From NCBI GenBank assembly GCA_964106915.2, contig OZ066916.1: a DNA stretch of 64,000 bases. One strand, written 5' to 3'. Both the position numbers and the translations under genes were made by a program. The notes under the pieces are model-generated. The model was not told the DNA's origin and made no database searches. It saw only the letters and a program-made list of their open reading frames with translations. Below are positions 1-64,000 of this stretch, piece by piece; positions within the stretch are counted from its first letter, which is position 1, and each line of letters begins with the position of its first letter. Origin of the DNA: Podarcis gaigeae (Eukaryota).

Positions 1-235
1 AATATCCATAAAGGGGCTGAGTCAAAGAGATTTCTACTTTGTTATGCTGCTTATTATGTAGTTATGTTGTAGAATTACGCTGCTTGAAAAATATTTGCCA
101 GTGTGAAGAATCACCTTCTTCTGGGTCCTAAATACTAGCTCTGACATAATATCTTAGGGTAGATGGTGTTTTTCCCATGAACCAATCTATTTTATTTTTA
201 TTTTACTTTTGGTGTTGGCATTCAGATACACAGAT

Positions 236-579
236 AGACCTGAAGGAGAGTCTCCATCCCATCATGCAGCCCAGACACTGGGTCTTCTCGTGGTTCCCTC
301 ACTGCGAGATGTGAGGTTACAGGGAACCAGGCAGGGGCCTTCTCGGTAGTGGTCCCCACCCTGTGGAACGTTCTCCCCTCAGTTGTCAAGGAGATGCGTA
401 ACTATATAACCTTTAGAAGACATCTGAAAGCAGCCCTGTAGAAGGAAGCCTTTTAAAGTTTAATGTTTTATGATATTTTTATAGACGTTGGAAGCTGCCC
501 AGAGTGGCTGAGGCAACCCAGTCAGATGGGCGGGGTACAAATAATAAAATTGATTGTGTGTTTTATTTTATTTTTATTG

Positions 580-622
<43 letters not shown>
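236..622 (+). mobile_element. L2-clade LINE 3' fragment with (TTA)n tail
   Basis: Degenerate ...PTLWNVLP... coding remnant; 3' end CCCAGAGTGGCTG...CAGATGGGCGGGGTA also seen inverted at ~31790-31870. Confidence 0.65.
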
Positions 623-623
<1 letters not shown>

Positions 624-1390
624 GTGTCTCACCTAAGGCCTGGTTGTTAGTTACAAGTGTCAGGGCCTTTCAAGTAGCTGCATTATCAGATACTTTGCCC
701 TAGGATGAATGTACATAGCCTATCCATATTTTGCTGGCTGGTAAAATACATTTTTATTGCAGCAGATTTCTCCCCTGCTAAGGATCTGCTTTTTCATTTC
801 AAGGTTATATTTTATTTTGTTTTCTGCCTTTAATTTATTTTGCAGTATTTATGATTACACAGGAGTTCTTAATTTAAAGGATGCTAAATTTAAATTGCTA
901 TGAGCCACCCTGCATAGGCAAATGAAGAATGGGAGAGACACTTAATATCAGTTTGGAAGTGAAATGGGATCGTCCACAAAAAGGTAGCAACTTGTACACT
1001 CTTGAAGGCACCCTCTGTAAACAAAACATTGTGAATTAAACTGGCATCGTAAATAGACAACAACGACACATGCAAAACTGCACTATTTCTGAGATTATTT
1101 ACACTCCACTTTTCAAGATATAAAACCTTCCAACGTGGCCGAAAAGTAACAGTAAAGTTCATCTTAGAAATACACAAAACACAATTTCACATAATGAGAA
1201 GTCATCAAGATAGTGACAGAATGTGTATAGAGTGGTGGTGTGGGGGTAAAACTGTCTTGTTGGAGCTGTCCTCTGGGGATCCCTGTTGGGGGCAAGGGGG
1301 GGAAATGCAGCTGGGACAGAACCTAGCAAGAATGGTGAAAGCTGTTGATCCTTTTGAAAGAAAGGTGTTGGGTCTGGAACACAAGCAGTA

Positions 1391-1632
1391 CAGTGGTACC
1401 TCGGGTTAAGAACTTAATTCGTTCTGGAGGTCCATTCTTAACCTGAAACTGTTTTTAACCTGAAGCACCACTTTAGCTAATGGGGCCTCCCGCTGCCGCC
1501 GCGCCACCAGAGCACGATTTCTGTTCTCATCCTGAAGCAAAGTTCTTAACCCGAGGTACTATTTCTGGGTTAGCGGAGTCTGTAAACTGAAGTGTCTGTA
1601 ACCTGAAGTGTCTGTAACCCGAGGTACCACTG
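1391..1632. mobile_element. Tc1/mariner-pogo-type MITE (family A)
   Basis: TIR CAGTGGTACCTCGGGTTA / TAACCCGAGGTACCACTG, TA TSD; near-identical copies at 2124-2270 and 11692-11908. Confidence 0.9.
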
Positions 1633-1905
1633 TACATAAATCCTATTCCAGGCTGCCTGGCACCTGGACAGCTCCTCACAGATTCCAACCTGGGTGAAGA
1701 ATATCTTCACATTTTACACATGGCTCATGGAAATGGAAAAAAATGGAAAGAGGATGTGCCATCACTCACACATTCTCAAATACTGCTTCCTCAGAAGGGA
1801 CATGTAATCTTCTAGCATTTTGGATGGCAGCATTTTAACGTTGGCCCTTATGATATCTTAAACACACAATGATGGATTAACATCCTCCTGCTCACTCAGG
1901 TCTTG

Positions 1906-1907
<2 letters not shown>

Positions 1908-1941
<34 letters not shown>

Positions 1942-1942
1942 G

Positions 1943-1974
<32 letters not shown>
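1908..1974. repeat. (CT)n(CA)n compound microsatellite
   Basis: Direct reading. Confidence 0.95.
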
Positions 1975-1978
<4 letters not shown>

Positions 1979-1996
1979 CTACACTATGGCTCCAAC

Positions 1997-2060
1997 CTTT
2001 GATTTTCTTCCGTTTCTCAAGAGAGAGTCGCCATTCCGGTTTGATTTCATCATAGCCCGG
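1997..2060 (-). CDS. NBAS: NBAS exon 13 (PGYDEIKPEWRLSLEKRKKIK)
   Basis: ttttag acceptor, G|gttgga donor, 64 nt. Confidence 0.92.
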
Positions 2061-5000
2061 CTAAAAGAAAAAGAAAATCTCCAATTAAGTTTTCTACATA
2101 TCCATATGTACACTATAAACAAAACTTTAGCTAATGGGGCCTCCTGCTACCACTGTGCCACCGGAGCACGATTTCTGTTCTCATCCTGAAGCAAAGTTCT
2201 TAACCCAAGGTACCATTTCTGGGTTAGCGGAGTCTGTAACCTGAAGCATATGTAACCCGAGGTACCACTGTATTATTGGGAACCAATTCCAAAGCTTTAA
2301 TGACTGCAAATGTCTATCTTGCTATGACAAGATATATACGCAAGCACAGGGGTCAGCAAACTTTTTCAGCAGGGGGCCGGTCCACTGTCCCTTAGACCTG
2401 GGTGGGTGGACTATTATTTGGGGGGGAATAAATGAATTCCTATGCCCCACAAATAACCCAGAGATGCATTTTAAATAAAAGGACACATTCTACACATGTA
2501 AAAATATGCTGATTCCAGGACCATCCACAGGCCTTGAGAAGGCTCCGGCCCCTGGACCTTAGTTTGCCTACCCATGTGCAAGGAGATTTGAAAAAAAAGA
2601 ACACCTAACCCCACATACAGATACAAACACAGAGAGTGAAGTACTGCTGAGCTGACCACAAAGGCAGATAACACTTCCTCCAAACAGTGTGTGTGCACAT
2701 GTTAATATTAAAACAACATCTCTAGATGTCAGGTTATATTATTTCAATTTTAAAATGTTATATAGAGTATATGGGACACAACTGAGCATTGTTGCGGGGG
2801 GCGGGGACAATAAACCCTGAAGTAACGTGAAGCAAAACAAGGAATGAAACATATGTTCTGGTACTCCAAGAAGTGTTTCTGGGGAAGAAGTGATTAAATA
2901 ATACTGATTCGAACCTTGGTCTACATTCCTGTGTGCATCTCTCTTTTGTCTTTCCAGGTATACAACAAACAGATTTGAATACAATCGTCTTAAGATTAAT
3001 GATGTTACCATGTTGTAAGATATACCGGGCTGTAAATTCAGCTCAGCTGCAAATATTTTTTGCCAATATTAATCTTTACGCATTGTAGCACATAGCTCAA
3101 ATGACCCTAGCAGCTGCATAATGTAGATAGATGATTATAAAAAATAGCAACTGTAGTGGGTATGTTATCCAATTAAAGTAATTTTAGTTAATTGATCAAG
3201 TGAGTTTTAAGCGAATCCTAGACACACTTAGCTGTGAGTAATGGGTCTTATTCCAGAGTAGGCATGTGTAGGATTGTCTACAATTGATTCAGTTTCCATA
3301 TGGATAACCATTCCAATGGCTAAAAAGCACCATTTCTTGATAATGAACAAATATGTTGTGCATATAAAAAGGCATATATGTCTTTTAGCATTTTGGACAT
3401 GCTAAAAAAAGAACTACCACCATTTAAAAAGCAGAAAAAAGGGGGTGACAAGAAATGTCATACAAGTTTCATTTAAGCTATCTATAGCTACAAATACATT
3501 CCAGTATTTACAAACTGTTAATCATCACATACCTGGTCGCTCTGCTCCCATTCTCCTTGTTGTCTTAGAGAAGGGATTCCCCAGATAGTCAATTTTCCAC
3601 TAAAGTGAATAGCTGCTAGGCGAGTCCCATCTGGAGAAAGGCTCATCTTGAAAACACCATCCTGAGCAAGATTTTGATCAGTGATTAAAAGCAAAGGCAT
3701 TTCAAAGAAGCATTAAGCTCGTAGCCCTCATCCCCCCCATTTTCAATGTATCTTCCCTTTGTACACCTCCTGGATCTTATAAAACATGAAGGGCTCCTTA
3801 AAATTTGTACAACAGATACACAGAAGCATCAAGTAAGAACCACAATTCCTGAAACTAGTAGGGCAGTTCTATGAATGGGTTTTACTTCCAGGTAAGTGTG
3901 TACAACAAGTGTAGCTAACTCCTAGTCTGAGGGCCTGATTTGACATACCAAGATCCCACCATTTTTGAGTGTGGGAGTCCTTAAAGGGTTGGCCATGGAT
4001 GAATGCAGTCCTTGAGCCAAAAAGTGTTAGACTCCTTAGGTGTAAAGGACCTTCAAGATGTAGCCCAGCCTTTCCCAACCTGATGCTCTCCAGATATTTT
4101 GGACCACAAACCATGGTCCCAGAAACCATGGTCAATGGTTTGGGGTCCTGGGAGTTGTAGCCCAAAACATTTAGAGGATGACAAATTTGGGGGTCATAAA
4201 CTGTGATGCAGTTAAGTGGATAATAGAGTGGCACTTGAATCCTAAATACAGTTTCTTAGAAGTTCCATTCAATCACCCATCAGCTAGGACAGGATAGACG
4301 TGAAGTAGCAGAGCACTCAGGGGAATGTCAGGTTGTTGACTAAGGCAGGGGGAGTCTGTGGCAACACGTCAAATCTGTGTCATGCAAACAATGGACAAAA
4401 TATAAACCAATCAGAACTCACAGTGGCTTTTAATGATAAGTCATGTCTTCTTATTGCTAGAAACTACTTAGATGAAATACTGAGAAGGAAAGATCCACAT
4501 AATTTTAAAAACTAGGCTATAAGACATTTTTAAAATAATATAAAAGAGTTGCAAATGCTGTCAAATGTATTTATGAGTAAGAAATGGAAAAGAGATGAGT
4601 GAATCATTCCAAAGAGTAATGGACCCCTGCCATTAATTTCTAGAATATAAAATACTAGACTGACTAAAATGTAAGAAACTGAGGGTGTTTTAGCACGGTG
4701 CCAAATGTTTTCAGGCAAACATTTTCAGCACACAGTGAAGCTATTCACCCACTATTCCCTGCCCCATTTGGCTGCTGTTTCAGCGCTGTTTTTTGTTTTC
4801 CACTAGGCTTCTTCCTCACAACATAATACAGCCAATAAAAAAAGTGTGTTGCAGGACTACAGCTCCCATCATTCCTGATTGTTGGCCAAGTTGGGTAGAG
4901 CTGATGGGAGCTGGACTCCAAAGGCATTAGGAAGGCCACAGGTTCCCTGCCCCTGCATTGAAGGATCTCATGACATCATGTTGCCTAATATCCAATCAGA

Positions 5001-8000
5001 TTTGACACTGTGACATCACTGAGGGAAGCACAAAGCCAATTCAGAGCAAGGGCAATGCTTCCTGTATTGCATTGACCTCACTCTGGATGGTCACAGGAGG
5101 GAATGCAGCTGCCACCATGAGCAGCTATTACCACACAGTCAAACAAGTTGGGAGAGAAAGGAAAGTATTGTCACCACACACCTTATGATAGATGCTTCCG
5201 GAAGGAGATGCTATATCACAAGTGAGTCTTTCAGACCATTTTTTCCCCTATGTATATATTTGGCACATGACGTTCTTCACATTTCCATTTTTTTCAGTCA
5301 TTATATTAATTACCACTCTGCCGCTTGCCATACACATCTGACCTGAGTTTTCCAATCATTTCCCGCAAACACTAACCCATCCTCAACAACCTTTTTTTTT
5401 CCCATTTTGGGTATGTGAACAGAAACTTCTGTACCTGAGTTCACACATACACACTTTTTTAAAAAAAGCTGAGGAGGTTCGCAAGAGTACAAGCCTTACC
5501 CAGCCACAAGGGGCAAAGTGGGGGACGGGGAGGCAAAATGGTAAAGGCAACAAAATCTTCTGTTATTACTGTTATTTATTTATTAACGTCCAATATATGT
5601 AGTGTAATTACAACTTCCCAAGGAATCCCCAATTACTGTGTGGCGATCTGGAGAGAGCGGATAATGTTTAATTAAATTTTAAGTCAGAGCAGAGCCACTG
5701 AAATGAAGTTCAGTTTGCCATGGTTATTAATTTCAATCGACCTACTCTAAGTAGGACTCTGTTGGCTTCAATCCAGCACGTCCACCAAACCAGGCATGTG
5801 ACAATCGGTGGAAACAGCTTTCTTTTCTGTCACTGGGGGCTGCTGGAAACAGAATTATTCGGTTGTGCTCAGATATGGAACAAACAGAGGTAGAGGTGCA
5901 GATTTTAGAGGTCACCACCACAGACAAACCACATATTGACAAATAAATATTGGCCATTGACCATGCTGGCTGGGAGCTAGGAGTCCCAATAAAATCTTGA
6001 GTGCCGCAGAACTGCCACCCCTGACGCAAAAGTTGCACTTGACACATGTCTCACAAAAGCATAAGGTATTGAGATATATATATATGTATATATACACATC
6101 CTCTGTTACCTGTTCTCTTCCTTGTCTACTGTAAAAGTTGAGAGACCTAATCTTGAACAATGACCTTCTCTTGGCCTGTTAGAAAAAGAAACCATATCAA
6201 ATTAAGCTCATGTATGTATATGTGTGTGTGTTTATCACACACACACAGACACACGTGTGTGCAAGTGTTTTCTTTGTCAGAAGCTAAAGCAAATCATGGA
6301 AGCAACAAATAATATAGTAACATTCCTCTAAAATAGGGGCAAACAAGTCTTTTTTCAGCCAGAACTCAGTTCCACCACCTCTCAGGTGGGTGCCATTGCC
6401 ATTATAAGAGAGCAAGGGAAGCGTTTATGGTGAGGGGTCCAGCACCTCTTTTTCTAGAAAAGTAGCTCTGGGTGCAAAGAATTCAAAAAGATTCTGAATG
6501 ATATAAGCTAGAACAGGGGTTCTAGGTATTTGTTGCCTAGAGCATTTTAACCAACCTGTTGGTTAGAATAAACCTGAGATCAGGAAGGCAGCGAAAACCA
6601 CAGCTTCACATCTGACCACCATCTACACAAGGTGTACTTCATTTATGCCACATAAATTGGGGTGGGGGAGGGACGTTTTTTCCAGCCACAGAAGGAGCAA
6701 GGTGGGCAACAGAATCAGAAATTCTCCCAGCAACACAATTCTGTGCATGCCTCCTGAGAAGTAAATACCCTTTGTGTTCAGTGGAGCTTACTTCCCGATG
6801 TGTGTGTACAAGGTTGTAGCCTAACATACAAAAGCAATGAAACCAGTCTCTTGTGCAGACTGTTGATGGGTGTGGGATTTGAAGGCTAGCTCTTTCCCCT
6901 AAGTCTGATAAAAATAGGTGAGGAGGAAGAATTCAGAAATTCAGTTCCCCCATGATGTAACAGCAACACCCTGTGAGCTTGCTGATGATACATTTCAGCT
7001 TTTTCAACATCTGGAAATGTTAGAACGAGGAAGAAGCATTGTCTTGTCTGCCTTTATATTAAAACGGAAGATGACACGTGTGAAACCTTTGCTAATGTAA
7101 AGAATAAAAATGAGACCTGCAGCTTTAGGGCCAATAGAGGTATGCTCAAACGATCCTATGAGATGATAGCAGCACTACTCACGGTCCCGATATCATCTTC
7201 GTAACTCGTAACCGGCTTGTAATAGGGGGATCCCGAAAGAACTCTCCACGCCGACAGACCACAGCTACTTGCTTTGGACGCGCCGGATCCCTCGCCATCC
7301 ATTTCGCAGCCACCAACGATCAAAAGCCTATTGCAAGCAAGAGGAATCGAATCTTGAGTTTGGCATGCTCCACCTCTGTTCTGAGCAATGAGCAATCGCT
7401 TTACAATGAACTGCAGCAAGTTTCTTTGTATTAAGATTACCATGTCTATTATATTATATGAAATGGACAGGTTTCAATGGAGCGCTAAGGGAATTGTTTA
7501 GACCACCAAAAAATAAAAACAGGAAGACCCCAAAATTGTTGAGCTTTTCTTAAGAAAACCACCGAAACTGTTGAGTTGCGTTTTTTTTACACCCCACGAT
7601 TTTTTGATTGATTTGTCCAAAGATGTGGGACGAAGCGACGCCTTTTGCTAATTCACCCTGTACGTCAATTGCGCCTTTAAAATCCAGGTACTGTCTGGGA
7701 CATATGACAGCCCTAAGATTGTTCCATCAGCACAAGGATTTCTCCTTGACCATCAGAGGGATCTCCCCTCTCTTGGGCCCCCTTGCTGTTCTGTGTGTTT
7801 TTTCTCTACCCTCCAGGGTGGATTTGGGGAAGGCACAAGAGGGGAGAGGACGTTCCATTGAACTAGCGGGAGTCACGGGGTCACAGAATCAGAGTTGGAA
7901 TGCTCCCTCAAGATCCAAGCCCCTGCAATACAGGAATATGCAGCAGCCACAAACAGGGACCGAACCTGCAACCTTGGCGTTATCAGCACCACGCTCTAAC

Positions 8001-11000
8001 CCACTGAGCTATCTAGCCCTTGTGTTAACTTTCCACTAGCAGAGCAAGGAAGTTGTATTTGGCCATATATATTTTTGTTGGGAAGCAGTTTGCAATTTCT
8101 GAAATAAATAAATAAAAACAGGCACTTGCCATCTGCGATGACTTGACAACTGCTGAAATATTTACAGCAATAATTCCACACTTGGGCGTATCAGTTATAA
8201 CATTTACTATTTCAAACCGCTACTCAGAGCAAGGGGAAGAAAAATCATGTGGATTTTAAAATATTTTTAAACCTCCAAGGCCGCAATCCTGTAAACACCT
8301 ACCTGGGAGTAAGTCTCCGTGAACTAACACTATGGGACTTACACCATGCACAGGATTGCACTGTGAATTCACCTAGCGGGATATATTTCAAAGTAATTGC
8401 CTGCTTTAATTCTTTTTTTTCTTCCAGAAATCCTCTTCAGATAAAAATGTGAAATAGGGGTGTATGAGCATTATTTTACCCAAATAAAATCATTAAATAA
8501 AAAGCCAGATTACGCATATTTGATTTCAGTTGGCAAAATATCACCATCTAGTGGTTAAATTATATACAGAAGTTTGTAAATAAATGGATTTAAACCCCCC
8601 CCCAAAAAAATACTCATAACTATTATAGATCAACAACAACAAAAATGGATTCAGTAATTGCAAAGAGGTGTTAAACAAATCCTTTTGTTAGAGAAGAAAT
8701 GGGCAACAAGCTGGTCTTGAGAGATTCCATTTGCCGTGTGAAAGCAACACATGCACGTGATACTAACCTGTATTTATAGTTAACTATAAAATATAGGTTA
8801 GCTTTAATGCTACATCCAAAACTTGAATCAAATCAGGCACAGAACTGGTCTGAGCTAGCAGCATAAAGCATTTCATCTTGATAAGTCTTAAGTAAAGGTT
8901 AGCAAAGAATTATTTTTGGAGATTCCAAAATGCAGAAATTGAAGATGATATTTAATTTTGGTGCATGCATTATCTACATCTTATTGGAAAGATGTGAGAG
9001 AAGCAATTTATAGCTGATTTTATTCTACTCTTAGATCCTTTAGTGTTTCTTTTATGGTACTGAGTAAAAGTCATAACAGGTTCACAAAAACAGTAGTTAA
9101 CTTAATGGCAATGGTTAAGAAGAGAAACAGTCCAAACCAAAATTGGTAGGGGGACTAATAAAGAGAAATGAATGGTGTAATATGAACATCATTTCCTACA
9201 TTTAGTAGGGTTTAAAGTTTTACTCTTCTTGCTGATTATACTAGATCCTGTGAACTCAACTCCTCTAATGGGAAGTTTGCACTGGTGGAAAGGGAGTGGG
9301 TGTGATTTTCACTAATTCCTCTTTCCCTCTACAGTGCCCTGCTCCCAAATCCCACCAGCCCCAGTCAATATGGCCAATCATCGGGGGGGCAGTAGTCCAG
9401 CAAGACCTAGAGAACCGCCTATTCCCAATTTAAGCATGCCACCAATGGTCAAGGGCAAACTCTAGCAAGAGGACAAAGTCCAACAGATAAAGAGCCAGTG
9501 TGAACTTACTCCCATTAGCAATAAATGGTGACAGCTGTAGGAGTGCAAATATACAGAGTGTGGGTGTCAGTTGGGATTGCTATGAGGAATTATGAAATAT
9601 GAAGCAAGCCATTGTGTCAGCAATGAAAGCATTGCGTTGACTGGGTTTCATTCATTGACAATAGTTTCTGATCGAATCTCCCAAGCCTCTCCACCTCTGG
9701 CATTTGCTTTCTCTACACCTGATACTGTAAGTCATGTAACACAGACCAGTTGCCGGCTGCTGCATCAGGCACCCTAAGTAATTAAGATGATAGTTTCTCT
9801 AATGTTCCCTTCCTTGGTTTTGTTAATCTTAGGGCCTGGAAATAGTTTCACAGGAGGGTGATAAAGATACCTATCTCCTTGCCACCCTGCCTCTCCTGTT
9901 TACTCCTATTTATGATCTCCGGAGTTTCCTAAAAGCATTCCCCTTCGCTTCCTCTTTTATTTATTCTGAATTGCATATGCATGCTCAAGTAGGAAATTAG
10001 CTCTTTGTAGTTTTAATTTTAACTTTGTCCCACATGGGGTTTTTTGAAATGCTCAGAGGAAATCTGATTGGTTCTTATGTACACTGTGTAAAAAGTTCTT
10101 TTGTGAATAAAACGACCTGGGCTGGAGGGTGGAGAGGAATTATTATTAGTACGTACTCCTCCCAGAGTCTTGCTGGTCAAGCCTGTGTGTGTATTCTATT
10201 AATCAGAGTCTAATCTTTCCTTTGCTTTGGGAATGCCAAAGACAGCAAACCATTCAACCCTGCCACAAATTCTGCCTCCCTTGAGATTGCCACAAATCAC
10301 CATTGCCACAAATCTTCTCCTAGACACTTGGGAATATTTGATGCATATATCAGTGGTTCCCAAACTGTAAGGCACTGGGAATTAGTGCAAGGCTTTTCAT
10401 GAGAGGGAGAGATACTACAGAGGTGTTGTCCTTCTAGCAGCAAAGATTTGACATCTGGAGGCTTTACATGGGCAGGAAACTGTAAGCAACACCTCCAATC
10501 AGTAGGAGGGCTATTCCATACTTCCAGCGCTTAGTTAGGTTTCAGTGCCGTGTCTTAGAGGAAGTTCCCGAGAAAGGTCAAATCTACTTTAGAAGCCTGT
10601 GCTGTTGGTTTAACTTGCAAAGTTCCTTCTGCCAACTTGTGGCAGCAGCTCAAAGTTGGAAAAAGCCTTACTGATGGAGAAGAAATTGACCATGACAATG
10701 AGCATATGGGGCTTTCCCCCCTTCTGCCTTCTCTTCCTGTCTGGCAGGCTTCAGCAGGGAGTCCAAGATGATATCTCCTTGTTCTTTTCTAACCCCAAGT
10801 GTTGGTTTAGCTCTCCAATCCACACACAGCAGCCATATGGAAGCGTCCTGTGCATTTGCCTGCTGCTGCTGGGTTGAGGAGCTCAGGTGGGTAAAGATTA
10901 GAAAAAGGCCCAAGCTGAATTCATTCGAGTTCATAACGCTAGCAGACACCACAATATCATTTATAATTTAAGCGTCTCGTCTCAGGATGGGAGAGATTTA

Positions 11001-13190
11001 ATGAAAGCTGGAGTAAAGCTGCCATATCAGGTTAGACAAAAACCCTGTTCCCGCAGAACAAAAGAAGACATATGTATCATTGCAGCACATGCTTAACATT
11101 TTAAACAACTCTTCACAGAGCTGGCGAAGTGCAGCACAAAGCAGACGGGAGCTATATTAAGAGACCAAGACGCAGAGCTTTCAAATGATTCTTAGAGCTC
11201 CATTGAGGGCCACAAAGGAGGTCTGAGCTCACTTATGAATTATTAACTTTTTAAAGGACTGGACAAGAGAGTCAATAATACCAAAAAAAGAATAACCAAA
11301 ACAAGCTGACAGATAGCCTGAGGCCATCAAGTGTCCAGATACTTCCAGCTAGTTGAGTTGAATTCCTGCACCTTTAATTCCTTTAATTTAGTAGTCAATG
11401 GAACCGAGGGAATAAAAGGATCATGGATGCAACACCTACTTGCTCTCTCCCTCTTTCTTTTGTGGAGAGCAGGCAAGCAACTATTATACTCAAACAGCTG
11501 TTCAAGCTCTACCTATCCTTACTGAACTTCTAAGATAGGGTAGCCAAGTTTGTCCCCTTGATACGCTTCAGGCTCCAAAAGTAGCTCCAGGCAGCATGCT
11601 CAATAGTAAGGGGTGATGGGATATCTGGAGGGCACCATGTTGGTAACCCTATATTGAGAGATAAAAATAATATCAAGTTGGAGAAACAGTACAGTGGTAC
11701 CTCAGGTTAAGAACTTAATCCGTTCTGGAGGTCCGTTCTTAACCTGAAACTGTTCTTAACCACTTTAGCTAATGGGGCCTCCTGCTGCCGCCACGCCACT
11801 GCTGCACGATTTCTGTTCTCATCCTGAAGCAAAGTTCTTAACTCGAGGTACTATTTCTGGGTTAGCGAAGTCTGTAACCTGAAGCATCTGTAACCCGAGG
11901 TACCACTGTATTATAGACCCCGTTCTGGTGTAAGTTAATAAATGTGCCAGTAAGACAAGTCAGAATCTTAAACTAACTTCATACCTCGGTTTAAAATCCT
12001 GGTTTGTCCATTACAGTCATACAGTGGTACCTTAGTTTACAACCATGATCCATTCCGGAGGTCCGGTTGTAGACCAAAACAGGTTGTAACCCAAGGTGCG
12101 CTTTCGCCAATGGGGCCTCCACACAAAAATTGGTTGTAATCCAAAAAAAGGGACACGCACTTCCGGGTTTGATGTGGTTGTAATCCTAAGCAATTGCAAA
12201 CCAAGGTACCACTACACCTTGGTTCTCGAACACCTCGGTACGCACACGTTTTGGCTCCTGAACGCCGCAAACCCAGAAGTAAGTGCTTGCAAACATTCTT
12301 TGGAAGCTGAACATATGACGCAGTTTCTGCAGCTTCCGGTTGAGTGCAGGAAGCTATTGCAGCCAATCGGAAGCTGTGCCTTGGTTTCTGAACGTTTTTG
12401 GAAGTTGAACAGACTTCGTGAATGGATTCCTTCAAGAACCAAGGTACAACTGTACTGGTAAACATAGTTTTCCACATTGGGTGTAAGGAAAACTCTGTTT
12501 AGCTAAATATTTCCTCAGTTAAACATGGCAGGCAAGGAAGGTAATTGACCACACAGAGGATGCAGGTGAAAGGTTAATGCATACCTCATCTTATGAAGTC
12601 ATGGTATCTTCATTCAAATGGGGCCATTTTAAATTATTGAGCTATATACAGCGATATCCCTCAATTCACAAAAGAGTCTTTGAACTAATGGTCAAAGTTA
12701 CGGATTTTGTGCCACAATAGTTTGAGAACGAAGACGGAGGAGAAGTTTCATTGCAGTGGTGAAATGACTTCTACTCACACAAGGACTTTGCTGGACACAA
12801 ACCAGTGTCCTGGATGAAAGCGAAGAATATTCTAATACTGAAATGTGACAAAAATGTCTCAGCAATAGACTCACACAGGAATACAGCACTGATGAATACC
12901 AATTATAAAATGTTAAGAATTCTAGCAGGAAGATTTAATCTAACGTTAGATTATTGTAGTCAGGGAGAGTGTTCTCAGGTTTTTTAAAAGAAAACAATTG
13001 AGAGAGCATAGAAGGGAAATGATCCATATCAATTACAGAGCAAAAACACCTGCAGTGCAGTTCTTTGCTGGGACCAGAAAGGCATTTGGACACATACAGT
13101 GAACGCTCTTTTGTGAAAATGGCACTAAAAGCAATGAGATTTTAGGTAAATGTTTTAAGACAGTCAAATTTCTCATTTGGTTCATCAACT

Positions 13191-13241
<51 letters not shown>

Positions 13242-16200
13242 AAACTATCATCAATGGGCATATCTCAAAATCTCTTGTACCATAGGGAGGGATGTCAGGC
13301 AAGGTTGTTGCCTTTCAACACTGATTTTCAATTTTGGGTACAAAAATGTTAGCAACTGCAATAAGGGAAGAAAATACCATAGCAAGTATTTTCCCACAAA
13401 ATATAGTGGCGTAGGAGAGCTGAAAATAATGCCAATATATCTCACATCTGGCAACTAATGCACCCCTTTTCAGATAGTACATGGGTAAAAAGGTAAAGGT
13501 AAAGGTACCCCTGCCCGTACGGGCCAGTCTTGACAGACTCTGGGGTTGTGCGCCCATCTCACTTAAGAGGCCAGGGGCCAGCGCTGTCCGGAGACACTTC
13601 CGGGTCACGTGGCCAGCGTGACATCGCTGCTCTGGCGAGCCAGAGCCGCACACGGAAACGCCGTTTACCTTCCCGCTGGTAAGCGGTCCCTATTTATCTA
13701 CTTGCACCCGGAGGTGCTTTCGAACTGCTAGGTTGGCAGGCGCTGGGACCGAGCAGCGGGAGCGCACCCCGCCGCAGGGATTCGAACCGCCGACCTTTTG
13801 ATCGGCAAGTCCTAGGCGCTGAGGCTTTAACCCACAGCGCCACCTGCGTCCCCAGTACATGGGTAGATGAGCCTAAAAAGCCAGGACACAAACTTTCACA
13901 GTCCTCTAGCAGATATGATGACTCATTAACCAGATGTCATGTAATTAGCGTTAACTCTGGAAGTGTATCCTTGATTCTGACCAAACTAAGCCTCCTAGAG
14001 CAAAATATAACTCAGGAGGCTTTGTTTAGTCAGAATCAAGTACAGTTGTACCTTGGATCTCGAACAACTTGCGAGTTGAACATTTTGGGTCCCAAACACC
14101 GCAAGCCCAGAAATGATTGTTCTGGTTTGCTAATGTTATTTGGAAGCTGAATGTCTGCCACGACTTCCACAGCTTCCGATTGGCTGCTGGAGCTTCCTGC
14201 AGCCAATCGGAAGCCACACCTTGGTTTCCAAACCGTTTTGGAAGTCGAATAGACTTCCAGAACGGATTCCATTCGACTTCCAAGGTACAACTGTACACAT
14301 TCCTAGTTAACGTGAAATACATCACTTCTGGAAAAGGAGCTACCATAGCCACTAGAGGATCGTGAAAATTTGTGTCCCAGGTTTTTTAGACTCATCTACA
14401 GAGCCTAGAACTTGCCAATCAGAAGGTCAGCGGTTTGAATCCCCGCGAAGGGGTGAGCTCCCGTCGCTCGGTCCTTGCTCCTGCCAACCTAGCAGTTTGA
14501 AAGCACGTCACACTGCAAGTAGATAAATAGGTACCGCTGCGGCGGGAAGGTAAACGGCGTTTCTGTGTGCTGCTCTGGTTCACCAGAAGCGGCTTAGTCA
14601 TGCTGGCCACATGCTGACCATTAGGTCTGGGGTCCCTTTACCTTTACCCATGTGCTATCTGAAACCAAAGGGGGCACAGTGGTTGCCAGATGTGATTTGT
14701 TTTTCAGCTCTCCTACCCCAGTCATAATGCTGCAATCCTAAACCCCCACTTACTTGGGTGTCAGTCCCATGGAACTCAACAGGACTTTACTTCTGAGTAC
14801 ATATACTCTGATGATGATCACATCTTACACACATTTAACTTGAGCGATTTCAACCAAACGCCGCTGAAGGTGTGCCAGAGTGTGACTTACCTCAAGGGTT
14901 TTTTGTATGTCCTCATTCTCCGTTGAGAGACATATAAAAAACGAGGCCACAAAATGCACAACAGCCTCAGACAGCATGAAAAAGAATTTGACTGCAAAAT
15001 TGTGAATCGCAGCTCAAATCCCCATAGCTGCCGTACTCCTTTTCACACTTTACTGGGGAAGGTAGGTGTCTTCTCTGGGGGACTTTAAAGATTATTGCAA
15101 CACACGAGGGAAGGGGGCGGAACAGAACAATATCAATTCTGCAAGATGAAGAAATAATCTGCACTCCCTGGGAAAATAGATTAAGCTGTCAATCTGCTGT
15201 CAGCTGCCATCACCACAGAAATCTATGGGGAAAGGAAGTCTTGGTGAAAAGGAATTGAATGAGGGTAATATTTGTAAGCATAAGGTAAGAAGAGCCTGCT
15301 GGATAGGCCCAGCAGCCTGTTTTCACGGCAGAAAACCAGATACAGGGGGGAAACCCAGAAGGGTCTAAGCACACGAGGAATCTGCCCTCCACAGATTTCC
15401 AGCAACCCATGTTCAGAAGCATCACTGCCTCCAACCACAGAGGCAGAACATAGCCACTGACACTAGTTATTGGAAGCAGAGTTCCAAACATACGGAAACA
15501 AAGGAGAACGGCGAAAGGCAGATTACGTCCCACCACTGAGCAGTATAGTCTTAATGAGCTTGTCTTTCATATTCGCTATCTTAGCCAGACATGTTACAAA
15601 GAAAAGAAGAAGAGCAGAAAGCTCTGGTTATCCAAGTCAGGCAGCTCTGTTTGCACAATGGGGGGAATTCCAAAATCCACAACCAAGCTGGGCTGAAAAA
15701 TAAATCCGTGTCGAAACCAGACAGAAACACACTGGTGATATTCAAATCCGTAAATGTAGTTGCAAAAACTATGAAGACCAGACAGACACACAACCAAAGG
15801 GGGAGCGCATGACGATTCTGGGCTCAGGGGGGGAAAGCTGTCATTTGGAGGCTGGGGATTTCTGCCAGCAGCTCTTGTAGGTATTCAATAGTCATTTTTA
15901 TCCATTTTAGCAGCATAGATTATCTCGCTAGTAATAAATGTTTTTAGTGAGAAGGACTAACGTTTCTGCATCCTTTGGAGGCTCTTCTGTTATCTTTGCA
16001 ACAACAGCCCTTCTATTTGTTTGAGAAGGCCCATAACTTAGTGGTAGGGCATCTGCTTTGCATTTAGAAAGTCCAGCTTCAATCTCTGACATCTCCAGGT
16101 ACAGCCACACAGCAGACAGGCCAATAGCTTAACACAGTATAGAGCAGCTTCCTGTATCCTGTATTCCAGCTTCAATTATTGTACCCAGCAAGTCAGTTAA

Positions 16201-19200
16201 CTGTATCCTGCTACACAGGAACTATAATGTAAGGGTAGAGGAAAGGGGATTGATACTGTGGAGTGAACTGTACTGCCAAGCTTAGCTATGTTCCCCTCAC
16301 CTTGAAGGAAGCAGGAATCAAGGCCTTTGTTCTCCCCCAGACTATGTGAAAAGCTCAACCGCACAGCTCTCACAAGTCACTCTTCCAAACTTGGGTCTTC
16401 AGCTGTTCTTGGACTACACTTCCCATCATCCCTGACCACTAGTCCTGCTAGCTAGGGATGATAAGAATTGTAGTCCAACAACAGCTGGCAACCCAAGTCC
16501 TTTACCAATAATCTAGGAACTTTCACCATTTTGAAACAAAGCTAAGTTTTACTGCCTGTGCAGCGATTCTGAAGCACATGAATCTGACCTTCAGAGAGAT
16601 TGTAAGTAAACCATATTTATACTTACCAAACATGTGGTCTTTTTCCTAGGGAAAACTTTGGGACTCACTTTAAAGGGCACATTTTAAAGGGCTAACAGCC
16701 TATATTTCCACATCTACGTTCCTTAAATCTCTGCTAAGGTTGTCTCACCAAAGAGTACTTGCCCCCAACTTGGCACCAACCAAATAAGGCTAACATCTGC
16801 CAATGATAGGGTGCAAAACAATGGATTTGAACATTAAGAGAAGAGATCCATACAGAAATGGAACAACTTGTCTTGTGCAGCACCAACCTCCTTGAAGGTT
16901 TTGAAATAAGCCAAACAGATCTTTCTGAAATACCTTAGTTTTTAGACTCTGCCATTTCAGAGCAGCAATCTGACGTAAATGACTAAAAAGTTCCAGCCTA
17001 TGCCTGTTTACTCAGAAGGAACAATGTATTCAGTTATGCCTGCTCTCAGGTAAGTGTGGAATGGGATTGTGGCCTGGGCTGCATTTCTCCTTGATTTTAA
17101 AATAGCTGTAGGAATTGGAAGGCAAATCGAAAGGACCCTGAAGCTTTATCAGCACACCTGATGGGACAAACAAATACCTTCCGCTGGTCTGCCCACACAG
17201 ACCCACCAATTTCTGGAGGATCAGTTTTCTAGGCATTTCTAGGTCCCCTGGCATGCCTAGAACAAACTGCAACTATGCTAATCTTTCCACCACCCCCACA
17301 AAAAATGAAACAGAATTTCACCACTTTCTGAAAATGCCAGCAAACTCTTATCTTCCACCAGCAAACCATTTGCAACTTATAAGATGTGGGGTGGGGGAAT
17401 TTATGGCCTTTTCTAAAATGCAACTGNNNNNNNNNNNNNNNNNNNNNNNNNNNNNNNNNNNNNNNNNNNNNNNNNNNNNNNNNNNNNNNNNNNNNNNNNN
17501 NNNNNNNNNNNNNNNNNNNNNNNNNNNNNNNNNNNNNNNNNNNNNNNNNNNNNNNNNCGGTGTGCAGGATGATAAATTACAGCAGTTATTCCATGGACAT
17601 AATGGCTGCTGAAGCTGAAACTGTGGCTTTCTTGGAAGCTCTGATTCGTTCCAACACTGGACAAAAGTAAAGGCATTTATTTACTTATTTGTTGCATTTA
17701 TATATTGCCCGTCCACGGTTAAGTCCTCCGGGCAGTTTGCAAAATAGTTAAAAATGAAACAAATATAACTATTCAAAAAAAGTTAAAATAACAATATGCG
17801 GTGGAAATCATCATTTAAGAAGGCCTTCTTATAGACAGCATGGAGGCAGCAACAAGAAATCATTTCAAGACCAGCATTAAACCAGGAAGGATAAAAAGAA
17901 ATTGGTGCAAGAATTTTAAGAGCAAAAGTGACTGTACGTACTTGTTGGAAAATAAATGGCCTGGGGCGGGGGATAGATGTTTACCTATTTTTTGGCAGGT
18001 GCAAATCAACAATGTGAGAATGAGGCACTGCATAATTGAGGAGCCAGTGCCAAAAGGTCCCTGTCCCTGGTAATCACTTGCCTCCCTTCATTAGGTGAAT
18101 GAACCTAAATAAGGACCTCTGAGGGGGATCTCAAGGATCAAGCAGAGAGAGGACAATCCCTTTGGTCAATCTGGTCTCATTCCCAAGACATTTAGGGCTT
18201 TAAATGTTGAAACCAGCAGTTTGAGTTGGGCCCATAAACAGACTGCAAGCCAGTGCAGATAACAAAGCGCAGGCATGATGTGATCACAATTGCAACGCCC
18301 CTGCTAAATGCCCTATTCTGGACCGGGGGGGACGGGGACGCGAGTGGCATTCTGGTCTAAACCACTGAGCCTCTTGGATTTGCTGATGAGAAGGTTGGCG
18401 GTTCGAGTCCCTGCAGCGGAATGAGCTCCCATTGCTCTGTCACAGCTCCTGCCAATCTAGCAGTTCGAAAGCACACCAGTGCAAGTAGATAAATAGGTAC
18501 TGCTGTGGCGGGAAGGTAAACAGTGTTTCCGTGCGCTCTGGCTTCCATCACGGCATCCCATTGCACCAGAAGCAGTTTAGTCATGCTGGCCACATGACCT
18601 GGAAAGCTGTCTGTGGACAAACACCGGCTCCCTCGGCCTGAAAGCGAAATGAGCGCTGCAACTGCACAGTCACCTTTAACTGGACTTAACCGCCCAGGGG
18701 TCCTTTACCTATTCTGGACCAGCTGAAATTCCCAGACCATTCCCAAAGGCAGCCTCGCACATAATTATTTTTTTTATATTCCACTTATGAATCACTTCCC
18801 AAAATGTATCCCAAAGTGATTTCAAAGCAGAAAATATAATGCACTGCAATAAGGTTTGTTTCACTAAAGTAAGTTAATCCCAGTTAATACTGTTGGCTGG
18901 TGCAGAGGCATCAACCGAGCACTTACCTGACAAGGTAGCTCTTCAGTTCGCCACGGTAATTGATGACCAGCAGCTCGGCTGACCATTGGGCGCTCGCTTT
19001 GTATTCCAGAAAAATCAATCCAGCAATAGCATAGGTCAAGTCTCCTGGGAAGCTAGCGCCCTGCACCAAAAGAAAACATTTCTTAAAAACAAATTTCAAA
19101 AGAATTTTATTTGGCAAAGGAGTTAAAAAACAATTCCAGGAATGAGAAATTTGTTTCTACACTGAACCAAAAAAATAAAAACGAACGCCATTGTTGTTTG

Positions 19201-22200
19201 GTGGAAACACTGGGAATGAATAGGGTTCAAATTCCCTCCTGGGTGACCTGGCACCAGTTGCTATCTGTCACCTTAACTACCTCACAAGGTTGTTGTGAAG
19301 ATAAAATAGTGAGGGGAGAAACCAGGTAGTCCACTGGCAGCTGCTTGGAGGCAAATTGGGTTATAAATATAGAAAACACGGTAGCTAGAATATTATATGC
19401 ACAGAAATGGAAAGAGGAGCAGGTCCCAATGAAGGAAGAGTGGCTTTTGAAATGGCACAGAAATAGTAGAGCCGACAGAGAAATTAAGAGATCTGAATTA
19501 CGAACTTTTCATAGAAGAATGGAGGCCTTTTGTGGAATATTTTTAAAAATACTACAATCGAATGAAATTGCAGGATCTGAGATAAAAGCAGCAGAATAAA
19601 AATGATAAAGTAACTGTAACAGAGAAACTTTTTTCTATTATATAAAGCTATAACGCAGTGGAAAAGGTTTGAGTAAAAATACTGCAGAAATGAGGGTGGG
19701 AAGTCAATTCATAAAACAATGTAACTATTTGATATGATGAATGCTTGAATGCTTGAAAAAATTCATAGAAAAATGTGTTACACAAAAAGTTTATAGAAAA
19801 TAAAATAAATGTTTGCGCTAGAACCAAGCTTAGGACTAGTGCGATGGGATTTTTGTCTCCTCTTCTCCCCCTATCTGTGCCCTGTGCTGCCCACAAATCT
19901 GCTCTGAAAGGTTATGGGAGAATGCCAAAAAGGTTTAGGGGGTGCATATGCAGGCATGTTCTGTTGTGCAAGGAGAAAGGTCCAAGATCATGAGAGCTGG
20001 AGTCCAATAACATCTGAAAGACCACACATTTCCTAACCCATTTTAGAACATATCCCTTCTTAAAGCTTTCAAGAGGTTACAATGCTGTAATCACCTGCCT
20101 ATTAGAAAGCCTAAATAGTAGGTTTAGGATTAAATAAAAGAAAAGGGTGAAAGCTGCCACAACAAGCAATATTTTCGACAATACACGAAGCAGCAGACTA
20201 GTTCAGATGTTAAACCGCATCCCCTTGGAACAGCTATTTTCAGAGGGCCACAACAAAAGCAATTCCACCCTAAAGCACTGACAGCTTTGCTGCCACAAAT
20301 AAAAATTAATGTACTTCTGTTTGGCCATGTGAAAGGCTGAATGGAAATTCACCAATAAACATGCAAAGCGACCATTCAACAAAATGAGCCATAAAGCGCT
20401 CACAATGCAAGCTCTCTCTGCATAAGTACGTCACATTAAAACCGTAATAGCTAAAAAGCTTCCATTTGCATGCAAATTGGACTTGTAAAATCCGGAAAAG
20501 AAAAGTAAATACCGGTGAAATGACCAAGAGTTCACTGCCGACCAAATCAAACACTCGCACGGTCCCTGTGCTTTCGCCATAGGCGAGCAAAGTGCAGTCG
20601 TGACTCCATGCTACACGTCTCCATTGCGGGTTGGGATCCTTCGGGACTATGGGGGCAGAAAGAGACATGTTAATAAAAGCAGAACAAAAGGTGTATATGG
20701 TCAGTGGTGCTACTTTTACTTGCAGTAGGCTGTGAAGGGGGCAGTCTCAGCTGCAATATCAACTGATCCACACAAATAGGGCTGCCAACAATTTTAGGGT
20801 CTTCCGAAAGAAAGCTCAGTAACTTTTGGGGTGTCCTGGCTTTTACTTTTTGAAATATGGCAACCCTACACACAAACAGCACAAAAAAGCTACCACACGG
20901 CAGCCATATCATCACTATCACAAACCCTAATAAAATATCCATTCACCAAAAAAGGTATAGGCAGGCTTTGGGTAACCCTGAGGTTTGCAGAAGTAAATAA
21001 ATAAGATTAAATCTAATGCAATTGTGTATATGAAAAACAGCCCAATGACAGCAGGCATGTTATGTGGTCACAATATGCTGGAATAAAAACTGAGGATTGG
21101 GGCAACTGTAGCTGGGGCTCGAGGGTAAGAGAATGAAATTTTGTTAAAGGTCTCACTTGTTAATTGCTACTTTTCGTAGTTTACTTGTGTATGAAAAGCT
21201 ACATACCTTGACATTTCCCAATGACAGATCCAAACTCATCCTTCGCAGACCTGCAGGATTTGAATTTCATATATAAAACTTGATGCAATGTACATTTGTC
21301 AGGATTTACGGCTGTGTCGCTAATTCTCTTGTCTAAAGCAGAAATGGGGCTCCTGCGACCCTCAAAATGTCGTTGGACTCAAACTCCCATGAGCCCTGAG
21401 AGTCAAGGATAATGGGAGATGTAGTCCAACATGTTCCCCATCCCTGGCTTTAAGAAAATGAACATGCACAAACAGATTCTGGTGCATTAATAGCAAACTG
21501 AATTGTGCCAAGTATATATGGATTCTGACCAAACTGCGGGAGGAAGTGGAAGACAGGAGTGCCTGGCATGCTCTGGTCCATGGGGTCACGAAGAGTCGGA
21601 CACGACTAAACGACTAAACAACAACAACAACATATATGGATACTCCAGTTGCCATCGGTTCGAGGAAGTGTGCTCAACAGTCAGGGACAATAAGAGTGCT
21701 AGTCCAACAAAATTTAAAGGGCACCACATTGGCCACCTCTGCTGTAAACACAACACAAACTTCACAATGAATCTGACATAAATAAGCTGTTTCTATAATA
21801 ATAAGGTAACTTCCTTGCGATTTTAGCACCTTATTTCACGTGCAGGGGATATCTAATTCAATAACATGTATCAGATCTTAAAGCTCTTTAGATTAAATAT
21901 CAAAACAAAAGGACAGAAGTTTCAGACCAGTTTTTTCCCCATTCTCTGACTTGGAATTTAACTAAATACTGGCTGTCTTCCAATGATCAGATGTAGCCAT
22001 TTCGTTGCTTCCTTGACACAAGCAGCAAAAGGAACCAGGAACCAACAGCGAGCTCTCTATTACTTCCATACTGGAAAACTATGCTTAAGGCTTCCAAACA
22101 AACCAGGATATGAAGGCACAAATTAAAGTTGGCTTCCAAGTCCTGGCATGTTTGGAAGCCATTATCCATAGTTCCCAGTTTGGACATAACTTGAAGCTAT

Positions 22201-25200
22201 GATTCCATGTGATTTTAGTACTAAACACCCAGGGAAGAACAAGGATGCACAAAGTTTGTGTGTGTCACAAGATTTGTTGACGTGAAACCCCCAGACTAGC
22301 AATATGGCTACTGTGTTATATGACCTCGCACACTCCAACTGGCAAGACAAAATTACTAAAATAGGTATGCACATTCTGTTATACTTATACAGTGATCCTA
22401 TTCATTTCCTGGGAGCAAGCCAGACTGAACTCAATGGGGTCACTTCTGAATAGACATCCATATGATTCTACTGTTATTCATCTTACCTTATTTCTATGCA
22501 CTGGTCTTGAACAGCTGCTAACAATTTTCCATTGCTAAAAGAGAAAAGCTTTGAATGAAAAAAAATCCCACATAATAATTACTGCTTTCAAAAGATGTCA
22601 GGAATAATTTTATATCCTCCAAGTCTTAAACCTAAAGGGTAAGCTACTGTTCCTTTGGAACCTGAATGGGATCATATTAAGTATAAGAACTCCCTATTCC
22701 AAATGCCATCGCTCTCCAATAACCAGCATACGTCAAAGATCAGACAGTGGTCTGGTTTGAATGTCATGTTAAGCCAAACCATGGCTTAGCACAAATGCAC
22801 AAGCTCTGAGAAGGGAGTTCATGGCTGCTTCACGCCTCCCAACTGTTTTGCTGCTGCGCTGAGCTAAACCATAGATTAATGTGGCTCCCTCAGAAGACCG
22901 CGAGGGCTCCCCACAAAATAACTCCACCATTTGCTACACCACTTTCAGTCACAGTGCATTAAGGTCCTATATAGCATAAATTAAATCCTTATTCCCTTTT
23001 TCCAACCAATTAACTCCTTGCAATTATCTTTTTCTGAAGTCATCCCTGTGCAGCAGACAGGGGAACGGGGCATGAGAAATGCTCTGAAGCAGAACACTCT
23101 CTGTGTCCCAGCATTTGTCTTCAAAATTACAACAAACCAAGTGGCTTTTGGAAATAGATTATCACACAAAATGAAAGGAAACTCGAGGCAAAACGGCCTC
23201 CTGGATATGTTTTGAGTTCTTTTCATTAAATGGTTTTTGACAAGTTTTCCGGAATATTCTTCCCTGTAGGCCTGCCCAATACCAACTGTCATTACTCCGT
23301 TTGAATCCCAAGCCTATGGGAAATAAAAGCCTCCAGCATACACTCACACAGAGATTTAGTGATGGAAACCTTTAAACCAATTCATACTCCCATTTCAGTT
23401 GCCTCAGAGGACAAACCCCCACCAAAAGTCATTTCGTTGTAACTTGACTTGAATGACAGAACTTGCCTTCCGCTTCAGAGCAGTAAATTCCAATGAAATA
23501 TTGTTTAGGAGGAAACTTGTTATTTCCCTGCCAAGATGCACACAGCTACTTTGAAACTATGAAATACATATCCAGAATAAAGAACTGTGGGTGTTTATTA
23601 AAATAATGTATGCTGTGACATCTATGCAGACAAGCCTTCACAGAGTAATGTTAAGGAAATAAGGGCCTTGAGGAAAATGTACTTCTATACAGGATACACA
23701 ATAGTAATACATATATTATATGAGCAATAGTTTATAAATAAAACACAGAACAAAGGACTTCTGAACAAATTAGGCCATATCCACACCATACATTAAAAGC
23801 CCTTTTATGCCACTTTAACGGTCATGACTTTCCACTAAGAATAATGGAAAGTGTCTGTTAAGGCTGCTGGGAACTGTAGTTCTGTGAGGGGTTTCCTGAC
23901 AACTCCCAGCACCCTTCGCAAACTAGTAGAGATGTGAAGCAGAGTCAACACAGCAAGTCTTCTTCTTCTTTGGCGATCATTCGTGGCTGAGTAAGATTGT
24001 CTTCCATGAACACGGTCTTAATGGTGAGTCCGTAAGTGACATTGGAGACCCATTCTGGATCCACATGTCCTTCCACAGTGGAGGCATAGATTTCCAGTTG
24101 ATCACAGTGCAGGTTTGCCAAACGTGCCTTCCTCTTAGGACGTTTCTCACTTTCAAGCGGAGTTCAAGCATTTACAAAGTCCATGATGCCTTTGGTAAAG
24201 GCTGTTCTCCAGTTGGAGCACTCGCAGGCCAGTGTTTCCCAGTTGTTGTTGTTGTTTATACTACATTTTTTTAGATTAGCCTTCAGAGAGTCTTTAAACC
24301 TCTTTTGTTGACCACCAGCATTACTCTTTCCATTTTTAAGTTTGGAATAGAGTAGTTGCTTTGGAAGATGAAAATCAAGCATCCGAACAACATGACCAGT
24401 CCAATGAAGTTGATGTTGAAGAATCATTGCTTTGACACTGGTAACTTTTGCTTCTTCCAATACACTGGCATTAGTTTGCCTGTCAGCAAGTCAATTACTC
24501 TAGGCACAACCCTATGCTGCCTCTCACTAGCTTATACTGCTTTGGGTCCAATGTAAAATTATTCTAACATATTTAACAAGCTCAACTACACTAGCATAAG
24601 TCACAGTGAGAATAAGTGATTTTTCCCAGTATTAAGATATCTTAAGAATATTGAATGGTTTATATAATAGATGTGTTGCATTATATGATATGCTTACAAA
24701 TGTCTGTGCAGACATTTAGTTTGCATGACAACTGTAATGTCTATTCATTAAACACAATATTTATATTTTAAAAAGCCACTGTAAAATGGAAATTGCCTTC
24801 TGATAATATCACCTGAGTATAATCTCCCATCAGCAATTTCGAGTGACACCACACACACTTGCAAAGGAAAAGCAAAGTCACTTACCTTGCGAGGACTAAG
24901 TGCCAATTGATCTGTTTACTGACCAGGCGGACAAGTCCAACAGGGAGAGAAAATTTTGCAGGGCTGGAAATAGATACATGCTAATGTTGGAGTGTGCAAA
25001 GCTCAAACATACAAAAACACTGTCAGCATCGTATAACTTCCCAGATCAGATCTATATTCCCAAAGAGTTATTATATAAAACACCCTAAAAACTGGCAGCA
25101 ATCCCGTATCCCTGGGATACATGCACAATATACATCCATGCCCTTCCTATTCAGCAAAAGTTATTTGCAAATATTAATGCTTCGGGAAAAGATGTTCACT

Positions 25201-28200
25201 ACAGCAACCAACTACTTTATGCTCACCAAGTGGGCAGCACAATACTTTGCAGATGTCCTGCAGTAAGCTCACAACTTACATGCATCTAACTTGTGCACAT
25301 TCAGCTTTATGAACTTGACAAAAAAAAATGTTTTAAGGGGGTGGAAAAGGAAAAAAAGATGTCCAGAGGAAAAGACTTTGGAAATCCCACCCAGCATTGC
25401 ACCTGATGTGTTTTGACTATACACAATTTTAGCTTCAGGCGCTATCCCCAAAAAGTAAGCCACGCGTAAATTGTAGTCTTACCCTGTGCATCCTTTCAAA
25501 CTAATTTAACACAGGGTTTAGGTTAGCTTCTGTTAAAAAAGGACAAAGAAACTTACCTGTACCACAAATATCGGAGCAAAAATAAGGCAGGGCCTATAAA
25601 AGAAGAAAAAGTTTGAATTCAGAAGGCCCTGTTCAAATCTTTGAAAGAGAGAGAGACTGGCAAAAAAGGCTACTTTTCTATAGCTTTTTGTACATTTCTT
25701 ATACATTCTTCAAGGTCAACTCAGACATATTGAATGGGACTCCTTATCTCACCATCCTTTGTCTACTCCAGCCCAAGGAGGCGTTGCTTACCTTCTTCCT
25801 CTTACTCCCGAATCCCATCTCTTACTCTGCCAATCTTACCTTTCAACACTCATTTCCATTACGCATTCTGACGCTCAAGCAAATACAAAAGTGTTTTATC
25901 ACCTTAAACAATAATATTCCTTGTTTTGATTCATTGCAGCACACATTGCTGATGTGTAACAGTTTATCCTTGGGCAGTTTAACACTGGACAGCTACAGTC
26001 TTAAGGCCTGGCTCCAACAAAGCAAACCCTGTGCAGATCTACGCTGAAGTAAGCCCCACTGAACACACGGGAGCTTGGTGCCAGGTGTATCGATGACTGT
26101 ATAAGGAGCAACCTTAAAAGCCTCTTTCTCACTACTCCATTTGCAACACTGACAAGAGCTGGGTTCTCATGCTGGCAAATGCTAGAACTCCAGACATTCT
26201 ATCATAGATCCAGAGAAGTGAAAACAACAGGTGCCTCTTACTGCAATAGATACCAATAAGTAACTGAATCAATGCCCACTTATATTAATTGCAGCTGGAG
26301 TTGGGTACAGTAGGCAGGAGGAGAAGCTTTGACAAGAAAGATGACTTTACCTCTTCAGTACCAGAGGAGTCTATAATGTCACATAGCTCTGCTGCTGCAA
26401 AACACTACTTTTAGCTGCCTTGCGGACCCAGTGGGCTATAAATGCAAAATACAAGCATCAAAGACAATTACATGATGAATCCAGCTATCAGTGATTAAAC
26501 AGAATCAACTATCAGTTCAGTTTTTGATAATGTACACTGGCCATGTTTGGATGTCACATCAAACCATAGTTTAGCACGTGAACACAACGTTCAGCAAGCC
26601 TCAGGGTAGTTGGAAGGTTTTCTTCCTGATTTCCATTAAACGGGCCATCCGAATGCTGAACTGCACGTAACTGTAATGGCAGTTTCTTTAAACAAGGCAG
26701 CAGCATCACCCATTACTTGAAGTCAACTATGGTTTGTCTAAAACAAGGTAAGATTAACCATGGTTTGCAAGGCTTCACCAACATGACAGGCTGGGGCTGA
26801 TCTAAACCAGAAGGAAAAGCTGACCTCTCCCTTGTAGCTGTGCTAGAGGAGTACATGGTTAACTGGAATATCTAAACAGGGATGAAGTGTTTGCAGAAAA
26901 CCTTTTCTAAGAAATCTCAAAAGATCTGACTTTTGCCTATACAGCCGTACCTTGTGAGTCGAATGGAATCAGTTCCAGAAGTCCATTCGGCTTCCAAAAT
27001 GTTTGGAATCTAAAGTGTGGCTTCTGATTGGCTACAGGAAGCCGCAGAAGCCCCAATGTTTTGGGTTCCAAAGAACGTTTGCAAACCGGAACACTCACTT
27101 CCGGGTTTGCGATGTTCGGGAGCCAAAACGTTGGAGTACCAAAGTGTTCGGAATCCAAGGTACAACTGTATGTGTATAAATGAATGCCAATGAGACACAA
27201 TCGTTGCAGAAAAGGCAAGCAGCGGGCAGTTGGGAGAGGGAAGAAAGAGAGAAAAGAAACGAAGGGCATTAAGAGGAAGAATACTTTCCCCGATAATTGT
27301 TATGCAATACATGTTGCCCAAAACAATAGGAATACGGCAATATCAGATAACAAACTTTATAAACAAATCCAATGAATTCACACCCCATTCATTTCCTCCA
27401 CATAAGATTCACTAAACAATCCATCAGGGCAAGCCAGCATATTTACCTGTAATTGCTCTAGTGATGATAAATGAAGCGCCATGCTTCCGGTTGCCTCTTG
27501 GCTGAAATTACAAGAAAAGAATTAGTCTACAACAACTGAACCCTTTATTCACCAACCTACTAAGAAAATGAAGTTTATGAATCACCTGCTGGGCTGCGCA
27601 ACTATTTAAAATTCTTTTTCGGCTCCAAGGGCACTTTGCTGGGAAGCCATTCAACATGCTTGTCACTCCCAAATCACCTGAGATTGCTACCTTTGCGGAT
27701 GGCCACCAGTCCAAAACAAGTGGAAGGATAGACGCAATTAGGTAATAATATAAATGTGCAGGTAACATAATGCACCCCTGCTTTAGCAGTTAGAACCTCT
27801 TCCTTGGGATACTGCCCCCAACCCAATTTGGAGCTACAGTCACTGGAATCTCAATACTCTCTTTAATGGCACAGGCCAGAGACGAAGTCCTCAGTATGAA
27901 GATAAATATAAATTTAAAAAGAATTATTTGGGCTGGCCCCCAAATAGAAAGCAACCGCGGTGCTGGTGTACTAGATTACACTGACAAAACAGCTGCTGGA
28001 GTTTATTACAGTGACTAATATACAAATATACTTATATGACAATCCCGGCCCGACTGCACCAGCTGCCAGTTAGTTTCCAGGCCTAATTCAAAATGCTGGT
28101 TTTGACCTATCAGGACCGCAATACCTCAAGGTCCACCTCTCTCCATATGAACTGACCTGGACCCTGTGATCATCATCTGAGGCCCTTCTTTGTGTGTCTC

Positions 28201-31200
28201 CTCCATGAGAGGTCCAGAGGGTGGCAACACAAGAATGGCTCCCTGTTTATGGAATGCCCCTCCCAAGGGGGCTCATTGGACGCTATCATTATATACCCTT
28301 AGGTGCCAGGCGGAAATTTTCCTCTATAACTAGGTCTTTGGCCTTTAACTATCAGTGGCCTTTTAGAAGTGAGTGGGATGTTTTTAATGTGTTTCTCTTT
28401 CCTCTTGATTTTAATGTATCTATGTGTGGTTTATTGTCTATTTGTTTGGTTATACAGTAATTCGTTTTGGGTTATCCCTGGCAGGATAAAGCAACTAACA
28501 AATTTAATAAAATAAAGAAAGAAAGATTATTAAAGATCCACTGGGCTATGCACTCCCTCCTACCTAAGGTCATTGCAAATAAACTCTGTTGCAATTATTG
28601 GTTTGTTTGTTTGTTTATGTGCCAAAGCCTAAGTTGTCCTATGGAAATAGTATTTTGAACAAGGATAATGTCAGAGCCACCCGAGGTCCCAGCTCACAAG
28701 AGACCAAAATCCAGTCCAAGTTATATACAAAAGGTTTTATTGAAGAACATTGTTGTCGTTACATCCAAGCTCCGTGGCTCAGCATCTGTTACCCTTAGAT
28801 GTTTGAAGTCCCCTCTGAGTCAGTCCCGCCCCTGCACCAGCTTAAGAGGCTTGTACTGCTCCACCTTTTCCTCTCCTTCCTTTTCCGCAGGGTCTTCCTG
28901 CCCCCCTGTGCTCCCTCCCTCCGGGACTCCCCCGAGGCTGAGTCTTCTGACGCCTGCTCCCCCCTCCTTCGTGCTTTGGGACCAGGCTCCTCCTCAGGGC
29001 TCTCCTCATTTCCGCGCGCCTCCACATTTGAACTTGGCGCACGTACGTTGCCTCTGACCTTCCTTTCGACCGTTACGCTACTCTCAGTACTACACTCCTC
29101 CCCTTCCGGCAGGACGTTCTGCTCCGAACTCCTTCCCCTCTCTGCTCCCTGTTCTGCTCTTTCTGACACACTGGCAACCCCACCCCCTTCACTCCGTTCC
29201 GACGGAGAGGCCGGTCCCGATCTCCAACCCCCACTGGGGATTCCCTCTTCGTTCCCCTGCTTCTGACTGCTTCCCTCTCTACTGCCCCTTGGCCTGACCA
29301 GGGGGGCTCCCTTTTGGGAATCCTCGGATTCACTTGACGGACTCACTGACAACCTCGGGTCGTCGTCGTCCTCTTCCTCGTCACCCTGGGACCCCTCCCC
29401 CTCGCTCTCTGTCCCTGAAACCCTGACAGATAATAATATTTTTGAACAAGGAGGATACAACACATGTTGTTTATCACCCTATAGAATTGCTTCTATGGAA
29501 TTGTTTTAGTAGACACATTTGGGGAATTACAAAATAGAATGAAACAAAGCAGTTCTTCCTCTTTTAAGGCTTAGACCTGATCAAAGAGCAGAGGAAACCG
29601 TTCAATGGATTTGCTCCCAGATAAACGGGAATAGGATTGAGACTTACAGTGCAATCCTATGCTACCTGGGAACAAGTCTCAATGAACACAGATGGGCCTA
29701 CTTCTGAGTAAAAATGTAGAAGACTGCATTGTAAAGCTGTAGTCCTGAGTGCCATTAAATTCATTCAACTGCCTGGTTCATACAACACACCAAGCTGAAC
29801 TTTGGCTTAGTGATACTCTGTGTGCCCCCAAAAAGAAGTGCTCCTACCCAGTCGTTTTTGCTGCTACATTTGGCTTAGTGTTGTCCGAACAGGGGCTGAT
29901 GCCTCTTGCCTCTTGCCTCACCAACTTCAAATTGTAGCTAAGGTTTGTCCTCAACCACGAGCCCCAGTTTGGGTGGAATTTGGCTTAGCTCTGCATGGTG
30001 TGGCAGCAAAAAGGACCAGGGAGGAGCAAAGCAGCAGCATCGTAAACCTCACTATGTTCAAATTAGAGCGACTAGCTTTAACAGAATATAGGACTCCTCT
30101 AAAAACAAAGAAACGCACGTCATCTAGATACAAATCCTATACAGATGCTCATTTAAACGTAAAACAGAATGCACAGAGGTGAGCCCCAGCAACCTCTAAT
30201 ATTCCATTTGCATAGGTGCATATCCAAAAGACTCTCTATGCACACATTTTGAATTAGCTGTTTATTGATCTGTTTGAGGTCTTTTACCAACCAGCTTGTT
30301 TTACATACTGCTTTGTCATTTCTATGGCTGTTTGATGCTATATATCCCTTACCTTTCCCGCCCCGACCTGTCCACAGTGATCCACAGTCACCTCCAGGCT
30401 TGACTACTGTAATTCGCTCTACGCGGGGCTGCCCTTGAAGCTGTCCCAGAAACTGCAGCGGGTCCCAGAAACTGCAGCGGGATGCTGCAGCAAGGCTCCT
30501 CACAGAGTCTCTGCCATGGGATCATATTCACCCAGTGCTTTTCCAGCTGCACTGGCTGCCGGTGGAGCACAGGGTCAGATTTAAGGTGCTGGTTTTGACC
30601 TTTAAAGCCCTTCACGGCCTAGGACCCTTGTACCTACGGGACCGCCTCTCCCGGTATGCCCCACGGAGAGCCTCAAGGTCCATAAATAGCAACACCCTGG
30701 TGGTCCCGGGCCCTAAGGAAGTTAGATTAGCTTCAACCAGAGCCAGGGCCTTTTCAACTCTGGCTCCGGCCTGGTGGAACGCTCTGCCTCATGAGACCAG
30801 GGCCCTGCAGGATCTGATTTCTTTCCGCAGGGCCTGTAAGACAAAGTTGTTCAGCCTGGCCTTTGGCTTGGAGCCAATTTGATTCCCTCCCCCTCTTTTT
30901 TCTTTTTTTCTTTTTCCTTTCTCCTGTGATGAGGCTGCATTTTAATATTTTAATGTTTCAATATTTTAATGTTGTATTTTAATCTTGTTTTTAAGTTGTA
31001 TTCATTCAACTTGTTTTTATTATTGCTTGTTAGCCGCCCTGAGCCCGGCCTTGGCTGGGGAGGGCGGGGTATAAATAAAAATTATTATTATTTTATTTTA
31101 TTTTATTTTATTTGTTGTTAGCCACCTTGGGCACCTTTGTGCAAAAGGGGGGGTATTAATTCAAATAATAAAGAAATCATATTAAAATAGTTTTGATAAA

Positions 31201-32924
31201 ATTTGTTGTGTATCTTCCAAGTGGTTGTCTACGCTTCAAGTTCCAAACCTAGCTTGACTCTTACAGCACACTTCAACTGGAACCAGGAAAAGCAGAAATA
31301 CACAATGCAGTGTGAGTATCTCTTTAAAAGACCAAAACATCAGAATGATGGCTAGTGTCCATATTCAAGAAAACATTCTATATTTCACATTCACATCCTC
31401 AGGATGCTTGCTGACCACACATCCTTTTGCAAGAGGCCAGGAACAAGCAAAGCCAACACAGATGTGAGACTCACACCAGTCTTGAAAATGGAAAGCACTT
31501 TCCAGTGGTAGGTAGCAACCACAAGACGTAATAATCCCAGCTGAGCCTGGGAATTCAAAATATATTTTGGTTATATAATTAATATAATTTAGTTTTGCTT
31601 GATAAGTGGAAATGCATAGAAATCGTTAAAAATAATGGCTAAGTACTTGTGGTTATATATTTATTATATTATTATATTATAATTTATTATTAAGCATTTC
31701 CTGCTGTTTTCAGAAAATAAAATTGAAATCCCTCAATTTTCCTAAAGCAGTTTATGCACTTCTTCATGAAAAGTAGACTTACCAAGTTAAATAATAATAA
31801 TAATAACAGTATTTTTTTATTTATACCCTGCCCATCTGACTGGGTTGCCCCTGCTACTCTGGGCGGCTTACAAAGCATACAAAAACAACATCCAATGCTA
31901 ATAGCAACCATATATTAAAAAGTCACCATTAACTTTAAAACAAACCACTTATATCAAATAAAGCAATATTCCACAATCCATTAGCATCTAATAGCAAAGC
32001 CATTGGTTTCAAATACATGGCTCATATCGGGTTATGCATTTAGCATTGTGAGTCCACTTCTGTAGAACTTCCTCCCTGCTGACTTCAGATAGGTCCTGGT
32101 TATATGTATATTTTATAAAATCTATGCTCCAGTTGATTGCAAAAAATAACAATAACAACAAAACAAAAACAAGCCACCAGTGTTAAGTAAGCTTTTCTGT
32201 TGCTGTGTTTCATTTTATCTTTAGTGTATCTTTTGTAACCTTCTTGTACACCCTTTACAGATGATAGTATTAACTGGCCAGAAACACATGTTTAATCATA
32301 GCTGTCAACTTTTCCCTTTTCTTGCGAGGAATCCTATTCGGAATAAGGGAATTTCCCTGTGGTTTTTTTTAAAAAAGTGAAACGTTGACAGCTAAGTGTT
32401 TAATACCCATAGCTGAAGAAACCTGCAAAAAATAAGCTTCAGAACAGAATAATGACTTCTTTTGAACTGACGTGTTCCTGAGTAACTCTTTGCAAAGCAA
32501 TACAATACAATTCAAAACAAAACAAAGACGAATAGGAAATGTTTACCCTCTGAAAATAAATGGCAAAAAGCTAATTAAATAATAATAATAATACGATAAT
32601 AAGAATTAATAAGAAGAAAAGGCGATGTCCCAAAAGACACGTCTGCTCAGGAGTAAGAGCCCACTGGTTTGATAGGCAGCTTGGCGCCCGCCCCTCTTCC
32701 CTTCTCCTCCTACGTGGCTGGGCAGCCGGGCAGGTACCTGCCTGCCTGCCTGCCTGCCTGGGGGGGGTGACAGGGGGACCCACCTGCACCTCCGTCTCCG
32801 GCGGCCACTCGGTGTTGACCAGCAAGTCGTAGAGGATGTTCTCCTCTTCGCTTTCTTCTGCTTCTATTGCCGCCTCCGAGCTGCCTCTGCCAGTCTCCGC
32901 TTCGCCTCTTCGCACAGCAGCCAT
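1997..32924 (-). CDS. NBAS: NBAS (NRZ tethering complex subunit / neuroblastoma amplified sequence), 5' part: coding exons 1-13; continues beyond left edge
   Basis: Spliced translation ...ILYDLLVNTEWPPETEVQ|PRGNRKHGASFIIT...PKDPNPQWRRVAWS...SKASSCGLSAWRVLSGSPYY...DGVFKMSLSPDG...EKRKKIK matches the recalled NBAS N-terminal beta-propeller region. Phases are consistent (1174 nt). Adjacency to DDX1 matches known synteny. Confidence 0.97.
2124..2270. mobile_element. MITE family A, left-truncated copy
   Basis: Matches the right part of 1391-1632; ends GAGGTACCACTG-TA. Confidence 0.85.
2347..2576. mobile_element. hAT-type non-autonomous element
   Basis: CAGGGGTCAGCAAACT ... AGTTTGCCTACCCATG termini; degenerate 8-bp TSD cgcaagca/tgcaagga. 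Confidence 0.6.
3533..3661 (-). CDS. NBAS: NBAS exon 12 (DGVFKMSLSPDG...GEWEQSDQ)
   Basis: ctcag acceptor, CAG|gtatgt donor, 129 nt. Confidence 0.95.
6110..6175 (-). CDS. NBAS: NBAS exon 11 (AKRRSLFKIRSLNFYSRQGREQ)
   Basis: ctaacag acceptor, CAG|gtaac donor, 66 nt. Confidence 0.9.
7183..7327 (-). CDS. NBAS: NBAS exon 10 (LLIVGGCE...SKASSCGLSAWRVLSGSPYYKPVTSYEDDIGT)
   Basis: aatag acceptor, ACC|gtgagt donor, 145 nt. Confidence 0.95.
7880..8012 (-). mobile_element. tRNA-Ile-derived SINE with CR1-like tail
   Basis: Reverse complement reads TAGCTCAGTGGGTTAGAGCGTGGTGCTGATAACGCCAAGGTTGCAGGTTCG; same family as 48638-48770. Confidence 0.8.
11692..11908. mobile_element. MITE family A
   Basis: Same TIRs and TA TSD as 1391-1632. 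Confidence 0.9.
12014..12452. mobile_element. MITE family B with a related MITE (12022-12214) nested in its left TIR
   Basis: Outer CAGTCA-TA[insert]CCTTGGTTCTCGAAC ... CAAGGTACAACTG-TA; inner CAGTGGTACCTTAG ... CAAGGTACCACTA. Confidence 0.75.
13191..13243. repeat. (GAAA)n microsatellite
   Basis: Direct reading. Confidence 0.95.
13248..13375 (+). mobile_element. Degenerate L1-type reverse transcriptase fragment
   Basis: GRDVRQGCCLSTLIFN resembles the RT motif GxRQGCPLSPLLFN. Confidence 0.5.
13488..13853 (-). mobile_element. Sauria SINE, full length
   Basis: GGGACGC..GGTGGCGCTGTGGG head, GGTTCGAATCCC B-box, (ACCTTT)n tail; 12-bp TSD AGTACATGGGTA (13476-13487, 13854-13865). Confidence 0.93.
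14043..14293. mobile_element. MITE family B
   Basis: TIR CAGTTGTACCTTGG / CCAAGGTACAACTG, TA TSD. Confidence 0.88.
14399..14645 (+). mobile_element. Sauria SINE, 5'-truncated, internally deleted
   Basis: Matches 52198-52556 copy; GGGGTCCCTTTACCTTT tail. Confidence 0.9.
17427..17557. other. Assembly gap (131 N)
   Basis: Run of n. Confidence 1.
17558..17656 (-). CDS. NBAS: NBAS exon 9 (VGTNQSFQESHSFSFSSHYVHGITAVIYHPAH)
   Basis: gtccag acceptor; 99 nt, phase-compatible with exon 10; donor lies inside the N-gap. Confidence 0.92.
18325..18707 (+). mobile_element. Sauria SINE, full length
   Basis: 13-bp TSD CCTATTCTGGACC (18312-18324, 18708-18720). Confidence 0.92.
18927..19060 (-). CDS. NBAS: NBAS exon 8 (GASFPGDLTYAIAGLIFLEYKASAQWSAELLVINYRGELKSYLV)
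   Basis: gtgcag acceptor, AG|gtaagt donor, 134 nt. Confidence 0.95.
19375..19810 (+). mobile_element. L1-clade 3' fragment
   Basis: ARILYAQKWK...PMKEEWL resembles the ORF2 C-terminus at 56990-57347; A-rich end. Confidence 0.6.
20513..20646 (-). CDS. NBAS: NBAS exon 7 (PKDPNPQWRRVAWSHDCTLLAYGESTGTVRVFDLVGSELLVISP)
   Basis: ccatag acceptor, CCG|gtattt donor, 134 nt. Confidence 0.95.
21207..21250 (-). CDS. NBAS: NBAS exon 6 (SAKDEFGSVIGKCQ)
   Basis: ctgcag acceptor, G|gtatgt donor, 44 nt. Confidence 0.93.
21524..21631 (+). mobile_element. BovB (RTE) extreme 3' fragment
   Basis: CATGGGGTCACGAAGAGTCGGACACGACT..(CAA)n; 10-bp TSD ATATATGGAT. Confidence 0.9.
22487..22534 (-). CDS. NBAS: NBAS exon 5 (NGKLLAAVQDQCIEI)
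   Basis: ttttag acceptor, AG|gtaaga donor, 48 nt. Confidence 0.94.
23960..24483 (-). mobile_element. RTE-clade LINE 3' fragment (non-BovB) with (GAA)n tail
   Basis: QLHWTGHVVRM..LPKQLLYSKL..GGQQKRFKDSLK RTE C-terminal motif; 9-bp TSD CAGCAAGTC. Confidence 0.88.
24886..24963 (-). CDS. NBAS: NBAS exon 4 (PAKFSLPVGLVRLVSKQINWHLVLA)
   Basis: ttccag acceptor, AG|gtaagt donor, 78 nt. Confidence 0.94.
25557..25593 (-). CDS. NBAS: NBAS exon 3 (PALFLLRYLWY)
   Basis: ttatag acceptor, AG|gtaagt donor, 37 nt, restores frame. Confidence 0.88.
26942..27168. mobile_element. MITE family B
   Basis: CAGCCGTACCTTG ... CAAGGTACAACTG, TA TSD. Confidence 0.85.
27447..27501 (-). CDS. NBAS: NBAS exon 2 (PRGNRKHGASFIITRAIT)
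   Basis: tttcag acceptor, G|gtaaat donor, 55 nt. Confidence 0.93.
28040..28510 (+). mobile_element. Degenerate L2-clade 3' fragment
   Basis: Similarity to 30535-31080 (CTGCAC..GCTGCC..AAA.TGCTGGTTTTGACCT). Confidence 0.55.
28669..29428 (-). mobile_element. Solo LTR, 760 bp (Gypsy-like by TSD length)
   Basis: TGTCAG...CTGACA termini, perfect 5-bp TSD GATAA, minus-strand AATAAA at 28736-28741. Confidence 0.85.
30350..31110 (+). mobile_element. L2-clade LINE 3' portion (ORF2 C-terminus, 3'UTR, (TTA)n tail)
   Basis: SRLDYCN...LHWLPVEHRVRFKVLVLTFKALHGLGP.YL...RAFS..APAWWNALP; 19-bp internal tandem duplication at 30443-30480. Confidence 0.88.
32297..32396. mobile_element. 100-bp hAT MITE
   Basis: TIR CATAGCTGTCAAC / GTTGACAGCTAAG, perfect 8-bp TSD TGTTTAAT. 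Confidence 0.85.
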
Positions 32925-33130
32925 GATCATCGGCAACCCTGGCTGCAGCTGCTACGGCGGCTCGCAGGGGACAAAACTCTCTCTCGATAGAGGCGTTCGG
33001 TCTTTAACCCTTTACGATCCCTCCGCGAAGCGCTTCTAGGTAACACGAGCCAGCTGTGTGTGCTGTGGCGGAGGCTGCAGACGTCCTGCGCTACCTGACA
33101 TATGAATAAATCCCGCTGAGCGGGATCGTA
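32680..33130 (-). promoter_or_regulatory. CpG-rich block at NBAS promoter / exon 1
   Basis: High GC and CpG density around the NBAS start codon. Confidence 0.75.
32784..32924 (-). CDS. NBAS: NBAS coding exon 1 (MAAVRRGEAE...ILYDLLVNTEWPPETEVQ)
   Basis: ATG in strong Kozak context (atcATGG); a weaker in-frame ATG lies 6 nt upstream at 32930; CAG|gtgggt donor. Confidence 0.93.
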
Positions 33131-33959
33131 TCAACTCGCATTGTTATTATGCAATATATTATATATTAACAAATTATGCGTGACTAAATCCTGCTGAGCT
33201 CATATACATACACTGTTTTAATATATTATTATATCAGCATATCATATATTGTTATAATACCATTTATATTAATAGATTATGTGTGAATAAATCCCACTGA
33301 GTTTATATACATATACTATTTTAATATATATTATATTGCATTATATTATATTATAAAATATGGTTATGAAAGGTGTTTTTCATATAATCATATAACTGAT
33401 AGGATCAATATATTGATATAATCAAGTCCAACCCCCTGCACTGCAGGAATCTCAGCGAAAACCTCCCTGTCAGAGGGCCATCCAATCTGCTTGAAAACCT
33501 CCCTTCCCACAATTTGAATCCAAGTTACAAGTTATGTTACTGGTGGTTTGGACAGGTCCGAAATTGGCCTTGCGCAACCAACCCTTGCTCTCTTTCCCAA
33601 ATGGGTTCTGGGCATGAAAAGGCTATCAGAAGTGTAATATCGGCTTGTTAAGGCATTATTCTCAAGCGTCCAGTAGTCTAACACGCAGCCCTGTACTCTG
33701 GGACTCAGCTGCACAGCTGCAAACAAAACGTTTTAAATGTGTTGCAAAGTGCAATATACTGTACGGTACAAACGTGACACCAGATGACAGTAGGGAGCTA
33801 TGCAAAACCCACTGTATTTTTCAAAACGTTAAAAAAAAACAATTTCACATATGTGTGGAATCTACCCTGGGATTCATTTCATTTATAAGTCCCCAAAAGG
33901 CATATCCAGTGGGCGATGCATTAGTTCCTTCCAAATGCCATCCAGTTTCCTCCTTGTCA

Positions 33960-34440
33960 TTCCTCGCAAGGGGAAGCAAAAGAAAGCACGCTGGCGAACA
34001 GGCCAGTTACCGAGGAAACAGGGCAAGCAAAACGGCCTGGGCCACCTTCATCTTAAAAACAAACAGCGCCCGCTCCTCATTAAACGGGTTTTGTAATGAA
34101 GGCGTTTGTACGCGTAGCTTCCAGGGCCTGCGGCCTCGAGCGGAACCTCGGCTGAGCGGCCGGCGTTTCGGACCGGAGGACTAAAGCGGTGGGCACGGGC
34201 ATGGGGAGTGCGCAGGCGCCGTGAGCCCAGTGACGCGTCCTGCCCTTTACCGCTGCCCAGGCGTTGCCGGCAGACACGCGAACATGGCGGCCTTCTCAGG
34301 TACGTGGAGAAGCTTGCGGGGAATGGGGAGGCGGGAGGAAGAACGGCAGCTTGGGGGGGGGGGGGTGCGAGTTGCCTGCCTCTGGGATCCGCTTGGACTC
34401 GAAAGCTTTAACACACACACATCCGGATTCCGAGGAGCCC
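33960..34440 (+). promoter_or_regulatory. CpG-rich DDX1 promoter with NRF1-like site (TGCGCAGGCGC 34209-34219), CRE half-site (TGACG 34231-34235) and YY1/TISU element over the ATG (34280-34291)
   Basis: Motif matches read by eye in a TATA-less CpG-rich block. Confidence 0.7.
34284..34299 (+). CDS. DDX1: DDX1 exon 1 (MAAFS)
   Basis: aacATGGCG start, G|gtacgt donor. Confidence 0.93.
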
Positions 34441-34655
34441 CTTAATTCCTGTAAGAGCCAGGCCTCTTTCGACCCAGAAAGTTTGGGATCCTACTGGATC
34501 CCAAATGGAAGGGAACACCTGGCTTGGCCTGGGTGGAAAGGATCCAGGGGTCCTCGTAGACACTGCAAGCTGGACGTGAGCAAAACTGTGGTGATGCTGC
34601 AGCAAAATAAAATAAAAGCTAAGACTATATATATATTTATTACATTTTCTACTTT

Positions 34656-34710
<55 letters not shown>

Positions 34711-37700
34711 TTTTCCACTTAATATTATACATTGACATCATCATCATCCACTTTACCGCTTTAGCTCTTTAGAGCCTATCGACTTCCTTCCCTCCCGCCT
34801 CATGACTTTCAAAATTAACCTTTATATCATTGCATTTTGAACGTTTTCCAATTCTAATTACACTCATTACAAATTAGCTCAAAATTTAAATAAAAATAGA
34901 AAGATAGGAAATTTCTCATGACAAGCCTGCTGTTGGGATTTCAGCCACCTGCTAGTGATGTTAATTGCTTACAATAATCTTTCGTATAAATTTACTCCAG
35001 TCCTTTTGGAATACTTGATCATGCTGGTTTCGGATTTTACAATTTAAAGTACTTGTTTATATATCCTTAAAATATCAATGACTTCCCTGCTTCTCTTTCA
35101 TTTTACATATAATAAATCCCTGCATATTTTACAAAAACTATACCGTTCAGTATTCTATTATTACATCCATCAACACTTATTTACACTGCTGAATTTGCCA
35201 GCATGAAAACACTGAAAAGGCTAAGGCTATTCTAGGCAGCATCAACAGAAGTCTAGTGCCCAGGTTGAAGGAAAGGAATAGTGCTGCTTGATTCTGCCTT
35301 GGCCAGACCACACCTGGAATACTGTGTCCAAAAGAGTACCATCCCTGTCAAGTCTGATTCAGCCCAAATTTTAAAGCACACTTAATAAAATATGCAAACC
35401 ACATCGACAGTGTGATGCAGCAGCAAACAAATCTAAGGCTGAATCAACAGAAGTCTAGTGTCCAGGTCAAAGGGAAGTAATAGTCCAGCTCGATTCTGCC
35501 TTGGCCAAACCACACCAGGAGTGCCGTGTCCAGTTTTGGGCACCACAGTTTAAGAAGGGTGTTGACAAGCTGGAATGTGTGCAGAGGAGGGCGACCAGAC
35601 TCTGATGGACTATATGGATTACAATATGACTCTGATGGGGGGCATGAATCGAGTGCTGTCTACAAATATGGACAAGGCACAGAGACAGGTAGTTACTAAG
35701 GATGGTAGACTACCAAAACCTTTTTTCAATATGTCTTCCTGACAGTAAGCTGTTTGACAGTGGAATTTGCTGCCAAGGAGTGTGGTGGAGTCTCCTTCTT
35801 TGGAGGTCTTTAAGCAGAGGCTTGACAACCATATGTCAGGAGTGCTCTGATGGTGTTTCCTGCTTGGCAGGGGGTTGGACTCGATGGCCCTTGTGGTCTC
35901 TTCCAACTCTATGATTCTAAGAGGATCAAGGGTCTGGACACCAAGCCTTATGAGGAACAGTTGAGGAAGCTGGGTATATTTAGCATGGAAAAGAGGAGAT
36001 ATGATAGCCATTGTCAAAAATCTCAAAGGCTGTCACATGAAAGACGGAGCAAGCTTATTTTCTCCTGCACCGGAGGGTGGGACCCAAAGCAATGAATTCA
36101 GGTTACAAGGAAATAGTTCTGCCTGGTGTTTAGTCAGAATCTTTCTGACTATAAGAGCTGCGCAGCAGTGGAACAGACACCCATGAGAGGTGGGGGACTC
36201 TCCTGCCTTAGAGGTTTTTAAGCAGAGGTTGGGTGATCATCTGTCATGAGTGCTTTAGTGGAGATTGCTGCATTGCAGGGGGTTGGCCTAGGCAAGCCTC
36301 AGGGTTCCTTACAACTCTATGATTCTATGCATGTTTACATAGGAGTAAGTCTCACTGCATATAATTCTTTCTTTTCAGTATACATACCTAGGATTTGCTG
36401 TGTTTCTTCTTCTTTTGGTTATTGCATTTATATAGTGTGACTTTTCCTTCAAGAAGCTCAAGGTGCCATACATGGTTCTCCTACCGCTTTCCCCCCTCAT
36501 AACACAGACTGCTAACACATCTGTTTGTTTAATTTTCTTGCAGAGATGGGTGTGATGCCAGAAATTGCTCAAGCCGTGGAAGAGATGGACTGGTTGTAAG
36601 TATCACACACACACACACACACACACCCATTTATGTGTAGCCTTCCAGAGTTGTAATCAATAATACTGCAAATGGTGCTTCTGGAAATCTTGCCATGTTT
36701 CAATGGAAATTACTTATGATAGTGAAGTTACCATGCTTGTGTGGTGAATACCTGTGAATAACTTCTGCTGAAAAACTGGTGTTTGAATCAAGCACCAACT
36801 ATACAAAAACAAGTAATCTGATTCAGATTGTAAAATGCATGTACAGTGGTGCCTCGCAAGACGAAATTAATTCGTTCCGCAAGTCTTTTCGTCTTGCGAG
36901 TTTTTCGTCTTGCGAAGCACGGTTTCCCATAGGAATGCATTAAAAATCAATTAATGCGTTCCTATGGAAACCGCCTTCAGACCAGGTCCGGGGACAGTCT
37001 GTCCCCCGACCTCTTCTGAAGGCCGGTGGGGGGCGAAAGTCTTTGCTCCCCCCCCCCGCCTGCCTTCCCGGGACAGCGGAGACTTGTCCCGGGGCGGTCT
37101 TAAAATGCTGGCGGGCGGCAGCGAAGCCTTCGCTGCCGTCCCCCAGCATTTTAAAAGCCCCTGGGACAGCGGAGAATTCCCGGGGCGATTTTAAAATGCT
37201 GGCGGGCAGCAGCGCTGCCGCCCGCCAGCATTTTAAGATCACCCCAGACAGCGGAGAAGTCCTCCGCTGTCCCGGGGTTTTTAAAATGCTGGTGGGCGGC
37301 AGCGAAGGCTTCACGGGCAGCAGCGCTGCCGCCCGCCAGCATTTTAAGATCACCCCAGACAGCGGAGACTTCTCCGCTCCCGGGGCGATTTTAAAATGCT
37401 GGTGGGCGGCAGCGAAGGCTTCGCGGGCAGCAGCGCTGCCGCCCGCCAACATTTTAAAATCGCCCCGGGAGCGGAGAAGTCTCCGCTGTCTGGGGTGATC
37501 TTAAAATGCTGGCGGGCGGCAGCGTTGCTGCCCGCCAGCATTTTAAAATCGCCCCGGGACAGTGGAGGAATTATCCGCTGTCCCGGGGCGATTTAAAAGC
37601 CCCCGGGAAGGCAGGCAGGGGGGGACAAAGACTTTCGCCCCCCACCGGCCTTCAGAAGAGGTCCTGGACCTCTTCTGAAGGCGGGCGGGGGGCAAAAGTC

Positions 37701-40700
37701 TTTGTCCCCCCTGCCTGCCTTCCCGGTAGAGCGGAGAAACGCAGCGCTGCGTTTCTCCGCTCTCCCGGAAGGCAGGCAGGGGGGAGCAAAGACTTTTGCT
37801 CCCGCCCGCCTTCAGAAGAGGTCCAGGACCTCTTCTGAAGGCCGGTGGGGGGCGAAAGTCTTTGCTCCCCCCCCCCACCGCCTGCCTTCAAAAGCCATCC
37901 GGGATAGCGGGAAGCGCTTCCCTGCTTTCCCGGACTGCTTTTAAAATGCTGGCGGTGGGGAGCAAAGCCTTTCGGCCCCCGCCGGCCTTCCTGGACCTCT
38001 TCTGAAGGCCGGAGGGGGGGGGAAGGCTTTGCTCCCCACCGCTAGCATTTAAAAGAGGTCCCCGGAGATTTCCCTATGGGCTTTCTTCAATTCGTTTTGC
38101 GAAGCGCCTCCAAAACGGAAAACCCTTTCGTCTAGCGGGTTTTTCGTCTTGCGAGGCCTTCGTCTTGCGGGGCACCACTGTACAAAGCTAATTTTAGTAT
38201 TGCAGACAGAGTTCTTGTATCGCAGCACTGTGCAAATCAAGAGCAGGGGTTTCCCCTGCAACATTCTTGTTTTTCTTTTATAAACACCCTGATAAATGCC
38301 ACATTGTTACAGCTTGGGCTATGTTACCTTTTTCTTGTAGGCTTCCTACAGATATCCAAGCAGAGTCCATCCCGTTAATTTTAGGAGGTGGTGATGTACT
38401 TATGGTATGTATATTTGTAAACCCAGAAGCCGTTCTGACTTGTAAGCAGTATATAAATTAAAGTATAATAATATTGCCACAGTCTGTCTTATAGATAGTA
38501 TTGTTCCCTATGACCCTCATTATTTGTGCAGCACTATGATAATCATGCTTACTCAGAAGTAATGAGCACATGAAGAAGGAAGGTTGAAAGAAGACAGTAC
38601 ATAAAATCAAATCCCCTTTGAAATTACTACTCTTCATTCTGTATGTATGTGACACATTATGTCTTAGCTGCTACTCTTGATACCCACATAGAACAGACTG
38701 AATGTTTGCGTATTATTTTATTATTCAATAAATATGGGGGGGGGGGAGTTCTCCCAGTATTTTAATAACCCAAAGGGATTAAACTTGTGAGTTAATTGCT
38801 ATACATGTAACCATTGTATCTTAATTTTCTTATCAAATCTCATTTCTACACAGGCTGCAGAAACTGGGAGTGGAAAAACTGGTGTAAGTGAAATTTACAT
38901 TCTTAACTATAAAACAATTTTTGGATATACGTTCAGGTTGTGGACAGTTTTATCTTAAGTTTAAAGTACTTCATTAAATACCCATAGATTGTGAAAGTTT
39001 TGTTAGCATGCTGACATAGAGTACTCAGAAACTGAACACTTGTTTTTCCTTTGTTTAATCATAAGCACTTTGAAACCAGAGTCTAGAAGAAAACAATTGG
39101 TTCAGATTGTATAATTTAAATAAGCAACTTCATATTTCAGGCATTCAGCATCCCAGTTATTCAGATTGTTTATGAAACTCTTAAGGACCAACAGGAAGGC
39201 AAAAAAGGAAAAACCACTATAAAAACTGGTGGAGGAGGTAAGCCTTTTTCTAAAACATTCACTGTCCCAATACCTGAAACCTGATGCAAGTTGAATTTTA
39301 CAAACATCGTTTGCTTGTATATTTGAAACTGTGCCAATGGCAGGCAAGTTGAATGCAGAATCTACAAAAATAGCTGTATTATCCTATCTACATGTAATTC
39401 GGCTAATTATCAATGTTGGAAACTTCTGCTATATTCTTTCCCTGTTTTGGCTTCATGTGATAGTCACTCTAACTGAGTGAATAACTGGCAACTTTAATTC
39501 TAAATACAAAAAAATCAATAAATTTAATTGAAATCAGTGGAATTAAAATTATTAATTGATCTCACAATTTTATTTCCATTGTGATATCAGTAATATCTGT
39601 GTAGTATGTAAATCCCAATGGTTTGAATCTAGGGATGTTTTATATGAAGACACCTGCCAAACATGCTATAATTGTGGTGCTTCATAGTACTGTATGGTAT
39701 AGCTGTTTTTTCTTCTTCTTCTCAACAGTGCTCAACAAATGGCAAATGAATCCATATGACAGAGGGTCTGCTTTTGGTAAGTTTGATACTAACGTTTCTA
39801 GCATTGAAATGGTAACTAGCTGAAAATCAAGCCCAAAATTTATGTACGTTTCACCACTATGGCTTGGGTCTGAGGTAACATGATCCGAAAATCCTGTTTG
39901 ACTTTCTGATCTTTAGAGGAATGACAGCACATATAACCAAAATAAATTTTCCCCATTGATGTCACTAGAGAAACTCAACTATTGTTTATTATTATTATTT
40001 GAATTCCAACAGTATGTATAAGCATAGCAGATTGGACATGGGGTACATATTCCTACAGGTCTTAGCACTTACACAAAAAAGAGGAAATCTTCATGTAATA
40101 TGAAGATGCCATTGCAGATTTTAAAACCGTTCAAAGATCATGAGAGGGTGATAGGTTGAGTCTTTGGAGTTGTAATTTGCTTAATGTCTACAAAATGTTA
40201 CCATGTGAGTTGTTTGAAGCGGGTTGAAAGTGGGTGTAGTAGTAGTTGCTGTTTTTAAACTTGTTTGCTGTAGTTTTAACTTCTGAGCTACTTTCAGTGG
40301 AATCAAAACATTTGATAGGACAGCTTTGAAGGATGTATTTGATTCTTGTCAGATGATGCTTTAACTTTGTCAACCCAAGGACATAATTACACATATCCAT
40401 AGCTTCATTGTTGTTCTTAAGAGAGTTTGTGCACAGATATTTTTTGCAAGGTTTGCTGTCTTTACATAAAGCTGGTATTTTGTATCTGCGACTGTAAGAG
40501 GTCTTTGGGGTTTTCAGATGTTTCCTTTCTGTTGTTCAGCTATTGGGTCTGATGGTCTGTGCTGCCAAAGCAGGGAGATAAAGGAATGGCATGGATGCCG
40601 ATCAACAAAAGGCGTGACTAAAGGTACTAAAACTACATCAGTGGTTGTGTGCATATGTAATAAAGTTCGTTTTTGAAATAAGAATGCCCCGAATAAACAT

Positions 40701-41421
40701 TTGCTTTGTCTGCCTTCAGAATACTGACTACAGATTTAGACAAACAGGCATTTTTACATGGTAGCCAACATCACCCAGTTGGCTAGTTGATTTTGGGAAT
40801 AAAATAACTTTTTGTTTGTGCCAGTTGAAATGGTTCTTTTTAATATTAAGTCAAATATGTCTCTTCTTTATCGAAAAGTTAGCGAAGCTGAAATTGGTTA
40901 CATGTAAATGTTTCTAAAATGTTCTAGGGAAATATTATTATGAAGTATCCTGTCGTGACCAGGGTTTATGCAGAGTCGGGTGGTCTTCTATGCAAGCGTC
41001 ATTAGATTTGGGTGAGTATTTACATAAGGAACTAGGCTGAAATCTAGGTTACCTGCTAGCAGTCACTGATTCTTCTTGCTCGTTAAGGGCATCCCTTCTT
41101 ATTGCAACGAAATAAGTACAATGCTGGGGTGGGGGATTCTCTGCTCAGGCTTAGAAATCAGGCTAAAGGACATAAGATTTCATTTTAAAAGTATGGTTCT
41201 GTTCCTTCCATGAAATAATCTAAAACTGATCATCTGCAGAACTGCACCAAATTTTGACATTCAAATATTTAGGGGACACAGAATATGCTTTCCTATGCAG
41301 GCATACTACCTTAATTATTTATGTTTGTTTTTAAGTTTGTAATCATTCATCTTGTTTTTATTATTGCTTGTAAGCCGCTCTGAGCCCGGCCTTGGCTGGG
41401 GAGGGCGGGGTATAAATAAAA

Positions 41422-41452
<31 letters not shown>

Positions 41453-44400
41453 TTATTATTATTATTATTAATTATTATATTGCCTGCCATTTTTGCAGAT
41501 CTGATATGTGGTTGCTTTAGTACCATTCTCAGCCTTTGTTTTACTTACGTGACCATCTGATCAGGGATCAGTAATAACTGTGGCAACATCACAGCAACTT
41601 CAGTCAGATTTTAATACCTGATCTAACAGAGTAAGCAAAGCCTGCTCATCGTTCTTAGGCTGAATTGCAACTTTTCTTGTCTCCCAGCACTTCACAGCAA
41701 GTTTTTTTGTTTTTTTTTGCTTTGCATTACTTATGCATCACTAGTTGTGGCAGAATGTGGGTGTGCAGCCCCATCCACACTCTTCTGCAAGTAATCAACT
41801 GTGTAGCACTGGATCAGGTGAGAGACTGGCAGCCTTGTTGCCCTTTCGCCAGGGATCTGTTCTTCACTTCTCCCAGCAGAAGAGGTGCAGAATGTTACTG
41901 GGGAAAGAGGTTGCTTTTATGGAGGGTTCAGAAACCTCCCCCAATTTCAGTGTGATGCTAATCAGTAGTGCACAGTTTAAAGAAATTTTTCTGTCCTTTT
42001 CTCAAAGGAGTTTTTTTAAAGAGGAAAGCAAATTTCTAGTGTGACAGCAATCCAAAAAGTATATGGTCTGCTGCCTTATAGCATGATCGCTACTGTGCTA
42101 TGAACCCTTAAAAAAAATTATTTTACCGTACTTTTCGCTCAATTGGACACAGTTTTTTCCCTTCAAAAACTGAGGGGAAATGTGTGTGCGTCCTATGGAG
42201 CGAATGCAGGCTTGTGCCATAGTCGCGCGAAACCCCTCCGGCAGGGAAAGGCTGCACGGGGCTATGGCTTCTTTAGCTCCACACAGCCTCTCCTGGCAGG
42301 GAGATATTGCGTGGGGCTAAAGAGGAAGCCAAGGCAGCGAGTGGGATGGATTTTTTTTATTGATTTCCCCGTCTAAAAACTAGGTGTGCCCTATGGTCCG
42401 GTGCGCCCTATGGTGCGAAAAATACGGTATTTTTTTTGCTTATCTTCCAAAAGTATAGTTAGGAGATAGTGGAGAACTGTTTGATTCTAATATTTAAAAA
42501 ATATTTTATATTGTTTTATGATTTGTTGTTGTTATTATTATTATTAGGTACTGACAAGTTTGGCTTTGGCTATGGTGGAACTGGAAAGAAATCTCATAAC
42601 AAACAGTTTGATAGTTATGGGGAGGTATGTTTTTCTTTTTCCATTTTACCAAAGAATAGAATGATTAAATGTTGTAGTGAACCGACAATGAAATACATAA
42701 ATGTAGGTTAAAGTCATGTAGCTCTCAAAAGGAGGAAAGAACAAATGCTTTTAACAGAAATGTGCATGGTGATGTTTGGTTCGATGAGCATTAATTTTCT
42801 GTGGAGTATAAATGTTGGACGTAAGCTAACTTGGACTGGTATATGGGCATGCGGTAGTCATGGGAATAGCCTACCCATTGTAATTGTTAGCGACAACACC
42901 CTGAGTTGGGTTGGTTGTATGCGTTCAGTTCTGACATTCCAGTGGAAATGTTGCATTTGGAGTGTTTGCAGTGGTATGCTGAAATAGAAATCCTTGGTTC
43001 ATTGGAGAAGCCACTAAGTAACAGCTGCAGCAGTGAGACTTTTCTGGTGGCTACCAGTTGCCCAAATATTCGTGTATGGTTTTGTTTCCCCTGAAAGTCC
43101 ATAATTCCCAACTAATTTACACAAACTATCTATCTAGAGATCTGCAGAAGTTGCATTATCCATTTTAAACCTCCTCCACAGTGTGGGTTGGAAGCTGGCG
43201 GGTACTGGTATTCTGCAAGTTTATTTTACATCTCCAACAAAATTCAGTATTGATAATTAGAGATACTTTATTTCACTTTATATCCACCTTCTAAAATGAT
43301 AAGGTGGCCAACAATAATTAAAACAAGCATGCCTGAGGATGGAACTAGTAGCTTTAATGGCAGTAGCAGTTCTGTCTTCATTACAAGATAACTGATAAAA
43401 TTTGTTCTATTGAGTTGATTTTTTAATATTTATGTATAATACTTTTGTGTGATCCATAACTCTTTACAAAAGGCTTGGATCCAGTGAAGTGCTGTTGGAA
43501 GGGAGTTGGTGGAAGGAGACTTTCCTGTCCATCTTACCCAGGAGCACACCCCCCCCCCAAAAAACAAAAACACTTCTCCTGAGAACTGGGGGACCATCCT
43601 GAATGGGATGAGCTGTGGTGATGCAGAATGAGGACTGCTGAAAATAGGGCAGAGGCACCTTCAGTGCGCAGAGGGGAGCTCCTGCTCACAGAATGTGCTT
43701 GCACTCAATTTTCAGTGATCTTCACCTCTTCTGGGCACAGCCTTCCTTTTCAGGATATACTTACAGGAAGGAAGCTGGCCGAGGGACCAGAAGCAGGAAA
43801 ATCTCTTACCAATGCACTCCTGCACTTTCCAGTATCCAAGCCAAAACTATTTAAGCCATTGTGATAAGTAATGTGCTCCATACAACTGCTGATGCTTTAT
43901 ATTCCTGTAAAACAAACTACTTTCAATCAACCTCCTTAATTTTATTATCATTATTATTTCTTTTGGTAGGAATTCACTATGCATGACACAATAGGCTGTT
44001 ATGTAGATGTCGATAAAGGGCAAATCATGTTCTCCAAAAATGGTAAGCGGTCTACTTCCCTCCCCCCATTTAAGTAATGGGTTAAATTCATAAAAAAACA
44101 GTCAACATAATGCTTTATTTCCCCCCAGGCAAGGACCTTGGACTTGCGTTTGAAATCCCACAGCACTTAAAGAACCAAGCACTCTTTGCAGCCTGTGTCC
44201 TCAAGGTAATTTCTGACTTTCTCCAAAGCACACGAGACTCATTCTAACCAATTAAAAAAAGATGCATACTCTGCTTCTATCATGCTGGACCCTCCTTCCA
44301 TTTTACCAAGCGTTGCTTGTGGAACTTCAAGAAGTTCCATGTAGCACAATGAGAAAGGTGCTGCTGGAAAGTTCGGGTCCTAAGCTTCCATGGAACTAGT

Positions 44401-47400
44401 GACAGGGCTTGAAAAATACCTTTCTATTTCAAGTGTTTAAAGATGAAACCTGCCTTACTGATGCTCTAAACAGGTGAACCGCTTCTCCTTAAAGGACTAG
44501 TTTTAACACCTGACCTCTAACTTGCAGCAAACATCACGTGACTTTTCTATAAACTCCCTTTGACAATCTTTACGCAAGCTTTTATGCTGTGTGTATTCTT
44601 TTAGAACGCTGAATTGAAATTCAACTTCGGCGAAGAAGACTTTAAATTTCCACCCAAAGATGGCTTCGTTGCTCTTGATAAGGCTTCCGAGGGTAACTCT
44701 GTGAAATCCCAGCATGCAGGTACGCTCGGGGGATGCTCAGGTGTAGGAGCCGCCATAAAAAAATGTCCTATCACATAAAGTCAAAAGCTAAAAAATATGT
44801 GTCCAGTCGTCAACTCAGTACTAAGGGAACCTTCTCAACATTTCCTATTTCAGGAAGTGCACAAGTAGCCCAAACAAAGAATCAGCCGAATGCTCCCAAA
44901 GCCTTGATTGTGGAGCCTTCCAGGGAACTGGCAGAGCAAACTCTGAACAACGTGAAACAATTCAAAAAATATGTGGATAATCCTAAATTAAGGTACAATG
45001 AAATTGGGACAGGGGGAGTCATAGGGTGCCGCTGAAATCCCCATGATTCCATACACAATCATGCTCTTCTCTCACTCTGGTTGGATAAGATGATTTCACA
45101 GCACGAGATGTAATCTAATGTATGTTGCTTTCAGGGAACTCCTAATTATTGGTGGAGTTGCTGCAAGAGAACAACTTTCCGTGTTGGAGCAAGGGGTAAG
45201 TTTTAATTGCTCTTAGTTTGCGTTATATCTACAAACGTATCTATCTCTTTAAAAAAAGAAAAGGTGCACAGATGAATTCTAGTGAGTGTGTATTTTTTTA
45301 AAAAAAGTATGACCCCCTTGCCTTTCCATTTCACAATGTCTATGGAAACACAAAAGCTAGTATTTTGGTATTATTTTAAATAGTGGATTGTTTATTGTAG
45401 TGGAAAGTACTTTGTGACTGTGTGTAGTGCAAAGCAGTGTATAATTTTTGGGAATAAATAAAAGCAACATAAAACTGCATTAAAGCAGTTAAGAGTCTGG
45501 AAGGCAGATGAGGAGCAATATAGCTGTTGGTTGAGAAATCAGTAGTTTAGCTGATGGTGGCTTTTTAAGTATGAACGAGATAGAGTTGTAAAGCACTATG
45601 TACAGTTAATGCCTCTCTTGCAATATTTGTATAGACCTTTAAAAAGACCATTAAAGTTTTATCAAAGCAATAATTTCTGTGTGTACACAGTGTGTTTCAG
45701 ACATAATCTAAAATGCTTGAAAGAGAAATATTTCCTTAGGCTACATTCCAAGTGTTAGTGTTTTCATATTATTTTGGCATGGACACAGTATACTATTGCA
45801 CTATTTACATTTTACAGGTAGACATAGTTGTGGGAACTCCTGGAAGACTAGACGATCTCGTGTCAACCGGAAAACTGACTTTATCGCAAGTTAGGTTCCT
45901 GGTTCTTGATGAGGCTGTAAGTGTATAGAACATCTTTTTTGAATAGCATATTTTAAAAAGTTATATACAGCATGCACTGATGAATTACCCCTTTTTCTGG
46001 GAGCCTTCTCCTACCAAAATATGTGAGGCTTGTTGGACCTTCCAGGGAACAGCAGTGTTGAGGAATTGTTGAAAATTCCTTCCGAGACATAAGGGAAGAG
46101 ACATCAGTTGGATGCCAACCCTCAGCTTGGGACTCTGGTCTATGTGAGTTATTGGCAAATGCAGGGGGCAGACAAGCACTTCAGAGTTGGGACCCTGCGT
46201 GTCCTTGCAAGATCCTGTGACTCTTAATAGCCTAGTGTGCGTCCAACTACCATTGGTTTTCTGAGCCCCTTCTAATCTGACTCTCAAAATAAAAAAAAAT
46301 TCCCTCCAGTAGACCTTAGAGACCAACTAAGTTTGTTATTGGTATGAGCTTTTGTGTGCATGCAGACTTCTTCAGATACCTTGGTGTGCATGTACACTTC
46401 TTCAGATTCTTGGTATCTGAAGAAGTGTGCATGCACACAAAAGCTCATACCAATAACAAACTTAGTTGGTCTTTAAGGTGCTACTGGAAGGAATTTTTTT
46501 ATTTTGTTTCGACTACAGCAGACCAACACGACTGCCTACCTGTAACTGACTCTCAAAGTGAGTGCAGAACAAATAAGAGAATTGCAACTGGTCAGCGGAT
46601 GACTTCCATCTGCCCCTGTTCACATTTTCATCTGTCAAAATACCTTCATAGCTTCTTCCAACCAGAGGAGGAGTTGGTGGGTTTAGCGAACCCCTGTAAT
46701 TAGTCAGGAGGACTGTTCGTTGAATAGTTGGATCTACTACATACTTTTATTTCAGCTTTAAAACACATGGGTAAAATACCTTATTGAGACTGTGTAATAC
46801 TCTTTTTGTACAGGATGGCCTTCTCAGCCAGGGGTATTCTGATTTCATAAACAGAATTCATTCTCAGATTCCTCAGATAACTTCAGACGGGAAGAGGCTG
46901 CAGGTAAGAGGTTCGCTTTAAGTTTTCCTAGTTGACCTTTCCCCAAAACTTAGCATAGCTGTTGTATGTACCAAATGTTGTTCGCTCAAGCTTCATCATC
47001 TCTAAGGAAACCTAATAACTGTGCACAACGTTTTCTGAGCCACTGTGAACTAGGAACTTGCACAATTTAGTTTCTATTGCTCTAGCTGAAATAATATATT
47101 TCATAATAAAATAGTGTGGGGGTAAACAAAAACTGAGAACACTTCCAAGTGTCTACTCAAATTGATGGTGTCCTCAGGTTCCTGCTGTTTGGCATGAAAA
47201 GCGAAAGCAAGGAAAGTAACACTAGCAAGAAATTGATCCATATTTCTGGAGGAAAAGAGGATTGTTGAGAAGCCTTGCTGGCTTCTTCCTTCTCTCTTCT
47301 TTTCTTTCTGTCTCATACTCGTGCACCACAAGGCTAACCTTTATGGATGGAAGACTTTACACACAGAGTATGCAATAACAAGATTTTGCATTTACTCACT

Positions 47401-50352
47401 TATTTGTCTGCATTTCAGTGGAGCATAATGCATCAATGTCCCAGTGTTGTGCTTAAGCATCCATGTACCTTACAATGACTTGCCTAGGCATTCTGCCAAA
47501 TGCCTCAGTTCTTAATGTGAAGATTTCCCATACATCACTCCCAGTGCACCAGATATAAATGGCTGAGCAGCTGATGCTTCTGCCAGTACTTGTCTTGACT
47601 AAAAGAGGTTTATTTTGTAAATTTTACAGATTGACAGAAGTCAAGAACTGTAATCGCAAAGGGGCTTGTGACATGTGCAAGCAACAGTAAAGGTCTTTAC
47701 CCTTTTCATCTCTGCTTGTTTGTTGTTGTTTTTAGGTGATTGTGTGTTCTGCAACTCTGCATTCATTTGATGTGAAGAAATTATCTGAAAAGATCATGCA
47801 CTTCCCCACTTGGGTAGATCTGAAAGGAGAGGATTCTGTCCCGGATACAGTGCACCATGTTGTTGTCCCTGTAAATCCCAAAAATGACAAATACTGGGAA
47901 AAGATTGGTAAAAATCACATCAGGGTAAGTAGTACAAAATATATTGGAATAGACAGAATTTTTAAAATTCCATATTATAGTTTCAAGATGCACACAAACA
48001 TTTAAGTTGGAATTGTGGAATAAAGGACAAACGAAATGGGATTCCATAACTCAGATTATGAATGTTAAGAACATTGTTGTGAAATGCCTGTTTCAGCTTC
48101 AGTTCAGGAACTCAAAACTCCTTGGACATACTGTAGGATGTGTGGTGGGCCTTACAACCTTTTTATTTTACTGTAATAATGTCCTATTTCCTTACTGAGG
48201 TTGGGAGGTTTGGTGTGGACTCCTCTCACATCCAAATCTCCCTGTGGCTGATTGACATCCGATCCTCAAATAAAATGTGTTGGAGGGGATTATTGGGTTG
48301 TTCTTGTTGTTATTACGTATTTTGTGTCGTCGTTTTTTGTTGTGCACAGCTCTGAGACCTGGATGTCTGTGTTTGGCTGCATCATTTCAATCTCAACCTT
48401 AAGATTGGGCTACAAAGCCATGTGGCTGCAGATAACTGTTTTTTAAGGATTACTAAACAATGAAATATAAATGACTGTGTGCTTTCTTGCAGCCCTGCAT
48501 TCTTTTGCATTAGCTCTGAATGCCTTTGGTCACTTCTAACATTTCAAATTTTACTTTTCAGACTGATGAGGTGCATGCAAAGGACAATACAAGACCTGGT
48601 ACTAATTCTGCAGGTAACCAGTCATTTGGTACACACATAGCTCAGTTGGTTAGAGCGTGATGCTGATAACACCAAGGTTGCAGGTTCAATCCCCATAAGG
48701 GAAAGCTGCATATTCCTGCTTTGCATGGGGTTGAACTAGATGATCATCAGGGTCCCTTCCAACTCTGATGCTTTTGTATTTGTAGAAGCCAATGGCTTTA
48801 GCAAAGTTCTTCAGTAAAGGAGAAGCCGCATGAATCAATAAAGCAACATCACTTTACTTCAGTACTAAGATCTTGTTACAGTTAACCAAAGCAGGGGGCT
48901 AAATCTTTGCATAGTAAAATTTAAAAAAAATTCCCACAAGATAAGACTCACCAAATGGAAAATGTTAATACCTTTTAACTAGCATTTCTTAATTAAGATT
49001 TAGAACATAGTTGAAATCTATGGCTATCATTCTAGAAGGATGAGTTGCCTCAATTCAATGTTGTACATGGTGGCAGAATAAACTGTCATTTTTCAGTGTA
49101 CGCATGCTTAATACACTGTGTAGGAATAATTTATCTTCTTCTTTAGAAATGTGGTCAGAAGCAATTAAGATCTTAAAAGGAGAATACACTGTCCGTGCCA
49201 TTAAGGAACACAAGATGGATCAAGCAATAATCTTCTGCAGAACCAAGATAGATTGTGATAACATGGAGCAATACTTCATGCAGCAAGGAGGAGGTAGTAA
49301 TTTCATGCCTGTTAGGCTTCATTTTGTCTATTTGCAAGGTGATACCAGTTTGCAGATCTTTCCTCCAGGTTTGATTGATTGGTTCCAAATGGTAGTTTTT
49401 CATCCTGGATATTTTCCATAATGGTTAGATTTCCTCCTGCTTCTGCTGTGTACATGTAACACCTTCTCAAAGAACTAGAGGTGGTGGTATAGCTCAGTTA
49501 CAGCCCTGTAAAAAAATCTCCCTCACAGCAATGAACTACCCTGAAGATACTTTTTTAAAGTTTTCCTTAATTAAACTAACTTGCCCAGAAAATCTTCATA
49601 TGTGGTTACTCTCCTCTGTTAATTTGCATGGCAGTGGAGGAAGTCTGCAATTAGAATTGTTGCATGTTCCTTTGGATGGCCGCTTAGTTTGGTCAGCTAT
49701 TTATAAATTTGTTCAGTTTCCTATTTTCTGTTTTTCTATTTTATTTCATATTGCCCACTTCACCCAACACAGTGTGCCAAACTTTGACTTGCAGATGCGC
49801 TGCCTTTCTGATCCTTTTTGCTGCCAAGTTTGGCTTAGTGTGTCATGCAAACCATCATGAAAACTGCCATCTAATACAAAGGTTGCATAAAGATTTTTTT
49901 TTTTAAAGACTAAAACAAAGAAAGAAATTCCACCTTTCCCCCAGTGCAAGCTGTCTGTTTTAAATCTGGTGCCACATCACGTTTGCTTTAAGATAAAGCT
50001 CTCTTTCATACTTCTTCATAACTAGCATAACTAACAATGAGAGTCCTAATATACTGCTTTTGTTTGGTTTTAAGGTCCAGATAGAAAAGGACATCAGTTC
50101 TCATGTGTCTGCCTGCATGGTGACAGAAAGCCTCATGAAAGAAAACAGAATTTGGAGCGCTTTAAGGTAATGGTTAGGCCTGTGATGTTGAATAGGCTAA
50201 CCCAATAAAGCATTATTTGTTCAAGGGGGGGATTTTAAATGGTGAGACTATGAGATACAGCTTTTTATTAGGGAAAAGTAAGGAAAGATATCCTTCTAAG
50301 CACAAATAGTAGTTGTGTTTCTTCCTATTAAATTGTATCTTGAGCTTCTTTC

Positions 50353-50388
<36 letters not shown>

Positions 50389-51344
50389 TCTTTTAAAATG
50401 GCATCTATATTTAAAGGTTATTTAATATGCCATTCATTTGGTAAAAAGGAAGTAATCAGCTAGAAGAAGGGTGAACAGGTCTAGTAATTACATGTAACCT
50501 TAGATCATTTATTATTTATTTATTTTATATAGCAGTATAAACAATACAGTCATCGTAACTGGGTAAATACGAAAATCTCAATAATGCATGGTTCGTTCAT
50601 TCTTAGTTCGTTTAGCTTCAGAGCTAATGAAAAGAGAGCAAAAACAGACAGCAAATGATACAAATCAGTCATCATTATTGGGAAAACCAAAAATCAATAA
50701 TCATGCATAATTAGTTCTGGGGAACTTAAAGAAAAGAGGGAGCCAAAAACAGAGACAGGAGATGTAAAGATAAAGATAAAGGAAGAGGAGAGAACAAATA
50801 GATTACTGTTCAAATTGTTCCTAGGATTACATGTGGCTGAACTGTTACCTAAGATTTTATACCTTATTTTTCTTTTCCTCTTTCCCTTTTGGTAAAACTG
50901 CAGCAGAGTTTTGGCCTTCATTAAAAACCCATATGCACTGACACATCTACTCAATAATACTAGTATACTTTACAATCAGTGCAGACAGTGAAGCTCCATT
51001 GAATCCTAAGCAGTGAGCCTGAAGCATCTGTGTATTATCTACCAAGACTACTGTGGTTGGTCTGAGCAGTCACCATAACTTCTGTTCAGGAACTGCAAAC
51101 CCACAGGGGCCCATATTGCTCCCATATCTGGTCATAGTCCGGTGGCAGCTTCTGTAGTAGGCTAAACATTAGGATTCCTGGTACAAAAAGATAAGGACAG
51201 TGTTGTCAGTAGTGTGGTTTGGGGAGAGTGGGTTATATTTTATGATTCCATGAGCAGAACTCTACACAGGGAAAGGATGGTCCTGGTACTGTCAATAGGA
51301 GGAAATTTTTACTTATTTTCACTAGTTTGCCATCTCTGGAAGTG

Positions 51345-51401
<57 letters not shown>

Positions 51402-54400
51402 TCCAACAAACAATCAAACCAGCTCCCCTGTTAACAATTCCATTTGGTCAAAGGCCCTTTCATTCATAGAAACACTAAATTTGTGCACAGACGGGCACCT
51501 TTTTCTCCGACCCCATGTCTTTCATTTGAATGTGTCTTTTAGTTGTAGCTGATGCCTTGCCTTTAAACTGAAATAGTTATACGTGAATGAACTTAAAATA
51601 CATGGCTGTTTAATGAACTTCTCTGTTTAGAAAGGAGATGTCAGATTCTTGATCTGCACTGATGTTGCCGCTAGAGGAATTGATATCTCTGGTGTTCCTT
51701 ATGGTAAGAACTGAAAAGACTCACTAGCAAGTAGCTATCTGTTGATGGCAAATCTGAACACCTTTTTAATCCTCTCTCTTTGATGTCATTTTTTAAAAAA
51801 AAAGGGCTCAAACTCATTTTCAGGTAAACATTCAAAAATCCCATAGAATTCAGTGGGAGAGTTGGGCACAGGCTGATTCTCTCATGTTAAAATCAGCAAA
51901 ACTTAAAAATGCTTAACTTGGAAGAAGGGCTGTATTTCAGTGGTAGACCACCTGTTTTTACTGAAAAAGGTACTAGATTTAATCACAGGATCTCTACGTA
52001 GAGCTGGAGAAAACTTTTCTGAAGTCCTGGGGAGCTGCTTCCAGTCAACATAGATGTAGAGGAATTCGCTGTCTGATGCTCTTAGCCCAGCCTGGGTTAC
52101 ATTACACATCTAAGGAAAAAGCCAAACAGGTGGGATAGGTGATAGAAAAACGTAAAAATGGGAAATGTATGGAGTTTTCCGTAATTTATCATTTCACATA
52201 GGGACGCGGGTGGCGCTGTGGGTTAAACCACAGAGCCTAAGACTTGCTGATCAGAAGGTCGGCAGTTCGAATCCCCGCAGCGGGGTGAGCTCCCGTTGCT
52301 CGGTCCCTGCTCCTGCCAACCTAGCAGTTCAAAAGCACGTCAAAGTGCAAGTAGATAAATAGGTACCGCTCCGGCAGGAAGGTAAACGGCGTTTCCGTGC
52401 GCTGCTCTGGTTCTCCAGAAGCGGCTTTGTCATGCTGGCCACATGACCCGGAAGCTGTACACCGGCTCCCTTGGCCAATAAAGCAAGATGAGCGCCGCAA
52501 CCCCAGAGTCAGCCACGACTAGACCTAATGGTCAGGGGTCCCTTTACCTTTACCTGTATCATTTCACCTGAATAAATTGTGCACAAAATGTTTTTTAACA
52601 ACTCAGCGTCTACTCTTTCTCTTTGATCAGTTATCAACGTCACACTTCCAGATGAAAAACAGAACTACGTTCATCGGATTGGCAGAGTAGGAAGAGCTGA
52701 ACGGTATGCTTTCAAACCTTTCTTATCCCATTTTGTTCCTTTTATACTTGAGTTTATTAACTAAAATATATGTGTGTTTCAGGATGGGTCTGGCTATTTC
52801 TCTTGTGGCAACAGAAAAAGAAAAGGTAAGTTCTACTTTCCTGAGAGGTACCGTATTTTTTGCCCTATAGGACGCACTTTTTCCCCTCCAAAAATGAAGG
52901 GGAAATGTATGTGCGTCCTATGGGGCAAATACAGGCTTCGCGGACCTGTCCCCAAGCAGCGGGAGCGCTCCTGCTGCTTGCGGAGAGTTGCCTGCATGCT
53001 GAAGCCTGCGCGCACTGAGCTCAGCGCATCCAGGCTTCGCGGACCTCTCCGCAAGCAGCGGGAGCCAGCACTGGGCTCCCACGGCTTGCAGAGAGCTGCC
53101 TGTTTGGGGGCTGGGGTCGGGGGAAGCTTGGGCGGGCCTCCCCCGCCCCAGCCCCACGCCTGGGGGGGGGATAATTTTTTCCTCTTTATTTCCCCCCAAA
53201 AAAACCTAGGTGCGCCTTATGGGACGGTGCGTCCTATAGGGCGAAAAATACGGTAAATAGGGAATATATAGAGGGCATATACAGCAGATAAGATCTTTGC
53301 GTCTTTTTACTGTCTTAATTTTGTGCACCTATATGCAGTGTATATATCTAACCTTTCAGGTCCAAAGTTGCCCCACAGTGGCTGATAAAAATCACAAAGA
53401 ACAGTCCGCATAGCCATTAAGAGTTTAGACTTTCCATAGTACTTAACTCAAAGTCAAGTCATAAATTTTGATACCGCTACAATTTTATTGGATGTTTTAA
53501 GGGGGTTCCTTAATAATGCTTAAACGCTCATGGGTTTTGCCTCCTAACATGTTGTTCAAACTTCTTACCTAGGTTTGGTATCACTCATGCCCCAGTCGAG
53601 GAAAAGGTTGCTATAATACTCGACTGAAGGATGAGGGTGGTTGCACCATTTGGTACAATGAGATGCAGGTAATTTTTTTTCACTAGTACTGTTAAAAGCC
53701 CTTTGCATTTTGAAAATCAGGCCAACTTGATGCTCAGACCCTTGAATGAGTTCATGGTAGATCTTTAAACTCCGGCCATCAGAATACTAGGGTCCCCAAG
53801 CTGTTTTAAGGTTTAAATGCTAGTACTAACACCCGTGTGGTGGCGCTGTGGGTTAAACCACAAAGCCTAGGACTTGCCAATCAGAAAATCAGTGGTTCAA
53901 ATCCCCGCAACGGGGTTAGCTCCTGTTGCTCGGTCCCAGCTCCTGCCAACCTAGCAGTTCAAAAGCACGTCAAAGTGTAAGTAGATAAATAGGTACCGCT
54001 CCAGGCAGGAAGGTAAACGGCGTTTCCGTGCGCTGCTCTGGTTCACCAGAAGCGGCTTAGTCATGCTGGCCACATGACCCGGAAGCTGTCTGTGGACAAA
54101 CGGCGGCTCCCTCGGCCTGAAAAGCGGGATGAGCGCCGCAACCCCAGAGTCGGTCACGACTGGACCTAATGGTCAGGGGTCCCTTTACCTTACCTTTACT
54201 AACACCCGTGGAGAACTTTTACTAGCCTTTAATATTGCATGCAGTGGCAGAAGGTTAAGACTATGTTTTTATTTGAGTGCGCCATCATTAACTCCTAAAA
54301 GGTGGGGGTGACCTTGCTTAAGTTTGAATTTCTTTATTATTATTATTATTTGGTTTTACAAATTCATTCACACTCAAAATCACAAATAATAATAAAACAA

Positions 54401-55807
54401 AAAAACACAAGATTCTTTTGAATCTCTGGATTTCCCTCCTCCCCTCCATGGCTTCTTTAGTTAACCTTTTCAACAGCATACTATGTCCTCCTAATTTTTC
54501 AATTTTCCATCATATTCAAAGTCTGCATAACGCTACAAGGGTTATTTAAGACCTGCTAAAGAATTCAAATGATTCCAATGGTCTGTAAGATATTGTGTGA
54601 ATTTCTCCCATTCTTTACTGAAGTTTTGATCCTCCTGGTTTCTGAATTTCCCAGTCGTTCTCACCATCTCTGCATAGTCTTAATAGTTTAGTCTTCCAGT
54701 CCACCTTAAGTTTTAATTCCCATTGGGTAGCATCCAATTGTGTCACACAGCAAGTTTTCTCCTTCCCACTGCAGTCTCTCCCCTGTGCCCCCACCCCTCA
54801 CCCCATTCTGCTGCAGAAGGAGTGGGCAGAATTTCCCTCGTGCAGCATTATTATTATTATTTATTGAATTTATATACTGCCTTATATCCGGAAGACATTG
54901 GATATCGCCCACTGATTTCAGCAGAGCTTACATTCTTAGCTTCTTGACCAGATCATGCTTGGCATGAGTAAAATGGTGTTCATCACCCAACCATCTTAAT
55001 CATATGGCCATTCTTAATCATATGTAATTCTTAATAGAATTAAATTCAGCAGCATTGGTTTTAGAGGCTAACATTGGCTCATTAGTGGACTTCACATGTG
55101 CATTTGCTGCCATGAAGAATCAAGAACCATCTTTGTGTTTGTATTCTCTTCCCTTAGCTGCTGGGCGAGGTAGAAGAGCATCTGAATTGTACCATTTCGC
55201 AGGTTGAGCCAGATATAAAAGTCCCAGTAGATGATTTTGATGGTAAAGTCACCTATGGGAAAAGGAGAGCTGCTGGAGGTAAGTGAAGAATTATTGAATA
55301 GAAATCTTGCTGCATTTTGGAATAGGGAACTGGGTTTTCTGGTCGGTTGGAATCTATTCTTGCTTTTTTATTTTTCCATTTTCTGTGGGTTATTATTCTG
55401 TGCACCCAGAATACTGCACACCCAGTGGAGCAGCAAGCTTGTTTTGAAACTTCAGATCTCCTAATGTGATTTGATAGCAGCATGTGGGTTTACTGTTTCA
55501 GAAACATTGCTGACCACCACACAACCCTAAATCAGTTCTCTAGATTACATCCATCAGGGGGCAAAGGGTCTTTTTTAACAAATAAGTACGGTGGGAATAA
55601 TCAATATTCTCAGCTCTTGTAGCTCAGCCGTAAGTAGGCAGGACAAGTGTAATTTAGACTTTGGTTCTTTTGGCAGGTGGATCCTATAAAGGCCATGTCG
55701 ATATTTTGGCACCTACAGTACAAGAGTTGGCATCCCTTGAAAAGGAAGCACAGACATCTTTCTTGCACCTTGGTTACCTTCCCAATCAACTGTTTAGAAC
55801 ATTTTGA
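34284..55807 (+). CDS. DDX1: DEAD-box RNA helicase DDX1, complete spliced CDS (26 coding exons, 2223 nt, 740 aa)
   Basis: Spliced translation [34 protein letters not shown]...AETGSGKT (motif I)...SPRY insertion...PSRELAEQ...TPGRL...LDEAD...CSAT...ARGID...HRIGRVGR...[11 protein letters not shown] matches recalled vertebrate DDX1. All introns are GT-AG, phases are consistent, and exon lengths sum to 741 codons. Confidence 0.98.
34630..35040 (-). mobile_element. L1-clade 3' fragment containing a (TA)n microsatellite (34659-34707)
   Basis: Minus strand encodes [18 protein letters not shown], like the L1 C-terminus at 57250-57310. Confidence 0.55.
35195..36330 (+). mobile_element. Mosaic of CR1 LINE 3' fragments
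   Basis: CR1 ORF2 remnants ([34 protein letters not shown]) and two TTCC/TACAACTCTATGATTCT ends (~35918, ~36328). Confidence 0.8.
36544..36595 (+). CDS. DDX1: DDX1 exon 2 ([17 protein letters not shown])
   Basis: ttgcag / gtaagt, 52 nt. Confidence 0.95.
36604..36625. repeat. (CA)n microsatellite just after the DDX1 exon 2 donor
   Basis: Direct reading. Confidence 0.9.
36844..38180. mobile_element. 1337-bp non-autonomous Tc1/mariner-pogo-type element filled with GC/CpG-rich inverted minisatellite units
   Basis: TIR CAGTGGTGCCTCGCAAGACGAA / TTCGTCTTGCGGGGCACCACTG, TA TSD; no transposase motifs seen. Confidence 0.9.
38341..38404 (+). CDS. DDX1: DDX1 exon 3 ([22 protein letters not shown] motif)
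   Basis: ttgtag / gtatgt, 64 nt. Confidence 0.96.
38854..38883 (+). CDS. DDX1: DDX1 exon 4 ([10 protein letters not shown], Walker A)
   Basis: cacag / gtaagt, 30 nt. Confidence 0.96.
39141..39237 (+). CDS. DDX1: DDX1 exon 5
   Basis: [32 protein letters not shown]; tttcag / gtaagc. Confidence 0.96.
39729..39776 (+). CDS. DDX1: DDX1 exon 6
   Basis: [16 protein letters not shown]; caacag / gtaagt. Confidence 0.96.
40540..40623 (+). CDS. DDX1: DDX1 exon 7 (SPRY)
   Basis: [27 protein letters not shown]; gttcag / gtacta. Confidence 0.96.
40928..41011 (+). CDS. DDX1: DDX1 exon 8 (SPRY)
   Basis: [27 protein letters not shown]; ttctag / gtgagt. Confidence 0.96.
41330..41477 (+). mobile_element. 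L2 3' terminal fragment with (TTA)n tail
   Basis: Nearly identical to 31000-31090. Confidence 0.85.
42126..42427. mobile_element. TA-TSD MITE family C
   Basis: CCGTACTTTTCGC ... GCGAAAAATACGG termini, TA TSD; sister copy at 52851-53253. Confidence 0.85.
42548..42624 (+). CDS. DDX1: DDX1 exon 9 (SPRY)
   Basis: [25 protein letters not shown]; tattag / gtatgt. Confidence 0.96.
43970..44042 (+). CDS. DDX1: DDX1 exon 10 (SPRY)
   Basis: [24 protein letters not shown]; tggtag / gtaagc. Confidence 0.96.
44129..44205 (+). CDS. DDX1: DDX1 exon 11
   Basis: [25 protein letters not shown]; ccccag / gtaatt. Confidence 0.96.
44605..44719 (+). CDS. DDX1: DDX1 exon 12
   Basis: [24 protein letters not shown]...; ttttag / gtacgc. 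Confidence 0.96.
44854..44992 (+). CDS. DDX1: DDX1 exon 13 (motif Ia PSRELAEQ)
   Basis: tttcag / gtacaa, 139 nt. Confidence 0.96.
45135..45195 (+). CDS. DDX1: DDX1 exon 14
   Basis: [20 protein letters not shown]; tttcag / gtaagt. Confidence 0.96.
45818..45916 (+). CDS. DDX1: DDX1 exon 15 (TPGRL...LVLDEA)
   Basis: ttacag / gtaagt, 99 nt; DEAD motif is split across intron 15. Confidence 0.96.
46289..46545. mobile_element. Penelope-like element remnant with inverted pseudo-LTR structure
   Basis: 46289-46380 is inverted relative to 46412-46505; 12-bp TSD CTGACTCTCAAA; contains minimal hammerhead motifs typical of PLE termini. Confidence 0.75.
46412..46451 (+). ncRNA. Minimal type-I hammerhead ribozyme motif (probably inactive, G12>A); inverted copy at 46341-46380
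   Basis: GGTAT-CTGAAGA-A-GTGTGC-AT-GCACAC-aAAA-GC-TC-ATACC: stem I, core, stem II, (G)AAA, UC cleavage site. Confidence 0.65.
46814..46903 (+). CDS. DDX1: DDX1 exon 16
   Basis: [30 protein letters not shown]; gtacag / gtaaga. Confidence 0.96.
47736..47924 (+). CDS. DDX1: DDX1 exon 17 (SAT motif)
   Basis: [19 protein letters not shown]...KNHIR; ttttag / gtaagt. Confidence 0.97.
48562..48613 (+). CDS. DDX1: DDX1 exon 18
   Basis: [17 protein letters not shown]; tttcag / gtaacc. Confidence 0.95.
48638..48770 (+). mobile_element. tRNA-Ile-derived SINE with CR1-like tail
   Basis: A box TAGCTCAGTTGG, B box GGTTCAATCC, no acceptor stem, tail GGTCCCTTCCAACTCT. Confidence 0.82.
49147..49293 (+). 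CDS. DDX1: DDX1 exon 19
   Basis: [13 protein letters not shown]...[23 protein letters not shown]; ctttag / gtagta. Confidence 0.96.
50075..50166 (+). CDS. DDX1: DDX1 exon 20
   Basis: [30 protein letters not shown]; tttaag / gtaatg. Confidence 0.95.
51345..51396. repeat. (GT)n(GA)n compound microsatellite
   Basis: Direct reading. Confidence 0.95.
51631..51703 (+). CDS. DDX1: DDX1 exon 21 (motif V ARGID)
   Basis: [24 protein letters not shown]; gtttag / gtaaga. Confidence 0.96.
52198..52556 (+). mobile_element. Sauria SINE, full length
   Basis: GGGACGCGGGTGGCGCTG head, CCTTTACCTTTACC tail, 11-bp TSD TATCATTTCAC. Confidence 0.93.
52631..52703 (+). CDS. DDX1: DDX1 exon 22 (motif [10 protein letters not shown])
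   Basis: gatcag / gtatgc, 73 nt. Confidence 0.96.
52783..52825 (+). CDS. DDX1: DDX1 exon 23
   Basis: [14 protein letters not shown]; tttcag / gtaagt; preceded by a 79-nt intron. Confidence 0.95.
52851..53253. mobile_element. TA-TSD MITE family C with GC-rich internal repeats
   Basis: TIR CCGTATTTTTTGCCCTATAGGACGCAC / GTGCGTCCTATAGGGCGAAAAATACGG. Confidence 0.9.
53573..53668 (+). CDS. DDX1: DDX1 exon 24
   Basis: [32 protein letters not shown]; acctag / gtaatt. Confidence 0.96.
53838..54196 (+). mobile_element. Sauria SINE, near full length
   Basis: 14-bp TSD TACTAACACCCGTG. Confidence 0.93.
54330..54730 (-). mobile_element. L1-clade 3' fragment
   Basis: Minus strand [22 protein letters not shown] resembles L1 ORF2 C-terminus. 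Confidence 0.6.
55158..55278 (+). CDS. DDX1: DDX1 exon 25
   Basis: [40 protein letters not shown]; ccttag / gtaagt. Confidence 0.96.
55677..55807 (+). CDS. DDX1: DDX1 last coding exon 26 (...[11 protein letters not shown])
   Basis: tggcag acceptor; TGA at 55805-55807. Confidence 0.96.
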
Positions 55808-55961
55808 TTTGGCGCCAAGGTGAGAGTTGGGTGTTAGGCTTCTAGCCTGGAAATGCGAAAATCCCTGTAGCAGTAGGACTCCGTTTGCATATACAAATCT
55901 TGCATGCCGAGCAGTCTCTGAAAAATGTAAACCCTGATGAATTAGCTATTAGTATTGATCT

Positions 55962-55967
55962 AATAAA
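55962..55967 (+). terminator. Candidate DDX1 polyadenylation signal AATAAA
   Basis: First AATAAA ~155 nt after the stop, followed by a GT/T-rich tract (~55993-56018). Confidence 0.55.
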
Positions 55968-56989
55968 AACGGAACTGCTTAGAACTATATATTTGTGTGT
56001 TAATTGTTGTTGTTTTTCCTACCCTACCAAGATATATGCTTAGAATACCTGACATAAATGCAAGATCACTATTGATATATGTCAGATTTTGGACTGCAAC
56101 TTCCAGCATTCTTGACCACTGGTCATGCTGAAGGCAGCTGCATTCCAACCATGTCTGAAGAGCATCAGGTCCTCCACCCTGATGTGTATATATAGTGATT
56201 CTGTAAATCTTGAGATTTAAAAATGTCGACTGTAGCCCTCATTTTGTTTCCATACATTTGCTGAAATCTTAAATCTTGCCATCTTGTAAATGGCATTTTT
56301 TTAATTTTTTTTTATTTTGCCCAGCAAAAGTGCTGTGAATTATCAGATGCACTGATGTGGAAGTGGTTCCTTTCCTTTAAAAATCTATCTCAAAGGATTT
56401 CATTGAAATGCCATTGCTAGCTTAAGCTGAGAGCAGGGATGCCAAAAAGGAGAGACTTAATGGAAGCACACACTGAAATTGAATTTTGAACAGTGCTCTT
56501 CAGATAAATAAGAGAAGTGAATGGAGAAAGTTGTGGCTACAATGAATCTATCATTTTAAGTGTTTCTCCAATGAGAACTTCAAGCAATATCTTACTTAGC
56601 TCACAGGAGCCTATGTCTAGACTACCTCTTTAAACCTTAGGTAGGGTTCTTAGAACTTTCTGCTTCACAGTATCTTCCACACAAATGTGAAGAAGTGTGA
56701 GCTTCAGCACTGACTTATATGTGAAGCACTTCAAGATAAAGACAGACTGCACCCATGTTTCATTTTGTTATTTCAAGTGAATATGCCATTTTTTCTGAGA
56801 GAAGACTCATTTCGCCCTCTGCTACACATGACTTAAGTTCTACACTTGTGCTAAATGTGTTTGTTTTTTTTAAACTGGCCCAAAAGCTGCACCAAGAATT
56901 GATCCCTCTTAAAGTTGTACTTGGCTGGGCCAAAAATGGGACTCCAAAATAATCTTCTTCTACAGATTGAAAACTAAGCCTGTAAGGAC

Positions 56990-57659
56990 TTGCCCTAAGG
57001 TGAAGGCCTTCTGGGAAATGATATATAACGAGTTGAAAAAGGTATTTAAGTATACCTTCACTAAGAAACCAGAGGCCTTCCTCCTGGGTATTGTCGGCCA
57101 GAGGGTGTTAAGGAAGGACCGAACATTTTTTATGTATGCAACAACAGCAGCAAGGATACTCATTGCCAAGAATTGGAAGACTCAAGATCTACCCACACTG
57201 GAAGAATGGCAGATGCAGCTGATAGACTATATGCAACTGGCAGAGATGACCGGCAGAATCCGAGACCTGGGAGAAGAAAGGATGGAAGAAGATTGGAAGA
57301 AATTTAAAACTTATTTACAAAAATATTGTAATTTGATTGAATGTTAAGAAGGATGCTTGATCATAAATAATTGGCCACCACTAAACTAGATTGGAATTAG
57401 ATGATAAGTGAGATTAAGGAAAAGACAAACCCTTTGGGAGAACTATTAGATCATATTTAAACGAGTGGATATGAGATTGTAAACAAGATGATAATTTGCT
57501 TGAAAAAACTTTTTAACAATGTAAGTGGGAGCAGGAGACGTGAGGAAGTCCAAACAAGTTATGAAATTTTGTGTATGATATAAGCAATGTTGTTTGCTAC
57601 TTATGCTTTTCTCTTATAAAAATCTTAATAAATATTTATATATATATATAAAAAAAAAA
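56990..57659 (+). mobile_element. L1-clade LINE 3' end (ORF2 C-terminus, 3'UTR, AATAAA, poly-A)
   Basis: CPKVKAFW...AARILIAKNWK...PTLEEW...DWKKF; AATAAA ~57627, A-run to 57659. Confidence 0.82.
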
Positions 57660-59421
57660 CCGTGTGGCCCTTACAGAAGTGGATCTTGAACTCTAGTCTT
57701 TCCCAGGCCAAAGTTAATGCTTCTGTTTAAACCATAGGTGGGAAAACTGGGGCCCAACAGCATTGCCAGTGGTCAGGAAAGATGGGAGTTGCAGTCCAAT
57801 GTCTTGGGGATTCCCCAGCCTGATCTAGACTTTAGGGGACCATCCGGAAACAAAACAATGATTCAAACTTTAAGACTTCATTCTGGTCGCCAAATCAGGG
57901 TTTTGTGTTGTTGTTATTTTTAATGACCTTTTAGTACCTACGTTAAGAGGTTTCAGCCTGAAAGAGTGGTATTCGACTAAGTTTTACTTAGAGAAGTTCC
58001 AGTGAAATTAATGAACGTGACTAAGTTCAATGGGTCCAGTCTTGGTAAAATTTAATTGAATGCCACACCAGAAGTCTATTTAAAGTAACTTCTCTGAATT
58101 CCCCCTTGAACTTTCCCCAAACCATTCCAGTGGTTTGGAAGGCCCTTCAGAACAGAATGGGAGGTGGTCTGGGGGCTGCAGGGGAGGGAGAATATGAACA
58201 ACTTGTCTTCCCCTCCCTTTCAGCCACCGGGATACTTCTGCTGAATCCTAAACTTTTGATGGACAGAAGGAGCCATTCTGTTCATGGATGATGAGTTTAA
58301 GGGTGGGGGGGGACAACAAGAATGGAAATGTCATTTAAAGAAGCATGGTCAATTGTAGAATAAGTGTACACTTCAGTTGAATTTCAGAAAGAAAGATGGA
58401 GGAGAGTCATATTAGCAAAAAGAAAATCCATGCAAAGCCCCCAAACTGCACTGCTTTAAAACAAAAAGTATAATTTCTTAGAATGCAGTTCATCTGTCAT
58501 TTTTTTGCTGGTTCCTACAGTAGAATTGGACTTTATAAATATATAAAGAGATCCAGGAATTCTGGTTTGTTGATTGGAGCCTGTTTTCCAGGGCTACCTA
58601 ATAAAAAAATTTCATTTCCTTCTCTCTTGCAATCTGTCAGCTGCCTCTTGATGGCACTAATGTTTCATTTTTTCCTCAGAGTAAGAACACAGCCTCAGAT
58701 AGTTTACTCATGCTTGGTAACAGTTCTACATTTCATGCTAACGCGTATAATAAAATCGGTAGCTCCGAGCTATTTTCTTAATTAAAGAGCTTGTATGTAT
58801 GGAGCGAAGATCTGCAATGTTAAGAATAAAATTCTGGCTTAATAACTGACTTGTTGAATCATGTTGTAGCTGCTAGCAATTTAATCTAGTAAACTGTTTT
58901 ATCTACCTCCCTCAAACACTGCTTAAGCTGCTAACTGAGAAAACCTGCACCTTAATTTGTTGCCTTTCTGATGTTTTCGTAGCTACATTTACATACTTGT
59001 ATTTGCCAGCTGCTGAGAATTAGGCCTGAGCATGTTCAGAGGGTCCACAAGCAATGGAATGTTGAGTCATTTGGGGGGAAAGCTAAATGCGAGGAAAAGA
59101 ATCGGCATTCTTCAGTACCTAACTTCCTCCGGTATTCTGATGGAAGACAGAAGTGTTGGCAGGAGCCTTGGACTGCAGCCCTCCTGCTGGGTGTTGCACT
59201 GCCACACAGTCGTATATCCTGCTGGTTTTTTTTTCCAACATGATCCTAAGTTTTTGGGCCAGTTATCTACCATAATTGTCAATTTTCCCATAGGGGTTGG
59301 TTTGCATCAGTCTGAGCTTATTCAAGAAATGGCAGCCTGTTTTGGACTATTGGAATGAGTACATTTGCAAGGGACCTCCCTTGAGCAGAGCGGGACAAAC
59401 CTCTGAGTAAAGTTAGGAGCA

Positions 59422-59676
59422 CAGTGGTACCTTGGTTCTCGAACTTAATCCGTTCCGGGAATCCGTTCAACTCCCGAAAACGTTCGAAAACTAAGGTGCG
59501 GCTTCCGATTGGCTGCAGGAGTTTTCTGCACTCAATCAGAAGCTGCAGAAGCCACGTCGGAAGTTCAGCTTCCGAAAAACGTTTGCAAACCAGAACACTC
59601 AATTCTGGGTTTGCGGCGTTCGGGAGCAGATTTGTTCGGGAGCAAAGCCGTTTTGAGTACCAAGGAGGTATCACTG
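59422..59676. mobile_element. MITE family B
   Basis: CAGTGGTACCTTGG ... GAGGTATCACTG-TA; shares internal CTTCCGATTGGCTGCAGGA with 12014, 14043 and 26942 copies. Confidence 0.85.
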
Positions 59677-62145
59677 TACTTACCGTTAGAACCACAGGGC
59701 TAAGAAGAAGTGGAAAGGTTCCCAGAACAGATTCCAGCAGCGGCTATTCCACTTGCTGCTGCCAGAAACACAGGGAAAGACTTCGGTACAATTTCCACCA
59801 GCCTTTTTGGAGCAGTATCCCCTTCAGATCCTGGTCCCACTTAGTTTACGGCTATAAAATACTTTCCATGTCAAAAACTCAGTAGTGTATGTTCTCTGGG
59901 GACGTTCTTCTGGCAAAAGGCTGCCAGAAAAAAAGGACTTTAGACGGAACGTTCTCCCCAAGTCAGCTAAACAGCTTGGGAGTACTGCAGTTCAAGGTGA
60001 TGGACCTCATACCTGTGTATTGACTAGCACTGCTTTGGGGTCATCCTGTGGGAATGTTGAGAAAGGTAGGAGAGGGTATATTGATTAAATATTAATCCTC
60101 TGCACTCACGTTAGTGAACAATCAGCAGAGCACATTCCCTTGCAGATTGCTGGAAGCAACTTGATGGATTTGTTAGAAGCCTTAAGCAGTCCAGTCTGGA
60201 TTGTCCTGGTAAGTTTCCCCTTTATTTCCCTCTTAGAATAATAGTAACACAACAGTCTTCTTTAAAAGTAAGAGTAAGGTTTACTGACATTCAGTTCACA
60301 GCAGTAATCTGAAGGCAGGCTTTATCTTGTGGTTACAGTTAACATTTGTAGGGAAAAGAAGTCTGAGCTAGGCCTCAGACTTTCTACCTCGTGGCTTCCG
60401 TCCTCTGTAAGGATGAGCCATGTGCTGGCTCATAGCCAGAAGAGGAGGTCCAAGAGAGAAGTCTGAAAAGAGAAAAATGGAAAAAGAGGAAAATGACTGC
60501 GTGGCTAGCCCCTTTACAGGGTCTATTGGTCACACCCATCTACCTGGTCACACACAAGGGGAGGAGGCTCCAGAACAGGTATGACAGGAAGCCTTCCCTG
60601 TCTGGAGCCACATTCCCCTGTGTGTCCACTCTAGGCAACAGGAAAATGTACTTGAGTGCTTCAGTGAGGATACATCCCACACATCCTAGCAACCAGAGTA
60701 GCCAATCTGGTGCCCTCCAAATGCGGACCACAGCTCCCATTATCCCAGACCATTTGCTGATATGGGGTGGACTCCCAACACATTGGCTACCCCTGTCCTA
60801 ACAGATGTGAAGAGTCTATCTTTGCCAGACTTGGGGCTTATCTGCACTGCTGCTTTCCCACTGCTCATTTGGAGCAAACGGCAATTCAGGTTCCCCCCAG
60901 AGTGCCATTGGTTCTGATCGATCACTAAAGAATGGGTTTTCCCTTGGGAAGGAGCAGAGCAATGGGGAAACAGCATGGCACAGGTGGACATGCAGCCGAG
61001 AACTTAGTGTGGCTGTGGGGTAAGAAAAGTTGCTGCGCCAAGAGCAGAGAAGCAGAGTGAGCGAGAACTTGTTGGAGACACTGCAGTTCCCCTTGCCACA
61101 AGCTTCCTGGTGTGCACACCCTGTTACCCAAGCTCCTGTCCTGACGGTAACTCCCAACTCCCATGAACCCCAACTAGCATGGTAAAATGATAGGTGTTTG
61201 AGGGCTACAGGTATCTCTAAGATTCCAACTCATTATATCAGCTGCTGAGAGAAGGAAGGATGTGTGTGTTGCAACACGCTGTAGCAACTGGGATAAGCAG
61301 GGCAGAATATCACTGGTCTTTAGGAAAATTGGAGGGAGAGGCTCCAATCCACTTAGATTTCCAGCATTCAAGGTTGTTAGGGAGTAAAACTTCCTAGCGT
61401 CATTAATCTTGTTTATACTGTAAGCTCCTTACCTAGGTGGAAGAGGCAGGCTCTCTAAACGATTATATAAATGAACTGAAATTTCACCGATCTAAATAAG
61501 AGAATATACCTGGCATATCAGAAAGGGGACAGAACAGAACACGACCTGTGAGCTATGTGTGTGATGCCAACCACATCCTTTAAGCTGAATTTCATAGGTC
61601 TCCATACCTGTCTCAGCTGTTTACCTATCCTCATCCTGTTTCAAGTAAAATGAATGGAAAACAATTCTGCGTTTTCTGCTTTTTCCCTTTCCTTTTCCTT
61701 TTTATATTGTGTCTTTCTTTTATATCTACAAACCATTCTGGTAAGGATGTCTGTCTGTCCGTAAGCGTCCTAAGCGGGGTCTTATTACAATTGATGATGA
61801 TTATAATGTGATAAATACAACAAAGAAATGTGCAGGGCTCTTTCCGCTGAAGTCAAGGGAAAGAGAAAAGTAGAGAAACGAATATGGTAAAGATCTCAGC
61901 CAATTAACAGAGCAGAACTGTTCCGATTGGTGATGAACTGCCCAGTCGGGTAGTTAGACAACTAGCAGTAGCTTTTCCCTTTTTTAAGTGGAAAACAAAG
62001 GCTGCCTTGATGAACGGGAAGAGGATACAGATGGTGCTTGTGACTCAGTATCCAAAAGTGGGAGGGGGGGTTGCTTTTAGCAACTCCCAGAGTAAGAGTT
62101 CAGTGCTCTCTTTCCCACTTTCAAGTATGGTTTGTTTTACTACTA

Positions 62146-62149
<4 letters not shown>

Positions 62150-62178
<29 letters not shown>
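62150..62178. repeat. (GA)n microsatellite
   Basis: Direct reading. Confidence 0.9.
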
Positions 62179-62182
<4 letters not shown>

Positions 62183-62460
62183 GAATTGAGGTTTTGCTTC
62201 TGGCAATACCGCACATTGCTTCGATGTTCTCATGTTCGTGGAATCTTAACATGCAAATAGATGTGCCGGCTGAACTTCAAAGTGCAATCTTGCTTCCCTA
62301 GTCCATGGATTTATTTCCGGCAAAGGGCTCTCTAGCTGGCCTAACTCTGCTTGCATGTCTCAAGGCCCGTTGTCGAAAGAAGTTGCAATTCATACCTGTG
62401 CAACTTAAACAGGACAGGAAATAATGCTGCATTGACAACCAGAATAGTTTGCAGTCTGTG

Positions 62461-63543
62461 CAGTGCCATATTTACGTATAAGGTAAATAAGCTGTAGCTT
62501 AGGAGCCCCCTGTCTTGGGGGGGGGGGCAAAAAAAATAAAGGAAAAAAACTGGATGTACATTCCCAAAATATAAGATAAAAAACAAATAAAATAAGACCT
62601 ACATACAGCAACAGTGTTTTGTGTTGTGTAGGCTCCTATGATGTAAGTAATGGGCCCCGCCTACTGGCCTGCTCCCTAAAATGTTTGCTCATTAAAGGTC
62701 CATATAGTTAAAGCTGTGGTTTTCCAAGTAGTGATGTATGGAAGTGAGAGCTGGACCATAAAGAAGGCTGATCGCCGAAGAATTGATGCTTTTGAATTAT
62801 GGTGCTGGAGGAGACTCTTGAGAGTCCCATGGACTGCAAGAAGATCATACCTATCCATTCTTAAGGAAATCAGCCCTGAATGCTCCCTGGAAGGACAGAT
62901 CCTGAAGCTGAGGCTCCAATACTTGGGCCACCTCATGAGAAGAGAAGACTCCCTGGAAAAGACCCTGATGTTGGGAAAGATGGAGGGCACAAGGAGAAGG
63001 GGACGACAGAGGACGAGATGGATGGACAGTGTTCTCGAAGCTGCCAGCATGAGTTTGACCAAACTGCGGGAGGCAGTGGAAGACAGGAGTGCCTGGTGTG
63101 CTTTGGGGCATGGGGTCACAAAGAGTTGGACACGACTAAACGACTAAACAACAACAATATATAGAGAGCCTACATTCTTCATTGACTGGTTGCATGGCAA
63201 CATGTAGCATGTAGCTGCAGACTGCAGTACAACACAGTTGAATGTAGGTCAAGCTCTTGTACCTGTTATCTAATATTAAAGAGTGCTTGTAGACTGATGA
63301 TCAGGCAGCATAGACTAAGGATATGAGTCTTATGCCTACTGATTGATTTCATGTAATACACAATTTATTTATTTTGATCCCATTATGGCTTTAGATACCT
63401 ATTAGGTCCATAAATTACCATATGGCACATATTCAACACAAAAAAACAGTGACAATTTGTTGTTGACAAAGGACAGCTGGACATATAAAGGGCCCCATTA
63501 CCTTCAGTAGCCTAGGGCCTCATCAAACCTAAATCCGGCCCTG
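62461..63543. mobile_element. hAT non-autonomous element hosting a BovB insertion
   Basis: Imperfect TIR CAGTGCCATATTTACG / CCTAAATCCGGCCCTG; 8-bp TSD AGTCTGTG / ACTCTGTG. Confidence 0.7.
62693..63156 (+). mobile_element. BovB (RTE-clade) LINE 3' fragment
   Basis: VVMYGSESWTIKKADRRRIDAFELWCWRRLLRVPWTARRS...GHLMRREDSLEKTLMLGK.EG.RRRGRQR.RW.D; (CAA)n tail. Confidence 0.92.
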
Positions 63544-64000
63544 ACTCTGTGCAGAAACAATGTATGGACTCTAAAAGACTCACTTTTCCTCATGGCCCCC
63601 CCTTTTCTTTTTTTAAAAAAAATGATAGAAAGCGGGTGATGGTGCTGTTTGTTTTTGTTTTGAAACCCATGTTGTTTCATGTGTGACAGCACCCCCTTAG
63701 GAATGCACGATTAGCCCTCTGCGTTCGCCGGAAAGGTCAGCACTCAAGGAAGAAGGAAGAAGCCAGGGAAGGTTTCGATGAATGATTAATAACAATTGTG
63801 TTGGCAGCATAGGCAGCGTTTTCATGCAATCCTTTCAGAAGGATTCCATTAAGAAATAGAAATGTTGCCGCAAAGGTTAGGGAGAAGGGAAACCCCGCCA
63901 GGCAGGGACCTGACTTATCCTACCAACATGTGCATCACTTGGTTTCTTGTAAATTGAATCCACTAGGGCTCAGACTATATGATATGTGGTGTTCGTGATT

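Follow-up and report, generated by a model that had tools for sequence, protein, structure and literature searches.

The arms of an old palindromic DNA transposon carry a one-nucleotide hotspot for Sauria SINE insertion in Podarcis gaigeae

Sauria SINEs are found at one exact spot in approximately 20-25% of the arms of an old, dispersed palindromic transposon in the genome of Podarcis gaigeae, and these insertions represent approximately 100 independent events. The element was followed up from a single copy in a stretch of 64,000 nucleotides of contig OZ066916.1 (assembly GCA_964106915.2; hereafter the window), both arms of which harbor a SINE. Most likely, the arms carry a target site composed of a T-run, 9 nt and TA that Sauria SINEs have filled independently, probably through preferential nicking by the protein of Bov-B (RTE) elements.

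A palindrome with a SINE in each arm

Sequence inspection, a repeat scan and self-BLAST of the window delimited a set of nested inverted segments spanning 13404-14723 (Table 1). An earlier reading of the letters alone (the sequence-only reading) had described 2 palindrome arms, a SINE in each of them and a central MITE, and all of these were recovered in place, as were the full length and 12-bp target site duplication (TSD) of the left SINE and the 5' truncation and internal deletion of the right SINE. The arms are complementary to each other at 86% in their outer part, at 77% in their middle part, and at 25/27 nt in their inner part. A 10-nt loop (14001-14010) that had been proposed for the center is present as well; the family, however, has an asymmetric spacer of 17 nt instead, and the pairs closing the loop are partly peculiar to the window copy.

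The tails of both SINEs abut the same TACCCATG of their respective arm, and both SINEs carry an (ACCTTT)n 3' tail. We take them to be Sauria SINEs on the basis of this tail and of the name given in the sequence-only reading. While the left SINE has a regular TSD, the right SINE is flanked by a 3-nt TAC duplication only. At its deletion (14614-14628), a 14-nt piece is inverted relative to the family, reading as its reverse complement; this micro-inversion is enclosed by a 4-bp stem. The MITE, which we presume to belong to the Tc1/mariner superfamily from its TA TSD and its ends, has further copies in the window at approximately 12.2, 27.0, 36.9, and 59.5 kb.

Table 1. Features of the palindromic element and its host gene in the window.
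Feature	Position	Strand	Remarks
Host gene context, NBAS	7183..20644	-	exons 20513-20644, 18929-19060, 7183-7326
Left 3-bp target duplication of the palindromic element	13401..13403	+	ATA
Palindromic non-autonomous DNA transposon copy	13404..14723	.	441 bp insert-free; TAG..CTA-type ends
Left arm, outer part	13404..13487	-	outer TSD copy of the SINE at its end (13476-13487)
Left Sauria SINE, full length, young subfamily	13488..13853	-	12-bp TSD
Left arm, inner part	13854..13996	-	other TSD copy of the SINE (13854-13865); T-run located upstream in the Tn-TA site
Central 17-nt spacer	13997..14013	.	encloses the 10-nt loop 14001-14010
Right arm, innermost part	14014..14042	+	reaches the TA used by the MITE
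Tc1/mariner-type MITE, 251 bp	14043..14293	.	TA TSD
Right arm, middle part	14294..14399	+	closes with the Tn-TA site (T-run, 9 nt, TAC)
Right Sauria SINE, older main group	14400..14644	+	5'-truncated with microhomology, internally deleted
Right arm, outer part	14645..14723	+	begins at the target TA; contains the weaker terminal Tn-TA site
Right 3-bp target duplication of the palindromic element	14724..14726	+	ATA

Since exons matching the Pfam domain Nbas_N (E 4e-26 to 3e-20) flank the element, the palindrome lies in an intron of NBAS. Folding of 1326 nt on the NBAS strand predicted one long stem (-820 kcal/mol, with no shuffles at that length), in line with the long double-stranded RNA stem, a possible ADAR substrate, that had been suggested for the NBAS pre-mRNA. 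Inverted intronic repeats are ordinary and common, and we regard the locus in the window as an intronic by-product without demonstrated function. Elsewhere in the window (43970-55278, plus strand), a presumably DDX1-like DEAD-box helicase, whose SPRY domain was matched, has its exons head to head with NBAS.

The palindrome belongs to a dispersed transposon family

A 173-bp SINE-free piece of the palindrome retrieved 547 candidates from the genome, 40 of which were scored and yielded 55 matches at 75-89% identity besides the window, and an intact copy used as query retrieved 786 candidates. The insert-free palindrome, for which the sequence-only reading had left the choice between a family and a single copy, is thus multicopy and dispersed, which rules out a single-copy inverted duplication. 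In the alignment of copies, the palindrome is near-perfect, its spacer measures 17 nt, and its ends are fixed (logo of 132 ends). On average, arms are 87% identical to their consensus (207 hits), a value shared by the window element (approximately 87%), and the divergence between the 2 arms of the window is about that between any 2 copies of the family. An exact 17-mer at the filled site occurs 206 times in the genome and is matched by 34 of 78 sampled arms, from which approximately 470 arms genome-wide can be estimated.

Among 38 two-ended copies, 13 had an exact TSD of 3 bp and variable sequence, and 14 more had one with a single mismatch, compared to 1, 0, 1, and 0 exact duplications of 2, 4, 5, and 8 bp, respectively. 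Its multicopy nature, fixed ends, and TSD identify the palindrome as one member of an old, dispersed family of non-autonomous DNA transposons of the TIR/MITE kind. The hAT superfamily was rejected, as an 8-bp TSD was found in 0/38 copies, and so was Tc1/mariner with its TA-only TSD, as the 3-bp duplication lies beyond the terminal TA. The palindrome has a variable 3-bp TSD, very long inverted repeats, and TAG..CTA ends, and it may in its ends and repeats resemble AcademX elements, which have TAG-type ends and long terminal inverted repeats. As a candidate assignment, AcademX fits the 3-bp TSD (3-4 bp for AcademX in the available part of PMC10045372); a 3-bp TSD is also made by other superfamilies, namely, Zator, Harbinger-related elements, and Chapaev3, the latter with CAC ends (PMC3014272, in the part available).

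Most copies lack one arm: at 50 of 95 sampled sites, the partner arm is shorter than 30 nt, with breakpoints that vary and often lie just beyond the central hairpin. Three arms (L022, L023, and L325) share identical private changes and probably derive from a segmental duplication or else from a composite repeat of larger size. Furthermore, Tc1/mariner-type MITEs of at least 3 kinds recur at 2 TA positions of the arm, approximately 28-31 and 55-62 (about 10 cases, including L010, L149, L161, L165, L027, L168, and L228 as well as the window at 14041). These 2 positions attract a different class of transposase and constitute a further, weaker hotspot.

One spot of the arm is filled by Sauria SINEs

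With SINE-neutral queries, a Sauria SINE was identified at the target TA in 21 (sense) and 1 (antisense) of 96 arms, while 61 arms were empty and 13 carried something else. Similar proportions were obtained for exact inner-motif sites (9 of the first 30 listed), for exact sites (21 of the first 84 listed, in a hand tally by coordinate in which 84 of 206 were examined), and in an alignment-based count (31 sense and 1 antisense among 153 arms). These samples of 96, 30, 84, and 153 arms overlap, and all were drawn by queries without a SINE junction; the coordinate tally is preferred to a figure of 15/66, which skips sites present in earlier sets. Exact whole-genome patterns matched 25 filled and 37 empty sites. 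Since a full-length query is biased to empty copies and a filled-site pattern to filled ones, both were kept outside the occupancy figures. The enrichment of SINEs at the same site in other copies, on which the earlier idea of a hotspot depended, is therefore borne out, with 20-25% of the other arms filled, and SINE density in the flanks of the element appeared ordinary by eye.

In the unbiased sets, 17 two-site copies had no filled site, 9 had 1, and 0 had 2; among the 39 two-site copies of all sets, only that of the window is doubly filled, in agreement with independent hits. Filling of both arms in mirror orientation is expected by chance in about 3-6% of two-armed copies; the mirror arrangement of the window SINEs follows from the palindrome bearing one asymmetric site twice.

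In L025, L151, and L217, one kind of GC-rich element replaces part of the SINE, or abuts it, near SINE positions 233-294, and on the minus strand of L362, 27 nt beyond the site, an antisense SINE joins its tail to the matching CCCTTT of the arm.

The filled site ranks among the best Tn-TA targets

For Bov-B/RTE LINEs and Sauria SINEs, the available parts of PMC13295347 and PMC6007223 describe a Tn-TA signature, i.e., a T-run approximately 10 nt 5' of a TSD beginning with TA, and the former gives an (ACCTTT)n tail and a TSD of approximately 12 nt for Sauria SINEs; its supplements list target motifs that may bear on the hotspot. Our sample of unrelated SINE insertions (n = 157; like the background, drawn from a single contig, within its initial 9.2 Mb) reproduced this signature, with a T-run at -13 to -10, a purine at -9, C or G at -1, then TA, and a modal TSD of 13. 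The purine at -9, the C/G at -1, and a TA at +11 go beyond the signature as published in those parts of the 2 papers. Scored with this profile, the arm site reached 5.64 of a maximum of 5.84, and logistic models trained on the 157 unrelated sites placed it above 99.8% of TA sites. The motif was intact in 31 of 35 filled compared to 53 of 79 empty arms (p = 0.02). Sequence-specific nicking, 1 of 3 causes suggested in the sequence-only reading, is supported by this top-ranked match and by the more frequent preservation of the motif in filled arms. When filled and empty arms were compared position by position, no single base was decisive, and significance was reached by the joint motif test alone; on the 5' side, the low values at +11/+12 are simply due to TSD ends.

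Pairing between SINE tail and target, the second suggested cause, fared less well: TACC is found at 8.4% of SINE sites genome-wide versus 3.2% of the background (5.8% in its stricter class), but it is not enriched in the TSD-called sample (7/157 versus 4.4%), and its contribution appears weak.

One detection rule was applied throughout to compare fill rates. TTT-N9-TA sites were filled in 14,910 of approximately 5.2 M cases (0.29%) and those with TACC in 1,249 of approximately 168 k (0.74%), both denominators being extrapolated from 0.72 M strand-bases of background; the best generic class reached 621/25,118 (2.5%), and the hotspot 10/84 (12%, CI 6-21%, p = 4e-5). With an expected fill of 2-3% for the best profile class, the excess of the hotspot over generic best-class sites is approximately 5-fold (range 2-8). 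Wider models placed it only 1.4-1.9-fold above the best class, and their cross-validated fit was not better. Moreover, the fill of the generic best class is lowered by sites located in other, possibly younger repeats. The 2- to 8-fold excess is thus only partly accounted for. The ends of an abundant Tc1/mariner-type MITE (contigs C1-C2) make up approximately 10% of best-class Tn-TA sites and are filled in only about 1.5% (hand estimate from the first 100 entries of each listing).

The element itself provides an internal comparison, as its terminal TTT-N9-TACC site was filled in only 2 sense and 2 antisense cases among 164, and in 1 sense case among 81 with an intact motif. The hotspot is therefore filled approximately 10-fold more than a site of the same age in the same loci. 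This cold terminal site excludes an element-wide openness and demonstrates that the core motif together with a match to the tail is insufficient.

A possible symmetric target for both nicks

Given the unexplained part of the excess, the arm site could be a specific high-affinity target beyond Tn-TA, in which a two-fold symmetric pair of Tn-TA sites 13 bp apart receives both nicks from the RTE protein, a step toward site-specific targeting. The arm consensus is indeed exactly symmetric here, with a T-run at -12 to -10 mirrored by an A-run at +22 to +24 and TA at both 0 and +11; the modal TSD is 13 bp, and the mirror TA is the one used by the single SINE in antisense orientation (L225). Such a target would also explain why the site is filled approximately 5-fold more than the best generic class and approximately 10-fold more than the terminal site. 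However, the mirror site scores only 0.85, the downstream A-run is conserved no better in filled than in empty arms, and less than 0.2% of all Sauria SINEs are located at the site. Among unrelated sites, the mirror A-run showed no enrichment either, with AAA at +22 in 3/157 versus 3.4%. We therefore regard such a target as rather unlikely.

A general symmetric signature of the second nick was rejected, as neither a T-run nor an A-run was found at the TSD ends of unrelated sites, where TA at +11 alone was enriched (21/157 versus 6.3%, p = 0.001 uncorrected, 1 of 20 offsets examined); in one tally of these sites, TA at +8 was equally high.

In its most far-reaching form, which we put forward only tentatively, the extinct palindromic transposon may have spread several hundred near-optimal, two-fold symmetric Bov-B/RTE endonuclease substrates with both nicks specified by sequence, a true high-affinity RTE target beyond the published Tn-TA signature that would have served successive waves of SINEs up to the present as a standing landing pad.

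Insertion does not depend on the partner arm

The third suggested cause was accessibility of a cruciform. Extrusion of a cruciform or hairpin, or open chromatin, could expose the palindrome arms to insertion, and the gathering of Tc1/mariner-type MITEs at 2 TA positions of the element (approximately 10 cases) as well as the loss of one arm in many copies, as seen in unstable palindromes (partner below 30 nt in 50/95), would be compatible with it. However, the site was filled in 8 of 31 cases with a long partner arm versus 16 of 64 without (p = 1.0; partner-arm status is that of the present day, not of the time of insertion), and this independence means that a cruciform is not needed. Furthermore, insertions pile up on one nucleotide approximately 140 bp from the loop, the terminal site of the same arms is approximately 10-fold colder, and even arms with a present divergence of 12-17% have been hit by very young SINEs. 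Exposure of the arms by such structures is thus improbable.

Insertions are independent and younger than the arms

The 2 SINEs of the window differ from each other by 16-17% (raw divergence), which is near the divergence of the arms, so that the sister-SINE comparison proposed in the sequence-only reading does not discriminate by itself. Subfamily placement, by contrast, separates the pair, as the 2 SINEs belong to different clades. The left SINE differs by 0.6-1.4% from unrelated young copies, and exact matches to the 3' end of its subfamily number at least 15,695 in the genome; the right SINE differs by 10% from other copies of the main group, which comprises at least 27,275 copies. It should be noted that distances of the right SINE in the joint comparison are inflated by its deletion, with 10% and 16% representing the corrected values. 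Together with the filling of the same site in 20-25% of other arms, the placement in different clades supports 2 independent insertions into one hotspot in the window.

The same holds across the family. Forty SINEs from filled sites intersperse among 67 unrelated copies, and the distance between SINEs did not correlate with that between their host arms (rho 0.03, 780 pairs); the left SINE of the window and that of locus L019, for example, differ by 1.4%, and their arms by 13.7%. Site SINEs are younger than their host arms, as had been anticipated from the window copy, and derive from several subfamilies. Their TSDs measure 10-14 nt, and untemplated 5' additions and truncations vary between loci. 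Accordingly, it is very improbable that a single insertion was spread by transposition of composite SINE-bearing copies or by gene conversion between arms or copies: the near-constant position and orientation of the SINEs, the resemblance of the window SINE divergence (16%) to arm divergence, and the membership of most site SINEs in one main group with a poorly resolved internal tree would speak for it, but it is at odds with the youth and several subfamilies of the site SINEs, the uncorrelated distances, the heterogeneous 5' junctions and TSD lengths, the double hit at L075, and the 2 putative forms of the left SINE in one related sample, and for the window pair it is refuted by subfamily placement.

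Some junctions are complex. In L075 (1423-1944), where the site was hit twice, a 41-nt head-tail mini-SINE lies in tandem with a full SINE whose target duplication measures 37 bp, and the SINE 5' junctions of L078, L079, and L170 contain short repeated target segments, suggesting template jumps or re-nicking.

A survey of presence and absence in relatives, proposed in the sequence-only reading, gave a partial answer. The tail junction of the right SINE was present in contigs of 3 related organisms (3 of 4 sequencing runs examined). Contig joints across the right SINE were rejected as orthologous empty sites, as they derive from paralogous empty arms. For the left SINE, 2 contigs of one related sample show no mismatch to the junction; one of them runs into the SINE tail, and the other departs from the sequence at 13487. 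This tentatively suggests that the left SINE may be dimorphic for presence and absence in that sample.

Proposed mechanism and relation to known systems

In the reading that we favor, the Bov-B (RTE) protein that mobilizes Sauria SINEs would nick the arm sequence far more than ordinary DNA. Following the published model, ORF2 may bind the T-run and nick one helical turn downstream; the second TA, 11 nt further on, may then favor a second-strand nick that results in a TSD of 12-13 bp, and the 4-nt match to the tail may slightly aid priming.

The targeting rule (Tn-TA) and recurrent insertion at one nucleotide (L1/Alu in NF1) are already known. The hotspot agrees with the Tn-TA systems of PMC13295347 and PMC6007223 in the signature that our unrelated sites reproduce; as far as the available parts of these papers go, they describe a loose genome-wide signature, whereas here one repeat-borne site is filled in 20-25% of its copies. 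In human NF1, 3 sites were each used twice by L1/Alu insertions (PMC3219598, in the part available), which likewise represent independent insertions at an identical nucleotide by a loosely specific endonuclease. However, that case comprises few sites and the L1 machinery, compared to approximately 100 insertions at one site on approximately 470 arms by RTE here. Non-random nesting with a weak palindrome preference is described for plant LTR elements in the available part of PMC6911290, and both there and here one transposable element is preferentially hit inside another; the plant nesting is regional and weak, whereas the hotspot is confined to a single nucleotide and independent of the partner arm.

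As far as they are described in the accounts available, the site-specific non-LTR elements R1, R2, and Utopia resemble the hotspot in that a multicopy target is filled at one nucleotide and in one orientation. Another site-specific non-LTR element, Tx1L, resides in the DNA transposon Tx1D. However, only approximately 100 of at least 43,000 Sauria SINE copies, well below 1%, are located at the hotspot, and Sauria SINEs are therefore not a site-specific retroelement system.

Among the papers listed by literature searches, none reported this palindromic element, or a DNA transposon in which SINEs occupy a single nucleotide in one arm out of five; repeat databases may already include the palindrome as a family.

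The filling of one nucleotide in 20-25% of arms is far above the level assumed for a loosely targeted SINE, and it illustrates how one transposable element seeds hot targets for another, with no sign of co-evolution. The approximately 100 independent integrations with their junctions constitute a natural substrate for studying how RTE/Bov-B elements choose the first- and second-strand nick, a choice that the available parts of PMC13295347 and PMC6007223 leave open and for which they ask for assays. Furthermore, phylogenies based on SINE presence and absence assume that homoplasy is rare (PMC10670947, in the part available), and the hotspot arms are loci at which such markers will show homoplasy in lizards.
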